Assembly: GCF_029227855.1 (NCBI RefSeq)
Contig: NZ_CP074356.1
Length of the DNA stretch: 64,000 bases
Source: Escherichia coli
GTDB lineage: Bacteria > Pseudomonadota > Gammaproteobacteria > Enterobacterales > Enterobacteriaceae
Direction: 5' to 3' (one strand)
In this document: positions 1-64,000 of the stretch, one piece after another
Layout of the letters: each line of letters opens with the position of its first letter
Position numbering within the stretch: position 1 is the stretch's first letter
Made by a program: the position numbers and the translations under genes
The notes under the pieces: generated by a model
Databases searched by the model: none
What the model saw: the letters and a program-made list of their open reading frames with translations, nothing else
What the model was told of the DNA's origin: nothing

Positions 1-672
1 CGAAAGCGTGGCTGGTTTGGCGACAATCTCCTGATGTTCGCTGACCAGATCCGGCGTCTTAACCTGCAACACCGCACGCGCAATAACCGGTTCGCTGTCC
101 GGCACTTTTTCCGTTTTACGCTCGACCTGCGGGCGCGCGTTCACACGGGTTAGTTCAGGTTTCGGGCGAGCTGGCTGTGTTGAGACGCGCGGCTGCGTCG
201 GTGCAATGGCATGTAAATCTTCACTGGCGTAAGTCGCCAGTCTGGCCTGCTGTTCAGGTTTCGCCTGCGGCAACTGACTGATCAGCTCCTGCAACTGCGG
301 CGGCAACGGCGTGAGTTCCTGCTGCTGCGTCGGGCGTTGCGCCGCGTTTTGCACCACCGCTTTCGTCAATTGCTGGATAACCGGCGATGTTGCGACGTTT
401 CGCGGCTGCGGCGTGTCCTGATGCGGCGCGGCAGGTTGCGGAAGTAACAGCGCCATTAGCGCCTGCATCGCCACCGGATCGTTCTCCTGCGGGCGCGTCG
501 CCTGTTGCTGACTGGTTTTTGCGCTATGAACGCGCTCCGCCACCGCCGCGACCGCCATTTTCGGCAGGGTAAACGCGGGCGCGTTTTCACCGCTCACCGG
601 CGGTAAAATATCCGCTTTCAGCGACGCTGTTTCCGCAAGCGTTCCGAGCGTGGCAAGCAATGCCGGATTCAT
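1..672 (-). CDS. lafE: hook-length control protein FliK-like (Flag-2 LafE), N-terminal part only; gene runs off the window start
   Basis: Hand translation of the minus strand from ATG at 672-670 (overlapping the TGA of the upstream fliT-like gene) is open for 224 codons to position 1 (MNPALLATLGTLAE...), Pro/Gln-rich as in FliK N-termini; not in the ORF track because no stop lies inside the window. Assignment by position after fliS/fliT and composition. Confidence 0.5.
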   Translation of the reverse strand, partial: MNPALLATLGTLAETASLKADILPPVSGENAPAFTLPKMAVAAVAERVHSAKTSQQQATRPQENDPVAMQALMALLLPQPAAPHQDTPQPRNVATSPVIQQLTKAVVQNAAQRPTQQQELTPLPPQLQELISQLPQAKPEQQARLATYASEDLHAIAPTQPRVSTQPARPKPELTRVNARPQVERKTEKVPDSEPVIARAVLQVKTPDLVSEHQEIVAKPATLS

Positions 673-980
673 GACTTCTCCGAAAGTAAATTAACAATTG
701 AGTAGGCGAGCACACCTTCCTGATGCCGCTGATGCTGTTCCATACGCGCTTTCAACACTTCTGCGCGCTGCTCGCGCCGTTTAATCAGGGCATTAAACGC
801 GCCGTACAGCTGTGCCTTCACCGCATCCAACTGCGCCGCGTCGGTTTCCGCCGCCGCGTAATCGTGAAACTGGCGCATCAACTGCTGATGCAGTGCCGGA
901 AGGCGTCGCCAGCGTTGCTTGTCGAGGGCTTCATTCATCGCCTCGACCAATGCGAAAAGTTGCCTGCGTTGTTTTTCCAT
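669..980 (-). CDS. lafD: FliT-like flagellar export chaperone (Flag-2 LafD), 103 aa
   Basis: ORF track; small helical protein immediately downstream of fliS in the fliD-fliS-fliT order; start/stop overlap with neighbours. Assignment mainly positional. Confidence 0.45.
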   Translation of the reverse strand: MEKQRRQLFALVEAMNEALDKQRWRRLPALHQQLMRQFHDYAAAETDAAQLDAVKAQLYGAFNALIKRREQRAEVLKARMEQHQRHQEGVLAYSIVNLLSEKS

Positions 981-984
981 CGTC

Positions 985-1377
985 TTAACCCAGCTTGCCC
1001 GAAAGCCCTTCCCAGCCTTCGCGCAGGTTGCTTAAGATCAGCATCACTTCATCGATTTTCTCTGCCGACAATTCGCCGCTGGCTTCATACAATCGGTAAA
1101 CGCAGTGGTCATAGAGTCGCGAAAGGTTCACCACCAGCTCGCCGCCAGTTTCAAACTCCAGCGAACTGGTGAGCGCATTGAGAATGTCGATGCATTTATT
1201 GATGCTCTGGGCTTTCTTCTCGAAACGCCGCCCTTCAATATGGCTTTTGGCGCGTTCCAGCTCGTCCATCAGGCCAGAAAACAGCACCAGCACCAGTTCC
1301 AGAGGCGATGCCGCCGCAGTACGCGCCGCGAGATCGATCTCTTTATATTGCGAATAGCCGTCCTGTACTTGGTACAT
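985..1377 (-). CDS. lafC: flagellin-specific chaperone FliS (Flag-2 LafC), 130 aa
   Basis: ORF track protein MYQVQDGYSQYKEIDLAARTAAASPLELVLVLF... matches the FliS family by eye; located after fliD. Confidence 0.85.
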   Translation of the reverse strand: MYQVQDGYSQYKEIDLAARTAAASPLELVLVLFSGLMDELERAKSHIEGRRFEKKAQSINKCIDILNALTSSLEFETGGELVVNLSRLYDHCVYRLYEASGELSAEKIDEVMLILSNLREGWEGLSGKLG

Positions 1378-1399
1378 CTTTAGGGATATTCCTTCTGAG

Positions 1400-2716
1400 T
1401 TACGCGAATGCCGCCATGCTGGCTTTCATGGTGTACACCTCGACCAGCGTGTTGGTGTACTCCTCGAGATAACGGTCGTAGTTGGCGTTATAGGTATCAG
1501 TAAGCTGATCGCCTTCGTCCTGAATTTTGCTCATCTGATCGTCAATGTTCTGCTGGCGCAGGGTGATGATGCCGTTGCTGGAGTCCGTGTAGGTGTTAAT
1601 CAGGTCGTCCATCTGCGCTACCATGCTGTTGTCGCCAACGAAAATAGAGGTCAGACCGTCAGGATTTTTCGCCATTTCGTCGTTGAACTGGTCGGAGTCA
1701 ATCTGTAAGTGGCCGTGAGAATCGAGGGTGATGCCATAGTCAACAATCGACACGCCGTTGTAGCTGACATGGGCGATGTCATCGAGCTGGTTCGCCAGTG
1801 AACTGAGTCCGGCGTCGCCTGCAAATACCCCGGCGCTGGTACTGTCATCACCGTGAGTGGTTAGCGAATCAACCGTATCGATCAGGGTGTTATAGGCATC
1901 GACAAAGGTCTGCACTTTCTCCTGGCTGGCGCTGGAATCTTCGCTAATGTTAAAGGTAGTGAGGTCGCTGTCAGAATCGCTGACTTCGGTGAAAGTCATG
2001 GTGACGCCGGGGATCACATCATCAAACGTATTGCTGCTGTTTGTGATCTCAGGCCCCGTGGCGCTGCCAAGATGAATAATCGCGTCCTGAGCGGAGGAAA
2101 CATCCGTGGCAACGGGCGCGCTGGTGCTATCGTTGCTGCCGTCATGCCCCGTTACGCTCACCGAAAATGCGCTCTGCGCCCCGGTGCTATCGGAGGTGAG
2201 CATAATCGTGGTGGTGCCGTCGGTTTTTACCAGTGCCGCCGACACGCCCGGATTGTCATCAGAGTCGTTAATCGCATTCACCAGCTCGCTGGCGTCGATA
2301 AAACCGTCGCCGTCACCGTTCTGATCTGCCGCCGACAGATCAATATCCATGGTGCTGTCGCCCATCGTCAGTTCAAAAGTGCCGGTGGCGGAAAAGGTGT
2401 CGTCGCCCATACTGAACGTGGTTTGCTGCCCCTGCGCCAGTTGCTCAACGAAAAACGAGTAGCTTCCCGCCTGTGCCTGCGAGTTAGCGGAAACGGTCGC
2501 CGAGTCATTATTGCTGGTGGCGGCAAACGTCACCGGGCCGTCAGTATCGCTGTTCAGCGCGTCAACGGCGCTCTGAAAATCGCTCAACGCTGAGCTGAGC
2601 GAGTCCAGGCCGCTGCTTTCAGCGTCCAGCTCGGTCTGCTTCTCCTGCAAATTTGCCGCCTGGGTGGCGACATCCGCATAAGCAATTTCTTGCGCAATGG
2701 TTCTTGGGTTAATCAT
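1400..2716 (-). CDS. lafB: filament cap protein FliD/HAP2 (Flag-2 LafB), 438 aa
   Basis: ORF track; N- and C-terminal axial-protein heptads, Ser/Thr/Asp-rich central domain; GGAG Shine-Dalgarno before ATG at 2716. Confidence 0.8.
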   Translation of the reverse strand: MINPRTIAQEIAYADVATQAANLQEKQTELDAESSGLDSLSSALSDFQSAVDALNSDTDGPVTFAATSNNDSATVSANSQAQAGSYSFFVEQLAQGQQTTFSMGDDTFSATGTFELTMGDSTMDIDLSAADQNGDGDGFIDASELVNAINDSDDNPGVSAALVKTDGTTTIMLTSDSTGAQSAFSVSVTGHDGSNDSTSAPVATDVSSAQDAIIHLGSATGPEITNSSNTFDDVIPGVTMTFTEVSDSDSDLTTFNISEDSSASQEKVQTFVDAYNTLIDTVDSLTTHGDDSTSAGVFAGDAGLSSLANQLDDIAHVSYNGVSIVDYGITLDSHGHLQIDSDQFNDEMAKNPDGLTSIFVGDNSMVAQMDDLINTYTDSSNGIITLRQQNIDDQMSKIQDEGDQLTDTYNANYDRYLEEYTNTLVEVYTMKASMAAFA

Positions 2717-2747
2717 TGATGACTCCGGGTAACGATGTCAGGTTAAT

Positions 2748-2763
2748 GGCAAAAGGCGTGCCA
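2748..2763 (-). promoter_or_regulatory. candidate sigma54 (-24/-12) promoter for the lafB (fliD) operon
   Basis: Minus-strand sequence TGGCACGCCTTTTGCC matches TGGCACG-N4-TTGC; lies about 30 nt upstream of the lafB start codon. Confidence 0.5.
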
Positions 2764-2850
2764 ATATTTTTTATGTGAATAATCAATAGATTGAAAAACA
2801 GGCGGAAATGACGTTTCCGGTCTGGCGGAAAAAAGCCTGCCGCAGAAAGC

Positions 2851-2876
2851 ACAACACCGCCTGCAGGCGGTGTTGT
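2851..2876 (-). terminator. hairpin downstream of flagellin gene (possible intrinsic terminator)
   Basis: Perfect 11-bp inverted repeat acaacaccgcc/ggcggtgttgt with 4-nt loop; on the minus strand a T6 run follows about 14 nt after the stem, so the U-tract is not immediately adjacent. Confidence 0.4.
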
Positions 2877-2920
2877 TCGTGGCCGGGTAAGGCGTTTACG
2901 CCGCATCGGCAAGTCCGCCA

Positions 2921-3835
2921 TTACTGCAGCAGGCTGGAAACCATGCTGGACATGCTGTTGGACTGTTTCAGCATGGTGATGCCGGTCTGCATCAGCACCT
3001 GTTGTTTGGTCATGTTGGACGCTTCCGTCGCGTAGTCGGTATCCATGATGTTACCGATAGCAACTTCGGTGTTGTCCTGCATGCTGGTCAGGTTATTAGC
3101 CGTGTCGTTCAGACGGTTGATAGACGCACCCAGTTTGGACTGGATCTGAGACACGTCATCCATCGCGGTAGAGATGCTGGTGATCATCTGGTTAGCCGAG
3201 CCAGACGCAGTCAGCTCAGTACCGCCAGAAACGCCTGCGGTGCCCGTGGTGTCAGCCTGATCCGCACTAAAGGAGCTGCTGATAGCAGAAAGATCAGTCA
3301 CCAGGGTATTCAGCTGGCTTGAAATATTCACGGTCATGGTGTCGGAAGATTCCGCGCCCACCTGGAAAGTTACCGCGCTCTGGAACAGACCGTCAGTACC
3401 GGTGTTGCTGGTGCCGGAAACACCGAACAGGTTGGTGCCGCCGTAAGTGGTGTTTTGCAGCATGTCAGACATCTGCTGGCCCAGTTCGTCGTATTCGTCC
3501 TGCATCGCCTGCAGGTCGTCGTCGCTGTAGGTGCCGTTCGCTGCCTGAGTTGACAGGTCTTTCATACGACCCAGCACGTCAGACATTTCGTCGAACATGC
3601 TGTCAGCGGTTTGCAGCATCGCGGTGGCATCATTGATGTTGCTCAGCGCCACCCCCATACCGCTGGACTGTGCTGTCAGACGGTTAGCAATTTGTTTGCC
3701 TGCGGCGTCATCGGCAGAAGAGTTAATCCGGTTACCTGTCGCCAGGCGTTCCATAGATGTAGACAGAGAAGAGCTGCTTTTGCTGATTGCATTAACGGCG
3801 GCCATTGAGGCGTTATTGGTGTTAATAGATAACAT
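2921..3835 (-). CDS. lafA: lateral-type flagellin (Flag-2 LafA), 304 aa
   Basis: ORF track; start placed at internal ATG giving MLSINTNNASMAAVNAI... (flagellin N-terminus) with AGGAG Shine-Dalgarno; ends ...SSLLQ; the longer track ORF (from 3901) is an upstream in-frame extension. Confidence 0.9.
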   Translation of the reverse strand: MLSINTNNASMAAVNAISKSSSSLSTSMERLATGNRINSSADDAAGKQIANRLTAQSSGMGVALSNINDATAMLQTADSMFDEMSDVLGRMKDLSTQAANGTYSDDDLQAMQDEYDELGQQMSDMLQNTTYGGTNLFGVSGTSNTGTDGLFQSAVTFQVGAESSDTMTVNISSQLNTLVTDLSAISSSFSADQADTTGTAGVSGGTELTASGSANQMITSISTAMDDVSQIQSKLGASINRLNDTANNLTSMQDNTEVAIGNIMDTDYATEASNMTKQQVLMQTGITMLKQSNSMSSMVSSLLQ

Positions 3836-4271
3836 GATACTGCTCCTTGGGATTAATCGTTTTCGTTTCGATACCCTGTAAAAACGACACCTCGGGAGCA
3901 AACTTAAAACCGCCGTTAAAATTTTTTCGCCACGTATTATCCGATGCCACTTTTAGCTAAAAAAAAACAGAGTTTAAATTCAGATAAAAAGATTATTAGC
4001 AATATCTGCCACATGGCCAGGTATCAAAATATGTCTTTATCAATTGCTTGATATAGTTAAGATTATCATCAATTACCGCGTTTTCTTATCAATGTACTGA
4101 TGCCAAAATTTACATTGCGTTGCAAATAGTACACATTTGGCTATTGTACCTGTCCTGTCATTTCGTTACATTTCCACGCTATATAGTGATTAAGAATAAT
4201 CTTATCACCATAAAATTATTAATTATCACGCAGAAAAATCATCTTCTCAGGGACGTATAAGACTGTGCTTT

Positions 4272-5165
4272 ATGCAAAGCACTATCAGGAAACATTTATC
4301 CCTTGCTAAGGTAAACTCAACTATGAGTATTATTATCAACAACTGGCGGATGGACCCGTCGCTTAATGCCTTAATACATTGCGAAACGGGTGAAACACGT
4401 CGTCTCGGCGAATACCATTTTATTTTGCTGGAAACATTAGCAAAAAATGCCGATGTGGTTTTATCGCGATCTTATTTATGTGCCGAAGTATGGAAGAACC
4501 GCATTGTCGGCGGTAACAGCCTGCCGACGGCGATCCACGCTCTGCGCGTTGCCATTGATGATGACGGCAAGCAACAGAACATTATTAAAACTATCCCGAA
4601 AAAAGGGTACCTGTGCAATAAAGAGTATGTGTCTTTGCCGGAGTCATCGCCTGCGGAAGCGCTGATTATTACCGACCAGATACAGGAAACAGTACCAGAA
4701 GAGATATCTTCTACAACACCGCCTGTGCCTGTTAGAAAAAAACATAAAGGACTGATGGGGTTAGCGTTGACCGCGGCTGTTATATTTATTGGCTCGACCG
4801 TGGGGTATTCACACTTGAAAAGTACACCTGACGCCCCGCAACTGGTAAAAGAGTCAATTAACAGTCCAAGAATAAAAATATTTCATCTTAGTTCTGGAAA
4901 AGAAAATAATTCCGCACCGTTACTGTCACAAACCCTCGCACCAGGAAAAGACAAACTCGATAATTTATTGTCAGCGCATAATATGACAATGACAACCTAT
5001 TATAAATATGTTCGTAACCGACTGGAGAGTGATATTGTTCTGCGCAACCAGTGCAATGGTAGCTGGCAATTAACCTTTAATGTGGATGAGTGGCAGAATA
5101 GCGATATTAATAGCGCGATGTATCAGAATTTAGAGAAGTTGTTAAATACTGTGCAGAAATGCTGA
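4272..5165 (+). CDS. ToxR/CadC-like membrane-anchored transcriptional regulator (winged-helix OmpR-type DNA-binding domain, one TM segment, periplasmic domain); possibly the Flag-2 lafZ
   Basis: ORF track; N-terminal region ...YLCAEVWKNRIVGGNSLPTAIHALRVAIDD... resembles trans_reg_C winged helix; hydrophobic stretch GLMGLALTAAVIFIGSTVGY; AT-rich gene and upstream region. The true start may be the ATG at 4323. Confidence 0.6.
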   Translation: MQSTIRKHLSLAKVNSTMSIIINNWRMDPSLNALIHCETGETRRLGEYHFILLETLAKNADVVLSRSYLCAEVWKNRIVGGNSLPTAIHALRVAIDDDGKQQNIIKTIPKKGYLCNKEYVSLPESSPAEALIITDQIQETVPEEISSTTPPVPVRKKHKGLMGLALTAAVIFIGSTVGYSHLKSTPDAPQLVKESINSPRIKIFHLSSGKENNSAPLLSQTLAPGKDKLDNLLSAHNMTMTTYYKYVRNRLESDIVLRNQCNGSWQLTFNVDEWQNSDINSAMYQNLEKLLNTVQKC

Positions 5166-5180
5166 CGAGTGCCAATATCA

Positions 5181-5213
5181 GCCGGATGCGACGCTAAAGG
5201 CGTCTTATCCGGC
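5181..5213. repeat. REP (repetitive extragenic palindromic) element
   Basis: gccggatgcgacgctaaaggcgtcttatccggc, close to the enterobacterial REP consensus; sits between convergent genes. Confidence 0.6.
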
Positions 5214-5219
5214 TGATAA

Positions 5220-6197
5220 TTACCCCAATAAATTCCTCACCGTCTGACTGGAAATTCGCGCCTGACCATTCACCGCCTGCAATAAAACTTGATAGTTATG
5301 ATTGGCGCTATCCAGCACGCCGCCGAGATTTTCCGACGCCTGCACGGCGCTTTCCGTTTGCGGGAAGCGCGACATGCCGTCGATCAACTGCCGCGCCTTT
5401 TCCTGCTGTACCGCCATCTGCACACGCTGCTGATTAATGCTTTCTAACGTCTGAGAAATCCCCGCTCCGCCCTGTTGCAGGCTTTGCACTAAGCGGTCCG
5501 CCTGCGACGGTTCGGCAAAGGTTTTTAGTGGCATAAACGCTGATTTATCACCATCGGTGCGCACGCTTAGGGTGCTTTCAATGTTGGGCCACTGTTTTTC
5601 AGTGGTGGAGAAACTTATACCATCGGCGTTTTGATGCATCTGCACGCCCACGCGGCGCAGGGCGTTGGTCAGCCGCGTCTGGTACTGCCCAGCGCTGTCA
5701 TCCTCAGACAGCATCACCGCCGAAAGCTGAGTCTGCCGCCCGTCAGAGACGCTGAACATGCGCGTTCCCGGCGTGGGATTGTGTACGAGATTCGCCAGAT
5801 CCGGCGAGTGAAAAGTCACCCGCGCTTCCCCCTGCAACACTGGCTGCAACTGGCGGTCCACCGCACCGCCGGAAAGCGCGGTGCGTTTGTCCAGCATCTG
5901 CATCAGCGCCGAACTCTGCGCCTGCCCGCCCTTACGCTGGCTATGACGATAATCGAGCAACTGCTGCTCCAGTTGCCCGAGATAGTGATCCGCCTGCTGC
6001 AACGTGGTGAGCTGGTCGTTAAGCTGCACGCTGTAACGCTGCGGGCGAGTGGTAATCAGCGGCGAGGCCGGATATTCACTCGCCGTCGCCGGGAGTTTTT
6101 GCCGCACCTCCTGAGTGGGCGCAACGGTTGACGACGATACCGCAACGCTATGCGCGCCGCCGGTGGCGAGTGACGAAGATGTAAATCCGACCTGCAT
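5220..6197 (-). CDS. hypothetical Flag-2 protein, 325 aa, with flagellar axial-protein-like C-terminus (possibly lafW)
   Basis: ORF track; C-terminus ...NHNYQVLLQAVNGQARISSQTVRNLLG resembles the C-terminal helix of flagellar export substrates; directly downstream of flgL in the same orientation. Confidence 0.4.
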   Translation of the reverse strand: MQVGFTSSSLATGGAHSVAVSSSTVAPTQEVRQKLPATASEYPASPLITTRPQRYSVQLNDQLTTLQQADHYLGQLEQQLLDYRHSQRKGGQAQSSALMQMLDKRTALSGGAVDRQLQPVLQGEARVTFHSPDLANLVHNPTPGTRMFSVSDGRQTQLSAVMLSEDDSAGQYQTRLTNALRRVGVQMHQNADGISFSTTEKQWPNIESTLSVRTDGDKSAFMPLKTFAEPSQADRLVQSLQQGGAGISQTLESINQQRVQMAVQQEKARQLIDGMSRFPQTESAVQASENLGGVLDSANHNYQVLLQAVNGQARISSQTVRNLLG

Positions 6198-6213
6198 ACT
6201 GTTCCTGAAAGAG

Positions 6214-7143
6214 TTAGAGAACGCTGAACAAATTCAACTCACTCACTTTCGAGTAAGTCTTGAGGGTAGCTTCCATTGCTACTTCCAGTCCGGTAAAGGT
6301 GATCGACGCCGGGCCGTAATCGAGATCCTGTAATGAACCAATCAGCTCATCATTAGAGGTAGAGATATCGGTCTGCGCATCGCTCAACATCGACATGGTG
6401 TTCTGCGTCTCGCCGAGCGACGCAATCGAGGCGTTGAGGTTATCCGAGGCGGTGTCCACCACATCAACGGCGTTCTGAATATCGCTCTGCACCTGCGGAT
6501 CGGCCGGGTCAACGTTTGGGTCTTGCAACTCCTGGGAGAGCGAATTGAGCGTGTTGAGCACATCTAAATTGCTGCCGAAGAAATCGCTCGCCGCCACGTT
6601 GGTATCCACTTCCACGCCGTTCGACACCGTGGTCTGGCGGTGGTCGCTGTTGCCCTGATAGCTGTAGCTATCGGTCACGCCGTCGCCGTCATCGTCCACC
6701 GCCACAATCGGCGGCTGATCGTTGATAGTGCCGCCAAACACGTAGTGCCCGTCTTCGTCCTGATAGTTCAGCGCCGCGACCATTGATTCGGTGAGCGACT
6801 CAATATCCTGCCCGAGACTTGCGAGCGAATCGGCGGTATTGGTGCCATTCGCCGCTTCCAGCAGGTCGTCGCGCACCGCCAGCAGGCTGTTGTTGACGCC
6901 ATCAAGGATTGATTCCTGCTGACTTAACCCCGCCGACGCGGAGTCGATATTGCTCTGATACTGCTCAATCGCCGACTGTTGGCGGTTCAACTGGGTGATG
7001 CGCGTGGCGGCGATCGGGTCATCCGACGGCTGCAAAATCTGCTTGCCGGTTGCCATCTGCTCGACCACATGCGCCAGATCGCCGGAGAGATTATTAAAAC
7101 TTTGCGTCATCGAGACGTAGGTTTGTTGGGTGGTTACTTGCAT
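6214..7143 (-). CDS. lfgL: hook-associated protein FlgL/HAP3 (Flag-2 LfgL)
   Basis: ORF track; start moved to the internal ATG (MQVTTQQTYVSM...) preceded by a GGGAG Shine-Dalgarno, 14 bp after the flgK stop. Confidence 0.8.
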   Translation of the reverse strand: MQVTTQQTYVSMTQSFNNLSGDLAHVVEQMATGKQILQPSDDPIAATRITQLNRQQSAIEQYQSNIDSASAGLSQQESILDGVNNSLLAVRDDLLEAANGTNTADSLASLGQDIESLTESMVAALNYQDEDGHYVFGGTINDQPPIVAVDDDGDGVTDSYSYQGNSDHRQTTVSNGVEVDTNVAASDFFGSNLDVLNTLNSLSQELQDPNVDPADPQVQSDIQNAVDVVDTASDNLNASIASLGETQNTMSMLSDAQTDISTSNDELIGSLQDLDYGPASITFTGLEVAMEATLKTYSKVSELNLFSVL

Positions 7144-7157
7144 TTTCGCGCTCCCGC

Positions 7158-8534
7158 TTAGCTGCACATTTCCAGCACCGAATCGAAAATCTCGGCCCCG
7201 GCGGAAATGACTTTCAGATTGGCTTCATAAATTTGTTGATAGGTGATCAGGTTAACCGCCTCTTCGTCCATGCTGACGCCGCTGACGCTGCTCTGCTGGT
7301 TTTGCGCTGCGGAATAGACATTGGACGCGGCATCGACTTCCGTCTGGTTTTGCTGGCTGTAAATGCCGATATTGCTGATGATTGACGAGCACGCCTGCCC
7401 GACCGTCACGCTGCCGAGGTTGGCTATTTCCAGCGGTTCGGTGGAGATATTGATCAGCGCCTGGAGGTTGTCGCTGTTGCCGCTTTCGTCCGGCGAACTG
7501 GAGAACGCCAGCTCATCGGCGGTGATATCCGGGTTAACGGTCAGCGGGCCATCGGCGTTGCTGGCGTCATAAATAAACAGCGGCTCGCCGGGGTTACCGT
7601 TGAGATCGTAGCCCTGCGCCAGCTGGTTGTTAACCGCATCGGCGAACTGCGACGCCATACTGTTGATGGTGTCGGTCAGCGGCGTCAGCACGTCGTTTTG
7701 ATAATCAAACAGTGCGCCTAATGAACCGCCGGTGTCGGTAGTCATCGTCGAGGTGGTGCCAGCGAAAGTCAGCGACATGGTCGGCGTGCCGTCGGCGTTG
7801 GTTTCCAGCTCGATGGTCGAGCTTTGCTGCCCGCTCACCAGCGGTTGACCGTTTTTCAGGGTAACGTTGTAGTTGCCCTGGTCGTCGATATTGACCTGCA
7901 CATCCATCATGCCGCTCAGTTCTTCCACCATCTGATCGCGGGCGTCGTACAGCGCGGAGGCGTTATCGCCGTTGGCTTCGGCCTGAGCGATTTGCTGGTT
8001 ATAGCTGGCGATGCCGCTGGTGAGCGTGTTGATTTGCGACACCATTGCCTGCTGCTGGCTGATGAGTTCCGTGCTTTGCGAGTCGATGTAATCCAGCGTG
8101 TTGTCGATACGCAGCGACAGCGCCCCGGCTTCGCTGATCACCTGCTCGCGCAGGGCGGAATCATCGGGGCTGGTGGTCGCTTCGTTAAGGGCGGCGAAGA
8201 AGTTATCGAACCCGCCGCTCAGGCTGCTGTTATCGTCGTTCAGTACCGCTTCCAGTTGCGTGAGATACCCCTGCTGGGTGCTGTAATAGCCGTAATCACT
8301 GGCGGCATACCACACCTGATTCACCTGATACTGGTTAGAGACGCGGCGAATGCTGTCGACCTGCACGCCGTTACCGGCGCTGTTCGGCGAACCACCGCTG
8401 GCGCCGATGGTGCTGATCTCCGCCACCTGGCGGGTGTAGCCCGTGGTCATGGCGTTGGCGGTGTTTTGCGCCGTGACGTTCAGCTCCACCTGCGCGGTTG
8501 ATGCGCCGCTGTAGCCGATGTTAATCATATCCAT
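7158..8534 (-). CDS. lfgK: hook-associated protein FlgK/HAP1 (Flag-2 LfgK)
   Basis: ORF track, 458 aa; axial-protein N-terminus (...GASTAQVELNVTAQNTANAMTTGY) and C-terminal heptads. Confidence 0.85.
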   Translation of the reverse strand: MDMINIGYSGASTAQVELNVTAQNTANAMTTGYTRQVAEISTIGASGGSPNSAGNGVQVDSIRRVSNQYQVNQVWYAASDYGYYSTQQGYLTQLEAVLNDDNSSLSGGFDNFFAALNEATTSPDDSALREQVISEAGALSLRIDNTLDYIDSQSTELISQQQAMVSQINTLTSGIASYNQQIAQAEANGDNASALYDARDQMVEELSGMMDVQVNIDDQGNYNVTLKNGQPLVSGQQSSTIELETNADGTPTMSLTFAGTTSTMTTDTGGSLGALFDYQNDVLTPLTDTINSMASQFADAVNNQLAQGYDLNGNPGEPLFIYDASNADGPLTVNPDITADELAFSSSPDESGNSDNLQALINISTEPLEIANLGSVTVGQACSSIISNIGIYSQQNQTEVDAASNVYSAAQNQQSSVSGVSMDEEAVNLITYQQIYEANLKVISAGAEIFDSVLEMCS

Positions 8535-8610
8535 GTTGGATCCTTACCGGTAAATCGTGCCGGTTAAAAGCGGCGTTAGGTTGGGGATTCTTAAGTGGGA
8601 GGTGGTGCCC

Positions 8611-8910
8611 TCATTTATGCTTCGGCGACAACTGCTTCACAATCATCGCCGCGATCCCAATCCCGTGCTGCTGCGCCAGGGTGTTACACAACTCATCGTC
8701 ATAAAACCCCTGCATCATGCGCGCCGAATCGCTGTTAAACGGGTTATCTTTTGAATCAAACAACTCGTTGGTTTTACGCATCTCTTTGAGCATATTGCGT
8801 AAAAAAATCGCCTCAAACTGTTCGGCGGCCTGCCTGATATCATTGGCCTGAACCTTCGGCCCCATTAACGCATCGCTGCCGTCAATCCCGCCGCTGCCGT
8901 TAACTTTCAT
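8611..8910 (-). CDS. lfgJ: FlgJ rod-binding domain only (Flag-2 LfgJ), 99 aa; no muramidase domain
   Basis: ORF track; ...FEAIFLRNMLKEMRKT...MMQGFYDDELCNTLAQQHGIGIAAMIVKQL matches the FlgJ N-terminal rod-binding domain. Confidence 0.7.
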   Translation of the reverse strand: MKVNGSGGIDGSDALMGPKVQANDIRQAAEQFEAIFLRNMLKEMRKTNELFDSKDNPFNSDSARMMQGFYDDELCNTLAQQHGIGIAAMIVKQLSPKHK

Positions 8911-10025
8911 CAGATCACCTCCAGGTCGGCATCCAGCGCGCCCGCCTCATGCAGCGCCTGCAAAATCGACATAATGTCATCCGGCGTCGCGCCTAAACTG
9001 TTCAGCGCATTGACCAGCGTTTTCAGGCTGCTCGACTCCGGCAAACTCACCACGCCCGGACGGGCATGATTCACCGCGATATTGCTCTGCGGCGTTACCG
9101 CCGTGCGCCCGCCCGCAAACGCATTCGGCTGGCTGACGTTGCTGGTTTCGTTAATCGAGACGGTCAAACTGCCGTGCGACACCGCCGCCGCGTGCAGCGC
9201 GACGCCATCGCCCATCACCACCGTGCCGGTACGCGAGTTAAACACCACGCGGGCGTGGATTTTCTCCGCCTGCACCTGTACGTCATCCAGTTGCGACATA
9301 AACGCCACCCGCGCGCCGGGGCTGGTCGGCGCACGCACAGTAACGTTGGTGGAACTCTGCGCCGTGGCAATGCCGCCAAACGAGGCGTTGATCGCCGCCG
9401 CAATGTTGTTGGCGTCTTTAAACGACGGGCGTTTCAGGTTGAGGGTGATGGTATCGCCCATCTGAAAATCGCTGGGGATCTCGCGCTCCACCGTTGCGCC
9501 GTTAGGAATTAACCCGGCGGTTGGTGTATTAACCGTTACGCTCGAGCCGCTTGCCCCGGTGGCATTCATCCCACCCACCACCACGCTGCCCTGCGCCAGG
9601 GCATATACTTCGCCATCCGCGCCGTGCAACTGCGTAAGCAATAAAGTGCCGCCGCGAATACTTTTGGCATCTCCAATCGACGAAACGGTGACATCAATAG
9701 TCTGCCCGCGCGAGTACATCGGCGGCAATGTGGCGCTCACCGCCACTGCGGCGACGTTTTTCACCTTCGGGTCGATTTTATTCGGCAACTGCACGCCAAA
9801 CTGGCGCAGCATATTGGTGATGGTCTGGTTGGTGAATTTGACCTGGTTTTTATCACCGGTACCGTCGAGGCCGACCACCAGGCTGTAGCCGACCAGTTGG
9901 TTTTCACGCACGCCCTGTACGTTAACCAGCGACTCCAGCGATTGCGCCAGCGCCACGCCGGGCAGCGTCAGACTTACGGCGATCGCTGCGGCCTTTATCC
10001 AGTTTTGCATTGCACTCTCCGGCAT
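8910..10025 (-). CDS. lfgI: flagellar P-ring protein FlgI (Flag-2 LfgI)
   Basis: ORF track, 371 aa with signal peptide; FlgI family by eye; start/stop overlaps with neighbours. Confidence 0.9.
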
Positions 10026-10690
10026 TAAATCGGGAACAGAGGATGGTTAAACAACCGCGTCAGCCAGCCTGCGGCGTTGGCGTCGCTTAACGCGCCGCGT
10101 CCGGCATAGGAGATGCGGGCGTCGGCGATCCGCTGGGAGGAAACCGAGTTATCGTTCTGGATATCATCGGCGCGCACAAGGCCGCTTAAACGGATGTACT
10201 CATCGCCCTGGTTGAGGGTGAGCCATTTTTCGCCGCGAATTTCCAGGATGCCGTTGGGCTGCACCGCATGGACGGAAACAGTGATCTCCCCGCGCAGGCT
10301 GTTCTGCTGCTGGGAAGTGGCGCTGCCGTCAAAGTCGCGGTTCGCGTCGATGGAGCCGGAAAGCTTATCTTTGGTGTGACCAAAAATCGTCGGCGCGCCG
10401 ATGTTGACGGTGTTGTTTTTGCCGAAGTTGGTTTTCGCCTGTTTGCTCGACTGGGTGGATTCTTCGAGGATCACCGTCAGGATATCGCCCACGCGGTAAG
10501 CTCGCCGGTCGGCGGTGAGCGACCAGTTGTAGCCGGTTTCAAACACGCCCCCGGCACGCCCGTCTGCCGGAGGCGGCTCTTCGGTTTTCGGTGGCGCAAA
10601 GTATGCGTCGTCTTTTTTGACCAGAATGGCCTGCGATTCACACCCGCTAAGCAGGGGAAACAGCGCCACCAGCCAGAGATAATTTTTCAC
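10025..10690 (-). CDS. lfgH: flagellar L-ring lipoprotein FlgH (Flag-2 LfgH)
   Basis: ORF track, 221 aa; lipobox LLSGC; FlgH family. Confidence 0.9.
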
Positions 10691-10731
10691 GTTCTGCCTG
10701 TTTTAAATACAGTGAGTTATGCGCTTTTGTA

Positions 10732-10763
10732 GGTCGGATAAGACGCGTCAGCGTCGCATCCGA
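10732..10763. repeat. REP-like palindromic element in the flgG-flgH intergenic space
   Basis: ggtcggataagacgcgtcagcgtcgcatccgac; reverse complement resembles the REP consensus. Confidence 0.5.
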
Positions 10764-10772
10764 CATTTCGCC

Positions 10773-11558
10773 TTACAGCGTCTGGCTGATGTACTGCAAC
10801 ATATCGTCCGCCGCCGACACCATTTTGGCGTTCATCTCGTACGCGCGTTGCACCGTAATCATCGCCACCATTTCGTTGACGATATCCACGTTCGATCCTT
10901 CCAGCGCGTTGTCCTGCAAGGTGCCAAGCCCATCTTCACCCGGCACCCCTTCGGTCGGCTGGCCGCTGGCGGCGGTTTCCAGATAGAGGTTGTCACCCTC
11001 GGCAGAAAGCCCCGCCGGGTTAGCGAAGTTAACCAGCGTCAGTTGCCCTAACTCGGTCACGTCGCTGTCGCCAGGTAAGATCGCCGTCACCGTGCCGTCC
11101 TCACCAAAAGCAACATTAGTCGCCCCCGCCGGAACGTCGATTTCCGGCTGTAACGGCAAGCCTTGCGAGTTGGTCAGCACGCCGTCGGCGTTCACCTGCA
11201 AGTTGCCGTCGCGGGTATAGGCGATATCGCCGTTGGCCTTTTGCACCTGCAAAAACCCCTGCCCCATAATGGCGACATTCATCGCGTTGTCGGTGGTTTC
11301 AACGTTGCCTTCGGTGAAGGTTTTCTGAGTGCCGACAATGCGCACGCCGCTACCGAATTGCAGCCCGGTCGGCATGATGTTGTTCTGGTCGAGCATCGCG
11401 CCCGGCGCTTCCTGGGTCTGGTAGAACAGATCCTGAAACATCACCCGGTCGCGCTTGAAGCCGGTGGTGTTAACGTTGGCGATGTTGTTGGCAATCGCGC
11501 TCATTTCAGCATCCTGCGCCGAGAGGCCGGTTTTGCTGATCCATAATGCTGCGTTCAT
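10773..11558 (-). CDS. lfgG: distal rod protein FlgG (Flag-2 LfgG)
   Basis: ORF track, 261 aa; MNAALWISKTGLSAQDAEMSAIANNIANVNTTGFK... typical FlgG. Confidence 0.9.
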   Translation of the reverse strand: MNAALWISKTGLSAQDAEMSAIANNIANVNTTGFKRDRVMFQDLFYQTQEAPGAMLDQNNIMPTGLQFGSGVRIVGTQKTFTEGNVETTDNAMNVAIMGQGFLQVQKANGDIAYTRDGNLQVNADGVLTNSQGLPLQPEIDVPAGATNVAFGEDGTVTAILPGDSDVTELGQLTLVNFANPAGLSAEGDNLYLETAASGQPTEGVPGEDGLGTLQDNALEGSNVDIVNEMVAMITVQRAYEMNAKMVSAADDMLQYISQTL

Positions 11559-11584
11559 GGTGGTTTATTCCCTGGTGTCTGTTA

Positions 11585-12322
11585 TCACGAGCCGCGCAAT
11601 AAGCGGTTGCCCGCGTCGCTGATATCTTCGGCGGTTTTCATCATCTTGATCTGCGCCTCAAACTGGCGGTTCATGGCGATGGACGACATCATTTCGCTCA
11701 CCGCCGAGACGTTGCTGCCTTCGAGAAAACCGCCACTGACTTTGATATTTTCATCGCGCTGGGCCGGAACGCCGTCGGCAGTTATCAGCATCCCTTCAGG
11801 ATTTTTCGCCAGGTTAGCAACCGGAATATCCACCAGCTTCAGGCGGTCGATATCCATCGTCGCGGTCACGTCGCCGTCATCGGGCGTCACCGACAGCGTG
11901 CCGTCGCTGCCAAACGAGGCGATGGCGTTCGGCGGCAGAATGATCGGCCCGTTATCCCCCAGCACCAGATTGCCGTCGATGGTCAGTTGCCCCTGGTCAT
12001 CCTGCTGAATGTTGCCGTTGCGGGTGTAGACTTCGTTGCCGTTTTTATCCTGCACCGCAATGTAACCCGCGCCCTGAATCGCCACGTCCAGCGGGCGTTC
12101 GGTTTTCTCCGCAACACCGGTGCTGTCGTTCACGCCGCTGGCCCCTTCCTGCGCCATATAGCGCGTGTCGAAGCCGCCGCCTTTCACCTTGTCGTTGGTC
12201 GCCATCGCCATATCGGCACGAAAACCATTGGTGTTGACGTTCGCCAGGTTATTGGCGCTAATTTGCTGCTCGTACAGAGTCTGAGAAGCCCCACTCAGGG
12301 CGGTATAAATCAGGCGATCCAT
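11585..12322 (-). CDS. lfgF: proximal rod protein FlgF (Flag-2 LfgF)
   Basis: ORF track, 245 aa; rod-protein N-terminal motif. Confidence 0.85.
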   Translation of the reverse strand: MDRLIYTALSGASQTLYEQQISANNLANVNTNGFRADMAMATNDKVKGGGFDTRYMAQEGASGVNDSTGVAEKTERPLDVAIQGAGYIAVQDKNGNEVYTRNGNIQQDDQGQLTIDGNLVLGDNGPIILPPNAIASFGSDGTLSVTPDDGDVTATMDIDRLKLVDIPVANLAKNPEGMLITADGVPAQRDENIKVSGGFLEGSNVSAVSEMMSSIAMNRQFEAQIKMMKTAEDISDAGNRLLRGS

Positions 12323-13524
12323 TACATTGCCTGGAACAGCGCGTCATCGAGCTGCGTGCTGGTAGCGATAACTTTGGTGTTGGCCTGATAGTTACGCTGG
12401 GCGGTCATCAGGTTGACCAGTTCGCTGGTGATATCGACGTTAGAGCTTTCGAGCACGCCGGACGACAGCGTGCCGCAGGTGCCGGAGCCGGGAACGCCAA
12501 TCAGCGGGGTGCCGGACTCGCCCGTTTGTACCCACGCGGTGCCGCTCACTGCCTCCAGGCCGTTTTCATTCGGGAAAGTCGCCAGCACCACCTGCCCCTG
12601 CAACATGCGCTCGCCGTTGCTGTAGGTGGCGTAAACTTTGCCATCGTCATCAACCTGCACACCGTTTTGCGTTGCGGAGGCGTAGCCGTTGGCAGCGTTG
12701 GTGGTGACCGAGAAGTCCGAGCCGTATTGCGTACAAGTGGTGTAATCGACGGTTAAGTCGATGGGTGCGGCGGCGTCGGTCTGAAACTCAATGGTCTGTG
12801 GCGTGGTTGGCGAGGTCAGCTTCCCGGTATTCGGGTCGAAAGTTAAGGTCGTCGCCGGAACGCCAGTCTGCTGCTGACCGTCGAAGGTGTACTGCACTTC
12901 CCAGGTGTTTTCGCTGGTTTTGGTGAAATACTGGCATACCGAGTGTTCGTTACCTAATGAGTCATACACCGTGGTGGTGTAGCTGTCGGTGTACGAGCTG
13001 CTGTTGGTGGCGTCGAACGGTACGGTTGTACGGTCGATAGCTTCATCGCTGGCGTTGAAGTTAGCGGTAAAGGTCAGGCTGCTGCTGGCCTGCGCCGGGA
13101 TATTGCCGGTTTTGATCTGGATATCGGTGACCGTACCGGTTTGCAAAGTGCCGCTGTCATCGACCGGATACCCCTGCAAATAAGCGCCCGAGGCGTTGAC
13201 GATATAGCCGTTTTTGTCGGTTTCAAACGATCCGGCGCGGGTATAAGAAATGTTGCCCGCGCTGTCGCAGGTAACAAAAAAGCCATCGTTGTTAATCGCT
13301 AAATCGAGCGCGTTACCGGTGGAGACCAGCGAACCGCCACGCGAAATGCTCTGCGCGGTGCCTGCCACGCTGACGCCCATCGCCTGACTTCCGGCATACA
13401 TGGCGGAAAACTGGGTGGTCATCGACTTATAGCCCACCGTTCCGGCGTTGGCGATGTTGTTACTGATCCCGTCCAGCTGTTCGTTAACGGCATTCAGCCC
13501 CGTTGCGGCAATTTCATAACTCAT
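12322..13524 (-). CDS. lfgE: hook protein FlgE (Flag-2 LfgE)
   Basis: ORF track, 400 aa; axial N/C termini; position between flgD and flgF. Confidence 0.85.
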   Translation of the reverse strand: MSYEIAATGLNAVNEQLDGISNNIANAGTVGYKSMTTQFSAMYAGSQAMGVSVAGTAQSISRGGSLVSTGNALDLAINNDGFFVTCDSAGNISYTRAGSFETDKNGYIVNASGAYLQGYPVDDSGTLQTGTVTDIQIKTGNIPAQASSSLTFTANFNASDEAIDRTTVPFDATNSSSYTDSYTTTVYDSLGNEHSVCQYFTKTSENTWEVQYTFDGQQQTGVPATTLTFDPNTGKLTSPTTPQTIEFQTDAAAPIDLTVDYTTCTQYGSDFSVTTNAANGYASATQNGVQVDDDGKVYATYSNGERMLQGQVVLATFPNENGLEAVSGTAWVQTGESGTPLIGVPGSGTCGTLSSGVLESSNVDITSELVNLMTAQRNYQANTKVIATSTQLDDALFQAM

Positions 13525-13547
13525 TGTTTCGTCCTGTTAATTGATTC

Positions 13548-14261
13548 TTACGCCACATCACTGTCGGCATCGGGTACGCCAAACTGGCTAATCATGGTGA
13601 ACGGCACTTCGCCCACGCCTGCAACATTGAGCACCGGAGAGCTGCCGTCGAGCGGGATGCGTACATCTTCCACTTCGCCGGAAACTTCAATCGGCACCTC
13701 TTCTTCCCCGGTGTTGGTCACCACCGAGACGTCGTAATCACCCGGCGGGATACCGTAATCCGCCGGATTAATCGAGAAATCCACCTGGCCTGGCCCGACG
13801 GACGAACTGCCTTCCGGGATCAGCGACACCGTATAGTCATCGCCTGCGGCATCGGTAAAGTGGAGATCGGCGGTGGTACAGGCGTCGTCAAGCGTGGCGC
13901 GACCATTAATGGTCTGGTCGCTCACCTGCAAGGCGGTGGTCTGCACCATAATGTCGTCACCCACCAGGTTGCCGAGCGCCATTACCTGAATGTTGCTCAT
14001 CAGCACCGCGTTGGTGTTGGCCTGCACGCTCATCTCTTCCATCATCGCCACCTGCGCCATCGACGAAAGCTGGTCGATGTATTCGGTGGCGTCAGTCGGG
14101 TCGGTCGGGTCCTGGTTTTGGATCTCGGCGACAAACAGCGTCAGGAAGGTATCGACGGGCGAGCTATCGCTGCTGCTTGTCGTGTCGCTGGCCGCCACGT
14201 TGTTGCTTTCCGCCGTGGCGGTCGGCTGCGGCGATTGCGCATTCAGCGCCAGGGTATTCAT
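13548..14261 (-). CDS. lfgD: hook capping/assembly protein FlgD (Flag-2 LfgD)
   Basis: ORF track, 237 aa; FlgD-like N-terminus (…FLTLFVAEIQNQDPTDP…). Confidence 0.8.
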   Translation of the reverse strand: MNTLALNAQSPQPTATAESNNVAASDTTSSSDSSPVDTFLTLFVAEIQNQDPTDPTDATEYIDQLSSMAQVAMMEEMSVQANTNAVLMSNIQVMALGNLVGDDIMVQTTALQVSDQTINGRATLDDACTTADLHFTDAAGDDYTVSLIPEGSSSVGPGQVDFSINPADYGIPPGDYDVSVVTNTGEEEVPIEVSGEVEDVRIPLDGSSPVLNVAGVGEVPFTMISQFGVPDADSDVA

Positions 14262-14692
14262 CAGGCTTCTCCCAGTTTCAGCAGGCTTTGCTGCATACTT
14301 TTCACGTTGTTGAGCACATCGACGTTGGTTTCAAAATCGCGCGAGGCCGACATCATGTCCGCCATCTGTTCCACCACGTTGACGTCGGGATACCAGACAT
14401 CTCCGTTAGCATCCGCCAGCGGCGAATGCGGTTCATAGCGTTTCACCGCCCCGCCGGTTTGCAGCACGTCCTGCACCTGCACGCTGGCACCGTCAATGGC
14501 ATGGCGATGTGTACCCGCCAGCAAGCTGTGGTGATACACCGCCGCAAACACCGGGCTGCGCGCTTTATACGCCTGCGCCTCGCTGCTGGCGGGTGCATTG
14601 GCATTCGCCAGGTTACTGGCAACGGTATTCAGACGTAGCGTTTGCGCTGTCATCGCCGAACCGGAAATCTGATAGATATCAGTAAATGACAT
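14261..14692 (-). CDS. lfgC: rod protein FlgC (Flag-2 LfgC), apparently intact
   Basis: ORF track, 143 aa, MSFTDIYQISGSAMTAQTLRLNTVASNLANA...; no frameshift visible. Confidence 0.9.
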   Translation of the reverse strand: MSFTDIYQISGSAMTAQTLRLNTVASNLANANAPASSEAQAYKARSPVFAAVYHHSLLAGTHRHAIDGASVQVQDVLQTGGAVKRYEPHSPLADANGDVWYPDVNVVEQMADMMSASRDFETNVDVLNNVKSMQQSLLKLGEA

Positions 14693-14694
14693 GC

Positions 14695-15030
14695 TTATTT
14701 CCCTTCAATGGCCTCTCTGATGCCGCTGATTTGCAGATTCAGGAAGGTCAGACTGCTTTGATAATCCATACTATTTTGTGAAAACCGCGCCTGTTCGCTG
14801 TTCAGCTCCACGGTGTTGCCATCTTCCGACGGCTGCATCGGCACGCGGTACTGGACATCCACCGCCGCGTTATTTGCCCGTTGCATCTCCCTGGCAAAAT
14901 CAATATCTTTAGCCTTGAAATTTGGCGTATCGACGTTCGCCAGATTCGCAGTCAGTAGCTCGGTCCTCTCAAGACGTAACTTCACTGCCTGCGGATGTAC
15001 TCCCAATGCCTGTTGAAAACTGATCCCCAT
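14695..15030 (-). CDS. lfgB: rod protein FlgB (Flag-2 LfgB)
   Basis: ORF track; start moved to the internal ATG at 15030 (MGISFQQALG...) because the predicted sigma54 promoter would place the transcription start near the first ATG at 15060. Confidence 0.8.
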   Translation of the reverse strand: MGISFQQALGVHPQAVKLRLERTELLTANLANVDTPNFKAKDIDFAREMQRANNAAVDVQYRVPMQPSEDGNTVELNSEQARFSQNSMDYQSSLTFLNLQISGIREAIEGK

Positions 15031-15066
15031 TTCCTGCGTCACTCCTGCTTCAATCCGCATACGCTA

Positions 15067-15082
15067 GGCAATTACCGTGCCA
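15067..15082 (-). promoter_or_regulatory. candidate sigma54 (-24/-12) promoter for the flgB operon
   Basis: Minus-strand sequence TGGCACGGTAATTGCC matches TGGCACG-N4-TTGC; in the short divergent flgB/flgA intergenic region. Confidence 0.55.
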
Positions 15083-15111
15083 TTTTTTAAGTGACTGATG
15101 AGAAAGGGTTT

Positions 15112-15849
15112 ATGAGTTTTCAATTTTGCAGGCGGAAGTTTTATTTCCTCCTGGCGCTGGCCTTACCGGGCTACGCCGCCGTCTACCCCGTGCAACACAG
15201 CGCGCGGGAACAAGTCAACGCCCAGGTGCTGAATGCCGCGAGCCAGCAGATTGAATCGCTGGCGCAGCAGCGGCAGTGGCATGACTATCGCTACACCTTT
15301 AAGGTCTACATTCCCTCGCAGATTGCGACCGCTGCGCCCTGTGCTGCGGCACCCGGCGTCACGCTGACGTCGCCTGTGGACATCGCCCTCAACCGCATGA
15401 ACTTCACCGTCAGTTGCCCGCAAAGCTGGCAGATGAACGTGGCGGTGCGCCCGGATGTGCTGGTGCCGGTGGTGATGACAAAGTCACTGGTTGCCCGCGA
15501 TACGCCGCTCACGGCGAATGATGTGGAGCTGAAGCCCTACAACGTCAGCGCCCAGCGTCGCGATGTGTTGATGGAGCTTGATGACGCAATTGGTTTAAGC
15601 AGTAAGCACGCGCTGCAGCCGGGCAGGCCAATCACCAAAGAAGAGCTGGTCTCTCCGGTACTGATCGAGCGCGATCAGCCGGTGATGATTGTTTACCAGA
15701 ACGCGGGGATCACCGCCTCGATGCCCGGCGTGGCGCTGAAAAATGGCCGCAAAGGCGAGATGGTGAAAGTACGTAACGCAAGCAGCCAGCGGGTCATCAG
15801 CGCGATGGTGGCGGAAAGCGGCGTGGTGACAACGGTAAGCGCGGAGTAA
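15112..15849 (+). CDS. lfgA: P-ring assembly chaperone FlgA (Flag-2 LfgA)
   Basis: ORF track; start set at the ATG at 15112 (MSFQFCRRKFYFLLALALPGYAA, signal-like); divergent from flgB. Confidence 0.7.
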   Translation: MSFQFCRRKFYFLLALALPGYAAVYPVQHSAREQVNAQVLNAASQQIESLAQQRQWHDYRYTFKVYIPSQIATAAPCAAAPGVTLTSPVDIALNRMNFTVSCPQSWQMNVAVRPDVLVPVVMTKSLVARDTPLTANDVELKPYNVSAQRRDVLMELDDAIGLSSKHALQPGRPITKEELVSPVLIERDQPVMIVYQNAGITASMPGVALKNGRKGEMVKVRNASSQRVISAMVAESGVVTTVSAE

Positions 15850-15929
15850 TTTGCGCAGGCGATTAAAGTTTTGCCGCCTGTTAACCGCTTTACCGGAGTA
15901 ACACACCTTCAAACAGAGACGAGGTTGCG

Positions 15930-16205
15930 ATGAAAATCACCCCGACTATGCCAGGCAATCGCCCGACAGCCACAACGGCAGGCTCCAGCCAGCCGAGCAA
16001 AACTACGGCGACCACCACGACGCTGAGCGCCGACGACATTACCCAGGCGGGATTGCAGTCTGCCCAGCAAACGCTGAACGACCAGCAAGAGAGCGATATC
16101 GACAGCGATAAAGTGGCGCAAATGCAGGCGATGCTGGCCTCCGGCAGCCTGCAAGTGGACACCGAACAGTTAGCCAGCGACATGCTGAGTTTTTTCCAGA
16201 ACTAA
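15930..16205 (+). CDS. lfgM: anti-sigma-28 factor FlgM (Flag-2 LfgM)
   Basis: ORF track, 91 aa, Thr/Ser-rich N-terminus and FlgM-like C-terminus; between flgA and flgN. Confidence 0.75.
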   Translation: MKITPTMPGNRPTATTAGSSQPSKTTATTTTLSADDITQAGLQSAQQTLNDQQESDIDSDKVAQMQAMLASGSLQVDTEQLASDMLSFFQN

Positions 16206-16217
16206 GAGGCCGATGAA

Positions 16218-16646
16218 GTGAGTATCCGGTTACAACAGGTGAAGGCGTTGTTGCAGGGAATTCGTGACGATGACGCGCTGTATGATTCCCTGCGCGAACT
16301 TCTCCAGCGTCAGCGGATCTGCATGATTCGCCGCGCCAGCGAAGAGCTGCTGGCGGTAAACGAGGAGATAACCCATCACTATGAGCAGTTGCATGGGCAT
16401 AGCCATCAGCGGCACAGCCTGCTGAAAATGCTTAATGTCAGTGTAAATCGTGACGGTCTGGCGCAGGTTTTTGCCTGGCTTCCGGCGGTACAAAAAGCGG
16501 CAGCACAACAGTTGTGGCAACGCCTTGAGCAAAAAGCGGAACGCTGCAAAGCCTACAACGACAAAAACGGCGAGCTGTTGATTCGCCAGTATGAATTTAT
16601 TCAGTCTTTTTTAGGTAGCGAAGCTGATTTTCTCTATCAGGAATAA
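16218..16646 (+). CDS. lfgN: FlgN-like export chaperone (Flag-2 LfgN)
   Basis: ORF track, 142 aa; GTG start 9 nt after an AAGAGG Shine-Dalgarno; helical, positioned after flgM. Confidence 0.7.
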   Translation: MSIRLQQVKALLQGIRDDDALYDSLRELLQRQRICMIRRASEELLAVNEEITHHYEQLHGHSHQRHSLLKMLNVSVNRDGLAQVFAWLPAVQKAAAQQLWQRLEQKAERCKAYNDKNGELLIRQYEFIQSFLGSEADFLYQE

Positions 16647-16773
16647 CGCGAATACCTTCCCCCATCGCGGAAATGGATTTTCCGCCTGATTCACAATCCT
16701 TTGTTTTTGATTATAAAAATTCCCGGCACGCTTATTGCACATTCCGCAAAGTAATAAAGACTGGAAGCCACCT

Positions 16774-17703
16774 ATGAGTTTTATTGAATGTTACGAACCG
16801 GAATACGTGCGCAATTTTATGACGCAATATCCCGATTCGCCTTTGTACATCCGCAAGGTGTGGAAAAACGAGATTCGCCAGAGCCTGATGCTGACAGAGC
16901 CAGAAAGCTGCGAAGCGGTGCTCAACGATGCCAGGGCCTTTGATTTACAGCTCACCTACCGCCCGGCGGAAGATAATGCCGCAGAACTCTCCGCGCGCGA
17001 TGCGATAGTAAACCAGGTCATTTTGAGCACCCTTACGCTCCCCGATTTACCCCCGGAGCTTTCACTGTACGCCGTCGGGATTTTGCTCTCCCGCGCCAGC
17101 AAAATGCCGGGCAGAGACGGAGATATTCTTGCCCGCTTGACGACGCTGCCACAGGCGCTGGCCGCTCATGCACAAAAAGGCACGCTACAGGCACAGTTCG
17201 CCCAGTTGCCGCCTGTACCACAGCTGGCGCGCCAACTGGTGACGCTGCTCGGCAGTTGTGCGTTTGACTGGTCGATTCTGCCGGAAAGCCCGCGCAAAAC
17301 TTCCCTGCCGTTGCAGATGCCTTTGCTGGCGCTACATGACGCCAACAGCGAAGCCCTGTTGCAACAGCAGCTTCAGGCACAGTGGCAAACCACCTGGCAA
17401 CAGCATTTTGCCACCGCGCCCTGGATGATGTGTAACTGGCTGATTTACCGCGTTTACCATGAGGTGATTGGACAGGCAGACGGAGCAGATTATTGCCCGC
17501 TGGTGTGCGATTTTTATTTTATCCGCACGTTAATCAGTTTATGGACGCTGGATGGTTCTCCGCTGCGGAAGGAGGATATTTTCGCCCTTTTTGCGGTGTT
17601 TGAACGCTGGCGAGAGAGTGAAAATGCGCTGTTTATTCGCCAGCAAATTCAGTCGTTATGTGCCGCCGACCCGCTGCTTTCAGCGTTTTCGCTGCTGACG
17701 TGA
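16774..17703 (+). CDS. hypothetical protein, about 309 aa, in the flgA-flgM-flgN operon context
   Basis: ORF track (16735-17703); start placed at the ATG at 16774 (MSFIECYEPEY...) with a GGAAG Shine-Dalgarno; I recognise no family. Confidence 0.5.
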   Translation: MSFIECYEPEYVRNFMTQYPDSPLYIRKVWKNEIRQSLMLTEPESCEAVLNDARAFDLQLTYRPAEDNAAELSARDAIVNQVILSTLTLPDLPPELSLYAVGILLSRASKMPGRDGDILARLTTLPQALAAHAQKGTLQAQFAQLPPVPQLARQLVTLLGSCAFDWSILPESPRKTSLPLQMPLLALHDANSEALLQQQLQAQWQTTWQQHFATAPWMMCNWLIYRVYHEVIGQADGADYCPLVCDFYFIRTLISLWTLDGSPLRKEDIFALFAVFERWRESENALFIRQQIQSLCAADPLLSAFSLLT

Positions 17704-17717
17704 AGCCGCTCTCGATC

Positions 17718-17753
17718 GGTCCCCTCGCCCCTTCGGGGAGAGGGTGAGGGGCA
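17718..17753. repeat. GC-rich imperfect palindromic intergenic repeat, copy A
   Basis: ggtcccctcgccccttcggggagagggtgaggggca; its reverse complement aligns closely with the copy at 27433-27474. Confidence 0.6.
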
Positions 17754-17809
17754 AAGCACGCACAGCCCTCCTTACCCATCAAATTAACCCCTTAACTCAC
17801 CTAAACACC

Positions 17810-20281
17810 ATGCCAACACCAACCCTCATCAAAACACTCGCCACTCACCGCGAAAAACCGTTCGTCAGCGTCGTCACGCCCACATGGAACCGTAGCGCAT
17901 TCCTGCCGTACCTGCTCTATATGTACCGCTATCAGGATTACCCGGCAGACCGCCGCGAACTGGTCATCCTCGACGACTCGCCGCAAAGCCATCAACACAT
18001 CATCGACCGCCTGACCAATGGCACACCGGAAGCCTTTAACATCCGCTATATTCATCACCCGGAAAAACTGCCACTGGGCAAAAAACGCAACATGCTCAAC
18101 GAACTGGCGAGCGGCGAATACATCCTCTGCATGGACGATGACGACTACTACCCGGCAGATAAAATCTCTTACGCCATCGCCATGATGCAAAAACACCGGG
18201 CGCTCATCTCCGGTTCCGACCAGATCCCCATCTGGTACAGCCACATCAATCGCATCTTCCAAAGCCGCAGCTTTGGCTCACATAACATCCTCAACGGCAC
18301 CTTTTGCTATCACCGTAACTACCTGAAAAAGCACCGTTACGACGATGATTGTAATTTAGGCGAAGAGAAAAGTTTCACCAACAATTTCAGCGTTAACCCG
18401 CTACAACTGCCCGGCGAGCGCACGATTCTGTGTATCTCGCACAGTCACAACACCTTTGATAAAGATTTTATTCTCGGGGCTAGCACGCCAGTAAACGCGG
18501 CGCTTACGGATATCGTCCGCGATCCGCTGCTGCGCAATGCTTATCTGAGTCTGCATAACGCCACTCATCACCAGGCGATCGATCAGGTCGTACTGATCAA
18601 TCTGGATAAACGCCCGGATCGCTTACAGCAGATCCGTGAAGAACTCACATTGCTGTATATTCCGCCTGAGAAGATCACCCGCCTTGCCGCCAGTGAAAAT
18701 GAAAACGGTCAACGGGGTCGCCGCCAGTCACACTTGCAGGCGCTGCGCCTGGCGCAACAGCACGGCTGGCAAAACTACCTGCTGCTGGAAGATGACGCAG
18801 TTATTCTCAAGCAGGAGAAACATATTCAGGTACTGAACACGCTGCTCGCGAGCCTGGCGAAAATTCCCTGGCAGGTGATGATCCTTGGCGGCGAAATTTC
18901 GCAGGGAACGATGCTAAAAAGTTTGCCGGGGCTGGTGCACGCGCGGGACTGCCGCAAAGTGTGCGCTTATCTGGTGAACAGTCGCTACTACCCGCAACTG
19001 GCGCAGCAGATGAGCCACAATGAACACTCGCTGGAAGACGGCTGGCAGCCGCTGCTACGCGCCGACAAATGGCTGGCCTGTTACCCGAGCCTTAGTTATC
19101 AGCGACCGGGCTTTAGTGATATCGAGAAAAAAGTGACCGACAACATTGCTCACTATTTCAATAAGTTACCCGTTATCACAAAGCCATCCGCATTACCCAT
19201 CGCCGACACCATCGGCTTTTTTATGGAAACCTCCTTCCACTACGCGCTCTACCGCCCAATCATCACTGCTCTACAGGTGCAGGGGCAGAGCTGCACGCTG
19301 GTGATCAATGACCGCGTGTTTAAACCGTTTCTTGATGAGATGCTGGAAACACTGAAAAACATCGACGATCCGCAGCTTAAAGGAATGCGCTTATCTGAAA
19401 TGCAGGCACACGGTCAGCGGGTGAAATGCCTGGTCAGCCCCTACCACACGCCCGCGCTCAATGGCCTGGCAGCGGTGAACGTTCGCGCCATGTACGGCTT
19501 AGCCAAAGAGACGTGGAACCACGCCGACTGGAACCGTTTTTATCAACGCATTTTGTGTTACAGCCACTACAGCCAGCGGGCGCTGGCGCATTTCGGCAAT
19601 GCAAAAGCAGTCGGCAACCCGCGCTTCGACGCCTGGCATAACGGCACGTTTGCCCGCACTCTGCCGGAAAATATTCAACCCGATTCCCGTAAACCTACGG
19701 TGCTCTATGCCCCCACGTTTGGCGCATTAAGCTCCCTGCCCCACTGGGCAGAAAAATTAGGCCGCTTAAGTGGCAATGTGAATCTGATTTGCAAACTGCA
19801 CCACGGCACCTGCTCGCGCCCGGAAGAAGCGGCATCGCTGGCCCTGGCGCGCAGGCATTTAAAACAGCGCACCGACTCCGCCCGCCACACGCTGGCGCTG
19901 CTGGCAAAGGCCGATTACGTGCTGACCGATAACAGCGGCTTTATTTTCGATGCTATTCACGTTGATAAGCGGGTGATCCTGCTCGACTTTCCGGGCATGG
20001 CAGCGTTGCTCGACGGTGAGAAAAGTTACTCCACGCCGGAGAGCGCCGATCAGCAAATCCGCGAAATATTGCCGGTGGCTCATGATATGGCAGAGTTGCG
20101 TTACTTGTTGTCAGAGGCGTTTGACTGGGGGGCGGTGCAGGCGCGGCTTACGAAGATTCGCCATCACTATTGCGATGCGTTTATGGATGGCAAAGCGGGA
20201 GAACGGGCGGCGATGGTGATTGTGGAGGCGCTGGCGGACAAGGAATCGTCAGGGATATGTCGATATAATTCGATTTTTTAA
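17810..20281 (+). CDS. multidomain glycosyltransferase, about 823 aa: N-terminal GT2-like, central GT25-like, C-terminal CDP-glycerol glycerophosphotransferase (TagB/TagF-like)
   Basis: ORF track (17744-20281); start set at ATG 17810 (MPTPTLIK...). N-terminus VSVVTPTWNRSAFLP...LDDSP...CMDDDDYY (DXD motif); middle VVLINLDKRPDRLQQI...LLLEDDAVI; C-terminus TVLYAPTFG...KLHHGT...VLTDNSGFIFDAIHVDKRVI. Domain calls by eye, unverified. Confidence 0.7.
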   Translation: MPTPTLIKTLATHREKPFVSVVTPTWNRSAFLPYLLYMYRYQDYPADRRELVILDDSPQSHQHIIDRLTNGTPEAFNIRYIHHPEKLPLGKKRNMLNELASGEYILCMDDDDYYPADKISYAIAMMQKHRALISGSDQIPIWYSHINRIFQSRSFGSHNILNGTFCYHRNYLKKHRYDDDCNLGEEKSFTNNFSVNPLQLPGERTILCISHSHNTFDKDFILGASTPVNAALTDIVRDPLLRNAYLSLHNATHHQAIDQVVLINLDKRPDRLQQIREELTLLYIPPEKITRLAASENENGQRGRRQSHLQALRLAQQHGWQNYLLLEDDAVILKQEKHIQVLNTLLASLAKIPWQVMILGGEISQGTMLKSLPGLVHARDCRKVCAYLVNSRYYPQLAQQMSHNEHSLEDGWQPLLRADKWLACYPSLSYQRPGFSDIEKKVTDNIAHYFNKLPVITKPSALPIADTIGFFMETSFHYALYRPIITALQVQGQSCTLVINDRVFKPFLDEMLETLKNIDDPQLKGMRLSEMQAHGQRVKCLVSPYHTPALNGLAAVNVRAMYGLAKETWNHADWNRFYQRILCYSHYSQRALAHFGNAKAVGNPRFDAWHNGTFARTLPENIQPDSRKPTVLYAPTFGALSSLPHWAEKLGRLSGNVNLICKLHHGTCSRPEEAASLALARRHLKQRTDSARHTLALLAKADYVLTDNSGFIFDAIHVDKRVILLDFPGMAALLDGEKSYSTPESADQQIREILPVAHDMAELRYLLSEAFDWGAVQARLTKIRHHYCDAFMDGKAGERAAMVIVEALADKESSGICRYNSIF

Positions 20282-20359
20282 ACATGTCGTTGGAATACGT
20301 TTATGCCATCGACATGTTTTAGGGATATGTCGAAAAAACGCGATTTTTTAAACATATTT
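20251..20359. other. structured intergenic element: two ~39-bp direct repeats bracketing a 10-bp-stem hairpin, between convergent glycosyltransferase and cytidylyltransferase genes
   Basis: Direct repeats agggatatgtcga...cgattttttaaacat at 20251-20289 and 20321-20359; inverted repeat aaacatgtcg (20280-20289) / cgacatgttt (20310-20319) with 20-nt loop. Confidence 0.6.
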
Positions 20360-20410
20360 AACATAGCCAAACGGCAGACGGCATCATCTTCTCTCACCGC
20401 GGGAATTAAA

Positions 20411-20815
20411 TCAGTAGGTGGCTGATTTACCCCTAATCACCTCAATGATCCCCGTCGTCGATACCGATGGCGTACGGGGAAAATAGACCACCTCACAGAC
20501 ACACGAGAAATCGTCAAACTTCCCCGCCCAGTCATCGCCCATCACCAAAATATCCGCACCGTACCCCCGCAAATACTCCGCTTTCTGCTCCAGCGATTCC
20601 TCCAGAAATACGCCCTCCACGCACGCCAGCCCGGCGATAATCGCCATGCGGTCATCCTGATGGTAAACCGGTGCCCTGCCCTTTTTGGCGATGTTCAAGG
20701 CATCGGACGATACGCCGACCAGCAACCGTTCGCCCAGCGTGCGGGCGCGTTGTAAAAGGCGCAGATGACCGACGTGAAACACATCAAAGGTGCCGAAGGT
20801 GATGACCGTTTTCAT
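20411..20815 (-). CDS. glycerol-3-phosphate cytidylyltransferase (TagD-like), 134 aa
   Basis: ORF track; MKTVITFGTFDVFHVGHLRLL... (HxGH motif) and ...MGDDWAGKF...CEVVYFPRT..STTGIIE closely resemble TagD-type cytidylyltransferases; last gene of the fliE-fliJ operon. Confidence 0.8.
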   Translation of the reverse strand: MKTVITFGTFDVFHVGHLRLLQRARTLGERLLVGVSSDALNIAKKGRAPVYHQDDRMAIIAGLACVEGVFLEESLEQKAEYLRGYGADILVMGDDWAGKFDDFSCVCEVVYFPRTPSVSTTGIIEVIRGKSATY

Positions 20816-20817
20816 CG

Positions 20818-21252
20818 CTACTCCGCTAATTTATGCCGTAGCCAGCACTGAACGGCAATGTCATCCACCGCTTTTTGCGCTTTCGCCGTGGCGCTTTCCT
20901 GCTGCTCGCGGCGTTTGTCGTCCAGCGTCAGGACCACCACTTTCTCTTCGCACGCCGCCGCCGTCAGGTTTTTCTGCATTCGCGTGGCTTTGATGTTAGC
21001 CAGCGTTTTTTCCTGTTCCTGCCAGGCGATCACCTTGCGCAGGGTGCCTTTGTAGCCGCTGACGTTTTTCAGTGATTCCACCGACGCCGCCGCGCCCGCA
21101 GACGTTTTCTCTACCAGGTAGCCTAACGCCTTGATATTGTTGTCATAGCCCGCGCAGATCTGTTTTTGCTTTGCCAGCTCGACAGTTTTGTCTTTGACCG
21201 ATTTATCCCGCAGGCGCTGCAACTGCGCCAGGGTGTCGATGATTTGTCGCAT
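20818..21252 (-). CDS. lfiJ: FliJ-like export apparatus protein (Flag-2 LfiJ)
   Basis: ORF track, 144 aa coiled-coil protein downstream of fliI. Confidence 0.65.
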   Translation of the reverse strand: MRQIIDTLAQLQRLRDKSVKDKTVELAKQKQICAGYDNNIKALGYLVEKTSAGAAASVESLKNVSGYKGTLRKVIAWQEQEKTLANIKATRMQKNLTAAACEEKVVVLTLDDKRREQQESATAKAQKAVDDIAVQCWLRHKLAE

Positions 21253-21254
21253 GG

Positions 21255-22592
21255 TTACTGTTCTGCCTTTTTGGCACCAGGAAAGAGGATTTGCAGGCGG
21301 CTTTGCACCAGTTCCAGGGAGGCGGGTTCGCGCATCTCCTGGCGCAAAAATCGCTCGATAGCCGGGAACATTTTTACCGCTTTGTCGACGCTGGCGTCGG
21401 CACCTGCCACGTAGCCGCCGAGCGGGATCAGCGGTTTGATCTCCATATACGCGGCGTAGTTTTGCTTTAACGCACGGGCGGATTGCTGATGTTCCAGGCT
21501 GGTCACCTGATTCATGCAGCGGCTGATCGACTGGCCGATATCAATGGCCGGATAGTGCCCCGCTTCCGCCAGTTTGCGGGTTAATACGATATGCCCGTCC
21601 AGCACCGCACGGGCGCAGTCGACAATCGGATCTTGCTGGTCGTCGCCTTCCGCCAGCACGGTGTAGATTGCGGTCATCGATCCCGTGCTTTCGTTGTTGC
21701 CTGCGCTTTCGACCAGCTTGGGGATCATGCCGAATGCCGATGGCGGATAACCTTTGGTGGCGGGCGGTTCGCCGAGCGAGAGGGCAATTTCCCGCTGCGC
21801 CATCGCGTAGCGGGTCAGGGAATCCACCAGCAGTAAAACGTGATGCCCACGGTCGCGAAACCAGGCGGCGATGGAGTGGCACAGTTCGGTGGCTTTCAGG
21901 CGCATCAGCGGCGATTCATCGGCGGGCGCGACAACAACGATAGACTTTGCCAGCCCGTCCGCGCCCAGCGAGTGGTCGATAAACTCTTTCACTTCGCGCC
22001 CGCGTTCGCCAATCAGCCCGACCACCACAATGCCGGCTTTGGTCTGGCGGGTGATCATCCCCAGCAGCACGCTTTTCCCGACGCCACTGCCCGCCATCAG
22101 CCCGACGCGCTGGCCTTTGCCGATGGTCAGTAGGCCGTTGATCGCTTTCACGCCCACGTCCAGCGGTTCGTCCACTGAACGGCGGGTTAAGGGATTAACC
22201 GAGGGCGGTAGCGGCGGCAGAAGGTCGTTGCCGTTCAGGCGGCCTTTGCCATCCAGCGGTTCGCCGAGGCCATTCACCACGCGGCCTAACCAGCTTTCGC
22301 CAATCAGGATGTCGTGGGCTTTTTCTTCCGGGAAGACGCGCGCCCCCGCCATCAGGCCGACCGGCTGTTTAAAGGGCATTAAGTAGGTGATATCGCGATT
22401 AAAGCCCACGGCCTGCGCGTCGATAAGCGTGTGATTGGCGCTTTCGATGCGGCACAGCTGCCCGGTCATTAGCGGGCAGCCGACACTCTCCAGCAGGATG
22501 CCGTTTAGGCGCACCAGCCGCCCGGCGACGCGGGCCAGCGGGATCGACTCCAGCGAGCGCAGCGCGTTATCGAAAGCGGAAAAATCACTCAC
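21255..22592 (-). CDS. lfiI: flagellar export ATPase FliI (Flag-2 LfiI)
   Basis: ORF track, 445 aa; Walker A GSGVGKS and F1/T3SS-ATPase-like sequence. Confidence 0.9.
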   Translation of the reverse strand: MSDFSAFDNALRSLESIPLARVAGRLVRLNGILLESVGCPLMTGQLCRIESANHTLIDAQAVGFNRDITYLMPFKQPVGLMAGARVFPEEKAHDILIGESWLGRVVNGLGEPLDGKGRLNGNDLLPPLPPSVNPLTRRSVDEPLDVGVKAINGLLTIGKGQRVGLMAGSGVGKSVLLGMITRQTKAGIVVVGLIGERGREVKEFIDHSLGADGLAKSIVVVAPADESPLMRLKATELCHSIAAWFRDRGHHVLLLVDSLTRYAMAQREIALSLGEPPATKGYPPSAFGMIPKLVESAGNNESTGSMTAIYTVLAEGDDQQDPIVDCARAVLDGHIVLTRKLAEAGHYPAIDIGQSISRCMNQVTSLEHQQSARALKQNYAAYMEIKPLIPLGGYVAGADASVDKAVKMFPAIERFLRQEMREPASLELVQSRLQILFPGAKKAEQ

Positions 22593-23295
22593 CCTGAGAC
22601 TCCGGCGTTAGGGTTTCTTTCAGTGCGGTCATGCACTGTTCCAGGCGATGCTCGCAGCCGATATCCAGTTCTGATTTATCAGTGATCACCCGGCATTCCC
22701 CCGGCGGCAGATCCGGCGAAGGCGTCAGCCCCCATTCACTGACCTTTTCCGGCACCGCGTCGCGCAGGCGGTTAAATTCTTCCGTGCTCAGCATTACTTG
22801 CAGGGTCTCCGGCATCGCCGGGAAGGCCGCCAGTGCCTCTTCCACCAGCGCCAGCAACTGCGTCGGTTGCAGCGCCAGTTCGCAGCGGATCACCTGGCGG
22901 GTGACTTTTTCCACCAGTTGCAACAAATCTTCCCGCTGTTTACGTTCGATATGGGCGAGGAAGTCGTTCACTTTTCCGGTGATGGCTTCCAGCGGCTGCG
23001 CCGCCTCAACAAACTGTTTGCGCCCTTCATGCTGCCCGGCGAGGCTGCCTTCGGTGTAACCCTGGCGTCGCCCCTCGGCAAAACCTTGCTGATGACCTTC
23101 GCTAAAGCCCTGCTCCTGACCTTCGGTCATTCCCTGAGCAAAGCCTTTTTGCAGCCCTTCCTGAAAACCGTCCATCAACTGGCGCTGGTAATCGGCGGCG
23201 CTGATGCTGGCGGTGAGCGGTTCTCCGGTCACCGCACGCTGGCGCGGCGGGAAACGATGCAGGCGATAGCGCCCGCGCAGTGTTTCAATGGTCAT
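22585..23295 (-). CDS. lfiH: FliH export regulator (Flag-2 LfiH)
   Basis: ORF track, 236 aa; contains GFxEG-type repeats (GFQEGLQKGFAQGMTEGQEQGFSEGHQQGFAEG) typical of FliH; overlaps the fliI start. Confidence 0.7.
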   Translation of the reverse strand: MTIETLRGRYRLHRFPPRQRAVTGEPLTASISAADYQRQLMDGFQEGLQKGFAQGMTEGQEQGFSEGHQQGFAEGRRQGYTEGSLAGQHEGRKQFVEAAQPLEAITGKVNDFLAHIERKQREDLLQLVEKVTRQVIRCELALQPTQLLALVEEALAAFPAMPETLQVMLSTEEFNRLRDAVPEKVSEWGLTPSPDLPPGECRVITDKSELDIGCEHRLEQCMTALKETLTPESQGE

Positions 23296-23298
23296 GGG

Positions 23299-24309
23299 TT
23301 ACTCCGCCGTCTGTTCCGCAAAGAGCTGTAGCTGAATTTCGCCCGCCTCTTCCAGTTCACGGGCGATGCCCATGATTTCGCGGCGGATCTGTTCGATACG
23401 GCTGACCGGTACCGGCCCCAGACGCGCGGTAATGGCTTCCAGTTGCTGCGCCTGACGTTTTGGCATTACCGCGTAAATCGAGCGGCGCAGCAGGGCTTCG
23501 GTGCCTTTCAGCGCCACCGCCCAGTCTTCCATCGGCACTTCGTCAAGCAGACGTCGACGCACCTCTTCGTTCTGGCGGCTGAGGATAAAGAAGTCGTACA
23601 TCTCATCCTGAAGCTGCTCCAGCACCTCTTCGTCGCGCTCGCGCATCTGGTCGAGGATCACCTGCTGGTTGCCCTGGAAGCGGTTGACGATATCCGCCGC
23701 CTGTTTGATGCCTTTCACCTTCGAGCCGTGTTCCGAAAGCACCGACAGGCCGCGTTCGATCAGCCTGTCCAGTTCATCCACCACGTCGCGGTTGACGTCG
23801 TTGAGTTTCGCCACCCGATAGAGAATTTCGTTTTGCACCGATTCATTGAGATACGAGAGCACCGCCGCCGAGATTTCCGGCGTCAGAAACGCGAGGAACA
23901 CCGCCTGCAATTGCAGATGCTCTTCGGAAATCAGCATCGCTAACTGGCGCGGTTCCACCCATTGCAGGCGCGCCATCCGCGAGCGGATCTCATCGCCGTA
24001 GATGCCATTGATCACGCTGCTGGCGATCTCGGTGCCGAGGGCTTTGTTAAGAATGCCCTGCAACATGGATCGCGATGCGCCGTTGATCCCGCTCTGTTCG
24101 CGGAACTCGTCAAAGAAGTTATTGATCACTTTGCGCGCCATGCTGGTTTTAACGCCGGAAAGCCGCGCCATGTTTTCGCTCAGGCGCACCACTTCTTCGC
24201 GGCTGAGTTTTTGCATCACCGTCGCCGCCGCTTCTTCGCCAAGGCACAGCAGCAGGATCGCCGCCTGTTCCAGGTAGCTGTTGCTCTTATTTGTTGTCAA
24301 TTCGCTCAT
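23299..24309 (-). CDS. lfiG: rotor/switch protein FliG (Flag-2 LfiG)
   Basis: ORF track, 336 aa; FliG family by eye; overlaps the fliF end. Confidence 0.85.
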   Translation of the reverse strand: MSELTTNKSNSYLEQAAILLLCLGEEAAATVMQKLSREEVVRLSENMARLSGVKTSMARKVINNFFDEFREQSGINGASRSMLQGILNKALGTEIASSVINGIYGDEIRSRMARLQWVEPRQLAMLISEEHLQLQAVFLAFLTPEISAAVLSYLNESVQNEILYRVAKLNDVNRDVVDELDRLIERGLSVLSEHGSKVKGIKQAADIVNRFQGNQQVILDQMRERDEEVLEQLQDEMYDFFILSRQNEEVRRRLLDEVPMEDWAVALKGTEALLRRSIYAVMPKRQAQQLEAITARLGPVPVSRIEQIRREIMGIARELEEAGEIQLQLFAEQTAE

Positions 24310-25933
24310 TGCTGGTGATCCATTGTCTGAGAACTTCGGCTACGCGATCGGTGTCGCTCATGGCCAGTTTTTGCAGGAACTCGAGTTTCACTTCGAGGCC
24401 GGAACTCTGGGACGGCAGGCTGTCATCGCCGGGCAGCGACGGCAGGTCGACGTTTTTGCGCTCCTCTTCCGGCATGGCAATCCACGGTTCGCTGACAGCT
24501 TCCGGTTCTGGTGTGATAACCGGCGCACGCACCGCCGTCAGGCGTTTCATTACCGGGCGCACCACAAAGAACAGCAACAACAGCGCCAGCAGGCCGCAGC
24601 CAATCAGGCGTACCCAGGCCAGCACGCTGTCATCTTTCCACAGCGGAATAATTGGTTCGACCGGCACCGCCTGCGGGACAAAGTTAAGCAGCGATAAGGT
24701 GAGATTGTCACCGCGCTGGACGTCGATCCCGGCGGCATTGTTCAGCAACGCGGTCAGTTGCGCAGTCTGCTCCGGCTTCCAGTTTTTCAGCGCCGGGGCG
24801 TTTTGATTGAGCACCACCGCCACGTTGAGGCGTTTCACCGCAAAACCAGGATGCTGAATATGCTGGACGCTGCGGTCGTAAGAGTAATCGCGCTTGCTTT
24901 CGCTGTGTTTGGATAACGCTTCCGGTGAGCGGTTTTCTTCCGTACCGTTGGTCATCTGATTCGCCGCAACTGGCGGACGGTTGCTGAGTGAACCGGGCAC
25001 GCCCATCGCCACCTGATTGGTGTCGCTGTCCAGCACGCTCTCTTCGCGGTTGATTTTCGGCGCGTCGCCGTAGTGTTCCTGGGTTTCGTCGATGGTACTG
25101 AGGTCGAGATCCGGCATCACGCTGACGCGGTAATTCCCCGTACCAACCAGCGAATCCAGCACGTTCGCCACGCTGGCGCGGGTTTTGTCCTGAATATCTT
25201 TGAGGATCTGATCGCGTTTACGGGTTGCGGCAGAAACCGCCTCGCCTGCGCCAATGCCGTCGGTCAGCAGATTTCCCGCCTGATCGACGACGCTGACTTT
25301 GCTGGCCTGTAGCCCCGGAATACTGCCGGACACCAGATGCATAATGGCGTTGACCTGGTCCATATTCAGCTTCGCGCCATAGTGCAGGCGCACCACTACC
25401 GAGGCGCTGTTTTGTGGCTCATCGCTGACCACAAACGAGCTTTCTTCGTTGAGCGCCAGATGCACCCGTGCGCTCTCCACCGCGTCCAGCGACATAATGC
25501 TCTGCGCCAGCTCCCCTTCGAGGCTGCGTTTGTAGCGCACGTTCTGCACGAACTGGCTGCTGCCGAGCACTTCGTCTTTGTCCATCAGCTCGTAGCCGCT
25601 GGGCAATATCGCCTGCACACCTTTGGCGGCAAGGGTCATGCGCGTTTTCGACAGTTCACCTTCCGGCACCAGTATCTGCCCGCTCTGCGGGTCGATGCGA
25701 TAGCTGAGCTTTTCGCCGTCCAGCACGGTGACAATCTGCGACACGGGCAGATTTTCCTGGCGTCCGTAGAGCGAGACGTAGCCGCGATTACCGGTCCACA
25801 GCACACTAACGATAATCGCCGTTGCCGCCACGGCAAGCCCCACTCCCGCCATCAACGCCCAGCGTTTGTTATCTGCGAGGCGCAGTCGAAACGCCGGAAA
25901 CGCCTGGGTTAACTTCTTTATTTGTGCATTCAT
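24287..25933 (-). CDS. lfiF: MS-ring protein FliF (Flag-2 LfiF)
   Basis: ORF track, 548 aa; N-terminal TM segment, FliF family. Confidence 0.9.
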   Translation of the reverse strand: MNAQIKKLTQAFPAFRLRLADNKRWALMAGVGLAVAATAIIVSVLWTGNRGYVSLYGRQENLPVSQIVTVLDGEKLSYRIDPQSGQILVPEGELSKTRMTLAAKGVQAILPSGYELMDKDEVLGSSQFVQNVRYKRSLEGELAQSIMSLDAVESARVHLALNEESSFVVSDEPQNSASVVVRLHYGAKLNMDQVNAIMHLVSGSIPGLQASKVSVVDQAGNLLTDGIGAGEAVSAATRKRDQILKDIQDKTRASVANVLDSLVGTGNYRVSVMPDLDLSTIDETQEHYGDAPKINREESVLDSDTNQVAMGVPGSLSNRPPVAANQMTNGTEENRSPEALSKHSESKRDYSYDRSVQHIQHPGFAVKRLNVAVVLNQNAPALKNWKPEQTAQLTALLNNAAGIDVQRGDNLTLSLLNFVPQAVPVEPIIPLWKDDSVLAWVRLIGCGLLALLLLFFVVRPVMKRLTAVRAPVITPEPEAVSEPWIAMPEEERKNVDLPSLPGDDSLPSQSSGLEVKLEFLQKLAMSDTDRVAEVLRQWITSNERIDNK

Positions 25934-25937
25934 AGGG

Positions 25938-26279
25938 TTAGATCGACATACTCATCAGATCGTTAAATCCGGTGGCGATTTTGTTGCGCACCTGCACCAG
26001 CGCGGAGAACGAGAGCGACGCCTGCTGGCTGGCGATCATCGCACCTGCCAGGTCATCACTTTTGCCCGTGTCGACAGCCGTTTGCTGCTGCTCTGCCACC
26101 TGCTGGAACTGGTCTACGTGACCGAGCGCGCCACTCATAATGCGGTTAAACGAAACGTCAGGATTGGTGGAACTGAAGGTCATGGCGGGCAGCACCGGCG
26201 CCTGGGCGTTGGCCTGCATCCGCTGCACGTCCTGCATGATTTGCGCCTGCATGGTGCTGTTGATTGTGGTAATGCTCAT
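25938..26279 (-). CDS. lfiE: hook-basal body protein FliE (Flag-2 LfiE)
   Basis: ORF track, 113 aa; position upstream of fliF; FliE-like C-terminus. Confidence 0.75.
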   Translation of the reverse strand: MSITTINSTMQAQIMQDVQRMQANAQAPVLPAMTFSSTNPDVSFNRIMSGALGHVDQFQQVAEQQQTAVDTGKSDDLAGAMIASQQASLSFSALVQVRNKIATGFNDLMSMSI

Positions 26280-26293
26280 TTTTAACTTCCGGG

Positions 26294-27280
26294 TCAGGAG
26301 AAAACTTCGATACCTTGCTTGCGCATGGAGGCCAGTCGATAGCGCAGTGCGCGCGGGGTAATGCCTAACAGGTTGGCGATTTTGCTGCGGTTGCCCTGAT
26401 ATTTACGCATCAGGTCGGCGATATATTGATATTGCGCGCTTCGTCCGTGCTGGCCTAAATCGCAGGTTTCAGCAATGTGGACGGCGGGCTGAACAGGCCA
26501 TTGCAGTTCGCTGCGGTCGGCAACGTCCGTTTCCGGCAGGCCTAAGGCGTCCGGGTAAATTACGCCGTCGCGGTTTAAAATCATTCCCCGCTGAATGGCG
26601 TTCTCCAGCTGGCGCACGTTGCCGGGCCAGCGGTAATTGAGCAGCGCCCGGCGGGTAGATTCTGAAAGGGTGATATTTTTCACCAGCACCGTGGAGTATT
26701 TTTTAATAAATGACTCTGCCAGCGGAATAATATCGTTCAGACGTTCACGCAGCGGCGGCATGGTAATAGGGATTACCGCAAGACGATAATAGAGATCTTC
26801 ACGAAAACGCCCTTCGGCGACTTCCTGCTCAAGGTTTTTATTGGTACAGGCAATCAGGCGAAAATTGAGTTTAATTTGTCGGTTGCTGCCTAATCGCTCA
26901 ACCTGCTGTTCCTGCAATACGCGTAATATTTTGACCTGTAGCGCCAGCGGCATATCGCCAATTTCATCGAGCAATAAGGAGCCGTTATTCGCCAGTTCCA
27001 TTTTTCCTGGCACGCTGGCAATTGCGCCGGTAAATGCACCTTTGTCGTAGCCAAATAAGGTAGATTCCAGCATATTTTCCGGGATCGCCGCGCAGTTCAC
27101 GCCGACATAGGGTGCGCTTTCATTTTCACCAAAGGCTACGGTGTGAATATATTTTGCCACGCACTCTTTGCCCGCGCCGGTTTCGCCCTGAATGAGCACC
27201 GGCACGTTAAAGGCGGCGACACGCTTTGCCAGAGTAAAAGCGTTAATGCTGGAAGCGGCAGTTGCAATAAGTTCAGACAT
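26294..27280 (-). CDS. lafK: sigma54-dependent transcriptional activator without receiver domain (LafK-like)
   Basis: ORF track, 328 aa; AAA+ sigma54-interaction domain (GETGAGKE Walker A, GAFTGA-type loop) and C-terminal HTH; divergent from the fliM operon. Confidence 0.85.
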   Translation of the reverse strand: MSELIATAASSINAFTLAKRVAAFNVPVLIQGETGAGKECVAKYIHTVAFGENESAPYVGVNCAAIPENMLESTLFGYDKGAFTGAIASVPGKMELANNGSLLLDEIGDMPLALQVKILRVLQEQQVERLGSNRQIKLNFRLIACTNKNLEQEVAEGRFREDLYYRLAVIPITMPPLRERLNDIIPLAESFIKKYSTVLVKNITLSESTRRALLNYRWPGNVRQLENAIQRGMILNRDGVIYPDALGLPETDVADRSELQWPVQPAVHIAETCDLGQHGRSAQYQYIADLMRKYQGNRSKIANLLGITPRALRYRLASMRKQGIEVFS

Positions 27281-27432
27281 AGGGTGAACGATATAAGTAG
27301 CGACAGAAAACAGGATGTTCTGAAGCGTATCACCGGCGGGATTAACAAGTTCGAATTAAACGATAATAAAAATATTATTTGATGGTAAACAATGAGTTAG
27401 ATATTAATACTGTTAATTGCGACATCTGTGAT

Positions 27433-27474
27433 GCCCCCTCACCCTAACCCTCTCCCCGGATGGGGCTAGGGGAC
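27433..27474. repeat. GC-rich imperfect palindromic intergenic repeat, copy B (inverted relative to copy A)
   Basis: gccccctcaccctaaccctctccccggatggggctaggggac aligns with the reverse complement of 17718-17753, with small insertions. Confidence 0.6.
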
Positions 27475-27652
27475 AGACCGCAGACTGATTGGCGAAAATC
27501 ACTCCCATTAAGCAATTAATCGATTAATTATTTTTTCATCCTATTAATAATTTGCCCCTTTCACTCCCCCTCTATTTAATACCTCACCTTGTGTCACTGC
27601 CGGATTTGCGTGCACAAAATCGCCCATACCATTACAGCAGAGAAAGTAAGCC

Positions 27653-28504
27653 ATGCTGAAGTACAGTAAAACGCCAGGCATCTTTAAATTAGAAGGTAAT
27701 CGGCTCGGACGCCCCTACCATCGCCTGCCGACCCTGTTTACGGGGAATTTTGACGTGATTGATTCGCATCTGGGCAGCTACTTTCTCAAAAAGCATCGCA
27801 GCAATATCACCTTAAAAAAGATTGGCTGCGAAATGGATATTATTAATAAAAACGCCGAACTGATGGTTTCCCAGGTCGGGCATCTGGCGTTTGATATTGA
27901 TCGCTCCTTGCTGTTAATGCTGCTGGGCAATTTTTATGGTCTGGAGTCGTCTCTTGAAGAGGCGAAAGCCCATAACGGGTTGCCGACCAAAACCGAAACG
28001 CGTTTAAAAAACCGTCTGGCGCTGGATATCTGCACGCTGATATTTAATCTGCAAACCTCCGGTATTGCGCTGAAATTAAAACTGGACAGCAGCACGGTGA
28101 TTACCCACTGGGCGTATCAATTAACCTTTACCCTTGCGGACGATGAAGAGAGCAGTTTTCGTATTTTGCTCGACGACGCCCACACCGATTTTATTTTGAA
28201 TCTGATCCGCCACAGCGAGCACAGTAAACCGCAGCAGGTGGCGAAATCCGTTAATAAACCGGCCCTGATTAAAGAAATCATCCGCTCCCTGCCGCTGACC
28301 CTGAACGTCAAAATCGCCGAACTGTCGCTGAATGTCGCGGATCTCACGCAGATAAAAGCCGGGGATATTTTACCCATCTCGCTGGGAGAAACGTTCCCGG
28401 TGGCGATTGGGCAATCTGAATTATTTAGCGCCCTGATTGTGGAAGACAAAGACAAACTGTTTTTGTCGGAGCTGGCGGGCAAAAATGAGAATAGCCATGA
28501 GTAA
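27653..28504 (+). CDS. lfiM: flagellar switch protein FliM-like (Flag-2 LfiM), 283 aa
   Basis: ORF track; precedes fliN with an 8-bp overlap; C-terminal SpoA-like segment; shorter than E. coli FliM. Confidence 0.65.
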   Translation: MLKYSKTPGIFKLEGNRLGRPYHRLPTLFTGNFDVIDSHLGSYFLKKHRSNITLKKIGCEMDIINKNAELMVSQVGHLAFDIDRSLLLMLLGNFYGLESSLEEAKAHNGLPTKTETRLKNRLALDICTLIFNLQTSGIALKLKLDSSTVITHWAYQLTFTLADDEESSFRILLDDAHTDFILNLIRHSEHSKPQQVAKSVNKPALIKEIIRSLPLTLNVKIAELSLNVADLTQIKAGDILPISLGETFPVAIGQSELFSALIVEDKDKLFLSELAGKNENSHE

Positions 28505-28868
28505 GCAAGAAGATATTTTAGCCGGGGATTTTGGCCTCACCGATGAAGTTGCGCCTGTCGCGAAATCCGCCGACGCTGAAACGCTGGTCACCCGCCTGGA
28601 AGACCGCTTTTCCGACTCGATGACGCTGTTGAAACGCATTCCGGTGACCTTAACGCTGGAAGTGTCGTCGGTGGAAATTATGTTAGCCGACCTGCTAAAC
28701 ATCGACGACGACACGGTGATTGAGCTGGATAAACTCGCCGGGGAGCCGCTGGATATTAAAGTGAACAATATCCTGCTGGGCAAAGCAGAAGTGGTGGTGG
28801 TCAACGAGAAGTACGGCCTGCGCGTGCTGGAGTTTAACACCCGCGATATCAACGACCTGGCACCATGA
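28497..28868 (+). CDS. lfiN: flagellar switch protein FliN (Flag-2 LfiN), 123 aa
   Basis: ORF track (28437-28868); start set at ATG 28497 (MSKQEDILAG...); SpoA domain ...VELDKLAGEPLDIKVNNILLGKAEVVVVNEKYGLRV. Confidence 0.8.
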   Translation: MSKQEDILAGDFGLTDEVAPVAKSADAETLVTRLEDRFSDSMTLLKRIPVTLTLEVSSVEIMLADLLNIDDDTVIELDKLAGEPLDIKVNNILLGKAEVVVVNEKYGLRVLEFNTRDINDLAP

Positions 28869-29617
28869 AACGCCGCACTCAACTGACGCTCGGCCTTGGG
28901 CTGCTGGCGCTTGCGCCGCTGGCGTTAGCCCAGGGTGGCGATATTGCGCTGCTTAACGTGGTCACCCACGGCAACACTCAGGAGTACAGCGTCAAAATCC
29001 AGGTGCTGATTCTGATGACCCTCGTCGGTTTGCTGCCGACGATGGTGCTGATGATGACCTGCTTTACGCGCTTTATTATCGTGCTGTCGCTGCTGCGCCA
29101 GGCGCTGGGGCTGCAACAAACGCCGCCAAACCGCATTCTGATTGGTATTGCGCTCTCCCTCACCATGCTGGTGATGCGCCCTATTTGGCTCAATATTTAC
29201 GACCACGCGGTGGTGCCGTTTGAAAACGATCAGATTACCCTAACCGATGCGTTAAACACCGCCGCGACGCCGCTGAAACGCTTTATGCTGGCGCAGACCG
29301 ACAAAAAAGCGATGGCGCAAATCATGACCATCGGCGGCGCGAAGGGCAATGCCGCCGACCAGGATCTCACGATTGTGGTGCCTGCCTATGTGTTGAGCGA
29401 ACTGAAAACCGCTTTCCAGATTGGCTTTATGATTTACATCCCGTTTCTGGTTATCGACCTGATTGTCGCCAGCGTACTGATGGCGATGGGGATGATGATG
29501 CTGTCGCCGCTGATTGTTTCGCTGCCCTTTAAACTGATGCTGTTTGTGCTGATCGACGGCTGGTCGCTGACCATCGGCACGCTCACCACCAGCATTCGCG
29601 GGCTGGGGCTGGGCTGA
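28865..29617 (+). CDS. lfiP: export apparatus protein FliP (Flag-2 LfiP)
   Basis: ORF track, 250 aa; signal peptide plus conserved FliP transmembrane regions. Confidence 0.9.
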   Translation: MKRRTQLTLGLGLLALAPLALAQGGDIALLNVVTHGNTQEYSVKIQVLILMTLVGLLPTMVLMMTCFTRFIIVLSLLRQALGLQQTPPNRILIGIALSLTMLVMRPIWLNIYDHAVVPFENDQITLTDALNTAATPLKRFMLAQTDKKAMAQIMTIGGAKGNAADQDLTIVVPAYVLSELKTAFQIGFMIYIPFLVIDLIVASVLMAMGMMMLSPLIVSLPFKLMLFVLIDGWSLTIGTLTTSIRGLGLG

Positions 29618-29619
29618 TT

Positions 29620-29892
29620 ATGTTGACCGTAGACGTAGCCGCCGACATTGTCGCCAGCGGCATTAAAGTAGTGATTTTGCTGGTTTCGGTACTGGTAGTG
29701 CCAAGCTTGCTGGTTGGCCTGCTGGTGAGCGTGTTCCAGGCGGTGACGCAGATTAACGAACAGACCCTGAGTTTTTTGCCGAGGCTGATTGTCACGCTGG
29801 TGGTGCTGGGCGTGTGCGGTAAATGGATGATTATCCAGTTGCATGATCTGTGCATTCATCTGTTTACCCAGGCCGCCCTGCTGGTGCATTAA
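29620..29892 (+). CDS. lfiQ: export apparatus protein FliQ (Flag-2 LfiQ)
   Basis: ORF track, 90 aa, two TM helices; between fliP and fliR. Confidence 0.85.
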   Translation: MLTVDVAADIVASGIKVVILLVSVLVVPSLLVGLLVSVFQAVTQINEQTLSFLPRLIVTLVVLGVCGKWMIIQLHDLCIHLFTQAALLVH

Positions 29893-29893
29893 G

Positions 29894-30676
29894 ATGCGCA
29901 CAAGCGACGTTACGCAACTGATGGATCTGGCGCTGGGGCTGTGGTTTCCCTTCGTGCGCATTATGGCGTTTCTGCGCTATGTGCCGGTGCTGGATAACAG
30001 CGCCCTGACCGTGCGCGTGCGGATTATTTTGTCGCTGGCGCTGGCAATCATCATCACGCCGTTGATCCCCCATCCCATTCCCCACGATCTGCTTTCACTC
30101 AACAGCCTGATCCTGACGGTGGAGCAAATTTTATGGGGCATGTTGTTCGGGCTGATGTTTCAGTTTCTGTTTCTCGCGCTACAACTGGCCGGACAAATTC
30201 TCTCGTTCAATATGGGGATGAGCATGGCGGTGATGAACGACCCGAGCAGCGGCGCATCGACCACCGTGCTGGCGGAGTTAATCAACGTCTATGCGATCCT
30301 GCTGTTTTTTGCCATGGACGGGCATCTGCTGCTGGTAAGCGTGCTGTATAAGGGCTTCACCTACTGGCCGATTGGTAACGCGCTGCATCCGCAAACCCTG
30401 CGCACCATCGCGCTGGCCTTTAGCTGGGTGCTGGCGTCCGCATCACTGCTGGCGCTGCCGACCACCTTCATCATGCTGATTGTGCAGGGCTGCTTTGGCC
30501 TGCTCAACCGCATCGCGCCGCCGCTGAACCTCTTTTCGCTCGGCTTTCCCATCAACATGCTGGCGGGGCTGGTTTGCTTTGCCACCCTGCTCTACAACCT
30601 GCCGGATCACTATCTGCATCTGGCGAATTTTGTGTTGCAGCAACTCGACGCGCTGAAAGGTCACTATGGCGGATAG
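29894..30676 (+). CDS. lfiR: export apparatus protein FliR (Flag-2 LfiR)
   Basis: ORF track (29843-30676); start at ATG 29894 immediately after the fliQ stop; polytopic membrane protein. Confidence 0.85.
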   Translation: MRTSDVTQLMDLALGLWFPFVRIMAFLRYVPVLDNSALTVRVRIILSLALAIIITPLIPHPIPHDLLSLNSLILTVEQILWGMLFGLMFQFLFLALQLAGQILSFNMGMSMAVMNDPSSGASTTVLAELINVYAILLFFAMDGHLLLVSVLYKGFTYWPIGNALHPQTLRTIALAFSWVLASASLLALPTTFIMLIVQGCFGLLNRIAPPLNLFSLGFPINMLAGLVCFATLLYNLPDHYLHLANFVLQQLDALKGHYGG

Positions 30677-31805
30677 CAGCAGCGAAGAAAAAACAGAGAA
30701 ACCCTCGGCGCAAAAGCTGCGTAAAGCGCGTGAAGAGGGGCAACTGCCGCGCTCGAAGGATATGGGGCTGGCAGCGAGCCTGTTTGCAGCGTTTGTGGTG
30801 ATCTCCAGCAGTTTTCCGTGGTATGCCGATTTTGTGCGCGAGAGTTTTATCAGCGTGCATCAGTACGCGCAGGAGATTAATAACCCGCAGGTGATCGGTC
30901 AGTTTCTGCGCCACCACCTGTTAATTCTCGGCAAGTTTATCCTTACGTTGCTGCCGATGCCCGCCGCCGCGCTGCTCTCTTCGCTGGTGCCGGGCGGCTG
31001 GCTGTTTCTGCCGAAAAAAATCCTCCCGGATTTCAGCAAAATTAGCCCGTTAAAAGGCATTGGGCGTCTGTTTTCCAGTGAACATCTGGCGGAAACGGGA
31101 AAGATGACGGTGAAGTCTGCCGTGGTGCTGGTGATGCTGTGGGTAAGCCTGCGCAATAACTTTGCCGCCTTTCTCGGCCTGCAGGCGCTGCCGTTCAAAC
31201 TGGCGATGAATGACGGTTTGTCGCTCTACGCCAGCGTGATGCGCAACTTTGTCATCCTGTTTATTTTCTTTGCGCTTCTCGACGTGCCGCTGGCGAAAGC
31301 CCTGTTCACCAAAGGGCTGAAGATGACCAAACAAGAACTGAAAGAAGAGTACAAAAATCAGGAAGGCAAGCCGGAAGTGAAGGCGCGCGTGCGGCGGCTG
31401 CAACGGCAGCTGGCGATGGGGCAAATTCGCAAAGTGGTGCCAAAGGCCAACGTGGTGATCACCAACCCGACCCACTACGCCGTGGCGTTGCAGTATGACC
31501 AGTCGCGTGCCGCCGCGCCGTTTGTGGTGGCGAAAGGCACCGATGAAATCGCCCTCTATATTCGCCAGGTCGCTGCTGAAAGTCAGGTGGAAGTGGTCGA
31601 GTTCCCGCGGCTGGCGCGCTCGGTTTACTATACCACTCAGGTGAATCAGCAAATTCCTTTTCAGCTTTACCGGGCTATCGCCCACGTTCTGACCTACGTC
31701 CTGCAAATGAAACACTGGCGCGAGGGCGCACAGCCGCGCCCGGCCCTGAACAGACATATTTCCATTCCCAAAGAGGTGCTTAAACTGGATGGCGAAAACA
31801 ACTAA
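30666..31805 (+). CDS. lfhB: export apparatus protein FlhB (Flag-2 LfhB)
   Basis: ORF track, 379 aa; conserved NPTH autocleavage motif (…VVITNPTHYAVAL…). Confidence 0.9.
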   Translation: MADSSSEEKTEKPSAQKLRKAREEGQLPRSKDMGLAASLFAAFVVISSSFPWYADFVRESFISVHQYAQEINNPQVIGQFLRHHLLILGKFILTLLPMPAAALLSSLVPGGWLFLPKKILPDFSKISPLKGIGRLFSSEHLAETGKMTVKSAVVLVMLWVSLRNNFAAFLGLQALPFKLAMNDGLSLYASVMRNFVILFIFFALLDVPLAKALFTKGLKMTKQELKEEYKNQEGKPEVKARVRRLQRQLAMGQIRKVVPKANVVITNPTHYAVALQYDQSRAAAPFVVAKGTDEIALYIRQVAAESQVEVVEFPRLARSVYYTTQVNQQIPFQLYRAIAHVLTYVLQMKHWREGAQPRPALNRHISIPKEVLKLDGENN

Positions 31806-33882
31806 ATCGTTCCTCGCGCTGCTGCGCGGCGGCAATCTCGGCGTGCCGCTGGTCATTCTATGCATTCTGGCAATGGTTATTCTGCCGCTGCCGCCTGCGC
31901 TGCTGGATATTCTGTTCACCTTCAACATTGTGCTGGCGGTGATGGTGCTGCTGGTGGCGGTGTCAGCGAAAAGGCCGCTGGAATTCAGCCTGTTCCCGAC
32001 CATTTTGCTGATCACCACCTTAATGCGCCTGACGCTCAACGTTGCTTCTACGCGCGTGGTGTTGCTGCACGGGCATCTCGGCGCGGGCGCGGCGGGTAAG
32101 GTGATTGAGTCATTTGGTCAGGTGGTGATTGGCGGCAACTTTGTCGTCGGCTTCGTGGTGTTTATCATCCTGATGATCATCAACTTTATCGTCGTCACCA
32201 AAGGGGCCGAGCGTATTTCCGAGGTTTCTGCCCGCTTTACCTTAGACGCGATGCCTGGCAAACAGATGGCGATTGACGCCGATCTTAACGCCGGGTTGAT
32301 CAACCAGGCGCAGGCGCAAACCCGGCGCAAAGATGTTGCCAGCGAGGCCGATTTCTACGGCGCGATGGACGGGGCATCGAAGTTTGTGCGCGGGGATGCC
32401 ATCGCCGGGATGATGATTCTGGCGATCAACCTGATCGGCGGCGTCTGTATCGGGATCTTCAAATACAACCTGAGCGCCGACGCCGCCTTCCAGCAGTATG
32501 TACTGATGACCATCGGCGACGGGCTGGTGGCGCAGATCCCTTCTCTGCTGCTCTCCACCGCAGCGGCGATTATCGTCACCCGCGTCAGCGACAACGGCGA
32601 TATCGCCCATGATGTGCGCCACCAGCTGCTGGCAAGCCCGTCGGTGCTCTACACCGCCACCGGGATCATGTTTGTGCTGGCGGTTGTGCCGGGGATGCCG
32701 CATCTGCCGTTTTTGCTGTTCAGCGCCCTGCTTGGTTTTACCGGCTGGCGGATGAGCAAACGCCCGCAGGTGGCGGAGGCGGAAGAGAAAAGCCTCGAAA
32801 CACTGACCCGAACCATCACCGAAACCAGCGAGCAACAGGTCAGTTGGGAAACTATTCCGCTGATCGAGCCCATCAGCTTAAGCCTCGGCTACAAGCTGGT
32901 GGCGCTGGTGGACAAAGCACAGGGTAACCCGCTCACCCAGCGGATTCGCGGCGTGCGGCAGGTGATTTCTGACGGCAACGGCGTGCTGCTGCCGGAGATC
33001 CGCATTCGGGAAAACTTCCGCCTCAAGCCCAGCCAGTACGCCATTTTCATCAATGGCATTAAGGCTGATGAAGCGGATATTCCGGCGGATAAACTGATGG
33101 CCCTGCCCTCCAGCGAAACCTACGGCGAGATTGACGGCGTGCTGGGGAACGACCCGGCGTACGGGATGCCGGTGACCTGGATCCAGCCCGCGCAGAAAGC
33201 GAAGGCGCTGAATATGGGGTATCAGGTGATCGACAGCGCCAGCGTGATTGCCACCCATGTGAACAAGATTGTCCGCAGCTATATTCCTGATTTGTTTAAC
33301 TATGATGACATCACGCAGTTGCATAACCGTTTGTCGTCGATGGCACCGCGCCTGGCGGAAGATTTGAGCGCGGCGCTCAATTACAGCCAATTGCTGAAAG
33401 TGTACCGGGCGCTGCTGACCGAAGGCGTTTCCCTGCGCGATATTGTCACCATCGCCACCGTGCTGGTCGCCAGTAGTGCGGTGACCAAAGATCATATTCT
33501 GCTGGCGGCAGATGTGCGCCTGGCGCTGAGGCGCAGCATTACCCATCCGTTCGTTCGCAAGCAGGAGCTGACGGTGTATACGCTGAATAATGAGCTGGAA
33601 AATCTGCTGACCAACGTAGTGAATCAAGCGCAACAGGCCGGCAAAGTGATGCTCGACAGTGTGCCGGTGGACCCGAATATGCTTAACCAGTTCCAGAGCA
33701 CGATGCCGCAGGTAAAAGAGCAGATGAAAGCGGCGGGGAAAGACCCGGTGCTGCTGGTGCCGCCGCAACTGCATCCATTGCTGGCGCGCTATGCAAGGTT
33801 GTTTGCGCCGGGGCTGCATGTGCTGTCGTATAACGAAGTGCCGGATGAGCTGGAGTTGAAGATTATGGGGGCGCTGAGTTGA
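31789..33882 (+). CDS. lfhA: export apparatus protein FlhA (Flag-2 LfhA), full length
   Basis: ORF track, 697 aa; FlhA family N-terminal TM region and cytoplasmic domain. Confidence 0.9.
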   Translation: MAKTTKSFLALLRGGNLGVPLVILCILAMVILPLPPALLDILFTFNIVLAVMVLLVAVSAKRPLEFSLFPTILLITTLMRLTLNVASTRVVLLHGHLGAGAAGKVIESFGQVVIGGNFVVGFVVFIILMIINFIVVTKGAERISEVSARFTLDAMPGKQMAIDADLNAGLINQAQAQTRRKDVASEADFYGAMDGASKFVRGDAIAGMMILAINLIGGVCIGIFKYNLSADAAFQQYVLMTIGDGLVAQIPSLLLSTAAAIIVTRVSDNGDIAHDVRHQLLASPSVLYTATGIMFVLAVVPGMPHLPFLLFSALLGFTGWRMSKRPQVAEAEEKSLETLTRTITETSEQQVSWETIPLIEPISLSLGYKLVALVDKAQGNPLTQRIRGVRQVISDGNGVLLPEIRIRENFRLKPSQYAIFINGIKADEADIPADKLMALPSSETYGEIDGVLGNDPAYGMPVTWIQPAQKAKALNMGYQVIDSASVIATHVNKIVRSYIPDLFNYDDITQLHNRLSSMAPRLAEDLSAALNYSQLLKVYRALLTEGVSLRDIVTIATVLVASSAVTKDHILLAADVRLALRRSITHPFVRKQELTVYTLNNELENLLTNVVNQAQQAGKVMLDSVPVDPNMLNQFQSTMPQVKEQMKAAGKDPVLLVPPQLHPLLARYARLFAPGLHVLSYNEVPDELELKIMGALS

Positions 33883-33918
33883 TGCCTTTTAAGAAACACA
33901 ATACGATGACATCAATTT

Positions 33919-34314
33919 ATGACGTCAGGGATTGATAAGATGATGAAAACGCGTTTATTAATATCTCAAGCATCGAACATTATCACCATTAAAGGTCAAC
34001 CAGCCGCAGTGACATTTGAAGCCGATATCAACGCATTTCGCGGCAAATTTCTCAATGTAAATGGTTATTGCGACTTTGTAGCGACAAGCATTGAGGCGTT
34101 ATACCGGGAAGGTGAAAGTGCGCTGGATGAGTGGATGGCGGATTGTGAAGAGGACGGCATTGCCCCTTTTCGTGAAGAAGAGCAAAAACGCCTGACGCTT
34201 CGTGTTCCTCATCACATCGATTCACGACTGACCATTGTCGCCAGACAACATTCCATTTCAAAAAATCAGCTCATTGTTGATGTATTAGAACGTGAGTTTT
34301 CATCCCAGATGTAA
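33919..34314 (+). CDS. HicB-like/ribbon-helix-helix small protein (orphan antitoxin-like), 131 aa
   Basis: ORF track; C-terminal ...RLTLRVPHHIDSRLTIVARQHSISKNQLIVDVLERE resembles RHH (CopG/Arc) DNA-binding motifs fused to a HicB-like fold; no HicA-like partner seen nearby. Confidence 0.45.
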   Translation: MTSGIDKMMKTRLLISQASNIITIKGQPAAVTFEADINAFRGKFLNVNGYCDFVATSIEALYREGESALDEWMADCEEDGIAPFREEEQKRLTLRVPHHIDSRLTIVARQHSISKNQLIVDVLEREFSSQM

Positions 34315-34319
34315 ACAGG

Positions 34320-34348
34320 TCGGATGCCGTGTGGCATCCGATTTTTTT
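34320..34348 (+). terminator. Rho-independent terminator
   Basis: Hairpin tcggatgcc-gtgt-ggcatccga followed by ttttttt directly after the 131-aa ORF stop. Confidence 0.8.
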
Positions 34349-34370
34349 CCTGATCGTCAGTATTCTCCGT

Positions 34371-35129
34371 TTACAAAATCGTCTCTTCCGTCAAAATCCT
34401 GCGCGCGCCTAAAAAATGATCCTGCCAGAAAGGCTCAGCTAACCGACTTACCCGAATGGTTTCCCCCGTGCGCGGCGACTCGATAAACTGACCGTCTCCC
34501 AGATACACGCCCATATGATCGGCTATCTCGCGGCTGTGGATATGGAAAAACAGCAAATCTCCCCGGCGCAGGTCGTTGTTCGCCACAATCGTTGCCCGAT
34601 GGTAGTGATACATCTCATTAGCCGTACGCGGGAGCTTCGCCTCGAGGATCTTGTTGTAGGCATAAAAAACCAACCCGCTACAGTCGAAGCCTTGATCAGG
34701 CCGCGTGCCGCCCCAGACGTAAGGTTTGCCAAGCTGCTGCTCCAGGCGGTGAATCGCCACTTCGGTGATGTTGTGTAGATGGTCGCTGCTTAAGAAATGG
34801 TTGTTCTCCGCCAGCGCCTGCCAGCGTCTGTCACTCGCCTTGAGCGGCGCAGGAAACCATTCTGGATGCTGTTTTATCTGTTCGCGGTTGTGCTGGCGCA
34901 GCGCCTTTCTGCTTTCGGCATTGCCTTCCACAATGTAGCTGGCCTGCTTTTTCAGATGGGTTTGGTACTGTTTTAATAAACGCGCCCGGTTTTGCATCCG
35001 CTGGCGGGCGGCGTAGCTGAAAGAGATATGTGATGTGGTGGCGCTGGCGAGTAAAGGGAGCAAAACGCATAACGAAAACACGCCTGGATGCAGAAATCTG
35101 CCGTGAAAGAACGAAGACATGAAGGACAT
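34371..35129 (-). CDS. yafL: NlpC/P60-family peptidase YafL
   Basis: ORF track, 252 aa; signal peptide; NlpC/P60 catalytic region with Cys motif ...GFDCSGLVFYAY... Confidence 0.8.
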   Translation of the reverse strand: MSFMSSFFHGRFLHPGVFSLCVLLPLLASATTSHISFSYAARQRMQNRARLLKQYQTHLKKQASYIVEGNAESRKALRQHNREQIKQHPEWFPAPLKASDRRWQALAENNHFLSSDHLHNITEVAIHRLEQQLGKPYVWGGTRPDQGFDCSGLVFYAYNKILEAKLPRTANEMYHYHRATIVANNDLRRGDLLFFHIHSREIADHMGVYLGDGQFIESPRTGETIRVSRLAEPFWQDHFLGARRILTEETIL

Positions 35130-35420
35130 AAACTAGCTGAATGAAGGAGAGAATTTTAAAAGGTTGGGGGAGTAAACGGGATTATTAATTGCTTATTTGC
35201 ATATTAGTTACGAGGTTTCATAATCTTAGGAAATAAGTGATACATGCGCTTTTCGGACTAATGAAAACTGCCCCTGTGCTAAATTTGTAAACCCTGCGCC
35301 GACAGGCTTGCGTAAAACTCTTTTGGTGATAATGTGAGCCTTCCAAATCCAGACTATTCCGATTTGGGATCCATTTTGCCGTCCTGGCGTGTGTAACCGT
35401 TTTATCAAGGAATAAGCAGT

Positions 35421-36161
35421 ATGCGTAAAATCGCATTAATTCTTGCGATGTTGTTGATCCCGTGCGTTTCGTTTGCCGGTTTGCTGGGCAGCAGTAGCTC
35501 AACCACGCCAGTGAGCAAAGAGTATAAGCAGCAGTTGATGGGATCCCCTGTCTACATCCAGATCTTCAAGGAAGAACGTACGCTCGATCTCTACGTCAAA
35601 ATGGGCGAGCAATATCAGCTGCTCGACAGTTATAAAATCTGTAAATATTCCGGCGGCTTAGGGCCAAAACAGCGTCAGGGCGATTTCAAAAGCCCGGAAG
35701 GGTTTTATAGCGTCCAGCGTAATCAGTTAAAACCAGACAGCCGTTACTACAAAGCAATTAATATTGGATTCCCCAATGCCTATGACCGTGCGCATGGTTA
35801 TGAAGGGAAATACCTGATGATCCACGGCGATTGTGTTTCCATCGGCTGCTACGCGATGACCAATCAGGGTATTGATGAGATCTTCCAGTTCGTTACTGGT
35901 GCGCTGGTTTTTGGTCAGCCGAGCGTGCAAGTGAGTATTTACCCGTTCCGCATGACCGACGCCAATATGAAGCGCCATAAATATTCCAACTTTAAGGACT
36001 TCTGGGAGCAGCTGAAGCCAGGTTACGACTACTTTGAGCAAACCCGTAAGCCACCGACCGTTTCTGTGGTCAATGGTCGTTACGTGGTCAGCAAGCCGTT
36101 AAGCCACGAAGTTGTGCAGCCACAGCTGGCATCAAACTACACGCTCCCCGAGGCAAAATAA
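35421..36161 (+). CDS. yafK: L,D-transpeptidase-family periplasmic protein YafK
   Basis: ORF track, 246 aa, [20 protein letters not shown]...; YkuD-like catalytic region (…[14 protein letters not shown]…). Confidence 0.9.
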
Positions 36162-36899
36162 GCGCCATTCGCCTGGCATAATCTTTTGCCAGGTTTCATT
36201 GCCCGTCAGCGGCTGTGTTGCAATCACCGTGACCACATCATTCGGTGTGGTCTGCGAGCTGAAGTCGATTTCCACATCCTGATCCAGCAACGTTGCCACG
36301 CCAAACGGCGCACGACGGGTGATCCAGTGTAAATTAGTCGAGCAATACGCCATTACATAGCGCCCGTCAGAAAGCAGCATGTTGAAAACGCCCTTCTGCC
36401 GCAGTTCATCCGCCAGTGAGGCGATATATTTAAACACTGCCGCCATGTTGCCCGGTGTGCGCGGGTAACGCTGCGTTAATTTATGCAGGAGCCAGCAGAA
36501 GGCTTTTTCGCTGTCGGTTTCACCGACCGGGCGGAAGTTGCCGGTTTCCAGTGATTTATAGCCCGTCAGTTGCCCATTATGGGCATAAGTCCAGTTACGC
36601 CCCCATAACTCGCGGGTAAACGGGTGAGTATTTTCCAGCGCCACCTCGCCCCGATTCGCCTGGCGAATATGAGCCACCACCGAACAGGATTTTATCGGGT
36701 AGTCCTGGACAAGTTTGGCGATGGGGGAATTAAAGCTGGGTTGCGGATCTTTAAATGTGCGACAGCCTTTACCTTCGTAAAAGGTAATGCCCCAGCCATC
36801 TTTATGTGGCCCGGTTCCACCACCACGCTGTACAAGTCCGGTGAAACTAAAGCAGATATCGGTAGGGACGTTGGCGCTCATCCCGAGCAATTCGCACAT
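36132..36899 (-). CDS. yafJ: class II glutamine amidotransferase YafJ
   Basis: ORF track (36132-36914); start set at MCELLGM (N-terminal Cys nucleophile after Met); 3' end overlaps yafK convergently. Confidence 0.85.
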
Positions 36900-36960
36900 G
36901 GGTAACCTCCACAACAGCGGGAGCGCATGGCCCCCGGCGAAGATTGATTTAAGTATTTTC

Positions 36961-36997
36961 AGGTCGGATGCGGCGTAAACGCATTATTCGGCCTACG
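36961..36997. repeat. REP-like element
   Basis: aggtcggatgcggcgtaaacgcattattcggcctacg, close to the REP consensus; in the yafJ-gmhA intergenic region. Confidence 0.6.
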
Positions 36998-37003
36998 CCA
37001 GAC

Positions 37004-37582
37004 TTACTTAACCATCTCTTTTTCAATTAACTGGATCAGGATATGGATAACTTTAATGTGGATCTCCTGAATGCGGTCGGCATAACCAAAGTGCGGTACG
37101 CGAATTTCGATATCCGCTGTGCCAGCCATTTTACCGCCGTCTTTACCGGTCAGGGTGATCACTTTCATCCCCTTCTCACGCGCCGCCGCGATCGCTTTGA
37201 TCACGTTTGCAGAGTTACCGGAGGTGGAGATCCCCAGCAGTACATCGCCTTCGCGACCTACCGCTTCAACGTAACGGGAGAAAATATCATTGAAACCAAA
37301 ATCGTTACCGACGCAGGAAATATGACTAACGTCAGAAATGGCAATCGCCGGGTAGCCCGGACGGTTTTCACGGTAGCGACCGGTCAACTCTTCGGCAAAG
37401 TGCATAGCGTCGCAATGGGAGCCGCCGTTGCCACAGGAAAGCACCTTGCCACCGGCTTTAAAGCTGTCTGCTAACAGGACCGCCGCGCGCTGAATGGCGT
37501 GAATATTGGCGTCATCTTTTAAAAAGTTAGCCAGCGTTTCCGCCGCTTCGTTCAGTTCGTTACGAATAAGATCCTGGTACAT
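37004..37582 (-). CDS. gmhA: phosphoheptose isomerase GmhA
   Basis: ORF track (37004-37744); start set at [17 protein letters not shown]... (192 aa), SIS domain; the upstream in-frame extension is not real. Confidence 0.9.
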
Positions 37583-37821
37583 GAGGATATCCTTCAGCAT
37601 AAATGTAATAGACAAAATGCAGTGTACCGGATACCGCCAAAAGCGAGAAGTACGGGCAGGTGCTATGACCAGGACTTTTTGACCTGAAGTGCGGATAAAA
37701 ACAGCAACAATGTGAGCTTTGTTGTAATTATATTGTAAACACATTGCTAAATGTTTTTACATCCACTACAACCATATCATCACAAGTGGTCAGACCTCCT
37801 ACAAGTAAGGGGCTTTTCGTT

Positions 37822-40266
37822 ATGATGATTTTGAGTATTCTCGCTACGGTTGTCCTGCTCGGCGCGTTGTTCTATCACCGCGTGAGCTTATTTATCAGCA
37901 GTCTGATTTTGCTCGCCTGGACAGCCGCACTCGGCGTTGCTGGTCTGTGGTCGGCGTGGGTACTGGTGCCTCTGGCCATTATCCTCGTGCCATTTAACTT
38001 TGCGCCTATGCGTAAGTCGATGATTTCCGCGCCGGTATTTCGCGGTTTCCGTAAGGTGATGCCGCCGATGTCGCGCACTGAGAAAGAAGCGATTGATGCG
38101 GGCACCACCTGGTGGGAAGGCGATTTGTTCCAGGGCAAGCCGGACTGGAAAAAGCTGCATAACTATCCGCAGCCGCGCCTGACCGCAGAAGAGCAAGCGT
38201 TTCTCGACGGCCCGGTAGAAGAAGCCTGCCGGATGGCGAATGATTTCCAGATTACTCATGAGCTGGCGGATCTGCCGCCGGAGTTGTGGGCGTACCTTAA
38301 AGAGCATCGTTTCTTCGCGATGATCATCAAAAAAGAGTACGGCGGGCTGGAGTTCTCGGCTTATGCCCAGTCTCGCGTGCTGCAAAAACTCTCCGGCGTG
38401 AGCGGGATCCTGGCGATTACCGTCGGCGTGCCAAACTCATTAGGTCCGGGCGAGCTGCTGCAACATTACGGCACTGACGAGCAGAAAGATCACTATCTGC
38501 CGCGTCTGGCGCGTGGTCAGGAAATCCCTTGCTTTGCACTGACCAGCCCGGAAGCGGGTTCCGATGCAGGCGCTATCCCGGATACCGGGATTGTCTGCAT
38601 GGGCGAATGGCAGGGCCAGCAGGTGCTGGGAATGCGTCTGACCTGGAACAAACGCTACATTACGCTCGCACCGATTGCGACCGTGCTTGGTCTGGCGTTT
38701 AAACTCTCCGACCCGGAAAAACTGCTGGGTGGCGCAGAAGATTTAGGTATTACCTGTGCGCTGATCCCGACCACCACGCCGGGCGTGGAAATTGGTCGTC
38801 GCCACTTCCCGCTAAACGTACCGTTCCAGAACGGACCGACGCGCGGTAAAGATGTCTTCGTACCGATCGATTACATTATCGGCGGACCAAAAATGGCCGG
38901 GCAAGGCTGGCGGATGCTGGTGGAGTGCCTCTCGGTAGGCCGCGGCATCACCCTGCCTTCCAACTCAACCGGCGGCGTGAAATCGGTAGCGCTGGCAACG
39001 GGTGCGTATGCGCACATTCGCCGTCAGTTCAAAATCTCTATCGGTAAGATGGAAGGGATTGAAGAGCCGCTGGCGCGTATTGCCGGGAATGCCTACGTGA
39101 TGGATGCTGCGGCATCGCTGATTACCTACGGCATTATGCTCGGTGAAAAACCCGCCGTGTTGTCGGCTATCGTTAAGTATCACTGTACCCACCGGGGGCA
39201 GCAATCGATTATTGATGCGATGGATATCACTGGTGGCAAAGGCATTATGCTCGGGCAGAGCAACTTCCTGGCGCGTGCTTACCAGGGCGCACCGATTGCC
39301 ATAACCGTTGAAGGGGCTAACATTCTGACCCGCAGCATGATGATCTTCGGACAAGGAGCGATTCGTTGCCATCCGTACGTGCTGGAAGAGATGGAAGCGG
39401 CGAAGAACAATGACGTTAACGCGTTCGATAAACTGCTGTTCAAACATATCGGTCACGTCGGCAGTAACAAAGTTCGCAGCTTCTGGCTGGGCCTGACGCG
39501 CGGTTTAACCAGCAGCACGCCAACCGGCGATGCCACTAAACGCTACTATCAGCACCTGAACCGCCTGAGCGCCAACCTCGCCCTGCTTTCTGATGTCTCG
39601 ATGGCTGTGCTGGGCGGCAGCCTGAAACGTCGCGAGCGTATCTCGGCACGTCTGGGGGATATTTTAAGCCAGCTTTACCTCGCCTCTGCCGTTCTGAAGC
39701 GTTATGACGACGAAGGCCGTAATGAAGCCGATCTGCCGCTGGTGCACTGGGGCGTACAGGATGCGCTGTATCAGGCTGAACAGGCGATGGACGATTTACT
39801 GCAAAACTTCCCGAACCGCGTGGTTGCCGGGCTGCTGAATGTAGTGATCTTCCCGACCGGACGTCATTATCTGGCACCGTCTGACAAGCTGGATCATAAA
39901 GTGGCGAAGATTTTACAAGTGCCGAACGCCACTCGCTCACGTATTGGTCGCGGTCAGTACCTGACGCCGAGCGAGCATAATCCGGTTGGCTTGCTGGAAG
40001 AGGCGCTGGTGGATGTGATTGCCGCCGACCCGATTCATCAGCGGATCTGTAAAGAGCTGGGTAAAAACCTGCCATTTACCCGTCTGGATGAACTGGCGCA
40101 CAACGCGCTGGCGAAGGGGCTGATTGATAAAGATGAAGCCGCTATTCTGGTGAAAGCTGAAGAAAGCCGTCTGCGCAGTATTAATGTTGATGACTTTGAT
40201 CCGGAAGAGCTGGCGACGAAGCCGGTAAAGTTGCCGGAGAAAGTGCGGAAAGTTGAAGCCGCGTAA
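37822..40266 (+). CDS. fadE: acyl-CoA dehydrogenase FadE
   Basis: ORF track (37744-40266); start set at [20 protein letters not shown]... (814 aa). Confidence 0.9.
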
Positions 40267-40274
40267 TTGAATAA

Positions 40275-40299
40275 CGGAGCCGAAAGGCTCCGTTTCTTT
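40275..40299 (+). terminator. Rho-independent terminator after fadE (between convergent fadE and ivy)
   Basis: Hairpin cggagcc-gaaa-ggctccg followed by tttcttt. Confidence 0.75.
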
Positions 40300-40308
40300 A
40301 TCCGCTAA

Positions 40309-40782
40309 TTATTTAAAATTAAAGCCATCCGGATGGTTTTCCAGGCTGCCGGTCAACGCCGCGAACAGCACCGTTTTACCATCAATCGAAAGCGCATCGT
40401 TCACATTCAACCAGGTGAGTTTCTCTTGCGACGTTTTCTCATCAATGGTCGAGAACAGCCCCGTCATCTGATTAGATTTCTCGGACCACATCACAGCGAT
40501 ACGTTGCGAGCCACAGTCATGCGGTTTGCACGCGCTCATCACCTGATACGTCTCATCTCCCAACGTTACGGTTTGTGCAGGGGTATAAGTACCGCCTTTC
40601 ATCACCCAGGCAGGCAGCTTATGCCCTTGCACCATCTGATTAAACGCAGCTTTGGTGGTTTCGCCCTTTGCAAGGCTGCTAATGGTTAAATCATCCTGCG
40701 CCATTGCACTGGTGGCGATGACCAGAGCGGCGACTGTCGTTATTGCCTTAAACATCATTCCTCCCGAGCTTATCCTGCCCAT
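40309..40782 (-). CDS. ivy: inhibitor of vertebrate lysozyme Ivy
   Basis: ORF track, 157 aa, MGRISSGGMMFKAITTVAALVIATSAMA... with the CKPHDC motif. Confidence 0.85.
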   Translation of the reverse strand: MGRISSGGMMFKAITTVAALVIATSAMAQDDLTISSLAKGETTKAAFNQMVQGHKLPAWVMKGGTYTPAQTVTLGDETYQVMSACKPHDCGSQRIAVMWSEKSNQMTGLFSTIDEKTSQEKLTWLNVNDALSIDGKTVLFAALTGSLENHPDGFNFK

Positions 40783-40935
40783 GTTATTAACCTCCTAAAG
40801 CCTGGCGATAACACGATAATTTGCAAATCAGATATTTCCAATATCAGCATTTGTTATCAATTTATTCTGCGCTAAGGCAACTGCCTGATAAGGTGTTAGA
40901 GTTATAAAACCCTTCGCATAAAGGAGTTGTACACC

Positions 40936-41706
40936 GTGTCTGGTTTGAAGATTACGCTTTTACAGCAACCACTGGTGTGGATGGATGGTCCTGCCAACCT
41001 GCGTCATTTTGATCGTCAACTGGAAGGTATTACCGGACGCGATGTGATCGTTCTACCGGAGATGTTTACCAGCGGCTTTGCCATGGAAGCGGCAGCTTCG
41101 TCGCTAGCACAAGATGACGTAGTGAACTGGATGACAGCCAAAGCGCAGCAGTGCAATGCGCTGATTGCAGGCAGTGTTGCATTACAAACGGAGTCTGGTT
41201 CGGTTAACCGCTTTTTGCTGGTTGAGCCGGGCGGCACGGTACATTTTTATGATAAGCGTCATCTGTTCCGCATGGCAGATGAGCATCTACATTATAAAGC
41301 GGGCAATGCGCGAGTGATTGTGGAATGGCGCGGCTGGCGTATTTTGCCGCTGGTGTGCTACGACTTACGTTTTCCGGTGTGGTCGCGCAATCTCAACGAT
41401 TATGACCTCGCCATCTACGTTGCCAACTGGCCTGCTCCGCGCTCTCTGCACTGGCAGGCATTGCTGACGGCCCGCGCGATTGAGAATCAGGCGTATGTGG
41501 CGGGATGCAATCGCGTCGGCAGCGATGGCAACGGCTGCCATTATCGCGGTGACAGCCGGGTGATTAATCCACAGGGCGAGATTATCGCTACTGCCGACGC
41601 GCATCAGGCAACGCGCATTGATGCGGAGCTGTCGATGGTGGCATTGCGGGAATATAGAGAAAAGTTTCCGGCATGGCGGGATGCGGATGAGTTTAGGTTG
41701 TGGTGA
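40936..41706 (+). CDS. yafV: nitrilase-superfamily omega-amidase YafV
   Basis: ORF track (40927-41706); GTG start at 40936 nine nt after AAGGAG; carbon-nitrogen hydrolase family by eye. Confidence 0.8.
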   Translation: MSGLKITLLQQPLVWMDGPANLRHFDRQLEGITGRDVIVLPEMFTSGFAMEAAASSLAQDDVVNWMTAKAQQCNALIAGSVALQTESGSVNRFLLVEPGGTVHFYDKRHLFRMADEHLHYKAGNARVIVEWRGWRILPLVCYDLRFPVWSRNLNDYDLAIYVANWPAPRSLHWQALLTARAIENQAYVAGCNRVGSDGNGCHYRGDSRVINPQGEIIATADAHQATRIDAELSMVALREYREKFPAWRDADEFRLW

Positions 41707-41744
41707 GTGGGTGTTGTGTTTAGGGGCGGGGTAAGACTACGGGT

Positions 41745-41767
41745 CAGGGCAAGATTACGAAAGCCCG
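41745..41767. repeat. 23-bp direct repeat, left copy, flanking the IS256-family fragment
   Basis: cagggcaagattacgaaagcccg; 22/23 identical to 42121-42143. Confidence 0.6.
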
Positions 41768-41800
41768 GAGCCTGTCCATCATTCTGTGTAAATGCCTTTC

Positions 41801-42043
41801 TCAGAAGTGACCGTCAAGGCGGTCACCGAACTCGATAATAAAGCGACTCATCCCTATCCGCCAGTCCTGAAGTGGCATCGTCCATTTTTGCGACGCTGAC
41901 TGGAAAGCCAGCCACACCACTTTTTTCACCGACTCATCTGTCGGGAACACTTTCCGTTTCTTTATCGCATGTGTGATGATGCTATTCAGCGATTCGATTG
42001 CGTTAGTGGTGTAGATAACCTTGCGGATCGCCTCCGGGTACAC
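41801..42043 (-). pseudogene. C-terminal fragment of an IS256-family (Mutator-type) transposase
   Basis: ORF track 80 aa ...YTTNAIESLNSIITHAIKKRKVFPTDESVKKVVWLAFQSASQKWTMPLQDWR... matches the conserved C-terminus of IS256-family transposases; the N-terminal ~300 aa are absent. Confidence 0.6.
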
Positions 42044-42120
42044 GAAGAATGTGGCAACATTCGGCCAGTTTGCCCGCCAGCTGCGACTTATCTGCGGGTA
42101 CCGTGCATCCCATTCCTTCC

Positions 42121-42143
42121 CAGGGAAAGATTACGAAAGCCCG
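42121..42143. repeat. 23-bp direct repeat, right copy
   Basis: cagggaaagattacgaaagcccg. Confidence 0.6.
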
Positions 42144-43263
42144 CTCCCCGCAAGGACTGACGCCAGATAGTTTCTGTCCATGGCTGCTTTTCGCATCTTA
42201 CGTCTTAACCCTGCCTTGAATACCTTATCATTCGTCAAAATATTAATAGCGATGTGCCGTATCCCTGAAAATAATTCTGCTGCATTTCCTCTTCTTATTT
42301 TGCAGTCGTCTTCATTCATTACCACGTCCAGACGCCAGTGCAGCTTATTCTCCACGTGCCAGTGGTTTCGGATTGCTGTGGCGAACTTCTCTGCGGTTAA
42401 ATCAGCAGAACTAATATAATATCTGACCGCCATTTCTGGCTCTTTCTTTTGTTCTGCTATTATTGACCGAAAGGAGACTGCCACGCATAATTTCTTCAGA
42501 CCTTTCCATTCAAACGTGAAATCAATAAGTTCATCAGGGACATCGCAAACAATGTGAAGACGGATTTCTTCTCTGCCGTGACTCTTTTCACTCATTGCGT
42601 AACTGTCATGCTCTGGATTATTTAATTCTTTCAGCGGAAATTCTCGAAGGCTTTATTTAGCCGCCCCTGGTTTCCTTTTACAGCGAATAAATAATCACCT
42701 CCCTGTTTTTGTATCTTCTCTGCAATATCTTTCTGGCAACCCATCGCATCAGTTGTGATGATTTTTCCTTTAATATCCAGCATGTTAAGAAGTTCTGGGA
42801 TAGCTGTAATTTCATTGGATTTCTCATCCGTCCTGATCTGTCCGATGACCAGACTGTGCATTGTTGAGAACGCACTAATGACATGAATCGCTCCCTTGCG
42901 GCGACTCTTGTCATAAGAATGCCGGAGTGTTTTTCCATCAATTGCGATGACGTCTTTATCATCTGAAGTATGGCAATCTCGCATCCAGTTAATAAAGCAC
43001 TCGTGAAATTTTGCAGGACTGATACAGGATACAACTCTGGCGATGGTATCGTGAACAGGAATACCATTTTAAAAATCACCGTATTGTTTTAAAAAATCGA
43101 GATGTGTTTCCCCAAAATCCTCTATATCTTCCCAACCTTCCGCACCCGAAATAACAGCACAAATAGTCAACAGTAGAATATCCGATAATTTATGTTCCAC
43201 TTTCCAGGCTTGTCTGTAATCGGGGATAATAGAAATATGCCCCATCAATTTTTTAAGTTCTAT
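42131..43263 (-). mobile_element. ISAs1-family (H-repeat) transposase gene, inactivated
   Basis: Track ORFs 42631-42984 and 42131-42595 are consecutive parts of an ISAs1/H-rpt transposase in different frames; hand translation of 43263-42985 gives the N-terminus with ATA in place of the first ATG (an in-frame Met codon remains at 43245-43243), and an in-frame TAA at 43071-43069. Confidence 0.8.
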
Positions 43264-43483
43264 TTTGTTCTCCTTAATTATGTAAGGAGTATTTGATCAT
43301 GTATAAGCAATAAAAAACAGCTTTAGGTAATGAGGAATATCTCAATTTTTAAGCATAAAATGCGAATTATTTAGTACAAAAAAGCAGCGTTACGTGATCT
43401 TTCCCTGCACTTCACCCTAACTTTAATTTAACTTCAAGAAGTATTAAGGCCTCAATAGCGAACTTAATACTTCTTAAAGAATA

Positions 43484-43861
43484 TCACTCCTGACCAAAAT
43501 CTTTCCACACTAATGCATGAGACTTTGATTTATCACCCAAAAATTTACTTACATCTTTCCAAAGTAAAGAATTGCTATCGGTCGCAGTGACTATTGCCTC
43601 TATAAGCCCTGTAGCTACAACTGTGGCCAATTCATCATCAATCGAGACCATACCATCTTCGACATGTTTAAATATTTTTTCTCTTTCAATATCACCCATT
43701 TCATAAAAATTTTTTACAATCGTTTTTCCAATCTGAGAGAACAACATAACCACCGGTGGAGTTTCTGGATGCCAGTATTCATTAGCTAATGAGACTGTCT
43801 CAGACAAAACAGTGGAAAACGATGCCATTTTTTCTATATAATTAGCAATATATTGGTTCAT
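43484..43861 (-). CDS. putative immunity protein for the Rhs C-terminal toxin, 125 aa
   Basis: ORF track; small AT-rich ORF whose ATG overlaps the rhs stop codon; classic effector-immunity arrangement; family unknown. Confidence 0.5.
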   Translation of the reverse strand: MNQYIANYIEKMASFSTVLSETVSLANEYWHPETPPVVMLFSQIGKTIVKNFYEMGDIEREKIFKHVEDGMVSIDDELATVVATGLIEAIVTATDSNSLLWKDVSKFLGDKSKSHALVWKDFGQE

Positions 43862-46800
43862 TACTTGCCTCCCAAAGCATTCTGTAAATCCTGAAGAACG
43901 TTTTCTGCTGCTGCTCGATCCCCTGGAGATGCTGTTGGATTCTTATCCAACCAATCCTGTAAAGCCCTTGTATAATCCTGTGCTTTCAATACATGTCCTC
44001 TACCACCAACTTTTTCACCTGTGGCCAATTCATAACGAACAGCATCTGCTGTGCTTCCACTTCCTACTTTTGCATTTGGCCGATAAAGATCGTCTATAAT
44101 ATTTTTCAAATTTGAATCTGTAACGTCAGGTTTTCCCATCTTCTGTCGCAATTCATCTTTATACCGTTCATGCTGCATACGATCTCTTGCGCTATTCTCA
44201 TCTTCTGGTCCCCATCCTCCCGGGCTTCCCGTACTGCCACCACCCAGGCAGTTCTTCTCTTCCTCCGTCAAATCCTTCCCGACATTTGGATTCTCTTTTG
44301 ATGAATCATCATTTCCAAACACGCTGGAAAAAGCACCATAGGGATCTCGCCAGAATTCCATTTGACTTTGTGCATTTAATAATTCGGCTTCACCCTGCAT
44401 CTCCATACTTTTCTCAATCGCGTCCCCAACAGCCTCGCGATTGTTGTATATTATTATACCACCACCAATAACCACCGTACCGACTGCCGCACCGACTAAC
44501 ATCCCCGGAGGGCCTCCTACCGAACCGATCTCTGTACCTACTTCAGAACCAGTTCCCATGGCAGTTAATGCTCCTGCGCCCAACGCCGCACTTAATCCCA
44601 GCGGATCCAGCCGTTGCACCGGGTTCAGTGGATACGCATACAGGTTCCATCCCCCCTTCAGCCCAATCGGATCCTGGGTGATATACCTCCCCTGTAGCGG
44701 GTCATAGTACCGGTGACGGTTGTAGTACAGCCCCGACTCCTCATCATACTGCTGCCCCGGCAGACGGAGTGACTGTTGAAGGTGCTGCGTGCTTTCCTCT
44801 CCCAGCAGGTTTCCCCACTCGTCATACTCCCCGCGCCACGCCGTTTCCCCTTCCGGGCTGATAAGCGCCTGCGGCAGCCCACGGTGGTCACAGTGGTAAA
44901 GATGAAGTTTCCTCTCCGGGATGTATTCCGCCTCCAGTTGCGCCGCCATCTGTTCCGCCGTCAACCCACACTGTGCAAGCCACTGCTGGCTTTCTTCACT
45001 CACGCTGCCCTGCCGCAGTTCCCGCTCCAGCCTCCCCAGCATCACCGCCAGCTCCGCCGGTAGCGTCACACCCGTGTCCTCCTGCAACACCTCCGCCAGG
45101 CTACGGTGCCGCGCCTTCGCCTGTTCGCCATTCTCTGTTTCGATTCTCAGGAGCGGCGTGAAGCTCCCCGGCTGGTATACCGTCTGGATACGCGTGGTGT
45201 CGGTCTGTACCGTCGTCAGCCTGTCGCCGTCCCACCCGTACCAGGTCACCTCCGGTTTACGCGACAGCGACATCCACCCCGTCAGGTCACGCTCCCGCCG
45301 CCACACCCGTTTTCCCGTCCGGCGGCCCAGCGGGTCATAGAGGTAGCGGCTCTCCACCTGTGGCTCGCCGTGCTGTATCCGCGTGTAGAACACCAGGCGG
45401 TGCTGGCTGTCGTAATGGTAGTGGTGCGTCCGCTCGTCGTGCATCCGTATCACCCCTTCCGGGATACGGTCCGTCTTCTCCGCCAGCCTGCCGTATTCAT
45501 CGTAGCGGTAGACATAGTGCGCATCTTCCGTGATGCGGTTATCCGGCCACGCCGTGAGGGTGCTGTCCGGGTGCAGTTCCGGGTCCGGCAGCCGGTTTCC
45601 TGCCGGGTCCGTCGCATACGGGATATCAATGTCCAGGTTCGCTGCCGTGGTGTGGACGCCCGTCAGCCTTCCCGTGTCGCTGTAACGGTACTCCCGGCTC
45701 TCCTGCGGGCCGCTGATGCGAATTAGCTGTCCGTTGTCGTTCCAGTCGTAGTCACGGTCAAGCTGCGGAAGGTTCAGGTGCCTGCTCCGGAGCTGGCCGC
45801 TGGTATTCCAGGCGGTGGCAAGCTCATATGCCTCCCCGCCGAAGCTGCGGGCCGTCTCACGGTGCAGCCGGTCCCGCGTGTACTCGACCAGTGGCGTACC
45901 ACCCAGCTTCATTCCCGCAAGATAACCGCTGCCATACGTCAGCCACTCCACCGGCGGCAGACCGTCCAGCTCCTGACGGGTCGCCAGCCCCTGTTCGCTG
46001 TACGCGTGCTTCGTCTCATGCTCCCACAGCATCTCCCCCGTCTCCGGGTTCTCCACCGTCTGCCGTTCGCCCGTCAGGCGGCCTTTATCGTCGTGGCCGT
46101 AGTGGACCGCCACACGGTGGCCTTCGCTGATATGGCTGATTTCTGTCAGCCAGCCGTGCTCATCATACTGCCACTGCTCCGCCGGGTCGCCGTTCACCGT
46201 CCGGTGCGTGATGCGGTCCGACGCATCGTAATGCCAGAGGGTGATAAGTCCCTCGTCTTCACTGTGGACAAGCTGCCCTGTGGCGCTGTACCGGTAACGC
46301 TGCGTCCTGCCGTCAAAGCCGCGCTGCTCCGTCAGCCTGTCCACCGGGTCATACCGGAACGTGGACTGGCTGCCGTTCTCGTTGGTCAGCACGGTGATGC
46401 GCCCGGCAGCGTCATACCCCATGCTGCGCGTCAGACCGCCTTCCGTCACACTCACCGGACGCCCGCGTTTATCATATTCGATGGTGCTGCGTTTACCGTC
46501 CGGTGATATCGTTGCTGTCAGGTCGCCTGCGGCGCTGTACTCATAACGGGTTTCACGCCCCTGCGCATCCTTCTGACTGACCAGTTGGCCTCGCGGGTTA
46601 TAACTGCTGTAAGTGCTGATGCCTTCCTCCCGGTGAACGGCGATTTGTTGACCGTACCGGTCATACTCATACCGCGTCATGTACCCCGAGCAGTCCGTGA
46701 AGGCCCGAAGCTGACCGTACCGGTTTCGCGTTATTCTCCGCGTCACCCCGATTCCGTCTTCCACCGCGCCGGGCAGGCTACTGCGGGGGGAGTCATAAAA

Positions 46801-48360
46801 CCAGCGCGTAATGTTACCGTTGCGCGAGATCTCTTCTGCCAGTCGGCCCTGACGGTCATATTTCCGGCTGCTGCGTAAACCATCCGGATATGTCACTGAA
46901 GTCAGTTGCAACTGGCTGTTGTAACCATACCGTACCGTCCTGCCGTCCGGCAGTATCACTGAAGTCAGCTTTCCAGACGCCATATGCAGCCGGTACTCCG
47001 TCCGCCGTCCTGCCGCATCCGTCTGCGCCTTCAGCCTCCCCGCCTCATCATACTCGCTGCGGGTGATGCTCCCGTCGGCATGCTCCTTCTTCACCACACG
47101 CTTCAGGCCACCCCCGCCTTCCGTGTACAGCACCTCCCGCCGGTTCAGGCTGTCCGTGATGGTCACACGGTCCTGCCCGTACTCAAAGCGGTAGTCCAGC
47201 CCCTCCGGGTTGACCTGCTCCGTCACCCGCCCGGTATCATCATACCGGTAGCGGCTCTCCGGCCTCCCTGCATAATGGTGCGCCACCATCCGCCCGGCGT
47301 GCTCCGCATCATAAGTAAACCCGCGCACCTGCGTCCCGCTGCGGTCATACACCGCCCGCAGTTCTCCGCTGGCCGTGTACGTATAGCGCGCCAGCGGCGC
47401 AGTCGGCTGTTCATCCGGGTATGCCGGGTCGTGTGTCAGCCACACCGCCTCCAGCCGGATACCGTTATCGGCACCGTATTCTGTACCGGCGGGCAGCGTA
47501 TCGGGGAAAACCTGAGAAGAGGAAACAGAACGGGGACCGGCTGGAGAAGATAAAGAAGAGGCGCGCTGTTTACGGAAGGCTTCCGCCCGCTGCGCCTGCG
47601 TGCTCAGCGCCAGGTGAAAACAGCGGCCCGCGCCGTCCGTCACCCCCGTCACCGCACCCGCCACGTCACCCTCTGCCGCCCGGTGGAAGGCCAGCGTCCG
47701 CCCGAAGCCGTCCACCACGCCCGTCAGCACCCGGTATGCGGGCGGCTCCGGCGGCAGCACCTCGTCCGCCCCCGGCACCCGCTCCGGCCAGCCGAGCACC
47801 AGCCACTGCCCGGTTGTGCTGGCAGCCATCATATAGATGTGTGGACTCAGACGGACCGCTTCCGGCAACGCCCGCCAGAGCCGCGCAAGCGGGTGGCCTT
47901 TGTGCTGTTTCAGCACCCCGCACCGCGCCAGCCAGAACGACTCGCTGCGGCTGTAGCTTATCTCGCCGGGAAACAGGGGTTCAAAGTGAATGCTCCTGCC
48001 GCCGCTGTCGTTGAGTATCAGGCCTTCATCGCGTATCTGTAAGCGGATATCGAAGGGGGCTTTCCAGCCGGGACCAAACACCCCCACCGGCGCGGGCGTC
48101 CTGGTCCGGTAGCTGCTGTAGGCGCGGAAAAGAACAAACGGCAGCGGGCCGGACAGTGCCAGGTCGGTTTCAGCAGGCAGCACCTTCGCTCCCAGCAGCG
48201 GGTTTACCGGATTGCCATATTTCGGCGTGGCTTCCCCTGTGGGACACACCGAGCAGGCCACACCGGTTGGCGCACCTATCAGCACCCCTGCTGAACCCTG
48301 CACAATATCCAGTCCCTTGCGGGTCATGTCACCCTGCCGCGCCGCCGGTTTTCCACCCAT
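43861..48360 (-). CDS. rhs: PAAR-domain Rhs (YD-repeat) polymorphic toxin, 1499 aa, with variable C-terminal toxin domain
   Basis: ORF track; N-terminal PAAR motif ([11 protein letters not shown]...), long YD-repeat core, DPLGL core-end motif at 44593-44607 followed by a ~243-aa C-terminal domain of lower GC. Confidence 0.9.
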
Positions 48361-48435
48361 GAATCAATTCCTTCTGCTTTTAATATGGTTTATCTGGTCA
48401 CTGCACCAGTTCCGTTTTAATTTTTTGCACCTGAC

Positions 48436-50577
48436 TCAAAATTGCCGCATATCCGGCATTCCGGGGGGTAAATCTTTCGGCACAGGCGCATCCGGTACAG
48501 GTTGTGTGGCACCACAGTTCCAGTTAATCACCGGCGCATCACCGTTCACATCCGACTCTCCTTCCAGATGAATGTGCGTACCATTGAGAAATATGCTTCC
48601 GTCCTTCGTCAGCACCAACCTTGCCTTACCGCAGCAGAGTTCCAGATGCTCACCGGCAGAATAAACTGCTGTTTGTCCGGTGTTTTCCTTCATCGTCTTG
48701 CCCACCGAGAAGGTGACGTTATTCCCTACATTGACGCTGTAGCCCATTCCCACCATCAGTGATTTATGCAGCCCTACCTGTGAGGACTGCAACAACGCCA
48801 CCGAGGTATTCATGATGCCGCCTACCGTCGTCTGGTAAGCCACGCCCACCGTCAGCGCACGAATGATCCCCACCTTTTCAACCTGGTTTGAACCCACTTT
48901 GACAATCTGGTTGCTGCCTACCGTTTCCACCTGGTTGACACCAACCGTCTGTATCTGATTAACGCCAATGTTCTGGATCTGGTTATTGGTAACGGTGATC
49001 GCCTGGTTGTTACCTATTTTTTCGGCATGGTTGTTTATCACATCAGTGGTACGGTTATTCAGCACCTCGGTGTTCATGTTCTTCTGCGCGTGGATGTAGA
49101 CCTGTTCTTTCCCTGTCGCATCGTCAAACTTCAGTTCATTAAACCCGCTGCCCTTATAGGTTTTTGAACGAATGGTCATCTGCGTCTTTGTTCCCGGCAG
49201 GCTGCCGGGGGTGCGGTTTTCCTGGTGGTAGGTGCGCCCCATAATAATCGGCTGGTCCGGATCGCCGTTGAGGAAGTCCACAATGACTTCCTGACCCACA
49301 CGCGGTATCGCCAGGTTGCCAAAGCCGGTGCCTGCCCACGCCTGTGCCACACGGATCCAGCATGAACTGTCCTGGTTTGACGGGTTATAGCGGTCCCAGT
49401 TAAATTTCACCCGCACGCGGCCATGTTCATCACAGAAGATTTCTTCTCCTGCCGGTCCCGTCACGACGGCGCTCTGCGGGCCGTCCACCAGCGGTTTCAG
49501 CAACGGCTGTGGCCGCCATGTTCTGTCTGCCGGTATTACCGCAAAGTGGTTATTCAGCGTGGTACCTGAACCCCTGCGTCCCGGCACCGCCTGCGGCTGC
49601 TCGCCGTGCAGTTCACTTGCCACCACCTGCCATTCCCGGTTCAGGTTCGCCTGCGGATGCCCCGTCAGCGCAATTCGCCGTCCCGGCCATATCTCCGGCG
49701 AACGGCTTGTTCCGCGCGCCACTTCTGCGTTGTTTCGCCAGCCATCCATCTGCCAGCAGGCAAAGTTCTGCCCGTGGGCACCCTTGAAACGTCCGGGGTA
49801 GTCATACACTTCATACTGTGTGCGCTGGTAATCCTGGTGCTGGCCTTCCTGATCAAAACGCCCTGCCCAGCCGGGTCGTTTAAAGGTGTAGTCTTTGGTC
49901 ACCACGGAAGATGGGCGGATTTGTGCGCTGTAGAGGAACTGGCTGATGCATAGGGTGCTCACCTCGGTACGGGTGTTCGGATTCCAGGGGATCTCAAAGG
50001 ACTCCGGCAGATAACGCACGGTGTCGCACAGGACCAGGCTCTGGTCGGTACTTTTTTGCGCGTGCTCCTCATAAAAGAAGATGCCTTCCTCCGCCGCCAT
50101 CCGGCACAGGAAATCGTAATCGGTTTCGCCGTACTGGACACAAAACTCACGGGAAGGATGCGGCTCGCTGAACAGCGGACTCCACTCGGTCACCCCGTTT
50201 TCTTTCAGGATCGTCGCGAGTATGCTTTCGATGTCCTCATTCTGGAAGATACGGAAGTTCTGGCGCAGCCCTGTGCGCCACAGCGGTGGGCACACCTTCA
50301 TGCTGTACAGCATCTGGTTTTTGTCGTTCTCCCCCAGTTCAAACCAGGTCACCACACCTTTCACCCGGCGCTGTACGTCATCGCCCTGCCATACCGTCAG
50401 GTAGGCCATTTTGTCCAGCACCTGCGCAAATTCAAGGGAGAGAAACTGCTGGCTGACCAGAGAGAGATCGAGGGAAAAGAGCGAAGAGAGTGACTGGTTC
50501 AGATGAAAGGAGACCACCGCAAACGCGTCCGGTGGCAGGCCGTCCACTTCCAGCGTGAAACGTAATCCGGTTGACAT
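48436..50577 (-). CDS. vgrG: T6SS spike protein VgrG (TssI)
   Basis: ORF track, 713 aa; gp27/gp5-like sequence and beta-helix repeats (…VGSNQIVKVGSNQVEKVG…). Confidence 0.9.
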   Translation of the reverse strand: MSTGLRFTLEVDGLPPDAFAVVSFHLNQSLSSLFSLDLSLVSQQFLSLEFAQVLDKMAYLTVWQGDDVQRRVKGVVTWFELGENDKNQMLYSMKVCPPLWRTGLRQNFRIFQNEDIESILATILKENGVTEWSPLFSEPHPSREFCVQYGETDYDFLCRMAAEEGIFFYEEHAQKSTDQSLVLCDTVRYLPESFEIPWNPNTRTEVSTLCISQFLYSAQIRPSSVVTKDYTFKRPGWAGRFDQEGQHQDYQRTQYEVYDYPGRFKGAHGQNFACWQMDGWRNNAEVARGTSRSPEIWPGRRIALTGHPQANLNREWQVVASELHGEQPQAVPGRRGSGTTLNNHFAVIPADRTWRPQPLLKPLVDGPQSAVVTGPAGEEIFCDEHGRVRVKFNWDRYNPSNQDSSCWIRVAQAWAGTGFGNLAIPRVGQEVIVDFLNGDPDQPIIMGRTYHQENRTPGSLPGTKTQMTIRSKTYKGSGFNELKFDDATGKEQVYIHAQKNMNTEVLNNRTTDVINNHAEKIGNNQAITVTNNQIQNIGVNQIQTVGVNQVETVGSNQIVKVGSNQVEKVGIIRALTVGVAYQTTVGGIMNTSVALLQSSQVGLHKSLMVGMGYSVNVGNNVTFSVGKTMKENTGQTAVYSAGEHLELCCGKARLVLTKDGSIFLNGTHIHLEGESDVNGDAPVINWNCGATQPVPDAPVPKDLPPGMPDMRQF

Positions 50578-50746
50578 AGCAACCTCCGGGTTTAAGGAAA
50601 AACAGACAGTTCGCTGTTAAAGCGGCTGTAACAGTACAGTGTTACGCTTGCGTTCAGGCACGCTACCGCCGAAGTTTCCGGCATCCGCCATCTCCCGTGA
50701 ACGTAACCCCTTACTGACAACCTTTCTTTTTACGGCGTAATACAAA

Positions 50747-50778
50747 AACAGCATCCGGCCTAATAGCCGGATGCTGTT
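50747..50778 (-). terminator. Rho-independent terminator downstream of hcp
   Basis: 13-bp perfect inverted repeat aacagcatccggc / gccggatgctgtt with loop ctaata; on the minus strand it is followed by a T-rich run. Confidence 0.7.
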
Positions 50779-50786
50779 GGCTTAAC

Positions 50787-51305
50787 TTATGCTTCCAGCG
50801 GTGCGCGCCAGTCGTCGGCACCGGAGGTGCCAGACTTGACGTGTTCCCACTCTATTTTGCGGTAGGCCAGTGAAACTTCGAGCAACTGGGTGAACTCGCG
50901 TTTCGCCGGATCCTGGCAATGCGGCATATGCAGTTTCATATCGACAATCGTCGAATCGGTCAGGCGGGTGGTGAAATAATGCTCCTGTTTGCCTTCCACA
51001 GAGGTACGCCACCAGTGAAGTTCAGTGGTTGGCAGCATTTCGCCGGAGGCCAGTGCGTTGTACATCAGCGGAACAGCTTTGTTCAGCGCCACGGTAAAAA
51101 TGAACGGCTTGTGAGCACGCTGACCCGCAGGCTGGCCGGACTGAGGATCGGTCGGGACAGTAACGTTATGCAGGAATTCCTGCACCAGCATCTCGTCTTC
51201 GTGCCCCTGCACATAGATGTTGCCGACAGAATCAGCGGTAAATGCACCTGCAGTAATATTTCCCTGGGTCTGACCAGTGATGGAGATATAACACGGTGTT
51301 GGCAT
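50787..51305 (-). CDS. hcp: T6SS tube protein Hcp (TssD)
   Basis: ORF track, 172 aa, MPTPCYISITGQTQGNITAGAF... Confidence 0.9.
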   Translation of the reverse strand: MPTPCYISITGQTQGNITAGAFTADSVGNIYVQGHEDEMLVQEFLHNVTVPTDPQSGQPAGQRAHKPFIFTVALNKAVPLMYNALASGEMLPTTELHWWRTSVEGKQEHYFTTRLTDSTIVDMKLHMPHCQDPAKREFTQLLEVSLAYRKIEWEHVKSGTSGADDWRAPLEA

Positions 51306-52001
51306 TTGTAAACTCCTTGTTAACGTGGTTAATTACTACTTACAATGACCTGCCGTTAATCCCAGACAGGCAGATGCAGCTCACTTCACGGAACCGCATC
51401 ATTTTTCAGTATTTTTTACATACAAACCGAGCTAGAATTTACGGTTGTCGTAAAAACTATTTTTAAAATCATTAAATCTCTTATTCAGCAATAAGTTAAT
51501 AATATATATCTGGATAACCACACCCAACTATTCAAAGTCCGTATTGCCTCCATAAAATGGCCAAAGCTGAATCATGAATAAATATTGTATTTATCCTTTC
51601 TGAATTATCATTTTGATAATTTTTGAGATATTCCTTAAAAATACCCACTTAATCAATCACAAAACAAATATATAAACAAGCAATCATCAGATTAGCTTAT
51701 GTTTAATGAAATTATTTTATAATTCAATAAGTTACACAAAGTCTCTGTATTTAAATTATTGCCATAATACACCTGACGCGAATTGCACAGGTTCACACAA
51801 TCTATTTAACGCTTGCAGAATACCCCTCTTTACGATCGATAAAAAGTCCTTTTCTTATTTATTTTGAAGCGTAGAATGCGGGGTGATGAAGGAGTGGTGA
51901 TTTTATTTTCACCGCCATTATGGCGGCATTGCCGATATTTTTTTGCGGTACAAATATGCCGTGTTCATGGCCTGTACGAGATAACATGACGGATCACTTT
52001 T
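51306..52001. promoter_or_regulatory. AT-rich divergent control region between hcp and tssB
   Basis: About 700 bp, strongly AT-rich, between divergently transcribed hcp and tssB; GATC sites at 51835 and 51991; specific promoter elements not resolved. Confidence 0.4.
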
Positions 52002-52502
52002 ATGAGCAAAAAATTTGAAGGCAGCGTCGCGCCTCGCGAGCGTATTAATATATCGTATGTCCCAAAAACAGATGGCCAGACGGCTGAAGTTGAACTTCCG
52101 CTTAACATGCTCGTTGTCGGCGATACCGGAAATACGCAGGAAACATCCCCACTGGATGAACGTCAGGCAGTTTCCGTTAACAAGCACAATTTCGGTGCAG
52201 TGATGGCTGAAGCAGCCATTGGCCTCAATTTTACTGTCCCCGCCACGCTGAAGGGAAGCACAACAGACGATGAACTGAATGTGGCGCTGAATATCAAATC
52301 ACTGGATGATTTTTCACCAGATAGCGTGGCCCGGCAGGTTCCGGAAGTGAATAAATTGCTGGAACTGCGTGAAGCACTGACTGCACTGAAGGGGCCGATG
52401 GGTAACCTTCCGGCATTCCGTACCCAGCTCCAGGCATTGCTGGAAAATGAAGAGTCCCGCGAGCAGTTGCTCAAAGAAATCGGCCAGGTGAGCAATAAAT
52501 AA
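52002..52502 (+). CDS. tssB: T6SS sheath small subunit TssB (VipA)
   Basis: ORF track, 166 aa, MSKKFEGSVAPRERINISYVP... Confidence 0.9.
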   Translation: MSKKFEGSVAPRERINISYVPKTDGQTAEVELPLNMLVVGDTGNTQETSPLDERQAVSVNKHNFGAVMAEAAIGLNFTVPATLKGSTTDDELNVALNIKSLDDFSPDSVARQVPEVNKLLELREALTALKGPMGNLPAFRTQLQALLENEESREQLLKEIGQVSNK

Positions 52503-52537
52503 CCACCACTATTTCATTAAACAGGGGTTATCCAGGC

Positions 52538-52762
52538 ATGACGGCACACAAAAATATCTCCGGGACATACCACCTCTCTGTTGCAGACATTCTGCAGGTG
52601 GTTTACCAGGTATGTTTCAGCCCGTCCGTTGAAATCAACCAGGATGGTGTGGCTGCGCTGATTACAACACTGGATCGCCGTATCAGTGATCTATTGGATG
52701 AGATTATCCATTTTTGTGAGTTTCAGCAGAGCGCGTCGCACTGGCAGCGCGTACTTCACTGA
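52538..52762 (+). CDS. 74-aa ORF resembling the N-terminal segment of TssC (possible gene fragment or small paralog)
   Basis: ORF track; ...ITTLDRRISDLLDEIIHFCEFQQSASHWQRV parallels tssC ...IADIDERISRQMDVIIHAPAFQQVESFWRSL; weak Shine-Dalgarno; coding status uncertain. Confidence 0.3.
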   Translation: MTAHKNISGTYHLSVADILQVVYQVCFSPSVEINQDGVAALITTLDRRISDLLDEIIHFCEFQQSASHWQRVLH

Positions 52763-52812
52763 TGGCGAAAAGCCGGTTTCAGAAACACAGCTAAAACAGA
52801 AGGATTTTCAGT

Positions 52813-54288
52813 ATGTCTTTACAGGAAGAGGAACTCGTTTCCAGTCATGCCGGGCAGCCTGAGCAGGCATCGTCGCTGCTTGATCAAATCATGGCACAGA
52901 CCCGTATTCAGCCCGGTTCGGAAGGTTATGACGTTGCCCGCCAGGGTGTGACAGCCTTTATTGCCAGCATCCTGCAATCCACTGCATCTGCCGAACCGGT
53001 CAATAAACTGGCCGTGGACAGCATGATTGCAGATATTGATGAACGCATCAGCCGCCAGATGGATGTCATCATCCATGCGCCTGCCTTTCAGCAGGTCGAG
53101 TCGTTCTGGCGCTCACTGAAAACCATGGTGGATCGCGTTGATTTCCGTGAAAACATCAAGGTCAACGTGCTTCATGTCACCAAGCAGGAACTTCTGGAAG
53201 ACTTTGAGTTTGCGCCAGAAATTATTCAGTCCGGATTTTATAAGCACGTTTATTCGTCCGGTTTCGGACAGTTTGGCGGTGAACCCATCGCTGCCGTGCT
53301 GGGCGCTTATGAGTTCAAAAATACCGCGCCTGACATGAAACTGCTGCAATACGTCAGTGCCGTGGGCGCAATGGCGCACGCACCGTTCCTGTCCTCCGTT
53401 TCCCCGGAGTTTATGGGGCTGAACTCGTGGACCGAACTGCCTAATATCAAAGATCTTTATGCCATCTTTGAAGGTCCGGCCTACACCAAATGGCGCGCCC
53501 TGCGAGACTCGGAAGATTCGCGCTATTTAGGGCTTACGGCACCCCGCTTCCTGCTTCGCCAGCCTTATTCACCAACAGATAACCCTATTAAGAACTTTAA
53601 CTATCACGAAGATGTCAGCCGGAACCACGAAGATTATCTGTGGGGTAATACGGCCTGGATGCTGGCGTGCAATGTCGCAGACAGTTTTGCCAAATACCGC
53701 TGGTGTCCAAATATCATCGGTCCGCAAAGCGGCGGCGCAGTGAAAGATCTGCCGGTGCATCTGTTCGAAACGATGGGTCAGATTCAGGCCAAAATCCCAA
53801 CCGAGGTGCTGGTCACCGATCGCCGCGAATTTGAACTGGCTGAAGAGGGTTTTATCACCCTTACCATGCGTAAAGACTCTGATAATGCAGCCTTTTTCTC
53901 TGCAAACTCTGTACAAAAACCGAAGCACTTTCCGGGCAAAGACGCAGAAACCAACTATAAGTTGGGTACGCAGCTTCCTTATCTCTTCATCATCAATCGG
54001 TTAGCGCACTACATCAAGGTGTTGCAGCGTGAACAACTGGGGTCATGGAAAGAAAGGAGCGACTTAGAGAGGGAGCTTAATACCTGGATCCGTCAGTATG
54101 TTGCCGACCAGGAAAACCCGCCTGCGGACGTGCGCAGCCGCAAGCCTCTGCGTGCTGCCAGAGTTGAGGTTATGGATGTGGAAGGCGAACCCGGCTGGTA
54201 CCAGGTCGCGCTGAGCGTGCGGCCCCATTTTAAATTTATGGGGGCAAACTTTGAGCTTTCCCTGGTTGGCCGGTTAGACAGGGAGTAA
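52813..54288 (+). CDS. tssC: T6SS sheath large subunit TssC (VipB)
   Basis: ORF track, 491 aa. Confidence 0.9.
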   Translation: MSLQEEELVSSHAGQPEQASSLLDQIMAQTRIQPGSEGYDVARQGVTAFIASILQSTASAEPVNKLAVDSMIADIDERISRQMDVIIHAPAFQQVESFWRSLKTMVDRVDFRENIKVNVLHVTKQELLEDFEFAPEIIQSGFYKHVYSSGFGQFGGEPIAAVLGAYEFKNTAPDMKLLQYVSAVGAMAHAPFLSSVSPEFMGLNSWTELPNIKDLYAIFEGPAYTKWRALRDSEDSRYLGLTAPRFLLRQPYSPTDNPIKNFNYHEDVSRNHEDYLWGNTAWMLACNVADSFAKYRWCPNIIGPQSGGAVKDLPVHLFETMGQIQAKIPTEVLVTDRREFELAEEGFITLTMRKDSDNAAFFSANSVQKPKHFPGKDAETNYKLGTQLPYLFIINRLAHYIKVLQREQLGSWKERSDLERELNTWIRQYVADQENPPADVRSRKPLRAARVEVMDVEGEPGWYQVALSVRPHFKFMGANFELSLVGRLDRE

Positions 54289-54294
54289 CACGCC

Positions 54295-54708
54295 ATGATA
54301 CCGGATCGGGAAAGAACCACAGGTTCTCTTTTTGAGCGTATGGAAGCCTCACCGGCCAGAAACTGGCAAGGAAGCAGTATTCATGCGCTCAGGCAGTCCA
54401 TTCGCCAGAACCTGCGAAACATTCTTAATACCCGATCCGGTAGTTGCCGGGGTGCGCCTGAACTGGGCATTGATGAACCTGAAGGGGCTGAAAACTTCCG
54501 CGAATCAATGAGTCTGGCCATCGCGCAATGTATAGAACGCTATGAACCCCGGATCTCACACGCTGAAGTGCAGGCTGTGGTTTCATCCGCCGCCAGCCCG
54601 CTGGATATGACGTTTCGTATTACAGCCTGGGTGACATTTAACGAAACGCATGAGGTGCTTGAATTTGATATGGCACCGAATGGCAGCCAGCATTACCGGG
54701 TGGACTGA
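54295..54708 (+). CDS. tssE: T6SS baseplate protein TssE (gp25-like)
   Basis: ORF track, 137 aa; position after tssC. Confidence 0.8.
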   Translation: MIPDRERTTGSLFERMEASPARNWQGSSIHALRQSIRQNLRNILNTRSGSCRGAPELGIDEPEGAENFRESMSLAIAQCIERYEPRISHAEVQAVVSSAASPLDMTFRITAWVTFNETHEVLEFDMAPNGSQHYRVD

Positions 54709-54711
54709 CAA

Positions 54712-56562
54712 ATGGAATTTGAAGAACGCTATTTCCGGGAAGAACTCGATTACCTGCGCCAGCTTAGCAAGCTGCTGGCAACGGAAAAACCCCATCTGGC
54801 CCGCTTCCTGGCCGAAAAAGATGCAGATCCGGATATTGAACGCCTGCTGGAAGGGGTGGCTTTTCTTACCGGCAATCTCCGCCAGAAAATTGAGGATGAA
54901 TTCCCAGAACTGACGCACGGGCTTATTAAGATGCTATGGCCTAATTACCTGCGTCCGGTTCCGGCAATGACCCTTATTGAATATACGCCGGATATGGATA
55001 AGTCTTCTGTACCGGTGTTAATCCCCCGTAATGAGCAGTTTACAACCAACGCCGGGGAAATCAGAGTTGATGAAGTGCTGCCCTCTGATGCTAAAAAGGA
55101 GGAGCCTCCTCCCTGTACCTTCACCCTCTGCCGGGATATCTGGCTGCTGCCCGTTCGCCTGGAGCAGATTGAAAACCGCAGTACGCCCCGTAATGGTGTT
55201 ATCAACATCACCTTTTCGGTCGCACCGGGAACGGACTTCCGCACGCTGGATCTGAACAAACTTCGCTTCTGGCTCGGCAATGACGACAACTATACCCGTG
55301 ACCAGCTTTATTTATGGTTCTGTGAATACTTGCAGGGTGCCGACCTGACTGTGGGTGAACAGCATATTCGCCTGCCTGAGTTTATGCTGAAAGCTGTCGG
55401 TTTTGAGCCGCAGGATGCCATGCTGCCCTGGCCGAAAAACGTCCACAGCGGCTACCGGATCCTTCAGGAGTATTTCTGTTACCCCGATGCGTTTCTCTTT
55501 TTTGATCTTTGTGGTTGTCCGGCTTTGCCTGACGGATTGCAGGCGGAATTCTTTACCCTGCAACTGCGTTTTTCGCGCCCTTTGCCCGTGGACATCCGGC
55601 TGCGCCGCGATTCCCTGCGCCTGTATTGCGCACCTGCCATTAATTTATTTATCCACCATGCAGAAGCCATCACGCTGGACAACCGGCGGGCAGACTATCC
55701 GCTGGTTCCCAGCCGCCATTACCCACAACATTACGATGTATTTTCCGTTAACAGTGTGGTGAGCCAGGTCCAGGATATGTTCAGGAAAAAAGATCTGGGG
55801 CGTCCTGTTTCGACGCAGGCCGCGCGCCAGTGGCCAGCCTTTGAAAGTTTCAGCCATCAGATGGAATACAGCCGGAAGCGGGAAGTGGTGTACTGGCATC
55901 ACCGGACCAAAACATCCCTGTTCCATCGCGGCTTTGATCATACTCTTGCCTTTATACATGCTGATGGCAGTTATCCGTCAGATGAATCTCTGCTCAGTAA
56001 TGAAGTGGTTTCGGTATCGCTGACCTGTACCAACCGTGAGCTTCCGTCACAAATTCGTTCCGGCGATATCACCGGCACAACCGGTAAAAATGCGGCTGTT
56101 GCTTCATTTCGCAACATTACCCGCCCGACGCAACCACTCTGGCCGGTCATTGATGGCAGCCTGCACTGGTCCCTACTCTCCGCCATGAACCTGAATTATC
56201 TGTCATTACTGGATACGGACGCGCTGAAGCAGGTCATCGCCAACTTTGATCGCCACGCAATCCATCATCCGCAGACGGCGCGGCTGTCACAACAAAAGCT
56301 GGATGCCATTGAGCGTCTGGAGACTCGCCCTGTCGACCGCCTGTTTACGGGCATTCCCGTCCGGGGGCTGGCCTCCACGCTGTATCTGCACCCGGAGCCG
56401 TTTGTCTGTGAAGGGGAAATGTATCTGCTCGGTACGGTGCTTTCGCATTTTCTGTCGCTGTACGCCAGCGTTAACTCATTCCACATGCTGACCGTTGTGA
56501 ACACAGAAAGCCAGGAGACATGGAAATGGACGGAAAGAACCGGGCAGCATCCTCTTATCTGA
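54712..56562 (+). CDS. tssF: T6SS baseplate protein TssF
   Basis: ORF track, 616 aa. Confidence 0.85.
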   Translation: MEFEERYFREELDYLRQLSKLLATEKPHLARFLAEKDADPDIERLLEGVAFLTGNLRQKIEDEFPELTHGLIKMLWPNYLRPVPAMTLIEYTPDMDKSSVPVLIPRNEQFTTNAGEIRVDEVLPSDAKKEEPPPCTFTLCRDIWLLPVRLEQIENRSTPRNGVINITFSVAPGTDFRTLDLNKLRFWLGNDDNYTRDQLYLWFCEYLQGADLTVGEQHIRLPEFMLKAVGFEPQDAMLPWPKNVHSGYRILQEYFCYPDAFLFFDLCGCPALPDGLQAEFFTLQLRFSRPLPVDIRLRRDSLRLYCAPAINLFIHHAEAITLDNRRADYPLVPSRHYPQHYDVFSVNSVVSQVQDMFRKKDLGRPVSTQAARQWPAFESFSHQMEYSRKREVVYWHHRTKTSLFHRGFDHTLAFIHADGSYPSDESLLSNEVVSVSLTCTNRELPSQIRSGDITGTTGKNAAVASFRNITRPTQPLWPVIDGSLHWSLLSAMNLNYLSLLDTDALKQVIANFDRHAIHHPQTARLSQQKLDAIERLETRPVDRLFTGIPVRGLASTLYLHPEPFVCEGEMYLLGTVLSHFLSLYASVNSFHMLTVVNTESQETWKWTERTGQHPLI

Positions 56563-57608
56563 GTCCGGGAAATCCCCCGGCAGATAAAGAGCAGAATGAT
56601 CCGCTGGCACAGGTTTTTCATAACGCCTGCTCTTACAATTTTTTTGCGATGGCGGAGCTGTTGCACCGCCTGGCACAGGGTGAAAAGGGGACGCCGGAAT
56701 TATCCCTGCGCGACGATCCGGCACAGGAAACCCTGCGTTTCAGCGCCGATGCCAGCCTTGCGTTTCCCCTGAGTGATATAAGTGCGCTGAAACGGGATAC
56801 GTCAGGGGCATTCAGGATGACCACTACCTTTATGGGGTTACAGGGGAGCCAGTCGCCTCTCCCCGGTTATTACCTCGATCACCTGGCCTGGAAAGCGGTA
56901 CATGAACAAAGTCCGGTAGGTGATTTTCTGGATATGTTCAGCCACCGCCTGACCCAGTTTGTCTGGCATATCTGGCGTAAGTACCGCTATCACATCAGTT
57001 TTCGTAACGGCGGTGTGGATGCGTTCTCGCAGCGCATGTACTCCCTTGTTGGGCTGGGCCACCGCCAGCTTCGCGATAAGCTGGCGATTAATCACAGCAA
57101 AATGCTGGCGTATTCCGGGATCCCGGCAAATCCGGGACGATCCCCGGAAATAATCTGCGGTCTGGTGTCCCACTGTTTTGATTTGTCAGACGTGACGCTG
57201 CAAAACTGGCAACGTCGCAAGGTGGATATTGAACCGGATCAGCAAAATAGCCTGGGGAGTTATTCACTTAAAAATGGCGAAAAACTGGCAGGAAGATCGG
57301 TACTGGGCAACTTTGTTCTGGGTACACGGGTGCCCGATCTCAGCGGAAAATTCCAGCTCAGTATTACCAGCCTGACCCGAAAACAGTTCCTCTCTTTTCT
57401 GCCGTCCGGCGAAAACTTCCTGCCACTGACGATGTTTGTGTCCTTCATCCTGCGCGATCAGCTTGCCTGGGACTTACATCTGGGGCTGGCGCCGGAGCAG
57501 GTGGGCGCAATGCGCCTGGGCGATAACAAAAGTGCGCTGCTGGGCTGGACCAGCTTCCTCGGCACACCGGAAGAACGACCTTCAGTCACCATCAGGGTAC
57601 GGTCGTAA
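56520..57608 (+). CDS. tssG: T6SS baseplate protein TssG
   Basis: ORF track, 362 aa; overlaps the tssF 3' end; exact start uncertain. Confidence 0.8.
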   Translation: MEMDGKNRAASSYLSPGNPPADKEQNDPLAQVFHNACSYNFFAMAELLHRLAQGEKGTPELSLRDDPAQETLRFSADASLAFPLSDISALKRDTSGAFRMTTTFMGLQGSQSPLPGYYLDHLAWKAVHEQSPVGDFLDMFSHRLTQFVWHIWRKYRYHISFRNGGVDAFSQRMYSLVGLGHRQLRDKLAINHSKMLAYSGIPANPGRSPEIICGLVSHCFDLSDVTLQNWQRRKVDIEPDQQNSLGSYSLKNGEKLAGRSVLGNFVLGTRVPDLSGKFQLSITSLTRKQFLSFLPSGENFLPLTMFVSFILRDQLAWDLHLGLAPEQVGAMRLGDNKSALLGWTSFLGTPEERPSVTIRVRS

Positions 57609-57632
57609 ATTATGATAATCACGGAGCAGAAT

Positions 57633-58913
57633 ATGCCGGAAGAGAAACTACAGACGCTTTCATTGCAGGTCATTAACGGCAGTGAGCTGGAAAGCGGGCG
57701 GGCGGCGCGCTGTCTGTTCACACAGCAGGGAAATGTCGGCCATGGCCCCGAATGCCACTGGTCGGTACAGGATCGTCAGCAGAGCATTCCGGCTCAGGCT
57801 TTTACCGTTATCCTGCACGATGGCACATTTTGTCTGCGCCCGCAGACGGCACAACTGTGGCTGAACCAAGCAAAAGTCACAGCAACATCAGACCTGATAC
57901 AGCTGCGCCAGGGCGATGAGATCCAGATAGGGCGTCTGATGGTGAGGGTTCATCTGAACCGGGGAGATATCCCCCATTACGATGAGGAAATGGCCACTCC
58001 CGAAACCATCGTCACCAATCGCGATATGCTCACGGATACCCTGCTGTCAACGGAGGGTGCGCCACACTATCCGGGAATGACTCACCGGCATCAGCTTGCA
58101 GACACCGTGGTAAACGGTTTTTCTGCCGATCCACTCCAGGCTCTTCAGTCCGAAAGCCTGATTACCACGGGCGATCCGCTTTCAGGCATTGCGGCTGTCC
58201 GGCCATCGGCACCGCTGTCCGATCCGGCAAGTAATGGGGGGATCAATACGCCGTTTATGGATCTGCCGCCCATTTATGCCAGCCCCGGCGATCGTAATGA
58301 TGACGTCTCTGTGGCAGAAATGGCGCAACGCCACCTTGCGGTCACCCCCTTACTGCGCGGTCTCGGCGGTTCGCTTACCGTGAGCAATTCCGACGATGCG
58401 GATGATTTTCTGGAAGAGGCCGGACGAACGTTACAGGCCGCAATAAAAGGTCTGCTCGATTTGCAGCAACAGCGTAACAGCCTCTCAGACAAACATTTGC
58501 GCCCGCTGGAAGATAACCCGCTGCGCCTGAACATGGATTACGCCACCGCGCTCGACGTGATGTTTGCCGAAGGTAAAAGTCCGGTACATCTGGCGGCTCC
58601 CGCCGCTGTCAGTGAAAGCCTGCGCAATGTCCGCCACCACGAAGAAGCTAACCGGGCAGCGATTGTGGAGTCGCTTCGTGTCCTGCTGGATGCTTTCTCA
58701 CCACAAAATCTGCTGCGCCGCTTTGTGCAGTACCGCCGCAGCCATGAACTGCGCCAGCCGCTGGATGATGCCGGAGCATGGCAAATGTACAGCCATTATT
58801 ACGAAGAACTGGCCTCCGATCGCCAGCAGGGGTTTGAGATGCTGTTTAACGAGGTCTACGCCCAGGTCTATGACCGGGTGCTTCGTGAAAAACAGCGGGA
58901 GCCGGAAGCATGA
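57633..58913 (+). CDS. tagH: T6SS-associated FHA-domain protein (TagH/Fha)
   Basis: ORF track (57612-58913); start set at ATG 57633 after GGAG; N-terminal FHA-like domain. Confidence 0.7.
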   Translation: MPEEKLQTLSLQVINGSELESGRAARCLFTQQGNVGHGPECHWSVQDRQQSIPAQAFTVILHDGTFCLRPQTAQLWLNQAKVTATSDLIQLRQGDEIQIGRLMVRVHLNRGDIPHYDEEMATPETIVTNRDMLTDTLLSTEGAPHYPGMTHRHQLADTVVNGFSADPLQALQSESLITTGDPLSGIAAVRPSAPLSDPASNGGINTPFMDLPPIYASPGDRNDDVSVAEMAQRHLAVTPLLRGLGGSLTVSNSDDADDFLEEAGRTLQAAIKGLLDLQQQRNSLSDKHLRPLEDNPLRLNMDYATALDVMFAEGKSPVHLAAPAAVSESLRNVRHHEEANRAAIVESLRVLLDAFSPQNLLRRFVQYRRSHELRQPLDDAGAWQMYSHYYEELASDRQQGFEMLFNEVYAQVYDRVLREKQREPEA

Positions 58914-59434
58914 ACAGGAAGGCGTTTCTGGCCTGCGTGCTGATGTGCGTCATATTAACCGGCTGCGAAACGGCGAAAAAAATCAGCGAGGTGATCAAAA
59001 ACCCGGATATCCAGGTCGGGAGCCTGAAGGAGCAACCTTCGGAAATAACCGTCACCCTGCTGACCGAACCGGACACCAATACCAATGCGGAGGGTGAATC
59101 AGCCGCCGTGGATGTGCAACTGGTGTACCTGACTGACGACTCAAAATTGCTGGCAGCCGACTATGACCAGATAGCCAGTACGCCGCTACCGGATGTGTTG
59201 GGTAAAAACTATATCGACCACCAGGATTTCAACCTGTTGCCGGACACCATCAAAACCCTGCCGCCGGTAAAGCTGGATGAGAAAACGCAGTTTATTGGTG
59301 TCGTGGCCTATTTCTCCGATGACCAGGCCACTGAATGGAAACAAATCGAGACGGTGGAAGGAACCGGCCACCATTACCGCCTGCTGGTGCATGTACGTCA
59401 AAGCAGCATCGAAATGAAAAAAGAGGATGAATAA
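58910..59434 (+). CDS. tssJ: T6SS outer-membrane lipoprotein TssJ
   Basis: ORF track, 174 aa; lipobox LTGC; ATGA overlap with the upstream gene. Confidence 0.75.
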   Translation: MNRKAFLACVLMCVILTGCETAKKISEVIKNPDIQVGSLKEQPSEITVTLLTEPDTNTNAEGESAAVDVQLVYLTDDSKLLAADYDQIASTPLPDVLGKNYIDHQDFNLLPDTIKTLPPVKLDEKTQFIGVVAYFSDDQATEWKQIETVEGTGHHYRLLVHVRQSSIEMKKEDE

Positions 59435-59436
59435 TT

Positions 59437-60768
59437 ATGGCAACCACCCGCAACAAGGTGATGTGGCAGGAAGGGATGCTGATGCGCCCACACCATTTCC
59501 AGCAACAGCAGCGTTACAACGACTACCTGGATAACCAGCGTTTCCGGGCCATGAATGATTTATCCTGGGGATTTACCGAACTCACCCTCAACAATGAACT
59601 GCTGGCGCAGGGTAAGATCATGATTGACAGCGCGTCAGGCACACTGCCCGACGGCACCGTCTTTTCTATCCCCGACCAGGACGCACTGCCCGATCCGCTG
59701 CACCCGCAACATTTTCCGGACGAAAGAAGCCGCAATATTTACCTCGCTCTGCCGGTCGCCAGTGATGTGAGAAATGAAATCAGCGACGGGCGGCGAATCG
59801 GGCGTTACCGGCTGAATTATGCCGATGTCCGGGATCTGCATTCAGAAGAAGGTGACGCGCGAACACTGACGCTGGGTCAACTGACGCCGCGCATTATGAG
59901 CGGTGCAGAAGATATGAGCGCCTATATTACGCTCCCGCTTTGCCGTATCAGCGATCGCCATGCCGACGGCTCCCTGACGCTGGATGACGATTTTATCCCC
60001 TCCTGCCAGAATATTCAGGTCAGTAAGAAACTGCGTGTTTATCTCAAAGAGGTACAGGGGGCCATTGGCGGACGGGCAAGCGATCTGGCAAACCGCATTG
60101 GCTCTCCGGCGCAGAGCGGCATCGCGGATGTGGCGGAATTTATGATGTTGCAGTTACTTAACCGTAACCAGACCCGGTTTACCCATCGCGCTCGTCGATC
60201 CCAGCTCCACCCGGAAGATTTCTACCTTGATCTTGCCGGGTTGCTGGGTGAACTGATGACCTTTACCGAGCCGTCGCGCCTGCCCTGCCCGCTTGATGTG
60301 TATGATCATCATGACCTGACCAAAACATTTAAAACGCTGTTACCGGAAGTCAAACGGGCGCTGCATACCGTACTGTCGCCAAGAGCCGTTAATCTGCCGC
60401 TGCATCTGCGTGACGGTATCTGGCAGGCCGATATCCATGACACAGAACTGCTGCAATCTGCCACCTTTGTGCTGGCCGTGGCGGCAAACATGCCGGTCGA
60501 TCAGATCCAGCGCCAGTTTATCCAGCAGTCGAAAATTTCCTCGCCGGAAAAAATCCGCAATATGGTCAGTGTGCAGATACCCGGCATTCCATTGCGTGCC
60601 CTGATGGTGGCTCCCCGCCAGCTTCCTTACCATTCCGGGTTCAGCTATTTCGAACTCGACAAGAGCGGCCAGGCCTGGACAGAAATGGCTGCCGCCGGGG
60701 CCGTTGCACTGCATGTATCCGGCAGTTTCCCGGATCTGAACATGCAACTGTGGGCGATAAGAGGGTAA
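59437..60768 (+). CDS. tssK: T6SS baseplate protein TssK
   Basis: ORF track, 443 aa. Confidence 0.85.
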   Translation: MATTRNKVMWQEGMLMRPHHFQQQQRYNDYLDNQRFRAMNDLSWGFTELTLNNELLAQGKIMIDSASGTLPDGTVFSIPDQDALPDPLHPQHFPDERSRNIYLALPVASDVRNEISDGRRIGRYRLNYADVRDLHSEEGDARTLTLGQLTPRIMSGAEDMSAYITLPLCRISDRHADGSLTLDDDFIPSCQNIQVSKKLRVYLKEVQGAIGGRASDLANRIGSPAQSGIADVAEFMMLQLLNRNQTRFTHRARRSQLHPEDFYLDLAGLLGELMTFTEPSRLPCPLDVYDHHDLTKTFKTLLPEVKRALHTVLSPRAVNLPLHLRDGIWQADIHDTELLQSATFVLAVAANMPVDQIQRQFIQQSKISSPEKIRNMVSVQIPGIPLRALMVAPRQLPYHSGFSYFELDKSGQAWTEMAAAGAVALHVSGSFPDLNMQLWAIRG

Positions 60769-60772
60769 GACG

Positions 60773-61534
60773 ATGGATGAGGGGTCACTGTCTCTGCCAC
60801 CATTTACCGGACACCACGAAAAAAGCCAGCGCGACTATCATCTCGCGCTTCGTGGCAACAGCCTGAATCCGATGATCGACGCAGCCACGCCGCTCCTCGG
60901 TATGGTGATGCGCCTTTCAACCATGAACAGTCAGACGATGCCGGAGCATCTTTTTGCTCAGGTGGTGACAGATGTTCAGGCCGTGGAGCAACTGCTTCAG
61001 GAGCAGGGCTACGAACCGGGCGTGATTATCTCGTTTCGCTACATCCTCTGCACGTTTATTGATGAAGCGGCGCTCGGTAACGGCTGGTCGAACAAGAACG
61101 AGTGGATCAAGCAGTCATTGCTGGTCCATTTCCACAACGAAGCCTGGGGTGGAGAGAAAGTTTTCATCCTGCTGGAGCGCCTGATCCGTGAACCCAAACG
61201 TTACCAGGATCTGCTGGAATTTCTCTGGATCTGTTTTTCTCTGGGATTTCGCGGGCGCTACAAAGTGGCAGCACAGGATCAGGGGGAATTTGAGCAGATC
61301 TACCGCCGTCTGTACCACGTTCTGCATAAACTGCGCGGCGATGCCCCTTTCCCGCTGTTACACCAGGACAAAAAAACCCAGGGCGGGCGTTATCAGCTCA
61401 TCAGTCGCCTGACTGTTAAACATATTTTTTGTGGTGGCGTTGTCGTGCTGGCGTTGTTTTACCTGTTCTATCTGTTGCGGCTGGACAGCCAGACGCAGGA
61501 CATCCTGCACCAGCTAAACAAATTACTTCGATAA
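60773..61534 (+). CDS. tssL: T6SS membrane complex protein TssL (DotU-like)
   Basis: ORF track, 253 aa; C-terminal TM anchor. Confidence 0.8.
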   Translation: MDEGSLSLPPFTGHHEKSQRDYHLALRGNSLNPMIDAATPLLGMVMRLSTMNSQTMPEHLFAQVVTDVQAVEQLLQEQGYEPGVIISFRYILCTFIDEAALGNGWSNKNEWIKQSLLVHFHNEAWGGEKVFILLERLIREPKRYQDLLEFLWICFSLGFRGRYKVAAQDQGEFEQIYRRLYHVLHKLRGDAPFPLLHQDKKTQGGRYQLISRLTVKHIFCGGVVVLALFYLFYLLRLDSQTQDILHQLNKLLR

Positions 61535-61542
61535 GGACGTTT

Positions 61543-64000
61543 ATGATCCAGATTGATCTTCCCACGCTGGTAAAACGGCTGAACCTGTTCTCCCGCCAGG
61601 CGCTGGAGATGGCCGCCTCTGAATGTATGAGTCAGCAGGCAGCGGAAATTACCGTCAGCCATGTGCTTATTCAGATGCTCGCCATGCCACGCAGCGACCT
61701 GCGGGTTATTACCCGCCAGGGCGATATTGGCATGGAAGAGTTGCGCCAGGCGCTGACGGTGGAGAACTACACAACTGCCCGTTCTGCGGACAGCTACCCG
61801 GCATTTTCCCCGATGCTGGTTGAGTGGCTGAAAGAGGGCTGGCTGCTGGCGTCGGCTGAGATGCAGCACAGCGAATTGCGTGGCGGCGTGTTGCTGCTGG
61901 CCCTGCTGCATTCGCCGCTGCGTTATATACCGCCTGCTGCCGCCCGGTTGTTGACCGGCATTAACCGTGACCGTCTGCAACAGGACTTTGTACAGTGGAC
62001 ACAGGAGTCGGCGGAATCAGTCGTGCCGGATGCAGACGGTAAAGTCGCAGGCACACTGACGGACGCTGCTGACACCCTGCTTGCCCGCTACGCCAAAAAC
62101 ATGACCGCAGACGCCCGTAACGGCAGGCTTGACCCGGTACTGTGCCGCGACCACGAAATCGACCTGATGATCGACATTCTCTGCCGCCGCCGCAAGAACA
62201 ACCCGGTGGTGGTGGGCGAAGCAGGCGTGGGTAAAAGTGCCTTAATCGAAGGGCTGGCGCTGCGCATCGTGGCAGGCCAGGTGCCGGACAAACTGAAAAA
62301 CACCGATATCATGACCCTTGACCTAGGCGCATTGCAGGCCGGGGCGTCGGTGAAGGGCGAATTCGAAAAACGCTTCAAGGGGCTGATGGCGGAGGTCATT
62401 TCCTCTCCGGTGCCGGTCATTCTGTTTATTGACGAAGCACATACCCTGATTGGCGCGGGCAACCAGCAGGGCGGGCTGGATATCTCCAACCTGCTCAAAC
62501 CGGCGCTGGCGCGCGGCGAACTGAAAACCATCGCCGCCACCACCTGGAGCGAATACAAAAAATACTTCGAGAAAGATGCCGCCCTGTCGCGCCGCTTCCA
62601 GCTGGTGAAGGTCAGCGAACCCAACGCCGCCGAAGCCACCATTATTCTGCGTGGTCTGTCGGCGGTCTATGAACAGTCTCACGGCGTGCTGATTGATGAT
62701 GACGCCTTGCAGGCCGCAGCAACGCTGAGCGAACGTTATCTCTCCGGGCGTCAGTTGCCGGACAAAGCCATTGATGTGCTGGATACCGCCTGCGCCCGCG
62801 TCGCCATTAACCTTTCCTCGCCGCCGAAGCAAATCTCGGCGCTGACCACTCTGAGCCACCAGCAGGAGGCGGAAATTCGCCAGCTTGAGCGCGAGCTTCG
62901 CATCGGGCTGCGTACCAACACCTCACGGATGACCGAGGTGCTGGTGCAGTACGATGAAACGCTGACGGCGCTGGATGAACTGGAAGCGGCCTGGCATCAG
63001 CAGCAGGCGCTGGTCCGGGAGATTATCGCGCTGCGCCAGCAGTTGCTGGGCGTGGCAGAAGACGATGCGGCGTCGTTGCCGGACGCAGATGCCGCGGAGG
63101 ATACGCCGCCAGAGTCAGAGTCAGAGTCAGAGTCAGAGTCAGAGTCAGAGTCAGAACAGGATAATACCGGTGCCGTACCGGCTGATGAGGCCGACAGAGA
63201 ACAGCCGGAAGAGACCGCTGAAACAGTTTCCCCGGTACAGCGGCTGGCCCAGCTCACTGCCGAACTGGACGCCCTGCATAACGACCGGTTGCTGGTCTCC
63301 CCGCACGTCGATAAAAAACAGATTGCGGCGGTGATTGCCGAATGGACCGGCGTGCCGCTCAACCGCCTGTCGCAGAATGAAATGTCGGTCATCACCGACC
63401 TGCCGAAATTGCTGGGCGACACCATCAAAGGCCAAGACCTGGCGATTGCCAGCCTGCATAAGCATCTACTGACCGCACGCGCCGACCTGCGTCTTCCGGG
63501 ACGCCCGCTCGGTGCGTTCCTGCTGGCTGGCCCCAGCGGTGTGGGTAAAACCGAAACCGTCCTGCAACTGGCAGAGCTGCTCTACGGCGGTCGCCAGTAC
63601 CTGACCACCATCAATATGTCCGAATTCCAGGAGAAACACACCGTCTCGCGGCTGATTGGTTCGCCTCCGGGCTACGTTGGCTACGGTGAAGGCGGCGTAC
63701 TGACCGAAGCGATTCGCCAGAAACCCTACTCGGTAGTACTGCTCGATGAAGTGGAAAAAGCGCACCCGGATGTGCTCAACCTGTTCTACCAGTCGTTCGA
63801 TAAGGGCGAAATGGCAGACGGTGAAGGCCGCCTGATTGACTGCAAAAATATCGTCTTCTTCCTGACGTCCAACCTCGGCTACCAGGTAATAGTCGAGCAC
63901 GCCGATGACCCGGAAACCATGCAGGAAGAACTGTATCCGGTGCTGGCCGACTTCTTCAAACCTGCCCTGCTGGCGCGTATGGAAGTGGTGCCGTATCTGC
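61543..64000 (+). CDS. clpV: T6SS AAA+ ATPase ClpV (TssH), 5' part; gene runs off the window end
   Basis: ATG at 61543 after AAGGA; hand translation begins MIQIDLPTLVKRLNLFSRQALEMAA...; Walker A motifs GEAGVGKSA (~62215) and GPSGVGKTE (~63530); not in the ORF track because no stop lies in the window. Confidence 0.85.
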   Translation, partial: MIQIDLPTLVKRLNLFSRQALEMAASECMSQQAAEITVSHVLIQMLAMPRSDLRVITRQGDIGMEELRQALTVENYTTARSADSYPAFSPMLVEWLKEGWLLASAEMQHSELRGGVLLLALLHSPLRYIPPAAARLLTGINRDRLQQDFVQWTQESAESVVPDADGKVAGTLTDAADTLLARYAKNMTADARNGRLDPVLCRDHEIDLMIDILCRRRKNNPVVVGEAGVGKSALIEGLALRIVAGQVPDKLKNTDIMTLDLGALQAGASVKGEFEKRFKGLMAEVISSPVPVILFIDEAHTLIGAGNQQGGLDISNLLKPALARGELKTIAATTWSEYKKYFEKDAALSRRFQLVKVSEPNAAEATIILRGLSAVYEQSHGVLIDDDALQAAATLSERYLSGRQLPDKAIDVLDTACARVAINLSSPPKQISALTTLSHQQEAEIRQLERELRIGLRTNTSRMTEVLVQYDETLTALDELEAAWHQQQALVREIIALRQQLLGVAEDDAASLPDADAAEDTPPESESESESESESESEQDNTGAVPADEADREQPEETAETVSPVQRLAQLTAELDALHNDRLLVSPHVDKKQIAAVIAEWTGVPLNRLSQNEMSVITDLPKLLGDTIKGQDLAIASLHKHLLTARADLRLPGRPLGAFLLAGPSGVGKTETVLQLAELLYGGRQYLTTINMSEFQEKHTVSRLIGSPPGYVGYGEGGVLTEAIRQKPYSVVLLDEVEKAHPDVLNLFYQSFDKGEMADGEGRLIDCKNIVFFLTSNLGYQVIVEHADDPETMQEELYPVLADFFKPALLARMEVVPYL
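63112..63153 (+). repeat. in-frame hexanucleotide tandem repeat (GAGTCA)x7 inside clpV, encoding (Glu-Ser)7
   Basis: Seven perfect GAGTCA units, in frame with clpV from 61543. Confidence 0.9.

Follow-up and report, generated by a model that had tools for sequence, protein, structure and literature searches.

In C. difficile, the TagF-like enzyme FtaD puts a CDP-activated phospho-group on flagellin O-GlcNAc in vitro (bioRxiv 10.64898/2026.02.12.704994), and in P. aeruginosa PA1091 (FgtA), a glycosyltransferase fused to a TagF-like phosphotransferase, acts on flagellin (PMC10714395). At the spot studied here, De Maayer, Pillay & Coutinho (2020, PMC6993521) catalogued GT2-1 (828 aa, 222 strains), TagD (133 aa, 235 strains) and the FliB-like LafV, annotated GT2-1 as pfam00535 only, and proposed teichoic-acid-type polymers as part of the Flag-2 flagellin glycan. 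TagB-type transferases were counted in just 65 strains in that study, which left most of the TagD genes without a listed partner. Beyond it, we describe GT25-like and TagF-like modules hidden in GT2-1, and a link between decay of the TagF-family motifs and loss of tagD. The initial annotation of this DNA knew of no characterised glycerol-phosphate modification of flagellin in Enterobacteriaceae and took the chemistry as one normally linked to Gram-positive teichoic acids. The same genes had already been predicted to carry out such a modification (PMC6993521), and TagF-like precedents include the Gram-negative PA1091 and Cps3D. Our literature search found no experiments on this cassette.

The window, the whole stretch of 64,000 nucleotides that was analysed, is the E. 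coli Flag-2 (second, lateral flagella) locus, with 99.6% identity to the Flag-2 locus of JNEC-KY178. The contents of its "variable region 1", between lfgN and lfiJ, are lafV, the gene for an 823-aa transferase and a tagD-like gene. The genes considered here are as follows.

2921..3835, minus strand: lafA, lateral flagellin, 304 aa (translation; PGAP name 'lateral flagellin LafA' in L001)
16218..16646, plus strand: flgN/lfgN (ORF; named FlgN by RefSeq in E. coli locus L001, which is 99.6% identical)
16774..17703, plus strand: lafV, FliB-like putative flagellin lysine-N-methylase, 309 aa (NCBIfam, PGAP, orthologue Pfam)
17810..20281, plus strand: three-module transferase gene, the GT2-1 of De Maayer et al. 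(ORF)
20282..20410, no strand: convergent intergenic spacer of 129 bp between two operon ends
20411..20815, minus strand: tagD-like gene, 134 aa, final gene of the fliE-fliJ operon (ORF, Pfam, TagD alignment)
20818..21252, minus strand: fliJ/lfiJ, core gene immediately upstream of the tagD-like gene

As the initial annotation had proposed, two flagellar operons converge here. The transferase and tagD-like genes face each other across the 129-bp spacer, and thus are the final genes of the flgA-M-N-lafV and fliE-J operons; both ORFs were found at the positions and with the lengths (about 823 and 134 aa) first given for them. On the plus strand the order is flgA-flgM-flgN-lafV-transferase, with lfgN as the final core gene ahead of the cargo, and on the minus strand the ATG of the tagD-like gene begins 2 nt past the fliJ/lfiJ stop. 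This embedding in flagellar operons is directly observed in silico. A perfect 10-bp inverted repeat (AAACATGTCG at 20280-20289 and CGACATGTTT at 20310-20319) lies at the spacer, CGATTTTTTAAACAT occurs twice in the same area as a direct repeat (at 20271 and at 20341), and a scan of 20282..20410 found no canonical terminator. The lafV gene, directly upstream of the transferase gene, had been overlooked in the initial annotation. Its ORF is open from TTG 16735, with the RefSeq-equivalent ATG at 16774; NCBIfam NF038110 (Lys_methyl_FliB) matches LafV with E 4e-11 and 43 bits, under the cut-off of 85, PGAP names the product 'lysine-N-methylase', and orthologues carry Pfam FliB_C.

The large ORF is open over 17744..20281 on the plus strand and gives 823 aa from ATG 17810, the start methionine (M1) being invariant in 26 of 26 orthologues, which share 95% identity in E. 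coli and ~70% in Citrobacter. A sequence scan found no TM-like segment in the 823-aa transferase, a soluble protein, as would be expected of enzymes that work on flagellin ahead of export. Profile and fold searches uphold the three transferase modules first read by eye, GT25 being the weakest call.

17843..18574, plus strand: module 1, GT-A, family GT2, aa ~12-255 (Pfam PF00535)
18575..19174, plus strand: module 2, second GT-A domain, GT25-like, aa 256-455 (Foldseek, profile, motifs)
19175..20278, plus strand: module 3, GT-B, TagB/TagF-like CDP-alcohol phosphotransferase, aa 456-823 (profile, Foldseek)
19706-19723, plus strand: module 3 motif YAPTFG, aa 633-638
19793-19804, plus strand: module 3 motif KLHH, aa 662-665
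19925-19954, plus strand: module 3 motif TDNSGFIFDA, aa 706-715

Module 1 matched Pfam PF00535 (GT2) with E 4.8e-17 over aa 20-134, and its sequence matches in the PDB include PglI (9JMA, 4.6e-10). The DDDDYY motif already remarked on occupies aa 109-114 (the DDDD run, aa 109-112, is nt 18134-18145); D109-D111 are invariant in 26 orthologues, at least 90% of which retain D112. In the AlphaFold model, pLDDT is 80-90 at aa 12-110, whereas aa 130-255 are poorly modelled though conserved. By analogy, module 1 would likely make the first sugar transfer onto the protein acceptor, because a two-domain homologue occupies the CD0240 slot in an Fta-like operon of Burkholderia.

For module 2, the Foldseek search of the model gave as best match the human collagen galactosyltransferase COLGALT1 (E 3e-13, ~557 columns, across modules 1 and 2), although at just 12-15% identity and with the relative domain orientation not reproduced (rmsd ~20 Å). 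COLGALT1 itself consists of two GT-A domains in tandem and uses a protein side chain as its direct acceptor. A profile of the middle domain matched Mimivirus R655 (9CRZ) with E 1.6e-4 and, weakly and below threshold, COLGALT1 (0.025). The motifs INLDxRxDR, GxxGxxxSH and LEDD agree with GT25; in common with COLGALT1/GT25 are an N-terminal R-x-D-R, G-x-x-G-C-x-x-SH and EDD. LEDD lies at aa 326-329 (nt 18785-18796), and E327-D328-D329 are invariant in the orthologues. Stand-alone paralogues of this module, of ~220 aa, adjoin fliJ at other loci.

Module 3 was recognised by a C-terminal-domain profile, which matched the solved chains of Cps3D (2.4e-11), TarL (6.8e-9) and TagF (9.7e-7) with aligning motifs, and by Foldseek, in which the model matched TagF (E 1e-10, TM 0.6). 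The acceptor-side subdomain is highly diverged from TagF. The catalytic His444 of TagF is aligned with Tyr545, and no conserved His is found there. Of the Pfam matches expected by the initial annotation, those to GT2 and CTP_transf_like were obtained with the queries themselves, whereas the other two families are significant only in some relatives. GT25 was not significant on the 823-aa query (E = 3) and matched 6 of the 15 members of the middle-domain alignment; Glyphos_transf was not significant on the query (E 0.0066), whereas 9 of 26 orthologues matched it with E ≤ 1e-3. Fold and family are shown, computationally, for each of the three modules and for the cytidylyltransferase, and the metal-binding and donor-site motifs are intact.

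The 134-aa protein is a TagD-like cytidylyltransferase, as first suggested, matching Pfam CTP_transf_like with E 2.4e-19 and B. subtilis TagD (1COZ) with E 3.5e-32 and 47% identity over its full length. By far its best solved relatives are 1COZ and 2B7L (4e-27), both bona fide glycerol-3-phosphate cytidylyltransferases, followed by ethanolamine-phosphate cytidylyltransferase (ECT, 1.8e-15) and CCT (about 1e-5). It carries HxGH (H14-H17), GDDWxGKFD (93-101) and RTxxxSTT (114-121), with the TagD-type GDDWxGKFD block and its spacing to RTxxxSTT kept, and De Maayer et al. (2020, PMC6993521) assigned TagD here to CDD cd02171 (E 4e-46). These matches argue against a reading that we regard as unlikely, in which the small enzyme would activate another phospho-alcohol (phosphoethanolamine, phosphocholine, another polyol phosphate or a phospho-amino acid) and the TagF-like module would transfer that group, with the same architecture and target. 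In its favour, the protein scores 112 bits against the TIGR01518 glycerol-3-phosphate cytidylyltransferase equivalog, below the cut-off of 165, and PGAP does not name it TagD. TagD residues K46, R63 and W74 are not conserved, with G, A and L at the aligned positions. Relative to TagD, the K44-K46 loop has 2 extra residues and, as read from the alignment, is as long as that of ECT; around K44-R47 it has the length and the 'AKxxG..PV(Y/F)' look of ECT 3ELB. Related flagellar TagF-like enzymes also use other CDP donors, namely CDP-N-methylthreonine for FtaD and, in Plesiomonas, probably a CDP-glutamine-derived one.

That the genes are under continuing purifying selection follows from dN/dS values of 0.07-0.14 for the tagD-like and transferase genes (0.07-0.09 for tagD; 0.12-0.14 overall and 0.06-0.19 per module for the transferase), at a dS of 0.14-0.46 to the compared orthologues and with constraint comparable to FlgN; lafV gave 0.15-0.27. 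This speaks against the cassette being a relic, a quite improbable reading in which E. coli Flag-2 has fallen silent or is decaying and the genes, undamaged only by chance, in practice yield nothing. Flag-2 has indeed been deleted in most E. coli, the variable region 1 region being found in 1279 of 5426 complete genomes (~24%) and lacking from ~76%. Frameshifts affect flhB in JNEC-KY178, the nearest genome, and lfgC in E. coli 042, whose reference Flag-2 copy is thereby inactivated. In this window, by contrast, every Flag-2 ORF is full length, flhB and flgC included (ORF comparison with the RefSeq-annotated L001), and among related loci 16 independent ones have intact catalytic motifs, with decay confined to those that have lost tagD.

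We compared 28 non-redundant related loci, counting tagD if it lay within 10 kb and a TagF-family enzyme as intact if the YAPT, K-x-H-H and TD(N/S)SG motifs were kept. tagD was found at 16 of the 19 loci with a motif-intact enzyme and at none of the 9 whose domain is lacking, exchanged or decayed in its motifs (p = 3e-5 by Fisher test, without phylogenetic correction). At one of the latter (L003) a Capsule_synth domain replaces the TagF-like domain, and in Leminorella (L009), Enterobacter sp. (L031) and Atlantibacter (L032) the domain is motif-decayed, all without tagD. Motifs were intact yet tagD absent in a MAG (L018) and in Plesiomonas (L002), where homologues of Campylobacter CDP-glutamine/phosphoramidate genes adjoin the enzyme, which probably uses a CDP-glutamine-derived donor. 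The C-terminal domain is its own ~380-aa gene beside tagD in Erwinia (L024) and Rahnella (L026), and Paramixta (L008) has a two-domain glycosyltransferase, lafV, tagD and a stand-alone Glyphos_transf. Burkholderia oklahomensis (L006) combines a two-domain glycosyltransferase with HAD, IspD-like nucleotidyltransferase, methyltransferase, Glyphos_transf and flagellin genes, a set equal to C. difficile FtaABCD. Judged by gene content, tagD is tightly coupled in evolution to an intact TagF-family enzyme.

The same loci bear on the target. Variable region 1 is an integration hotspot with highly diverse cargo (De Maayer et al., PMC6993521), so the genes could be hotspot cargo acting on another exported axial protein (hook, cap or junction) or on a non-flagellar glycoconjugate, the more so as LafA is only a presumed acceptor and the acceptor-side subdomain of module 3 is too diverged for interpretation. 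We consider this very unlikely: the genes end two flagellar operons, the transferase family lies in flagellar clusters at 31 of 31 informative loci (those with enough flanking DNA; Enterobacterales, Plesiomonas and Burkholderia), and a flagellin gene adjoins the cassette both in L006 and in L016, where a relocated tagD-lafV-transferase cassette abuts lafA. The FliB-like methylase gene travels with the cassette, and the cassette proteins are all soluble, with no undecaprenyl-phosphate or export components present.

We therefore lean, with somewhat better than even confidence, towards the reading that lafV, the three-module transferase and the tagD-like gene form a cytoplasmic flagellin-modification cassette that places a glycerol-phosphate-bearing sugar on LafA, a reading strengthened by the presence of lafV beside the transferase gene. 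The 134-aa enzyme would make CDP-glycerol from CTP and sn-glycerol-3-phosphate. The GT2 module would O-glycosylate Ser/Thr in the central region of LafA, Ser/Thr-rich by translation, prior to LafA export, and the GT25-like module would append a second sugar. With CDP-glycerol as donor, the TagF-like module may then place glycerol-phosphate on a sugar hydroxyl and release CMP, and the result would be a 'post-glycosylation modification' of +154 Da joined through a phosphodiester; LafV would methylate lysines as a separate step. We infer the CDP-glycerol donor, the sugars, the step order, LafA as the acceptor and the number of glycerol-phosphate groups, one or several. The CDP-glycerol and lateral-flagellin part of the initial annotation thus stands as plausible chemistry backed by the comparison of loci, but its novelty was overstated, given the earlier proposal (PMC6993521).

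Compared with known systems, the 134-aa protein keeps the HxGH, GDDWxGKFD and RTxxxSTT motifs of B. subtilis TagD, with an equivalog score below the cut-off, and module 3 shares the GT-B fold of TagF, with YAPT corresponding to YAPTWR, KLH664 to RMH584 and TDNSGFIFD to TDYSSVMFD. The wall teichoic acid enzymes (TagD/TagB/TagF of B. subtilis and S. epidermidis; TarL) differ in that their membrane-association region and lipid-linked acceptor are absent here, and one would expect the product to sit on a cytoplasmic, protein-linked glycan rather than in the cell wall. Cps3D (8QOY) of the Gram-negative Actinobacillus pleuropneumoniae, the best solved match of module 3, is likewise multi-domain, a glycosyltransferase domain being joined to a TagF-like module. 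It makes capsule, a long polymer in which sugar and glycerol-phosphate alternate, whereas the context here is flagellar. Like the cassette, P. aeruginosa b-type FgtA (PA1091) with PA1088-PA1090 is Gram-negative and has a fused glycosyltransferase and TagF-like enzyme and, as predicted for the cassette, a phosphodiester-linked group on a sugar, a likeness by description. It differs in having donor genes of the Fta rather than the TagD type, in having no reported GT25-like middle module, and in its target, the primary polar flagellin instead of the lateral Flag-2 one. C. difficile CD0240 with FtaABCD (FtaD is CD0244) similarly joins, beside flagellar genes, a GT2-type flagellin O-glycosyltransferase, a cytidylyltransferase for a CDP donor and a soluble TagF-like enzyme, FtaD, likened here by description, which forms a phosphodiester. 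Unlike in C. difficile, the transferases here are fused, with an extra GT25-like module; and where C. difficile makes CDP-N-methylthreonine via a HAD phosphotransferase, an IspD-like nucleotidyltransferase and a methyltransferase, this locus has one TagD-type enzyme, so that CDP-glycerol is the predicted donor.

The transferase and the tagD-like gene lie where two series of flagellar genes meet, arranged as follows.

15091-15849, + strand: flgA, start of the series flgA, flgM, flgN, lafV, transferase
16218-16646, + strand: flgN, followed by the lafV ORF
16735/16774-17703, + strand: lafV, 309-322 aa, FliB-like putative flagellin lysine-N-methylase, directly upstream of the transferase
17810-20281, + strand: transferase, 823 aa from the ATG at 17810 in an ORF of 17744-20281; the start Met is invariant in 26 orthologues
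20411-20815, - strand: tagD-like gene, an ORF of 134 aa
20818-21252, - strand: fliJ, end of the fliE-F-G-H-I-J series; the tagD-like gene starts 2 nt past its stop

The transferase and tagD-like genes are the last genes of two flagellar operons that converge across a gap of 129 bp. The ORF coordinates and this gap bear out the arrangement described in the initial annotation, which had, however, left out the upstream ORF lafV. A scan of the operon ends for terminators and promoters gave no convincing sites beyond chance. Within the convergent spacer, AAACATGTCG (20280-20289) and CGACATGTTT (20310-20319) form a perfect inverted repeat of 10 bp around a loop of 20 nt, and the scan of this spacer found no canonical terminator. 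A 15-bp direct repeat, CGATTTTTTAAACAT, occurs at 20271 and 20341 in the same region (20271-20355). LafV matches the NCBIfam model Lys_methyl_FliB (E = 4e-11) with 43 bits against a cut-off of 85, its orthologues carry Pfam FliB_C, and PGAP calls it 'lysine-N-methylase'; judged by these matches, it is a member of the FliB family and not an equivalog. It is present beside the transferase in most related loci and missing in two (L015 and L018).

The 4.2-kb region shares 99.6% identity with that of E. coli JNEC-KY178, and for most other E. coli matches the figure is 90-95%. It was found in 1279 of 5426 complete E. coli genomes (~24%), and the cassette is also present in Citrobacter, Enterobacter, Pseudescherichia and others. 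PGAP names the two proteins 'glycosyltransferase' and 'adenylyltransferase/cytidyltransferase family protein' or 'FAD synthase family protein'. The RefSeq neighbourhood is a classical Flag-2 locus (lafU ... lafA ... flgB-L, flgAMN, fliE-J, sigma-54 activator, fliM-R, flhBA), beyond which lie yafL, dpaA, yafJ, lpcA and fadE. All Flag-2 ORFs that can be seen in the window have their full length, flhB included. This gene is frameshifted in JNEC-KY178 (33982-35120 of the compared locus) and is an intact 379-aa ORF in the window (30666-31805), so that Flag-2 of the window may be functional where that of its nearest sequenced genome is not.

Several other features of the window were recorded. A low-GC (~40%) ORF at 4272-5165 (+), with a weak match to CadC/OmpR-type winged-helix proteins and the RefSeq name 'transcriptional regulator', sits between lafA and the hook-associated protein genes and is probably the variable region 2 (VR2) cargo of De Maayer et al. 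Past Flag-2 and the genes on the yafL-fadE side, the right part of the window has a fragment of an ISAs1-family transposase (42131-42595), a patch of low GC (~36%) at 43-44 kb and a gene for an RHS core protein of 1499 aa (43861-48360). Residues ~1257-1499 of the latter extend beyond the RHS core model and presumably form a variable toxin tip, and a 125-aa ORF after the RHS gene (43484-43861) is a possible immunity gene. Right of the RHS gene, the size and position of two ORFs of 713 aa (48436-50577) and 172 aa (50787-51305) suggest VgrG and Hcp, respectively, and the large ORFs further right of 51305 are possibly type VI secretion genes.

Searched as a single sequence, the 823-aa protein matched Pfam Glycos_transf_2 (PF00535, E = 4.8e-17, aa 20-134), as had been anticipated for its first module, and generic GT2 relatives only in NCBIfam. 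A whole-protein sequence profile compared with the PDB returned only GT2 relatives and a sub-threshold COLGALT1. We did not take it as a refutation that single-sequence Pfam and NCBIfam searches missed the GT25-like and TagF-like modules, and used family alignments, profile-versus-PDB comparisons and AlphaFold/Foldseek for these. The orthologue alignments, profiles and Foldseek matches uphold the three transferase modules that had been read by eye, although the single-sequence searches back only part of this reading. GT2 was matched in all 26 full-length orthologues (alignment A1). The acidic DXD metal/nucleotide-sugar motif lies after the fourth strand, in CMDDDDYY (aa 107-114, with the DDDD run at aa 109-112), and its residues D109, D110 and D111 are invariant in the 26 orthologues. 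Because E327-D328-D329 of the GT25-like module are invariant as well, both GT-A modules look catalytically competent.

The AlphaFold2 model has a mean pLDDT of 75 and is good for aa 12-130, 256-450 and 465-812. Residues 130-255 are poorly modelled (pLDDT < 50) despite strong conservation. This stretch (window 18197-18574) is the most strongly conserved of the whole transferase, with invariants that include SGxD, WYSH, NGTF and HSxNTFDK, and may bind the acceptor (flagellin) and take up its fold only in that complex.

The middle domain of the query gave E = 3 with Pfam GT25 (PF01755), and the full-length scan gave no match to this family. Its relatives were more informative: PF01755 was matched in 6 of 15 aligned relatives (middle-domain alignment, best 5.9e-7) and in 1-2 of the 26 full-length orthologues (A1), and the Plesiomonas orthologue carries it. 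A profile of the middle domain, built with stand-alone ~220-aa paralogues from other Flag-2 loci, matched Mimivirus R655 at 1.6e-4 and COLGALT1 at 0.025, and the motifs INLxxRxDR, GxxGxxxSH and LEDD align between this profile and R655. The top Foldseek match of the AlphaFold2 model was human COLGALT1, a collagen galactosyltransferase (E = 3e-13, ~557 columns covering the first two modules), which gives weak sequence matches to the middle domain too. From relatives, fold and motifs we assign the module to GT25 at the level of family homology; the expected Glyco_transf_25 hit thus came from relatives and the fold match, but not from the query itself.

A similar picture emerged for the C-terminal module. 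Pfam Glyphos_transf (PF04464) matched the query alone at E = 0.0066 (aa 597-723), weaker than had been expected, but orthologues, profile and fold agree with that expectation. Nine of 26 orthologues match this family at E <= 1e-3 (best 5e-8), and one NCBI record (P0040) names an orthologue 'bifunctional glycosyltransferase family 2 protein/CDP-glycerol:glycerophosphate glycerophosphotransferase'. Against solved chains, the sequence profile of the C-terminal domain matched Cps3D (2.4e-11), TarL (6.8e-9) and TagF (9.7e-7), and Foldseek listed, after COLGALT1, S. epidermidis TagF (E = 1e-10, target TM ~0.6) followed by TarL and the capsule multienzyme Cps3D. Profile and predicted fold together place the module in the TagB/TagF family. 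On the donor side, YAPTFG (633-638), KLHH (662-665, with H664) and TDNSGFIFDA (706-715) align to YAPTWR, RMH584 and TDYSSVMFDY of TagF. The catalytic base of TagF is reportedly His444 (QTWHG), and in a low-confidence alignment this position corresponds to Tyr545 in SPY(Y/H)TP. The invariant H477, D501 and R559 and the near-invariant H571 are alternative catalytic candidates suggested by conservation.

The 134-aa protein matches Pfam CTP_transf_like at E = 2.4e-19. Its best solved relatives are TagD of B. subtilis (1COZ, E = 3.5e-32, with 47% identity along the full length) and an S. aureus protein (2B7L, 4e-27), both true glycerol-3-phosphate cytidylyltransferases, with the ethanolamine-phosphate (ECT) and choline-phosphate (CCT) cytidylyltransferases trailing far behind at 1.8e-15 and ~1e-5. 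The signatures H14-V-G-H17 and R114-T-P-S-V-S-T-T121 are present in a cytidylyltransferase fold, and HxGH, GDDWxGKFD and RTxxxSTT are conserved. These results confirm the call of a TagD-like cytidylyltransferase. Its specificity for glycerol-3-phosphate, as first proposed, is backed by the closest solved relatives, but the score of 112.3 bits falls below the equivalog cut-off of 165.4 for TIGR01518 (EC 2.7.7.39). The substrate-loop lysines K44 and K46 have a role in TagD. In the 134-aa protein K44 is kept, and K46 aligns to G46, which is flanked by K45 and R47; the K44 loop is 2 residues longer than that of TagD and matches the ECT loop in length. TagD residues K46, R63 and W74 show no conservation at the aligned positions. 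The 134-aa protein is part of a Gram-negative subfamily that is very large, highly conserved and automatically named in mixed ways; even the members from MAGs with the labels Methylibium, Opacimonas and Ornithinibacter are 70-76% identical to it, and we found no characterised member among the homologues listed. Outside flagellar loci, the neighbours of tagD-like genes (an Opacimonas-type context and a very abundant metagenomic type) were uninformative on substrate. Taking the homology together, CDP-glycerol is quite probably the product of this enzyme.

We then asked how the two genes are distributed relative to each other. Exact-protein look-ups and one scan of representative genomes yielded 32 homologous loci, in each of which phmmer and pairwise alignment served to score the three modules as well as tagD, lafV and any other Glyphos_transf genes; 28 were left after redundant or truncated ones were dropped. 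Intact TagF-family motifs occur together with a tagD gene within 10 kb in 16 loci, and the TagF-like donor-side motifs are kept wherever tagD is present. Thirteen of the 16 have the fused form (the window, Escherichia sp. E1V33, two Pseudocitrobacter, six Citrobacter, Pseudescherichia vulneris, Enterobacter sp. ENT03 and RIT691), two have a split form with a separate ~380-aa gene (an Erwinia MAG and Rahnella laticis), and in one, Paramixta, a stand-alone Glyphos_transf of another type adjoins tagD. This stand-alone protein and that of Burkholderia were rejected as orthologues: at 17-19% identity to the fused domain (alignment A2), they belong to the same superfamily only. Three loci have intact motifs and no tagD. 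In one of them (L018, a MAG) the transferase is the sole gene of variable region 1 (VR1), and the other two, Plesiomonas and Burkholderia, have different CDP-donor genes alongside.

Where the module is absent, replaced or decayed, tagD is absent without exception (9/9 loci). Two-domain forms of ~470 aa occur in Citrobacter werkmanii, Serratia, Pantoea and an Enterobacteriaceae MAG; the C-terminal domain is replaced by Capsule_synth in the Citrobacter-like L003 and by a different C-terminus in Phytobacter L020; and the motifs have decayed in Leminorella (YAPSLD / LLHNDD / SDDDARLFDA), Enterobacter sp. (YVPAAG / TLPPAV / TDRCEVIFDA) and Atlantibacter (YAPKLD / VMQHGG / GDNRALLFDA). The resulting table, [[16,3],[0,9]], gives a Fisher p of 3e-5 for the 28 loci, a value that ignores shared ancestry and is indicative only. 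Loss of tagD accompanies a TagF-like module that has decayed or been replaced, with both GT-A modules left intact, the pattern predicted for a dedicated donor/transferase pair. CDP-glycerol use and glycerol-phosphate transfer by the TagF-like module are putative activities, to which this co-occurrence lends indirect support.

All 31 informative loci lie inside flagellar clusters. In Enterobacteriaceae bacterium RIT691 (L016, 7205-12508), tagD-lafV-transferase directly adjoins lafA and is not in VR1 (flgN-fliJ); the cassette has moved as a unit. Against the orthologues from Escherichia sp. E1V33 and Pseudocitrobacter, dN/dS was 0.12-0.14 for the whole transferase gene, 0.06-0.19 for its individual modules, 0.07-0.09 for tagD and 0.15-0.27 for lafV. 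Together with motif conservation and synteny, these values speak against an artefact ORF or horizontal junk, a reading that was rejected; the feature is real and its domain reading is right.

Extra gene copies were seen in some cassettes. Escherichia sp. E1V33 (L011) has two tagD genes, a broken copy in two frames right after the transferase (12559-12997) and an intact one ~1.5 kb further on (14140-14556), and De Maayer et al. list 8 strains with two tagD copies (PMC6993521). A second, canonical Glyphos_transf gene accompanies the homologue of the C-terminal module in C. youngae CCUG 30791 (L014, 12486-13748) and in Rahnella laticis (L026, 12760-14007 and 15050-16189). Two putative glycerophosphotransferases per cassette are reminiscent of the TagB-primase/TagF-polymerase pair.

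The loci with intact motifs and other donor genes suggest what the TagF-like enzymes might accept elsewhere. In the Plesiomonas sp. MAG (L002, 11211-15618), a three-module orthologue with 38% identity, intact motifs and no tagD is accompanied by a gamma-glutamyl-CDP-amidate-hydrolase-like gene (E = 4e-32), a PRK05849-family kinase-like gene (901 bits) and an NTP_transferase. We take these neighbours to be the Campylobacter Cj1416-1418 set of the CDP-glutamine/phosphoramidate pathway, which hints at a phosphoramidate- or phosphoglutamine-type modification of the flagellar glycan. On chromosome 2 of Burkholderia oklahomensis (L006, 6001-12617), one operon encodes a two-domain GT, FliB_C, a methyltransferase, HAD, an IspD-like nucleotidyltransferase, Glyphos_transf, flagellin and motA. 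By its domain content this is a complete gene set of the C. difficile FtaABCD-like kind, in what is presumably the second (Fla2-type) flagellar cluster of Burkholderia, and by analogy it predicts an N-methyl-phosphothreonine-type flagellin modification. Variation also affects the third module itself. In L003 (8001-12052) and L020 (9908-12571), another C-terminal domain is joined to the GT2 + GT25-like core. In L003 this domain is Pfam Capsule_synth, a family of the KpsC/KpsS type, and a hexapeptide acetyltransferase and a stand-alone GT25-like gene take the place of tagD there. At the third module, this looks like domain-level shuffling.

The folds, motifs and genetic coupling are observed; in the pathway proposed here, the donor, sugars, order, acceptor and stoichiometry are inferred. 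The TagD-like enzyme would convert CTP and sn-glycerol-3-phosphate into CDP-glycerol and PPi. The GT2 module would place a first sugar on Ser/Thr of LafA, whose central region is very Ser/Thr-rich, and the GT25-like module would add a second. The TagF-like module would then transfer glycerol-phosphate from CDP-glycerol to a sugar hydroxyl with release of CMP, and LafV would methylate lysines. The transferase, tagD-like and LafV proteins have no TM-like segments, which fits enzymes whose substrate is cytoplasmic flagellin that still awaits type-III export. Membrane-associated synthesis of teichoic acid or capsule was considered and rejected, as the locus is without TM segments, lipid-carrier enzymes or exporters. 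A function in flagellin modification is plausible, and the comparative evidence has strengthened the case for it.

A more elaborate product is conceivable, in which GT2 primes Ser/Thr and the GT25-like and TagF-like modules alternate as a copolymerase, leaving a short sugar/glycerol-phosphate oligomer of teichoic-acid-like character covalently bound to the lateral flagellin, a protein-anchored 'flagellar teichoic acid' in about a quarter of E. coli strains. Among solved proteins, Cps3D of A. pleuropneumoniae (8QOY) is closest in sequence to the C-terminal module, and its PDB entry names it a TagF-like capsule polymerase. This name and the second TagF-family gene in L014 and L026 weakly favour an oligomer, which we nevertheless regard as improbable. 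Such alternation would resemble Cps3D, whose GT and TagF-like domains act alternately as a capsule polymerase; TagF-like capsule polymerases are found in other Gram-negative capsule loci too.

VR1, between lfiJ and lfgN, was defined by De Maayer, Pillay and Coutinho (BMC Genomics 2020; PMC6993521), who list as its cargo GT2-1 (828 aa, 222 strains, with pfam00535 as its sole annotation), GT2-3 (474 aa, 99 strains), TagD (133 aa, 235 strains), TagB1-8 (65 strains), LtaS and LafV. Modification of flagellin with glycerol-phosphate, which the initial annotation had put forward as new, was already predicted for this locus in that paper, but the GT25-like and TagF-like modules of GT2-1 do not appear there. 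Since GT2-1 itself holds a TagF-like module, TagD (235) can far outnumber the listed TagB (65) and match GT2-1 (222). A search of mostly open-access literature found no published report of glycerol-phosphate on any flagellin or of LafA glycan analysis in E. coli. Flag-2 biology in E. coli itself is poorly established, and the present reading offers a testable function for a common, mis-annotated cassette of ~24% of complete E. coli genomes, whose genes RefSeq labels only "glycosyltransferase" and "adenylyl/cytidyltransferase family protein". Should this be confirmed, flagellin would have glycerol-phosphate besides N-methyl-phosphothreonine as a post-glycosylation modification linked by a phosphodiester, and TagF-like phosphotransferases would form a modular toolkit, in which the acceptor machinery is combined with interchangeable CDP-donor pathways: TagD in the window, Fta-like genes in Burkholderia and phosphoramidate-like genes in Plesiomonas. 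With anionic glycerol-phosphate on the surface of the filament, swarming, innate sensing and recognition by phages or antibodies could be altered.

The closest known parallels are flagellin glycans with a TagF-like phosphotransferase. In the Type A system of C. difficile, the TagF-like FtaD/CD0244 moves N-methyl-phosphothreonine from CDP-N-methylthreonine to O-GlcNAc on FliC; FtaD is genetically required (PMC10714395) and the reaction was reconstituted in vitro (bioRxiv 10.64898/2026.02.12.704994). For b-type flagellin of P. aeruginosa, PA1091/FgtA is a fusion of a glycosyltransferase and a phosphotransferase (PMC10714395). Neither FtaD (Q18CY0) nor PA1091 was among the best 50 AFDB50 matches, and we liken the C-terminal module to them by gene set and description. 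As in these systems, a GT, a cytidylyltransferase and a soluble TagF-like enzyme lie together in a flagellar locus in the window. In contrast, FtaA (HAD), FtaB (IspD-like) and FtaC (methyltransferase) are absent from the window, which has the tagD-like gene instead. By analogy, the system would make a flagellin O-glycan with a phosphodiester-linked group from a CDP donor, and the TagD/CDP-glycerol donor and the extra GT25-like module would be what is new here.

Follow-up and report, generated by a model that had tools for sequence, protein, structure and literature searches.

A repeat element in the Escherichia coli Flag-2 locus as a probable deletion scar of the defence gene SoFic

The element between the two convergent genes

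The element considered here lies in the Flag-2 (lateral flagella) locus of E. coli, within a stretch of 64,000 nucleotides that we call the window. It sits between a glycosyltransferase gene (GT) and a cytidylyltransferase-like gene (CTase), which are convergent as the preliminary description had said. The CTase is the first gene downstream of the element and is read from the opposite strand; Flag-2 fliJ and fliI come after it. The open reading frame of GT spans 17744 to 20281 and its TAA stop (20279-20281) falls inside the first repeat, an overlap that had also been noticed. The GT protein of the window ends in ...EALADKESSGICRYNSIF, and the intact GT allele ends in ...VIVEALG.

Table 1. Features of the element and its flanking genes in window coordinates; L167 is the intact locus of E. 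coli EC1515.
Feature	Position	Strand	Details
GT, glycosyltransferase of the Flag-2 variable region	17795..20281	+	RefSeq annotation of identical record; Pfam Glycos_transf_2
Deletion 1 junction	20235..20254	+	20 nt instead of about 220-234 bp of intact locus (blastn against L167)
Repeat 1, operator-like palindrome of array unit 1	20251..20285	+	core ATATGTCGATATAATTCGATTTTTTAAACAT; homologous to L167 625-655
Hairpin, inter-operator half of unit 1	20280..20319	+	TAAACATGT...ACGTTTATGCCATCGACATGT; homologous to L167 650-689
Repeat 2, operator-like palindrome of array unit 2	20321..20355	+	ATATGTCGAAAAAACGCGATTTTTTAAACAT; homologous to L167 695-725
Deletion 2 junction	20356..20359	+	1012 bp missing; window 20358 = L167 728, window 20360 = L167 1741
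fic (SoFic) fragment, codons 316-327 (NIAKRQTASS.L)	20360..20396	+	97% identical to L167 1741-1777
Deletion 3 junction	20397..20398	+	about 74-76 bp of the fic 3' part missing
fic fragment, last six codons and TAG stop (20415-20417)	20399..20417	+	98% identical to L167 1854-1905
CTase, cytidylyltransferase-like gene, 134 aa	20411..20815	-	ORF, RefSeq annotation; Pfam CTP_transf_like

The two direct repeats had been given a length of about 39 bp and a spacing of 70 bp. The spacing is right (start to start), but the length was slightly generous. Our repeat search measured 35 nt for each copy, with 31/35 positions identical. The 64-kb window has two occurrences of the pattern, where 100 shuffles lead one to expect 0.00. 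It had been overlooked that the 35-nt repeats are imperfectly palindromic in themselves (ATATGTCGAAAAAA / TTTTTTAAACATAT). The hairpin with 10-bp arms and a 20-nt loop is present as described (AAACATGTCG / CGACATGTTT at 20280-20289 / 20310-20319), and the repeat search extends it to 18-nt arms with 89% complementarity (20280-20297 / 20302-20319). This segment carries the half-sites ATGTTTAT / ATCGACAT, and a promoter scan found no promoter hexamers in it.

Comparison with the intact locus

Some genomes have an intact gene at the same Flag-2 spot. There GT is followed by a REP element and three 70-bp units, and then come an intact fic gene and CTase. This arrangement is seen in E. coli EC1515, Escherichia sp. 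E1V33 and Pseudocitrobacter. The native three-unit region of EC1515 is at 4041139-4041312 of record NZ_CP021844.1. In EC1515 (locus L167) GT, array, fic, CTase and FliJ follow one another, and tblastn places the same five collinearly in loci L030, L046 and L092. The comparison shows that the ancestral order was GT, REP, about 140 bp, three units, fic and CTase, and that it persists in a few E. coli and close relatives. PADLOC identifies this fic as SoFic (E = 8e-121). The intact protein has the Pfam domains Fic_N, Fic and SoFic-like_C, the last at residues 277-352, and it matches PDB 9vjc and 3eqx. The lost gene is thus a SoFic orthologue. SoFic is a toxic AMP-transferase with anti-phage activity whose C-terminal domain is a winged helix. 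Wild-type EcSofic is toxic, its defence role is documented and a protein antitoxin, AS1, has been reported (PMC12249575). Since fic and CTase overlap tail to tail in the intact loci, no downstream AS1-like small gene fits there.

By blastn the window aligns to L167 as four collinear blocks with three gaps. The GT end makes up the first block and unit 1 with half of unit 2 the second; the other two are pieces of fic, codons 316-327 and the final six codons. The first deletion took the GT stop codon, the REP/BIME element and a spacer, and GAATCG-CAG at its junction matches the bases immediately upstream of unit 1. Because the native stop was removed, the GT open reading frame now extends 15 codons into the relic. 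The second deletion took everything from the remainder of unit 2 to fic codon 315, including the segment with the promoter and unit 3. Its junction has one filler base, T at 20359, and a flanking 9-bp local duplication (TTAAACATA/TTTAACATA). The first fic fragment derives from the C-terminal winged-helix domain (Pfam SoFic-like_C). The second one follows the third deletion and overlaps the convergent CTase stop. Read from this alignment, three deletions are shown to have made the window allele and to have fused the GT frame into unit 1. Together they removed about 90% of fic. Six scar alleles from unrelated strains, strain 042 among them, have identical junctions and very few changes.

Compared with the SoFic defence system (PADLOC/DefenseFinder 'SoFic'; EcSofic-AS1, PMC12249575), about 55 nt of coding sequence and part of the upstream region survive in the window, but with the gene deleted to that extent the system itself is not present there. 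An intact SoFic gene next to the last unit is not found in the window, where fic is represented by its two fragments only. The window element is therefore a relic and not a working member of the array family. We argue that it is very likely a deletion scar, made of the first 1.5 units of a SoFic upstream array and two fic fragments, and probably inert. The preliminary description was right to see something organised here, but the element is what remains, still collinear, of a fic locus that was deleted, and is not part of the GT/CTase pair.

Conservation in orthologous loci gives a divided answer. Roughly 1,280 E. coli genomes bear Flag-2, and scar alleles number roughly 107. Most E. coli Flag-2 loci lack the element and have a REP element at that spot instead, but homologous arrays are found in the intact, fic-bearing loci. 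Either the commoner REP-only allele goes back to a second deletion event, independent of the scar, or it represents the locus as it was before fic came in. The 95JB1, EC1515 and L046 alleles carry REP; the window allele lacks it, except possibly for 8-10 nt at 20235-20244. REP elements are rich in G+C, and a genome has hundreds of dispersed copies. The window element resembles REP/BIME in being palindromic and in its intergenic position between GT and CTase, which REP occupies in other alleles. However, the sequences are unrelated, the window element is A+T-rich and tied to fic, and REP was deleted from the window allele. We rejected a REP/BIME identity, the REP consensus (GCCGGATAAGGCG... type palindromes) not being found in the window allele. 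A dispersed repeat was also rejected: the up to 8-12 'places' per genome suggested by the first blast were offsets inside one tandem array upstream of fic. A CRISPR-like array of 35-nt repeats and 35-nt spacers fails as well, since the spacers are conserved between units and between genera.

One can imagine a MITE-like small mobile element that inserted between GT and CTase. A single 70-bp unit is precisely inserted in five rV5-like phages relative to the empty site, a 13-bp direct duplication flanks it, and units are found in several genomic contexts. Phage ECP26 carries the unit, and FV3 and rV5 have the empty site. However, the 13 bp belong to the unit itself, so homology-driven capture explains the phage case too. 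The other genomic copies found are all tied to fic or fic pseudogenes. In the window all the blocks are collinear with the intact fic locus and the fic fragments follow the repeats. The borders of the element have no terminal inverted repeats or target duplication, and the alternative allele differs by far more than the element alone. An insertion of this kind is extremely improbable.

The array upstream of fic and its likely role

In many Gammaproteobacteria the motif of the window repeats, ATATGTCGAwAAAA-N5-TTTTTTAAACAT, lies directly against the start codon of fic or overlaps it. A collection scan with scripts placed ...TAAACAT at or over the fic ATG in dozens of genera, in 1-11 units with periods of 70, 71 or 81 bp. 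The scan covered genome and viral collections and also returned many chance matches in unrelated MAGs, and a match was kept only if a Fic N-terminus followed it or tblastn confirmed it. Seventeen genus-level upstream sequences align without gaps at a mean column identity of 86%. A native unit appears to have four half-sites with an ATGT core, ATATGTCGAT, TTAAACATAT, ATATGTTTAT and ATCGACAyrT, in alternating orientation, and the last 35-nt palindrome of the array ends in the fic ATG. A predicted sigma-70 promoter close to the consensus, GTGACA-17-TATTAT, lies at L167 732-760. In the intact locus its hexamers occur in the last inter-operator segment only, at columns 43-48 and 66-71 of the 17-sequence alignment. 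Most of the array of the leuX-island SoFic is carried by 284 E. coli genomes, and a search of plasmids gave three records only, two of them linked to fic. In viral contigs of roughly 70-220 kb a variant of the motif with 41-bp spacing recurs, with no fic nearby. No description of a 70-bp repeat upstream of fic was found in the literature searched, and both the conserved array of 2-11 units and the single-unit copy in some rV5-like phages appear to be undescribed.

The window units belong to this family. They are 75-87% identical to arrays upstream of fic and contain the start-codon motif as well as ACATGTTTAT..ATCGACAT. Repeat 1 matches 20/21 high-information positions of the family consensus and repeat 2 matches 21/21. 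There is no equivalent of the conserved sigma-70 promoter in the relic, as the segment that bears it was deleted. The promoter scan of 20150-20480 gave two 9/12 matches only. The one on the plus strand (20358-20387) starts past the end of repeat 2 and spans the deletion junction and the fic fragment, and the one on the minus strand falls in the GT coding region.

In vitro, dimeric SoFic of S. oneidensis shows specific binding to the 100 bp that immediately precede its start codon (bioRxiv 10.64898/2026.07.09.737422). That fragment contains ATGTCGATAAAAGAAGGTTTTTTTAAAC and ACATGTCGATTGAATCGACAT, the same motif as the window repeats. A related Fic protein, CccR of Yersinia pseudotuberculosis, uses a wide-spaced palindrome at the -35/-10 boxes to repress its own promoter (PMC9755527). 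We argue the repeats are most likely units of a SoFic operator-like array. A SoFic dimer would most likely bind the half-sites through its winged-helix domains and, like CccR, repress its own toxic gene. The preprint localises binding to the 100-bp fragment with the Shewanella protein, and our assignment to half-sites is read from the motif. Both systems have inverted-repeat half-sites at or around the -35/-10 boxes and the start of a toxic fic, in a region bound by the C-terminal winged-helix domains of a dimeric Fic protein. They differ in layout. CccR has one palindrome, AGATAATCAT-N26-ATGATAATCT, of different sequence, while the SoFic array has about four half-sites per 70-bp unit in 1-11 tandem units. 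The preliminary suggestion of a protein-binding array went in the right direction, given the homology to operator-like units on SoFic start codons and the in vitro binding of a fragment with the motif. The relic as it stands lacks the unit that bears the promoter. With the gene and the promoter deleted, the operator site is orphaned.

One could go further and regard the 70-bp unit as a modular SoFic operator that was amplified 2- to 11-fold for cooperative repression, with orphan copies that would still work as SoFic-binding sites, among them the Flag-2 relic, which keeps the conserved positions, and the unit captured by rV5-like phages. We consider this rather improbable. Tandem amplification of an operator together with its capture by phages is not mentioned in the literature searched, and if it were true the phage-borne unit could act as a decoy that interferes with SoFic control.

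The other suggestion made beforehand, an RNA element, finds no support. Rfam gave no matches at the gathering threshold across the whole window. In the 17 gap-free upstream regions neither the helices inside the operators nor the central palindrome nor the 10-bp hairpin showed covariation. Paired fractions equal the shuffled means, and the hairpin of the preliminary description pairs in 61% of cells only. C-A and G-A mismatches are retained in 16-17 of the 17 sequences while the dyad symmetry is kept. These invariant mismatches, with no covariation and no Rfam match, speak for a DNA site, and an RNA element is not supported. The judgement that the element is more organised than an ordinary terminator pointed in the right direction, the repeats being by homology units of an operator-like array.

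A narrower role at the RNA 3' ends of GT and CTase, either as a structure or as a weak bidirectional terminator, is compatible with the scar. On either strand the folding is better than that of shuffled sequences (z = -2.5 and -3.3), TTTT follows the main hairpin on the plus strand and the two genes have no other terminator between them. However, this stability is expected of any palindromic operator DNA. The stems are A+T-rich, with no G+C-rich stem followed by a T run, and no terminator-like sites were found on either strand in 20150-20480. The mismatch and covariation results across homologous units and the empty Rfam search count against it too, so we regard this role as unlikely.

It is also worth considering the array as the RNA repeat of a type III toxin-antitoxin system, like ToxI of ToxIN, transcribed to neutralise the toxin. 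In both cases tandem repeats (2-11 of them here) stand immediately upstream of a toxic abortive-infection gene, and for SoFic the toxicity and the defence role are documented. However, the toxin here is a Fic AMP-transferase with a winged-helix domain and not a ToxN/AbiQ-type endoribonuclease, and the unit is about 70 bp instead of about 36 nt. No terminator separates the array from the gene, and the last unit overlaps the ATG. The conserved promoter is inside the last unit, so the units upstream of it would not be transcribed from that promoter. The helices tested do not covary (pseudoknots were outside the test), SoFic binds the region as double-stranded DNA and a protein antitoxin, AS1, is reported. 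A type III system is very improbable, and the evidence here points to binding of double-stranded DNA.

Fate of the relic and what it means

The scar could still be useful to its host. It is conceivable that the relic is a working protein-binding site for SoFic in trans or for another regulator, and that it serves as a decoy, an insulator or a roadblock. SoFic could be supplied, for example, from the leuX-island copy of other strains, and a roadblock would stand between GT and the CTase/fliJ/fliI units. The conserved positions in the two palindromes, a scar nearly invariant across six diverged strains and the leuX-island array in so many E. coli genomes all agree with such a role. The near-perfect palindromes and the little-changed scar in diverged E. 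coli lineages could reflect residual function rather than youth. However, the few substitutions among the scar alleles give no power to detect selection, the junctions resemble simple deletions and most Flag-2 loci do without the element. A blast search of the window genome found one matching place only and no second copy of the array. From this we infer that SoFic is absent elsewhere in that genome. A working site is quite improbable.

With the promoter segment and the gene gone and no other array copy detectable in the genome, the surviving palindromes are most likely inert and merely carried along in the 3' region of GT. The relic would at most add hairpin potential to the ends of the GT and CTase transcripts.

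The loss of fic by deletion accounts for the odd 15-residue tail of GT. It also means that SoFic, a phage-defence toxin, once had its place in the lateral-flagella locus of E. coli, inside the variable region, and was lost in the lineage of the scar. The comparison of loci gives a precise candidate for the SoFic operator, the start-codon motif and the palindrome that overlaps the promoter, and this could guide footprinting.

The element and its relatives

The preliminary description reported two direct repeats 70 bp apart, a hairpin with 10-bp arms between them, and a first repeat lying over the glycosyltransferase (GT) stop codon. All of these are present (see the table). The window matches the chromosome of E. 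coli JNEC-KY178 at 100% identity. The repeats are 89% identical, and each is on its own an imperfect palindrome. Their pattern matches twice in the window versus not once in 100 shuffles.

Features of the window and their counterparts in the intact fic-bearing locus L167 (E. coli EC1515)
Feature	Window	Strand	L167	Identity	Remarks
GT	17795-20281	plus			annotated family-2 glycosyltransferase, Flag-2 lateral-flagella locus
Repeat 1	20251-20285				35 nt, direct repeat
GT stop codon	20279-20281				within repeat 1
Hairpin arms	20280-20289 / 20310-20319				perfect 10-bp arms
Repeat 2	20321-20355				35 nt, direct repeat
CTase	20411-20815	minus			small, cytidylyltransferase-like; first gene of fliJ/fliI/fliH block
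Block 1	20154-20234		310-390	95%	GT end
Block 2	20255-20358		625-728	86.5%	unit 1 and first half of unit 2
Block 3	20360-20396		1741-1777	97%	fic codons 316-327
Block 4	20399-20450		1854-1905	98%	last six fic codons, stop, CTase end
Deletion 1					~220-234 bp; GT stop codon and REP lost
Deletion 2					1012 bp; remaining array and fic codons 1-315 lost
Deletion 3					~75 bp; inside fic 3' end

Searching for the motif in related genomes gave a divided answer. In most Flag-2 loci of E. coli this spot is occupied by a REP/BIME element (alignment A1), and of 5,426 complete E. coli genomes searched with sensitive settings only 107 have a window-like intergenic region. The central 110 bp is 75-78% identical to regions upstream of genes annotated 'protein adenylyltransferase Fic', where the relatives form tandem arrays of a 70-bp unit. 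In the leuX-tRNA island (L002, L012), which also carries an integrase and a MobH relaxase, about nine units lie between an HTH regulator gene and fic. Another island (L003) has three. The last unit of these arrays ends ...TAAACAT, running into the fic ATG. Most of the leuX-island array is held by 284 of the 5,426 genomes, some with fewer units. In E. coli SCU-108 this array (L002 1009-1610 / L012) is a 140-bp super-repeat of two alternating unit types, and the island has other defence-like genes besides those named.

One genome per species was then scanned for the exact pattern, followed by scripts. The palindrome ATGTCGAwAAAA-N5-TTTnnTAAACAT directly adjoins, or extends over, the start codon of genes for Fic homologues that begin MxWxPxxPYNxLPxLPP. 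Its period is 70 bp in Enterobacterales, 81 bp in Shewanella and ~71 bp in Cellvibrio, Halomonas and Methylobacter relatives, in arrays of 1 to 11 units. It also occurs in one MAG of another phylum; many further matches in unrelated MAGs were set aside as chance. Across 17 genus-level upstream regions 109 nt align without gaps, at a mean column identity of 86%. The motif belongs to fic genes across the Gammaproteobacteria.

The fic product is a SoFic orthologue. It matches the PADLOC model SoFic (E = 8e-121) and PDB entries 9vjc and 3eqx, and has Fic_N, Fic and SoFic-like C-terminal winged-helix domains in Pfam. SoFic is on the list of anti-phage defence systems. Wild-type E. coli SoFic is toxic upon expression and is counteracted by AS1, a small protein encoded downstream (PMC12249575).

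Exactly one array unit is found in five rV5-like phages (Vequintavirus): vB_EcoM-ECP26 (MK883717.1, ~119615-119684; L006 2503-2572), ECP32, S127 BCL3, NHEP1 and B9-1. It is a precise insertion relative to FV3/rV5 and alters the end of a small membrane-peptide ORF. The 13-bp direct repeat TGTTGCCGGAATA, itself part of the unit, stands on both sides and is single in the empty site. A defence-gene operator in a phage could be a decoy, or a mere recombination accident. A site with 41-bp spacing that resembles SoFic half-sites, CATGTCGAT-N16-TAAACAT-N10-ATATGTCGAT, recurs in IMG/VR contigs of ~70-220 kb (L141, L142, L146, L152, L154, L157, L163); it has no fic nearby.

Origin of the window allele

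When the window proteins were compared with the fetched loci by tblastn, the order GT, array, fic, CTase, FliJ appeared in Pseudocitrobacter (L030, L046) and Escherichia sp. E1V33 (L092). Nine complete E. coli genomes, EC1515 among them, have the same arrangement. In EC1515 the GT stop is followed by a REP, ~140 bp, three units, fic (358 aa) and CTase, and the last two overlap tail to tail. The window falls onto this locus in four collinear blocks, which implies that three deletions made its allele. The window thus derives by deletion from a Flag-2 locus that carried fic. Four rival readings were weighed: a binding site still in use, a structure acting as terminator or at the 3' end, an RNA repeat array in the style of type III toxin-antitoxin systems, and a MITE. 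None of these explains the collinear fic fragments. No terminator-like site was found at the element, and the window genome has no second copy of the array (its search match, H21, lies in one place only).

Deletion 1 lengthened GT by 15 codons, reaching into unit 1. All junctions are common to six such scar alleles in unrelated strains, among them 042 (the enteroaggregative reference) and isolates from a chicken and a wild bird. The scar therefore has a single origin. Only the window, relative to the other scar alleles, has T at 20266, which abolishes an earlier TAA and adds a further five codons to the GT tail. In the common REP-only allele L167 509-1883 is missing, the junctions differ and the CTase C-terminus is altered; this allele either arose by a separate deletion or represents the condition that preceded the arrival of fic.

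Salmonella enterica subsp. houtenae and arizonae, with relatives, have two-unit arrays that lead into the decayed beginning of a fic gene (ATGAGCAGGAATCGATAA..., where a stop comes after 5 codons; L009 4017-4120, L062, L097, L116, L122, L126). SoFic loss that leaves operator units has therefore occurred more than once. In E1V33 a partial second CTase copy, in two pieces of ~79-88% identity, lies between GT and the array (L092 2473-2782), which points to more rearrangement at this Flag-2 hotspot.

It must be noted that the RefSeq record identical to the window annotates Flag-2 flhB (30666-31804) as frameshifted; the strain may therefore lack a functional lateral flagellar system. Directly after flhA is a HicB-family antitoxin gene (33960-34313) with no hicA annotated beside it. 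ISAs1 and other transposase pseudogenes lie in a low-GC stretch (41800-48400; 40% at 42-44 kb). Adjoining it, an Rhs core protein, VgrG and Hcp are found at the edge of a type VI secretion cluster, which takes up the rest of the window. CccR, a Fic relative, is a T6SS effector, yet no link was seen between this cluster and the fic relic.

DNA site or RNA structure

The element had been proposed to be a protein-binding array or an RNA element. The helices implied by dyad symmetry were examined on the 17-sequence alignment. In the three operator and palindrome helices 78.3% of cells pair and the covariation score is 0.061, both equal to shuffled means. C-A and G-A oppositions within the operators are unpaired in 16-17 of the 17 sequences. 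The 10-bp hairpin pairs in only 61% of cells, with no compensatory change. Structure prediction gives the window RNA a somewhat more stable fold than shuffled sequence (z = -2.5 and -3.3), as is expected of any palindromic DNA. The symmetry is kept as sequence with fixed asymmetries, and therefore fits protein-binding DNA rather than RNA stems. There is no Rfam match to the window either, and the RNA reading is not sustained. Protein binding suits the dyad pattern and the homology to fic-upstream arrays. The window copy is a remnant of a deleted fic locus.

The native array and what the window retains

In each unit four half-sites, all with an ATGT core, alternate in orientation. ATATGTCGAT and TTAAACATAT jointly make the 35-nt repeat, and ATATGTTTAT with ATCGACAyrT makes the palindrome of the other half. 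In the last unit only, this second half reads GTGACA-17-TATGAT or TATTAT, a 10/12 sigma-70 match whose key positions show little or no variation between genera (A4 columns 43-48 and 66-71). The promoter thus overlaps one palindrome, while the palindrome nearest the start codon fills the short leader. We infer that SoFic most likely represses its own gene through these half-sites, and three published results fit such an autorepressor. S. oneidensis SoFic, as a dimer and not a monomer, shows specific binding to the 100 bp immediately before its start codon (bioRxiv 10.64898/2026.07.09.737422). That fragment holds ATGTCGATAAAAGAAGGTTTTTTTAAAC and the perfect palindrome ACATGTCGAT-TGA-ATCGACAT (supplement of the same preprint). 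The related Fic protein CccR represses its own promoter via a wide-spaced palindrome at the -35/-10 boxes (PMC9755527).

The window retains unit 1 and the first palindrome of unit 2, which keep 20/21 and 21/21 of the high-information positions of the family consensus. The segment with the promoter has been deleted. The two repeats and the hairpin contain no promoter-like site; the sole plus-strand match, a weak 9/12, is just past repeat 2 (20358-20387). Most simply, the element is read as an inert remnant in the 3' region of GT; less probably, it still binds SoFic supplied in trans or has some effect on transcript ends.

The window feature is a pseudogenised example of a known thing, the autoregulatory region of a winged-helix Fic gene. 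No description of the conserved motif or its tandem amplification was found in the searchable literature. The comparative footprint therefore gives work on SoFic a new, if modest, lead, one that lies outside the window's own biology.

Follow-up and report, generated by a model that had tools for sequence, protein, structure and literature searches.

In solved HicAB complexes, the N-terminal domain of the antitoxin HicB is the part that binds the toxin HicA. The hicAB3 module of Yersinia pestis has one promoter, which lies upstream of hicA and is flanked by two operators, and HicB3 alone is able to bind and repress (PMC11594946). Orphan antitoxins, found without a toxin, are abundant, with a median of nine per Klebsiella pneumoniae strain, and decay, anti-addiction and regulatory re-use have been proposed as their fates (PMC7192599). 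The gene described here lies within 64,000 nt of Escherichia coli DNA (the window, meaning the whole stretch that was analysed), which spans the Flag-2 (lateral flagella) locus together with the sequence to its right. This gene is very probably an orphan HicB antitoxin, left behind after the deletion of hicA from a type II hicAB module that, in a portion of E. coli strains, has long been resident in the gap between lfhA and yafL.

The window is 99.9% identical to E. coli strain JNEC-KY178, the closest complete genome, with only 2 mismatches and 3 gaps over 34.6 kb. The window has lfhB as an uninterrupted ORF of 379 aa, whereas the JNEC-KY178 annotation gives the gene as frameshifted. Between flgN and the fliJ cluster, at about 16760-20282, the flagellar locus carries a lysine-N-methylase and a large glycosyltransferase, cargo that corresponds to the variable region VR1 described for Flag-2 loci (PMC6993521). 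At the right-hand end of the locus, the first-pass annotation had reported a 131-aa ORF on the + strand, beginning with ATG and placed between flhA and yafL. Both the ORF and its placement are as described, the flanking genes being lfhA on the + strand and yafL on the - strand (Table 1). The ORF is separated from its neighbours by 36 nt on the lfhA side and 56 nt on the yafL side, and the gene order after lfhA is the hicB remnant, yafL in convergent orientation, dpaA/yafK, yafJ and gmhA. On the far side of yafL, the dinJ-yafQ pair present in K-12, E. coli C and E2865 is missing from the yafL-dpaA gap (35130-35420). No remnant of dinJ-yafQ was found by BLAST in this interval, of which only the 170 nt beside dpaA align to K-12. 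In this way, yafL is flanked on both sides by toxin-antitoxin (TA) presence/absence polymorphisms, which vary independently.

Table 1. Features of the lfhA-yafL junction and its neighbours, in window coordinates
Feature	Position	Strand	Description
lfhB	30666-31805		With lfhA, the last genes of the flagellar cluster
lfhA (Flag-2 flhA paralogue)	31789-33882	+	Upstream neighbour; stop TGA 33880-33882
Residual promoter candidate	33879-33907	+	TTGATG 33879-33884 (overlaps lfhA stop), 17-nt spacer, TACGAT 33902-33907
Proximal operator-like element	33907-33927	+	TGACATCA-N5-TGACGTCA, quasi-palindrome
ORF as first reported	33919-34314	+	131 aa, ATG start
Shine-Dalgarno-like AGGGA (33927-33931) and ATG (33940)	33927-33942	+	ATG is the hicA start codon in intact modules
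Likely CDS	33940-34314	+	124 aa, from the former hicA ATG
Deletion junction	33945-33967	+	About 23 nt, alignable to neither hicA nor hicB
HicB N-terminal domain	33976-34155	+	Residues 20-79 (131-aa numbering); four strands and a long helix
C-terminal ribbon-helix-helix domain	34186-34305	+	Residues about 90-129; predicted DNA-binding
Intrinsic terminator	34317-34351	+	12-bp stem, 4-nt loop, run of seven T
yafL (C40/NlpC-P60 peptidase)	34371-35129	-	Convergent downstream neighbour; its stop is the right limit of the polymorphic segment

The C-terminal ribbon-helix-helix (RHH) or HicB-like segment proposed in the first-pass annotation was recovered by both profile and fold searches. Residues 74-123 match the Pfam HicB family (PF05534) with an E-value of 1.6e-10 and a score of 41.1 bits, against a curated cut-off of 21 bits. 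An AlphaFold2 model built from 23 relatives (mean pLDDT 79) predicts residues 1-18 of the 131-aa form to be disordered. These are followed by an N-terminal domain of four strands (21-24, 27-34, 39-44 and 52-55) and a long helix (58-79), modelled with a pLDDT of about 88-95, and by a C-terminal part in which an LTLRV strand segment precedes helices 98-110 and 115-129. When compared with the PDB using Foldseek, the top matches of the model were Burkholderia pseudomallei HicB (6g26, probability 1.00), 4p7d (Y. pestis HicB3), 6u0i (an E. coli HicB3 entry), 6g1c and TTHA0281, the E-values for the HicB chains being modest (0.015) and the query a predicted structure. The C-terminal ~40 residues matched CopG, Arc, KacA and AtaR at 1.0-1.9 Å, and superposition of the C-terminal helices gave 1.3 Å for CopG and 1.5-1.9 Å for Arc. 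One relative also matches Pfam Arc. At every one of the 3 invariant and 39 nearly invariant columns of the family, the window sequence agrees with the consensus. Both the RHH and the HicB fold are present according to Pfam, AlphaFold2 and Foldseek, and profile, fold and orthology alike assign the gene to the HicB family. A stand-alone RHH repressor of the Arc/MetJ/CopG type was ruled out, given that the RHH is preceded by the HicB N-terminal domain and that the orthologues are paired with HicA.

No close relative of known structure came up when the PDB was searched by sequence with the protein (phmmer) and the family profile, and the sole match of the profile was a weak, generic one to the RHH of AmrZ (E = 0.015). 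The search of NCBIfam with the protein returned only sub-threshold noise, and the PADLOC defence models gave no meaningful match for HicB or for its cognate HicA.

No HicA partner had been apparent at first inspection, and this was upheld by examination of the flanking ORFs and by tblastn across the whole window. No HicA-like ORF of at least 30 aa was found on either strand to either side of the gene, and the best match of four HicA proteins to the 64 kb had an E-value of 0.065 over 18 residues. The arrangement that characterizes a complete hicAB module, with hicA directly upstream of and overlapping hicB, does not occur in the window, where the gene is separated from lfhA by only 36-57 nt. 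Because the defining toxin gene was looked for and is absent, the locus in the window is an orphan antitoxin and not a TA system.

Comparison with other strains at the same junction revealed where the toxin had been. In K-12, REP-rayT-REP fills exactly the interval from the lfhA stop to the yafL stop, so that rayT, which the first-pass annotation had expected at this position, is indeed located in the same gap together with its REP elements. Other E. coli possess an intact hicA (92 aa) and hicB (118 aa) pair in this gap (loci L015-L020), both where Flag-2 is present (E2865, L015) and where it is deleted (O145:H28), which directly supports the earlier suggestion of a decayed toxin-antitoxin module. 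When aligned with these intact alleles, the window is missing about 300 nt in two blocks. The first block, of about 45 nt after the lfhA stop, corresponds to the distal operator-like pair and the -35 box, and the second to about 260 nt of hicA, from codon 3 to its end. The stretch of about 50 nt kept between them contains the -10 hexamer TACGAT, the proximal operator-like element, AGGGA and the hicA start ATGAT. Alignment to hicB resumes at codon 3, with the hicA ATG at 33940 in frame. The native Shine-Dalgarno of hicB, formerly inside hicA, is gone and its native ATG is now ATA. An origin by loss of hicA from an intact pair is demonstrated by this alignment, at the level of sequence.

The filler of about 23 nt at the deletion junction was searched for in hicA, hicB and nearby sequence, where no shared word was longer than 10 nt and matches fell at unrelated positions. 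Given that no source of the filler could be traced, the deletion was either not a simple one-step event or was derived from an unsampled allele.

The HicA partners of this family, among them the cognate HicA at 3730-4008 of locus L015, which is absent from the window, are 91-92 aa long with an N-terminal extension of about 28 residues. These partners read G-S-R-R/V at the presumed catalytic-histidine position, at which K-12 HicA presumably reads GSNH. On a Leclercia metagenome contig (L005, 4730-4870), the called hicA is only 46 aa long and higB next to it is likewise shortened, representing either independent toxin decay or assembly errors.

The 131-aa ORF is real, but the start first reported for it is doubtful and that at 33940, giving 124 aa, is more probable. 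The ATG at 33919 sits within an operator-like box, ATGACGTCA, and is not preceded by a Shine-Dalgarno. The spacing between the ATG at 33940 and the conserved boxes equals that of the hicA start codon in E. coli, Leclercia and Erwinia. Since this spacing is kept and AGGGA precedes it, translation of the orphan gene most probably begins at ATG 33940, and the likely product is a 124-aa protein in which MMKTRLLISQ is joined to ASNIITIKG.... The corresponding RefSeq entry (WP_097420904.1) already bears the name 'type II toxin-antitoxin system HicB family antitoxin' and is given as 117 aa with its start at the ATA codon 33961-33963, the place of the former hicB ATG. This start was evidently chosen by homology and is probably a homology-driven misannotation common to about 100 genomes.

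The intact module (L015) contains a promoter-like site of the form TTGACG-17-TACGAT. The -10 hexamer in the window is that of the intact site, the original -35 having been deleted, and a TTGATG has been brought by the deletion to 17 nt from the retained -10. The residual promoter candidate so formed agrees with 8 of 12 consensus positions, below the threshold of the promoter scan, by which it went unreported, and it is weaker than the intact promoter as judged by consensus. No terminator was found by the scan between lfhA and the hicB remnant, so read-through transcription from the lfhBA operon would also be possible.

Upstream of the intact hicA, two 21-nt direct repeats each comprise a pair of 8-bp boxes, TGACNTCA, whose centres are 13 bp apart. 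These boxes were located at 3657-3717 of L015 and also upstream of hicA in L004, L008 and L011. Comparable pairs upstream of hicA are found in Leclercia (TGACGTCA), another enterobacterium and Erwinia (TGACTTCA). The positions of the TGACNTCA box pairs were counted to the end of a region reaching 5 nt beyond the first base of the hicA start codon. They are at 39 and 26 nt in the window allele, in Leclercia and in intact E. coli hicAB, the first box of the intact E. coli pair being the degenerate TGACACCA. The Erwinia pair lies at 38/25 nt, and L011 keeps the distal pair only. In every case, 25-26 nt separate the last box from the start reference point, and the TGACNTCA-N5-TGACNTCA pattern recurs in four lineages, so that the box pairs resemble the phylogenetic footprint that an RHH operator typically leaves. 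All boxes in Erwinia read TGACTTCA, suggesting that operator and repressor have co-varied.

Taken together, these elements suggest how the orphan gene may operate. Transcription would arise from the residual promoter, from lfhBA read-through or from both, and the captured hicA start would allow translation of the 124-aa product. HicB is predicted to dimerize via its RHH, bind the upstream TGACNTCA boxes and repress its own synthesis, by analogy with the autorepression of Y. pestis HicB3. The N-terminal domain should still neutralize a cognate HicA, given its 98% identity to that of the paired E. coli HicB, with no toxin encoded in cis. From these features we infer a competent RHH autorepressor and HicA binder.

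The strong intrinsic terminator noted after the ORF at first pass was corroborated, as the hairpin at 34317-34344 forms 12 pairs with a dG of about -19 kcal/mol (z = -5 versus shuffles) and is followed by seven U. All alleles retain the hairpin; outside the window allele the T run is eroded, and only the window version passes the terminator scan. Between 34330 and 34369, within the terminator and beyond it, the window carries nine substitutions in 40 nt relative to two other orphan alleles and eight relative to each intact-pair allele. Those at 34342-34343 extend the T run from 4 to 7, with a further T at 34348.

The position of the gene directly after lfhA, with no terminator between, could indicate a stand-alone RHH regulator of the Flag-2 locus that was placed at the boundary for that reason, and AmrZ, to which the family profile has its best sequence match in the PDB (E = 0.015), is an alginate and motility regulator. 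The AmrZ match, however, is one of generic RHH similarity, and no further copy of the operator-like motif was found in the 64 kb, all Flag-2 promoters included. Furthermore, the orphan and the intact pair both occur in strains from which Flag-2 is deleted, relatives in other genera are not beside flagellar genes, and the comparative Flag-2 literature examined makes no mention of such a gene. A Flag-2 regulator is therefore scarcely credible, and a role tied to the flagellar locus was not borne out, given the presence of the orphan in Flag-2-deleted strains and of its relatives in unrelated contexts. No link of the orphan hicB to Flag-2 function is visible.

To place the orphan allele within the species, the gap was surveyed in 5426 complete E. 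coli genomes. The K-12 arrangement with rayT is present in 3559, an intact hicA in 1370 (about a quarter), at one place per genome, and the orphan deletion junction of the window in 108 (2%). The window's segment is matched by 1477 genomes, nearly the sum of 1370 and 108, so that the orphan genomes hide no near-identical hicA elsewhere. The junction is common to the laboratory strain E. coli C, to strain 7/2, to many clinical isolates from humans and to the lineage of the window. Since its carriers vary in the presence or absence of Flag-2, and also of the neighbouring dinJ-yafQ, it looks like a single old deletion that was spread by descent and recombination. Matches of hicAB to E. coli 'plasmid' records were set aside; these records are 0.4-4.9 Mb in size and from this were inferred to be chromosomal.

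Outside E. coli, the relatives of this HicB constitute a narrow enterobacterial family of 114-120 aa. In Leclercia, Erwinia and another enterobacterium, they are preceded by an overlapping 91-92-aa HicA, above the Pfam cut-off, in contexts unrelated to flagella. The pair is also carried on Salmonella plasmids, and the same hicAB family is found on Salmonella, Klebsiella and Yersinia plasmids with a HicB identity of 44-57%. No paper was found that describes HicB or hicAB at this Flag-2/yafL/lfhA/rayT locus.

Three diverged orphan alleles have the same junction and a frame that is open from 33940. Between orphan alleles there are 6-11 synonymous and 1-4 non-synonymous changes, and between orphan and paired hicB 13-20 synonymous and 1-5 non-synonymous changes, with pairwise dN/dS of 0.02-0.12. 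The predominance of synonymous change, together with the kept consensus columns, argues against free decay. The site pattern at the locus is that of a recombination mosaic. Nucleotide divergence between E. coli strains is about 3-10% for lfhB, lfhA, hicB and yafL and 0-4% for the adjacent dpaA and yafJ (loci L015, L019, L020, L021 and L002), which suggests old divergent haplotypes or introgression at the right end of Flag-2. Taken as a whole, the region from lfhB to yafL has a haplotype divergence of 5-10%, compared with 1-2% for dpaA and yafJ. Synonymous differences among the orphans may in part have been imported from paired alleles. The mosaic thereby weakens the argument for selection, as differences imported in this way would not have accumulated after the loss of hicA. 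Dating of the deletion by dS was dropped on account of the recombination mosaic and the regional haplotype divergence.

These data bear on whether the gene is an inert relic, recently orphaned, not usefully expressed and intact only for want of time. Such a relic would not be expected to retain an open frame in three alleles, with 6-11 synonymous versus 1-4 non-synonymous changes, nor to agree with the family consensus in each of the 3 invariant and 39 nearly invariant columns, nor to be found in backgrounds as diverse as E. coli C and human clinical isolates, with and without Flag-2. It would be consistent with carriage by only 108 of the 5426 genomes (2%) and with the loss of the native start codon, the Shine-Dalgarno, the -35 box and one operator, and the synonymous variation may partly come from recombination. 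Orphan antitoxins are also common debris of decaying TA loci (PMC7192599). An inert relic is thus a possible, if rather unlikely, description of the gene.

Action in trans was also considered, in which the orphan HicB neutralizes HicA from elsewhere in the genome, from plasmids or from prophages. Targets for such anti-addiction could be provided by the almost identical hicAB allele of this chromosomal site, which segregates in 25% of E. coli, or by the members of the family on Salmonella, Klebsiella and Yersinia plasmids (44-57% HicB identity), and anti-addiction has been proposed for orphan antitoxins (PMC7192599). However, E. coli genomes contain no second near-identical hicA and the window contains none, identity to the plasmid-borne relatives reaches only about 55-63%, and specificity is the usual rule for TA pairs. 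Neutralization in trans is for these reasons distinctly doubtful. The related proposal, that the orphan HicB has been kept by selection as an immunity (anti-addiction) factor, expressed and autoregulated through the ribosome-binding site and start of the toxin, is regarded as doubtful. If true, the host would be shielded from the same-locus hicAB allele or from the plasmid relatives, which could not become addictive, and the gap would represent a long-lived three-way polymorphism (hicAB, hicB alone or rayT) kept by conflict and not by drift.

An orphan antitoxin that remains after deletion of its toxin gene is a real but ordinary finding: it is the leftover of a TA module, and the gene is already correctly named in RefSeq. 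Since orphan antitoxins are common, its wider biological significance is small. The analysis removes the suspicion of a hidden regulator at the edge of Flag-2, and provides a case of TA decay at nucleotide level, in which the toxin was lost first and the antitoxin probably survives on the translation start of the toxin. It also flags a probable error of RefSeq annotation, an ATA start where the native ATG was destroyed. The three-state lfhA-yafL gap, the capture of the toxin start by the antitoxin and the questionable RefSeq ATA start are mildly new.

Among known systems, REP-rayT-REP of K-12 occupies the same interval with unrelated content, an IS200/IS605-like tyrosine transposase and REP hairpins. 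The K-12 rayT segment has no counterpart in the window, and only its lfhA and yafL ends align. The HicAB system of K-12 (hicA/yncN-hicB/ydcQ) has the same family name and the same toxin-first order. We take its HicB to contain a helix-turn-helix rather than an RHH, its HicA to be 58 aa and its locus to lie elsewhere, and a K-12 HicA query had no match in the window by tblastn. HicAB of B. pseudomallei (PDB 6g26, 6g1n and 6g1c) provides the best fold match, with a full-length probability of 1.00 and the same RHH-type HicB architecture, and its N-terminal domain alone superposes on the window model at 2.7 Å over 63 columns. Identity between the two is nevertheless about 10%, and the full-length TM-score is only 0.4, because the orientation of the domains differs or is not fixed in the monomer model. 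HicAB3 of Y. pestis (HicB3, PDB 4p7d/4p78) resembles the window protein in its N-terminal domain and C-terminal RHH. In contrast, phmmer and the family profile detected no similarity between HicB3 and the window protein, the operator sequence differs, and the partner toxin of the window's family, absent from the window itself, is longer (91-92 aa) than that of HicAB3.

The orphan antitoxins surveyed in K. pneumoniae (PMC7192599) are, like the gene in the window, toxin-less antitoxins in the same context as valid pairs. The window differs from them in that the deletion is resolved to the nucleotide and that the antitoxin took over the ribosome-binding site and start codon of the toxin, a capture for which no description was found in the orphan-antitoxin literature examined. 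The intact E. coli hicAB, as in E2865 (WP_000598760.1, HicA; WP_001030484.1, HicB), has the same site, flanks and terminator hairpin as the window and shares with it the proximal operator-like boxes, the -10 hexamer and the hicA start codon. Relative to this pair, the window is without hicA, the distal operator, the -35 box and hicB's own start. The HicB of the E2865 type and that of the window differ by one or two substitutions in 115 aligned codons and a one-residue indel in a comparison of three alleles, and the window product begins with about 10 foreign N-terminal residues.

Follow-up and report, generated by a model that had tools for sequence, protein, structure and literature searches.

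The yafL-yafK junction studied here, when set against the same locus in other genomes, is very probably an unoccupied and likely ancestral divergent control region without any gene of its own, in which the right-hand 140 bp would provide the promoter, leader and ribosome-binding site of dpaA (yafK, also named ldtF), the left-hand part would provide the promoter and signal-peptide codons of yafL, and a 228-bp segment has been exchanged for one of 834 bp in K-12-like lineages. The junction lies in a stretch of Escherichia coli DNA of 64,000 nucleotides that was analyzed as a whole (hereafter, the window), and the features discussed below are collected in Table 1. The uneven distribution of the dinJ-yafQ toxin-antitoxin pair across E. 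coli lineages and phylogroups is already published: every genome of the E/B1/A lineage was reported to carry the pair, which in the other lineage was confined to phylogroup F, and the pair was treated as an acquisition (PMC6896753); Fiedoruk 2015 and Ramisetty and Santhosh 2016 are cited in PMC7167474. The window shows the ordinary empty state of this locus; what this analysis adds is the precise position of the breakpoints, the swap of the YafL signal peptide that goes with the segment, the frequency of each allele, the states in outgroups and the deep conservation of the block upstream of dpaA.

Table 1. Coordinates of the features at the yafL-yafK junction of the window.
Feature	Position	Strand	Description
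yafL	34371-35129	minus	ORF list; 252 aa from first ATG; NlpC/P60 (C40) peptidase
yafL, RefSeq start	35120	minus	249 aa (annotation of JNEC-KY178, identical here)
yafL-yafK intergenic region	35130-35420		291 bp (300 bp if yafL starts as in RefSeq); gene-free
Window-type allele-specific segment	35053-35280		228 bp: first 77 bp of yafL (signal-peptide codons) and 151 bp of spacer
dpaA upstream block	35281-35420	plus	140 bp; 100% identical to K-12; conserved across Enterobacteriaceae genera
TTGTAAAC	35285-35292	plus	Columns conserved at 71-100% in 83 loci, and at 99-100% in six of the eight
Promoter-like architecture	35308-35335	plus	-35-like TTGCGT 35308-35313; 16-bp spacer; TG 35327-35328; -10-like TAATGT 35330-35335
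Imperfect inverted repeat	35343-35367	plus	CCAAATC ... GATTTGG; variable 4-nt centre
GCC...GGC	35377-35389		Conserved block
TTTATCAAGGAA	35401-35412	plus	100% conserved, before yafK ATG
Shine-Dalgarno-like AAGGAA	35407-35412	plus	8 nt before yafK ATG
yafK/dpaA (ldtF)	35421-36161	plus	ORF and RefSeq annotation

The two genes that flank the region form a divergent pair. YafL matches the Pfam family NLPC_P60 (E=3e-33), and YafK/DpaA shares 100% amino-acid identity with its K-12 counterpart (tblastn), DpaA being described as an amidase that detaches Braun's lipoprotein from peptidoglycan (PMC8263019). The genome of JNEC-KY178 is 100% identical to the window from yafL through yafK, and its RefSeq annotation places zero genes between the two. 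Mechanical ORF calling finds three frames in the gap, two antisense ones of 94 and 60 aa and a plus-strand frame of 20 aa that opens with GTG, none of which returned a Pfam match, and a search of positions 33800-36300 with the covariance models of Rfam 15 gave no match at E≤1. The 94-aa antisense frame was rejected as a gene: ATCC 25922 and two further Escherichia genomes have a stop within it, and it has no Pfam match. The 20-aa frame is likewise broken in relatives, and the view of an earlier note, that positions 35130-35420 hold no convincing ORF, is thereby upheld on the evidence of RefSeq, Pfam, Rfam and both frames.

The same note had also suggested that dinJ-yafQ lies between yafL and yafK in K-12, which would make the site variable among strains, and had proposed a comparison with K-12 and other genomes. 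That comparison was run; MG1655 has no empty junction, its annotation placing yafQ (b0225) and dinJ (b0226) exactly there. When the whole 64-kb window was searched by tblastn, the best match to K-12 DinJ had E=0.74 and was located outside the gap, and the best match to K-12 YafQ had E=1.3; blastn of the 834-bp K-12 segment against the window gave no match. The window junction is an empty site and not a member of the dinJ-yafQ family.

The gene order in MG1655 is yafJ, dpaA/yafK (b0224), yafQ (b0225), dinJ (b0226), yafL (b0227) and rayT. This locus (b0224-b0227) resembles the window in its flanking genes, in their relative orientation and in the 140 bp upstream of yafK, but it differs in holding 834 bp where the window has an unrelated segment of 228 bp; these 834 bp consist of 15 bp, yafQ, dinJ, 209 bp of spacer and 68 bp that belong to another yafL 5' end. 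Pairwise comparison places the breakpoints at 35052/35053, inside yafL codon 26, and at 35280/35281: read from the yafL side the window and K-12 agree up to 35052, and read from the yafK side they agree up to 35281, 15 bp past the stop codon of K-12 yafQ. Between these points, local alignment of the 228-bp and the 834-bp segment scored 18, where shuffles averaged 20.2 (sd 2.5), that is, no similarity above shuffles, and the gap is ~600 bp shorter in the window than in K-12. The YafL signal peptide is specific to the segment and reads MSFMSSFFHGRFLHPGVFSLCVLLPLLASA in the window and MSLPSIPSFVLSGLLLICLPFSSFASA in K-12. At the DNA level yafL is 93.6% identical between the two, compared with ~98% for each of yafK, yafJ and gmhA. 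The difference between the window and K-12 is one segment replaced by another, and neither a clean insertion nor a clean deletion. The earlier note can be refined on two points: the two forms differ by an exchange of non-homologous segments where a clean insertion might have been pictured, and the empty form is likely the ancestral one. A remnant of the cassette in the gap was considered and rejected, there being no DNA or protein similarity to the dinJ-yafQ segment by alignment against shuffles, tblastn or blastn. A scar left by a repeat or mobile element was rejected as well, the window-type segment being single-copy in E. coli genomes and the repeats within the gap being short and probably due to chance.

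Utilizing a sample of 5,426 complete E. coli genomes, the locus was located in 5,424. The window-type 228-bp segment is present in 2,084 of the 5,426, always at yafL and, apart from rare cases, in a single copy, and the K-12-type 834-bp segment with dinJ-yafQ is present in 3,340. The proposal of strain variability made in the earlier note thus holds across the species. The two counts add up to the number of genomes with the locus, a sum (as distinct from a genome-by-genome overlap) that fits mutually exclusive alleles. The identity of the window-type segment to that of the window falls into bands, with at least 99% in 100 genomes, 90-95% in 824 and 80-90% in 1,129. ATCC 25922, which we take to be of phylogroup B2, belongs to the lowest of these bands: its junction is empty like that of the window, with the same architecture and a window-type YafL signal peptide, but its allele-specific segment is 88.7% identical with an 11-bp difference in length, it is without hicB, and its lateral-flagellar flhA is truncated. 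With ~38% of complete E. coli genomes lacking dinJ-yafQ, results obtained on the K-12 system are not transferable to these genomes, because the system is absent there. The two alleles, moreover, supply YafL with different signal peptides and promoters.

The part of the gap that is shared with K-12 is conserved far beyond E. coli. The 140-bp block matches dozens of genera at 70-87% identity in blastn, with or without yafL present, and the matches all begin near gap position 150-178, within ~30 bp of the K-12 breakpoint. In the alignment the promoter-like hexamers are conserved per column, while the 16-bp spacer between them is poorly conserved, and the transcription start of dpaA is predicted near 35342. 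A consensus promoter scan returned two plus-strand sites, no more than in shuffled sequences and neither of them at the conserved blocks, and did not flag 35308-35335. Further upstream, TTGTAAAC is a possible upstream promoter element or regulator site. The inverted repeat is found in most genera as AAATCCAGA-N4-TCTGATTT and appears in the alignment as well as in the minimum-energy fold, with pair counts not above shuffles; it may represent either a leader hairpin or a DNA operator. A new structured RNA in the 140 bp gained no support: RNAalifold gave a weak covariation term (-0.49), the folding energy equals that of shuffles (z-score 0.16), and in a hand-built hairpin model 83.6% of cells were paired, compared with a mean of 82.5% in shuffles, the covariation score of the model being reached by 76 of 500 shuffles.

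On the pattern of conservation, the simplest reading is that the 140 bp constitute dpaA's own promoter, leader and ribosome-binding site. This putative promoter would agree with the RpoS dependence of a promoter fusion of K-12 ldtF (=yafK) (PMC6428754). It also qualifies a published statement according to which yafK lacks a promoter and is probably transcribed together with dinJ-yafQ (PMC5120126). In the 38% of E. coli genomes and all the other genera that are without the cassette, there is no co-directional gene upstream of yafK. A more elaborate proposal holds that the 140 bp contain, beyond a plain promoter, an undescribed cis-regulatory element, be it the near-invariant palindrome, in the role of an operator or of a leader hairpin, or else a short ORF upstream of the gene, and that selection on this element fixes where the cassette can end. 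We regard this as a rather improbable addition to the simple reading. If true, the cassette would put dpaA, an envelope-remodelling enzyme, under additional SOS-driven read-through, and would do so only in some E. coli lineages.

The likely direction of change is suggested by the outgroups, which were scanned with the DpaA protein at one genome per species, the neighboring genes being placed by tblastn. Without dinJ-yafQ between them, yafL adjoins yafK in E. albertii, Escherichia sp. E1V33 and strain SCPM-O-B-8794, in C. youngae, C. braakii, C. werkmanii and C. gillenii, and in one C. amalonaticus strain and Phytobacter massiliensis, while in most other genera yafL is absent from the position beside yafK. 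The window-type 228 bp are 75-78% identical over 215-223 bp to the loci of E. albertii and two other non-coli Escherichia. The left part of the gap found no nucleotide-level match in Citrobacter; the window-type YafL signal peptide, in contrast to the K-12 type, resembles those of both E. albertii and Citrobacter. One non-coli genome, Escherichia sp. MOD1-EC7003, carries the dinJ-yafQ cassette together with a K-12-type yafL 5' end, and here dinJ-yafQ is 98.7% identical to K-12, compared with 89% for the yafL body and 96% for yafK. An identity of the cassette above that of its flanks fits its horizontal spread, and chromosomal toxin-antitoxin systems have been described as horizontally transferred (PMC5120126). 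Judged by the outgroup states, the empty form is probably ancestral and the cassette probably spreads horizontally. Two further observations concern the C. amalonaticus S646 locus, which has an insertion of ~58 bp inside the conserved dpaA leader and in which a 48-bp stretch between yafL and yafK (L022, 3682-3729) matches the K-12 yafL-dinJ spacer at 81%; the latter match might hint at the source of the K-12-type yafL 5' region.

The presence of the cassette in MOD1-EC7003 also means that the polymorphism crosses species lines, and gains and losses by allelic exchange are not orderable for the window lineage. An ancestor of the window strain could have possessed dinJ-yafQ, the empty allele being restored later through homologous recombination with a strain lacking the pair. 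Such a reverse exchange is mechanically as feasible as the forward one, the cassette does move between lineages and even species, and the lower identity of yafL than of yafK and yafJ between the allele classes suggests recombination tracts across the locus. We nonetheless consider a secondary loss unlikely: no trace of the cassette is left, the division of the window-type segment into deeply diverged bands within E. coli suggests long residence and not a recent re-import, and the published reconstruction has dinJ-yafQ as an acquisition (PMC6896753).

Less probable still, with little to recommend it overall, is a functional small gene hidden in the gap, either a small RNA or the 20-aa GTG frame at 35334-35396 acting as an upstream ORF or encoding a small protein. 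The frame has some coding-like properties, in that the variable columns 35354, 35357, 35360, 35366, 35369 and 35372 fall on third codon positions (a three-base periodicity), many genera share an in-frame motif like SDFGSLLPSWQ, and GGTGAT stands just upstream of the GTG. In many other genera, however, stops reduce the product to 7-9 aa or indels of 1-2 nt shift the frame, while the nucleotide blocks stay conserved, and the GTG itself lies inside the putative -10 element, which would put the start codon upstream of the predicted transcript start. Neither Pfam nor Rfam contributed a match, and a small RNA is further opposed by a fold stability that shows no excess and by covariation that does not rise above shuffles. 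A simple deletion, in which dinJ-yafQ was excised from a K-12-like arrangement and left a scar, has the shorter gap in its favor and can otherwise be dismissed almost entirely, as it cannot create 228 bp that are absent from K-12, that are homologous to the corresponding sequence in E. albertii and other Escherichia and that encode a signal peptide like that of Citrobacter YafL.

Replacement of a probably ancestral empty segment by the cassette allele can be pictured as follows. The left ~150 bp of the gap and the first 26 yafL codons would form a fast-evolving yafL promoter and signal-peptide segment, and in K-12-like lineages the 834-bp segment would have taken the place of the 228 bp, bringing with it dinJ-yafQ, the promoter of that pair and another yafL 5' end. 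Both breakpoints fall at the edge of a conserved stretch, one at the yafL body and the other at the dpaA upstream block, and the cassette allele therefore most likely moves by homologous recombination; we infer that the exchange was anchored in these two conserved blocks and that the breakpoints lie at their edges because of this anchoring. The divergence of yafL relative to yafK and yafJ fits recombination tracts that extend into yafL. In the window strain dpaA would be transcribed from its own promoter only, and in K-12 read-through from the dinJ promoter may add to this. A similar arrangement is known among chromosomal type II toxin-antitoxin cassettes from ccdO157, the subject of Mine et al. 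2009 (listed in PMC7167474). This cassette reportedly lies between folA and apaH, a place taken in K-12 by a short empty spacer. Like ccdO157, dinJ-yafQ is a pair found at a conserved intergenic site in part of the E. coli lineages, the others keeping a short empty spacer there; unlike ccdO157, the dinJ-yafQ allele also swaps the promoter and the signal-peptide codons of a neighboring gene.

A second toxin-antitoxin locus lies on the other side of yafL. An orphan hicB antitoxin gene is found at 33883-34314 (RefSeq 33961-34314), between lateral-flagellar flhA and yafL, where K-12 has rayT, and its product matches Pfam HicB with E=1.6e-10. A tblastn search of the window with HicA of E. coli O111:H8 gave no match at E≤1. 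Of hicA the window retains only promoter-like DNA and the beginning of the gene, its coding region being absent. The hicAB locus of the window is thus incomplete, with hicB present and hicA deleted. E. coli O111:H8 (L085) has an intact hicA-hicB at the same site in addition to dinJ-yafQ, and 1,479 of the 5,426 E. coli genomes have a related hicB segment, for the most part 90-95% identical. At least three forms of the lfhA-yafL junction exist: one with rayT (in K-12 and other Escherichia species), one with hicB or hicAB, and one that is empty (ATCC 25922). The area around the yafL body (34371-35052) is a local hotspot of allelic exchange.

Farther out, positions 1-33882 of the window contain a complete lateral-flagella (Flag-2) cluster (lafA, flg, fli, flhB, flhA), of which K-12 keeps only the lfhA and lafU pseudogenes; flhB (30666-31805) is an intact ORF of 379 aa in the window and is annotated as frameshifted in the near-identical JNEC-KY178. 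On the yafK side, the annotation of the near-identical genome assigns to 41801-50577 frameshifted remnants of ISAs1-family transposases, followed by genes for an RHS core protein (43861-48360) and for a VgrG protein of type VI secretion.
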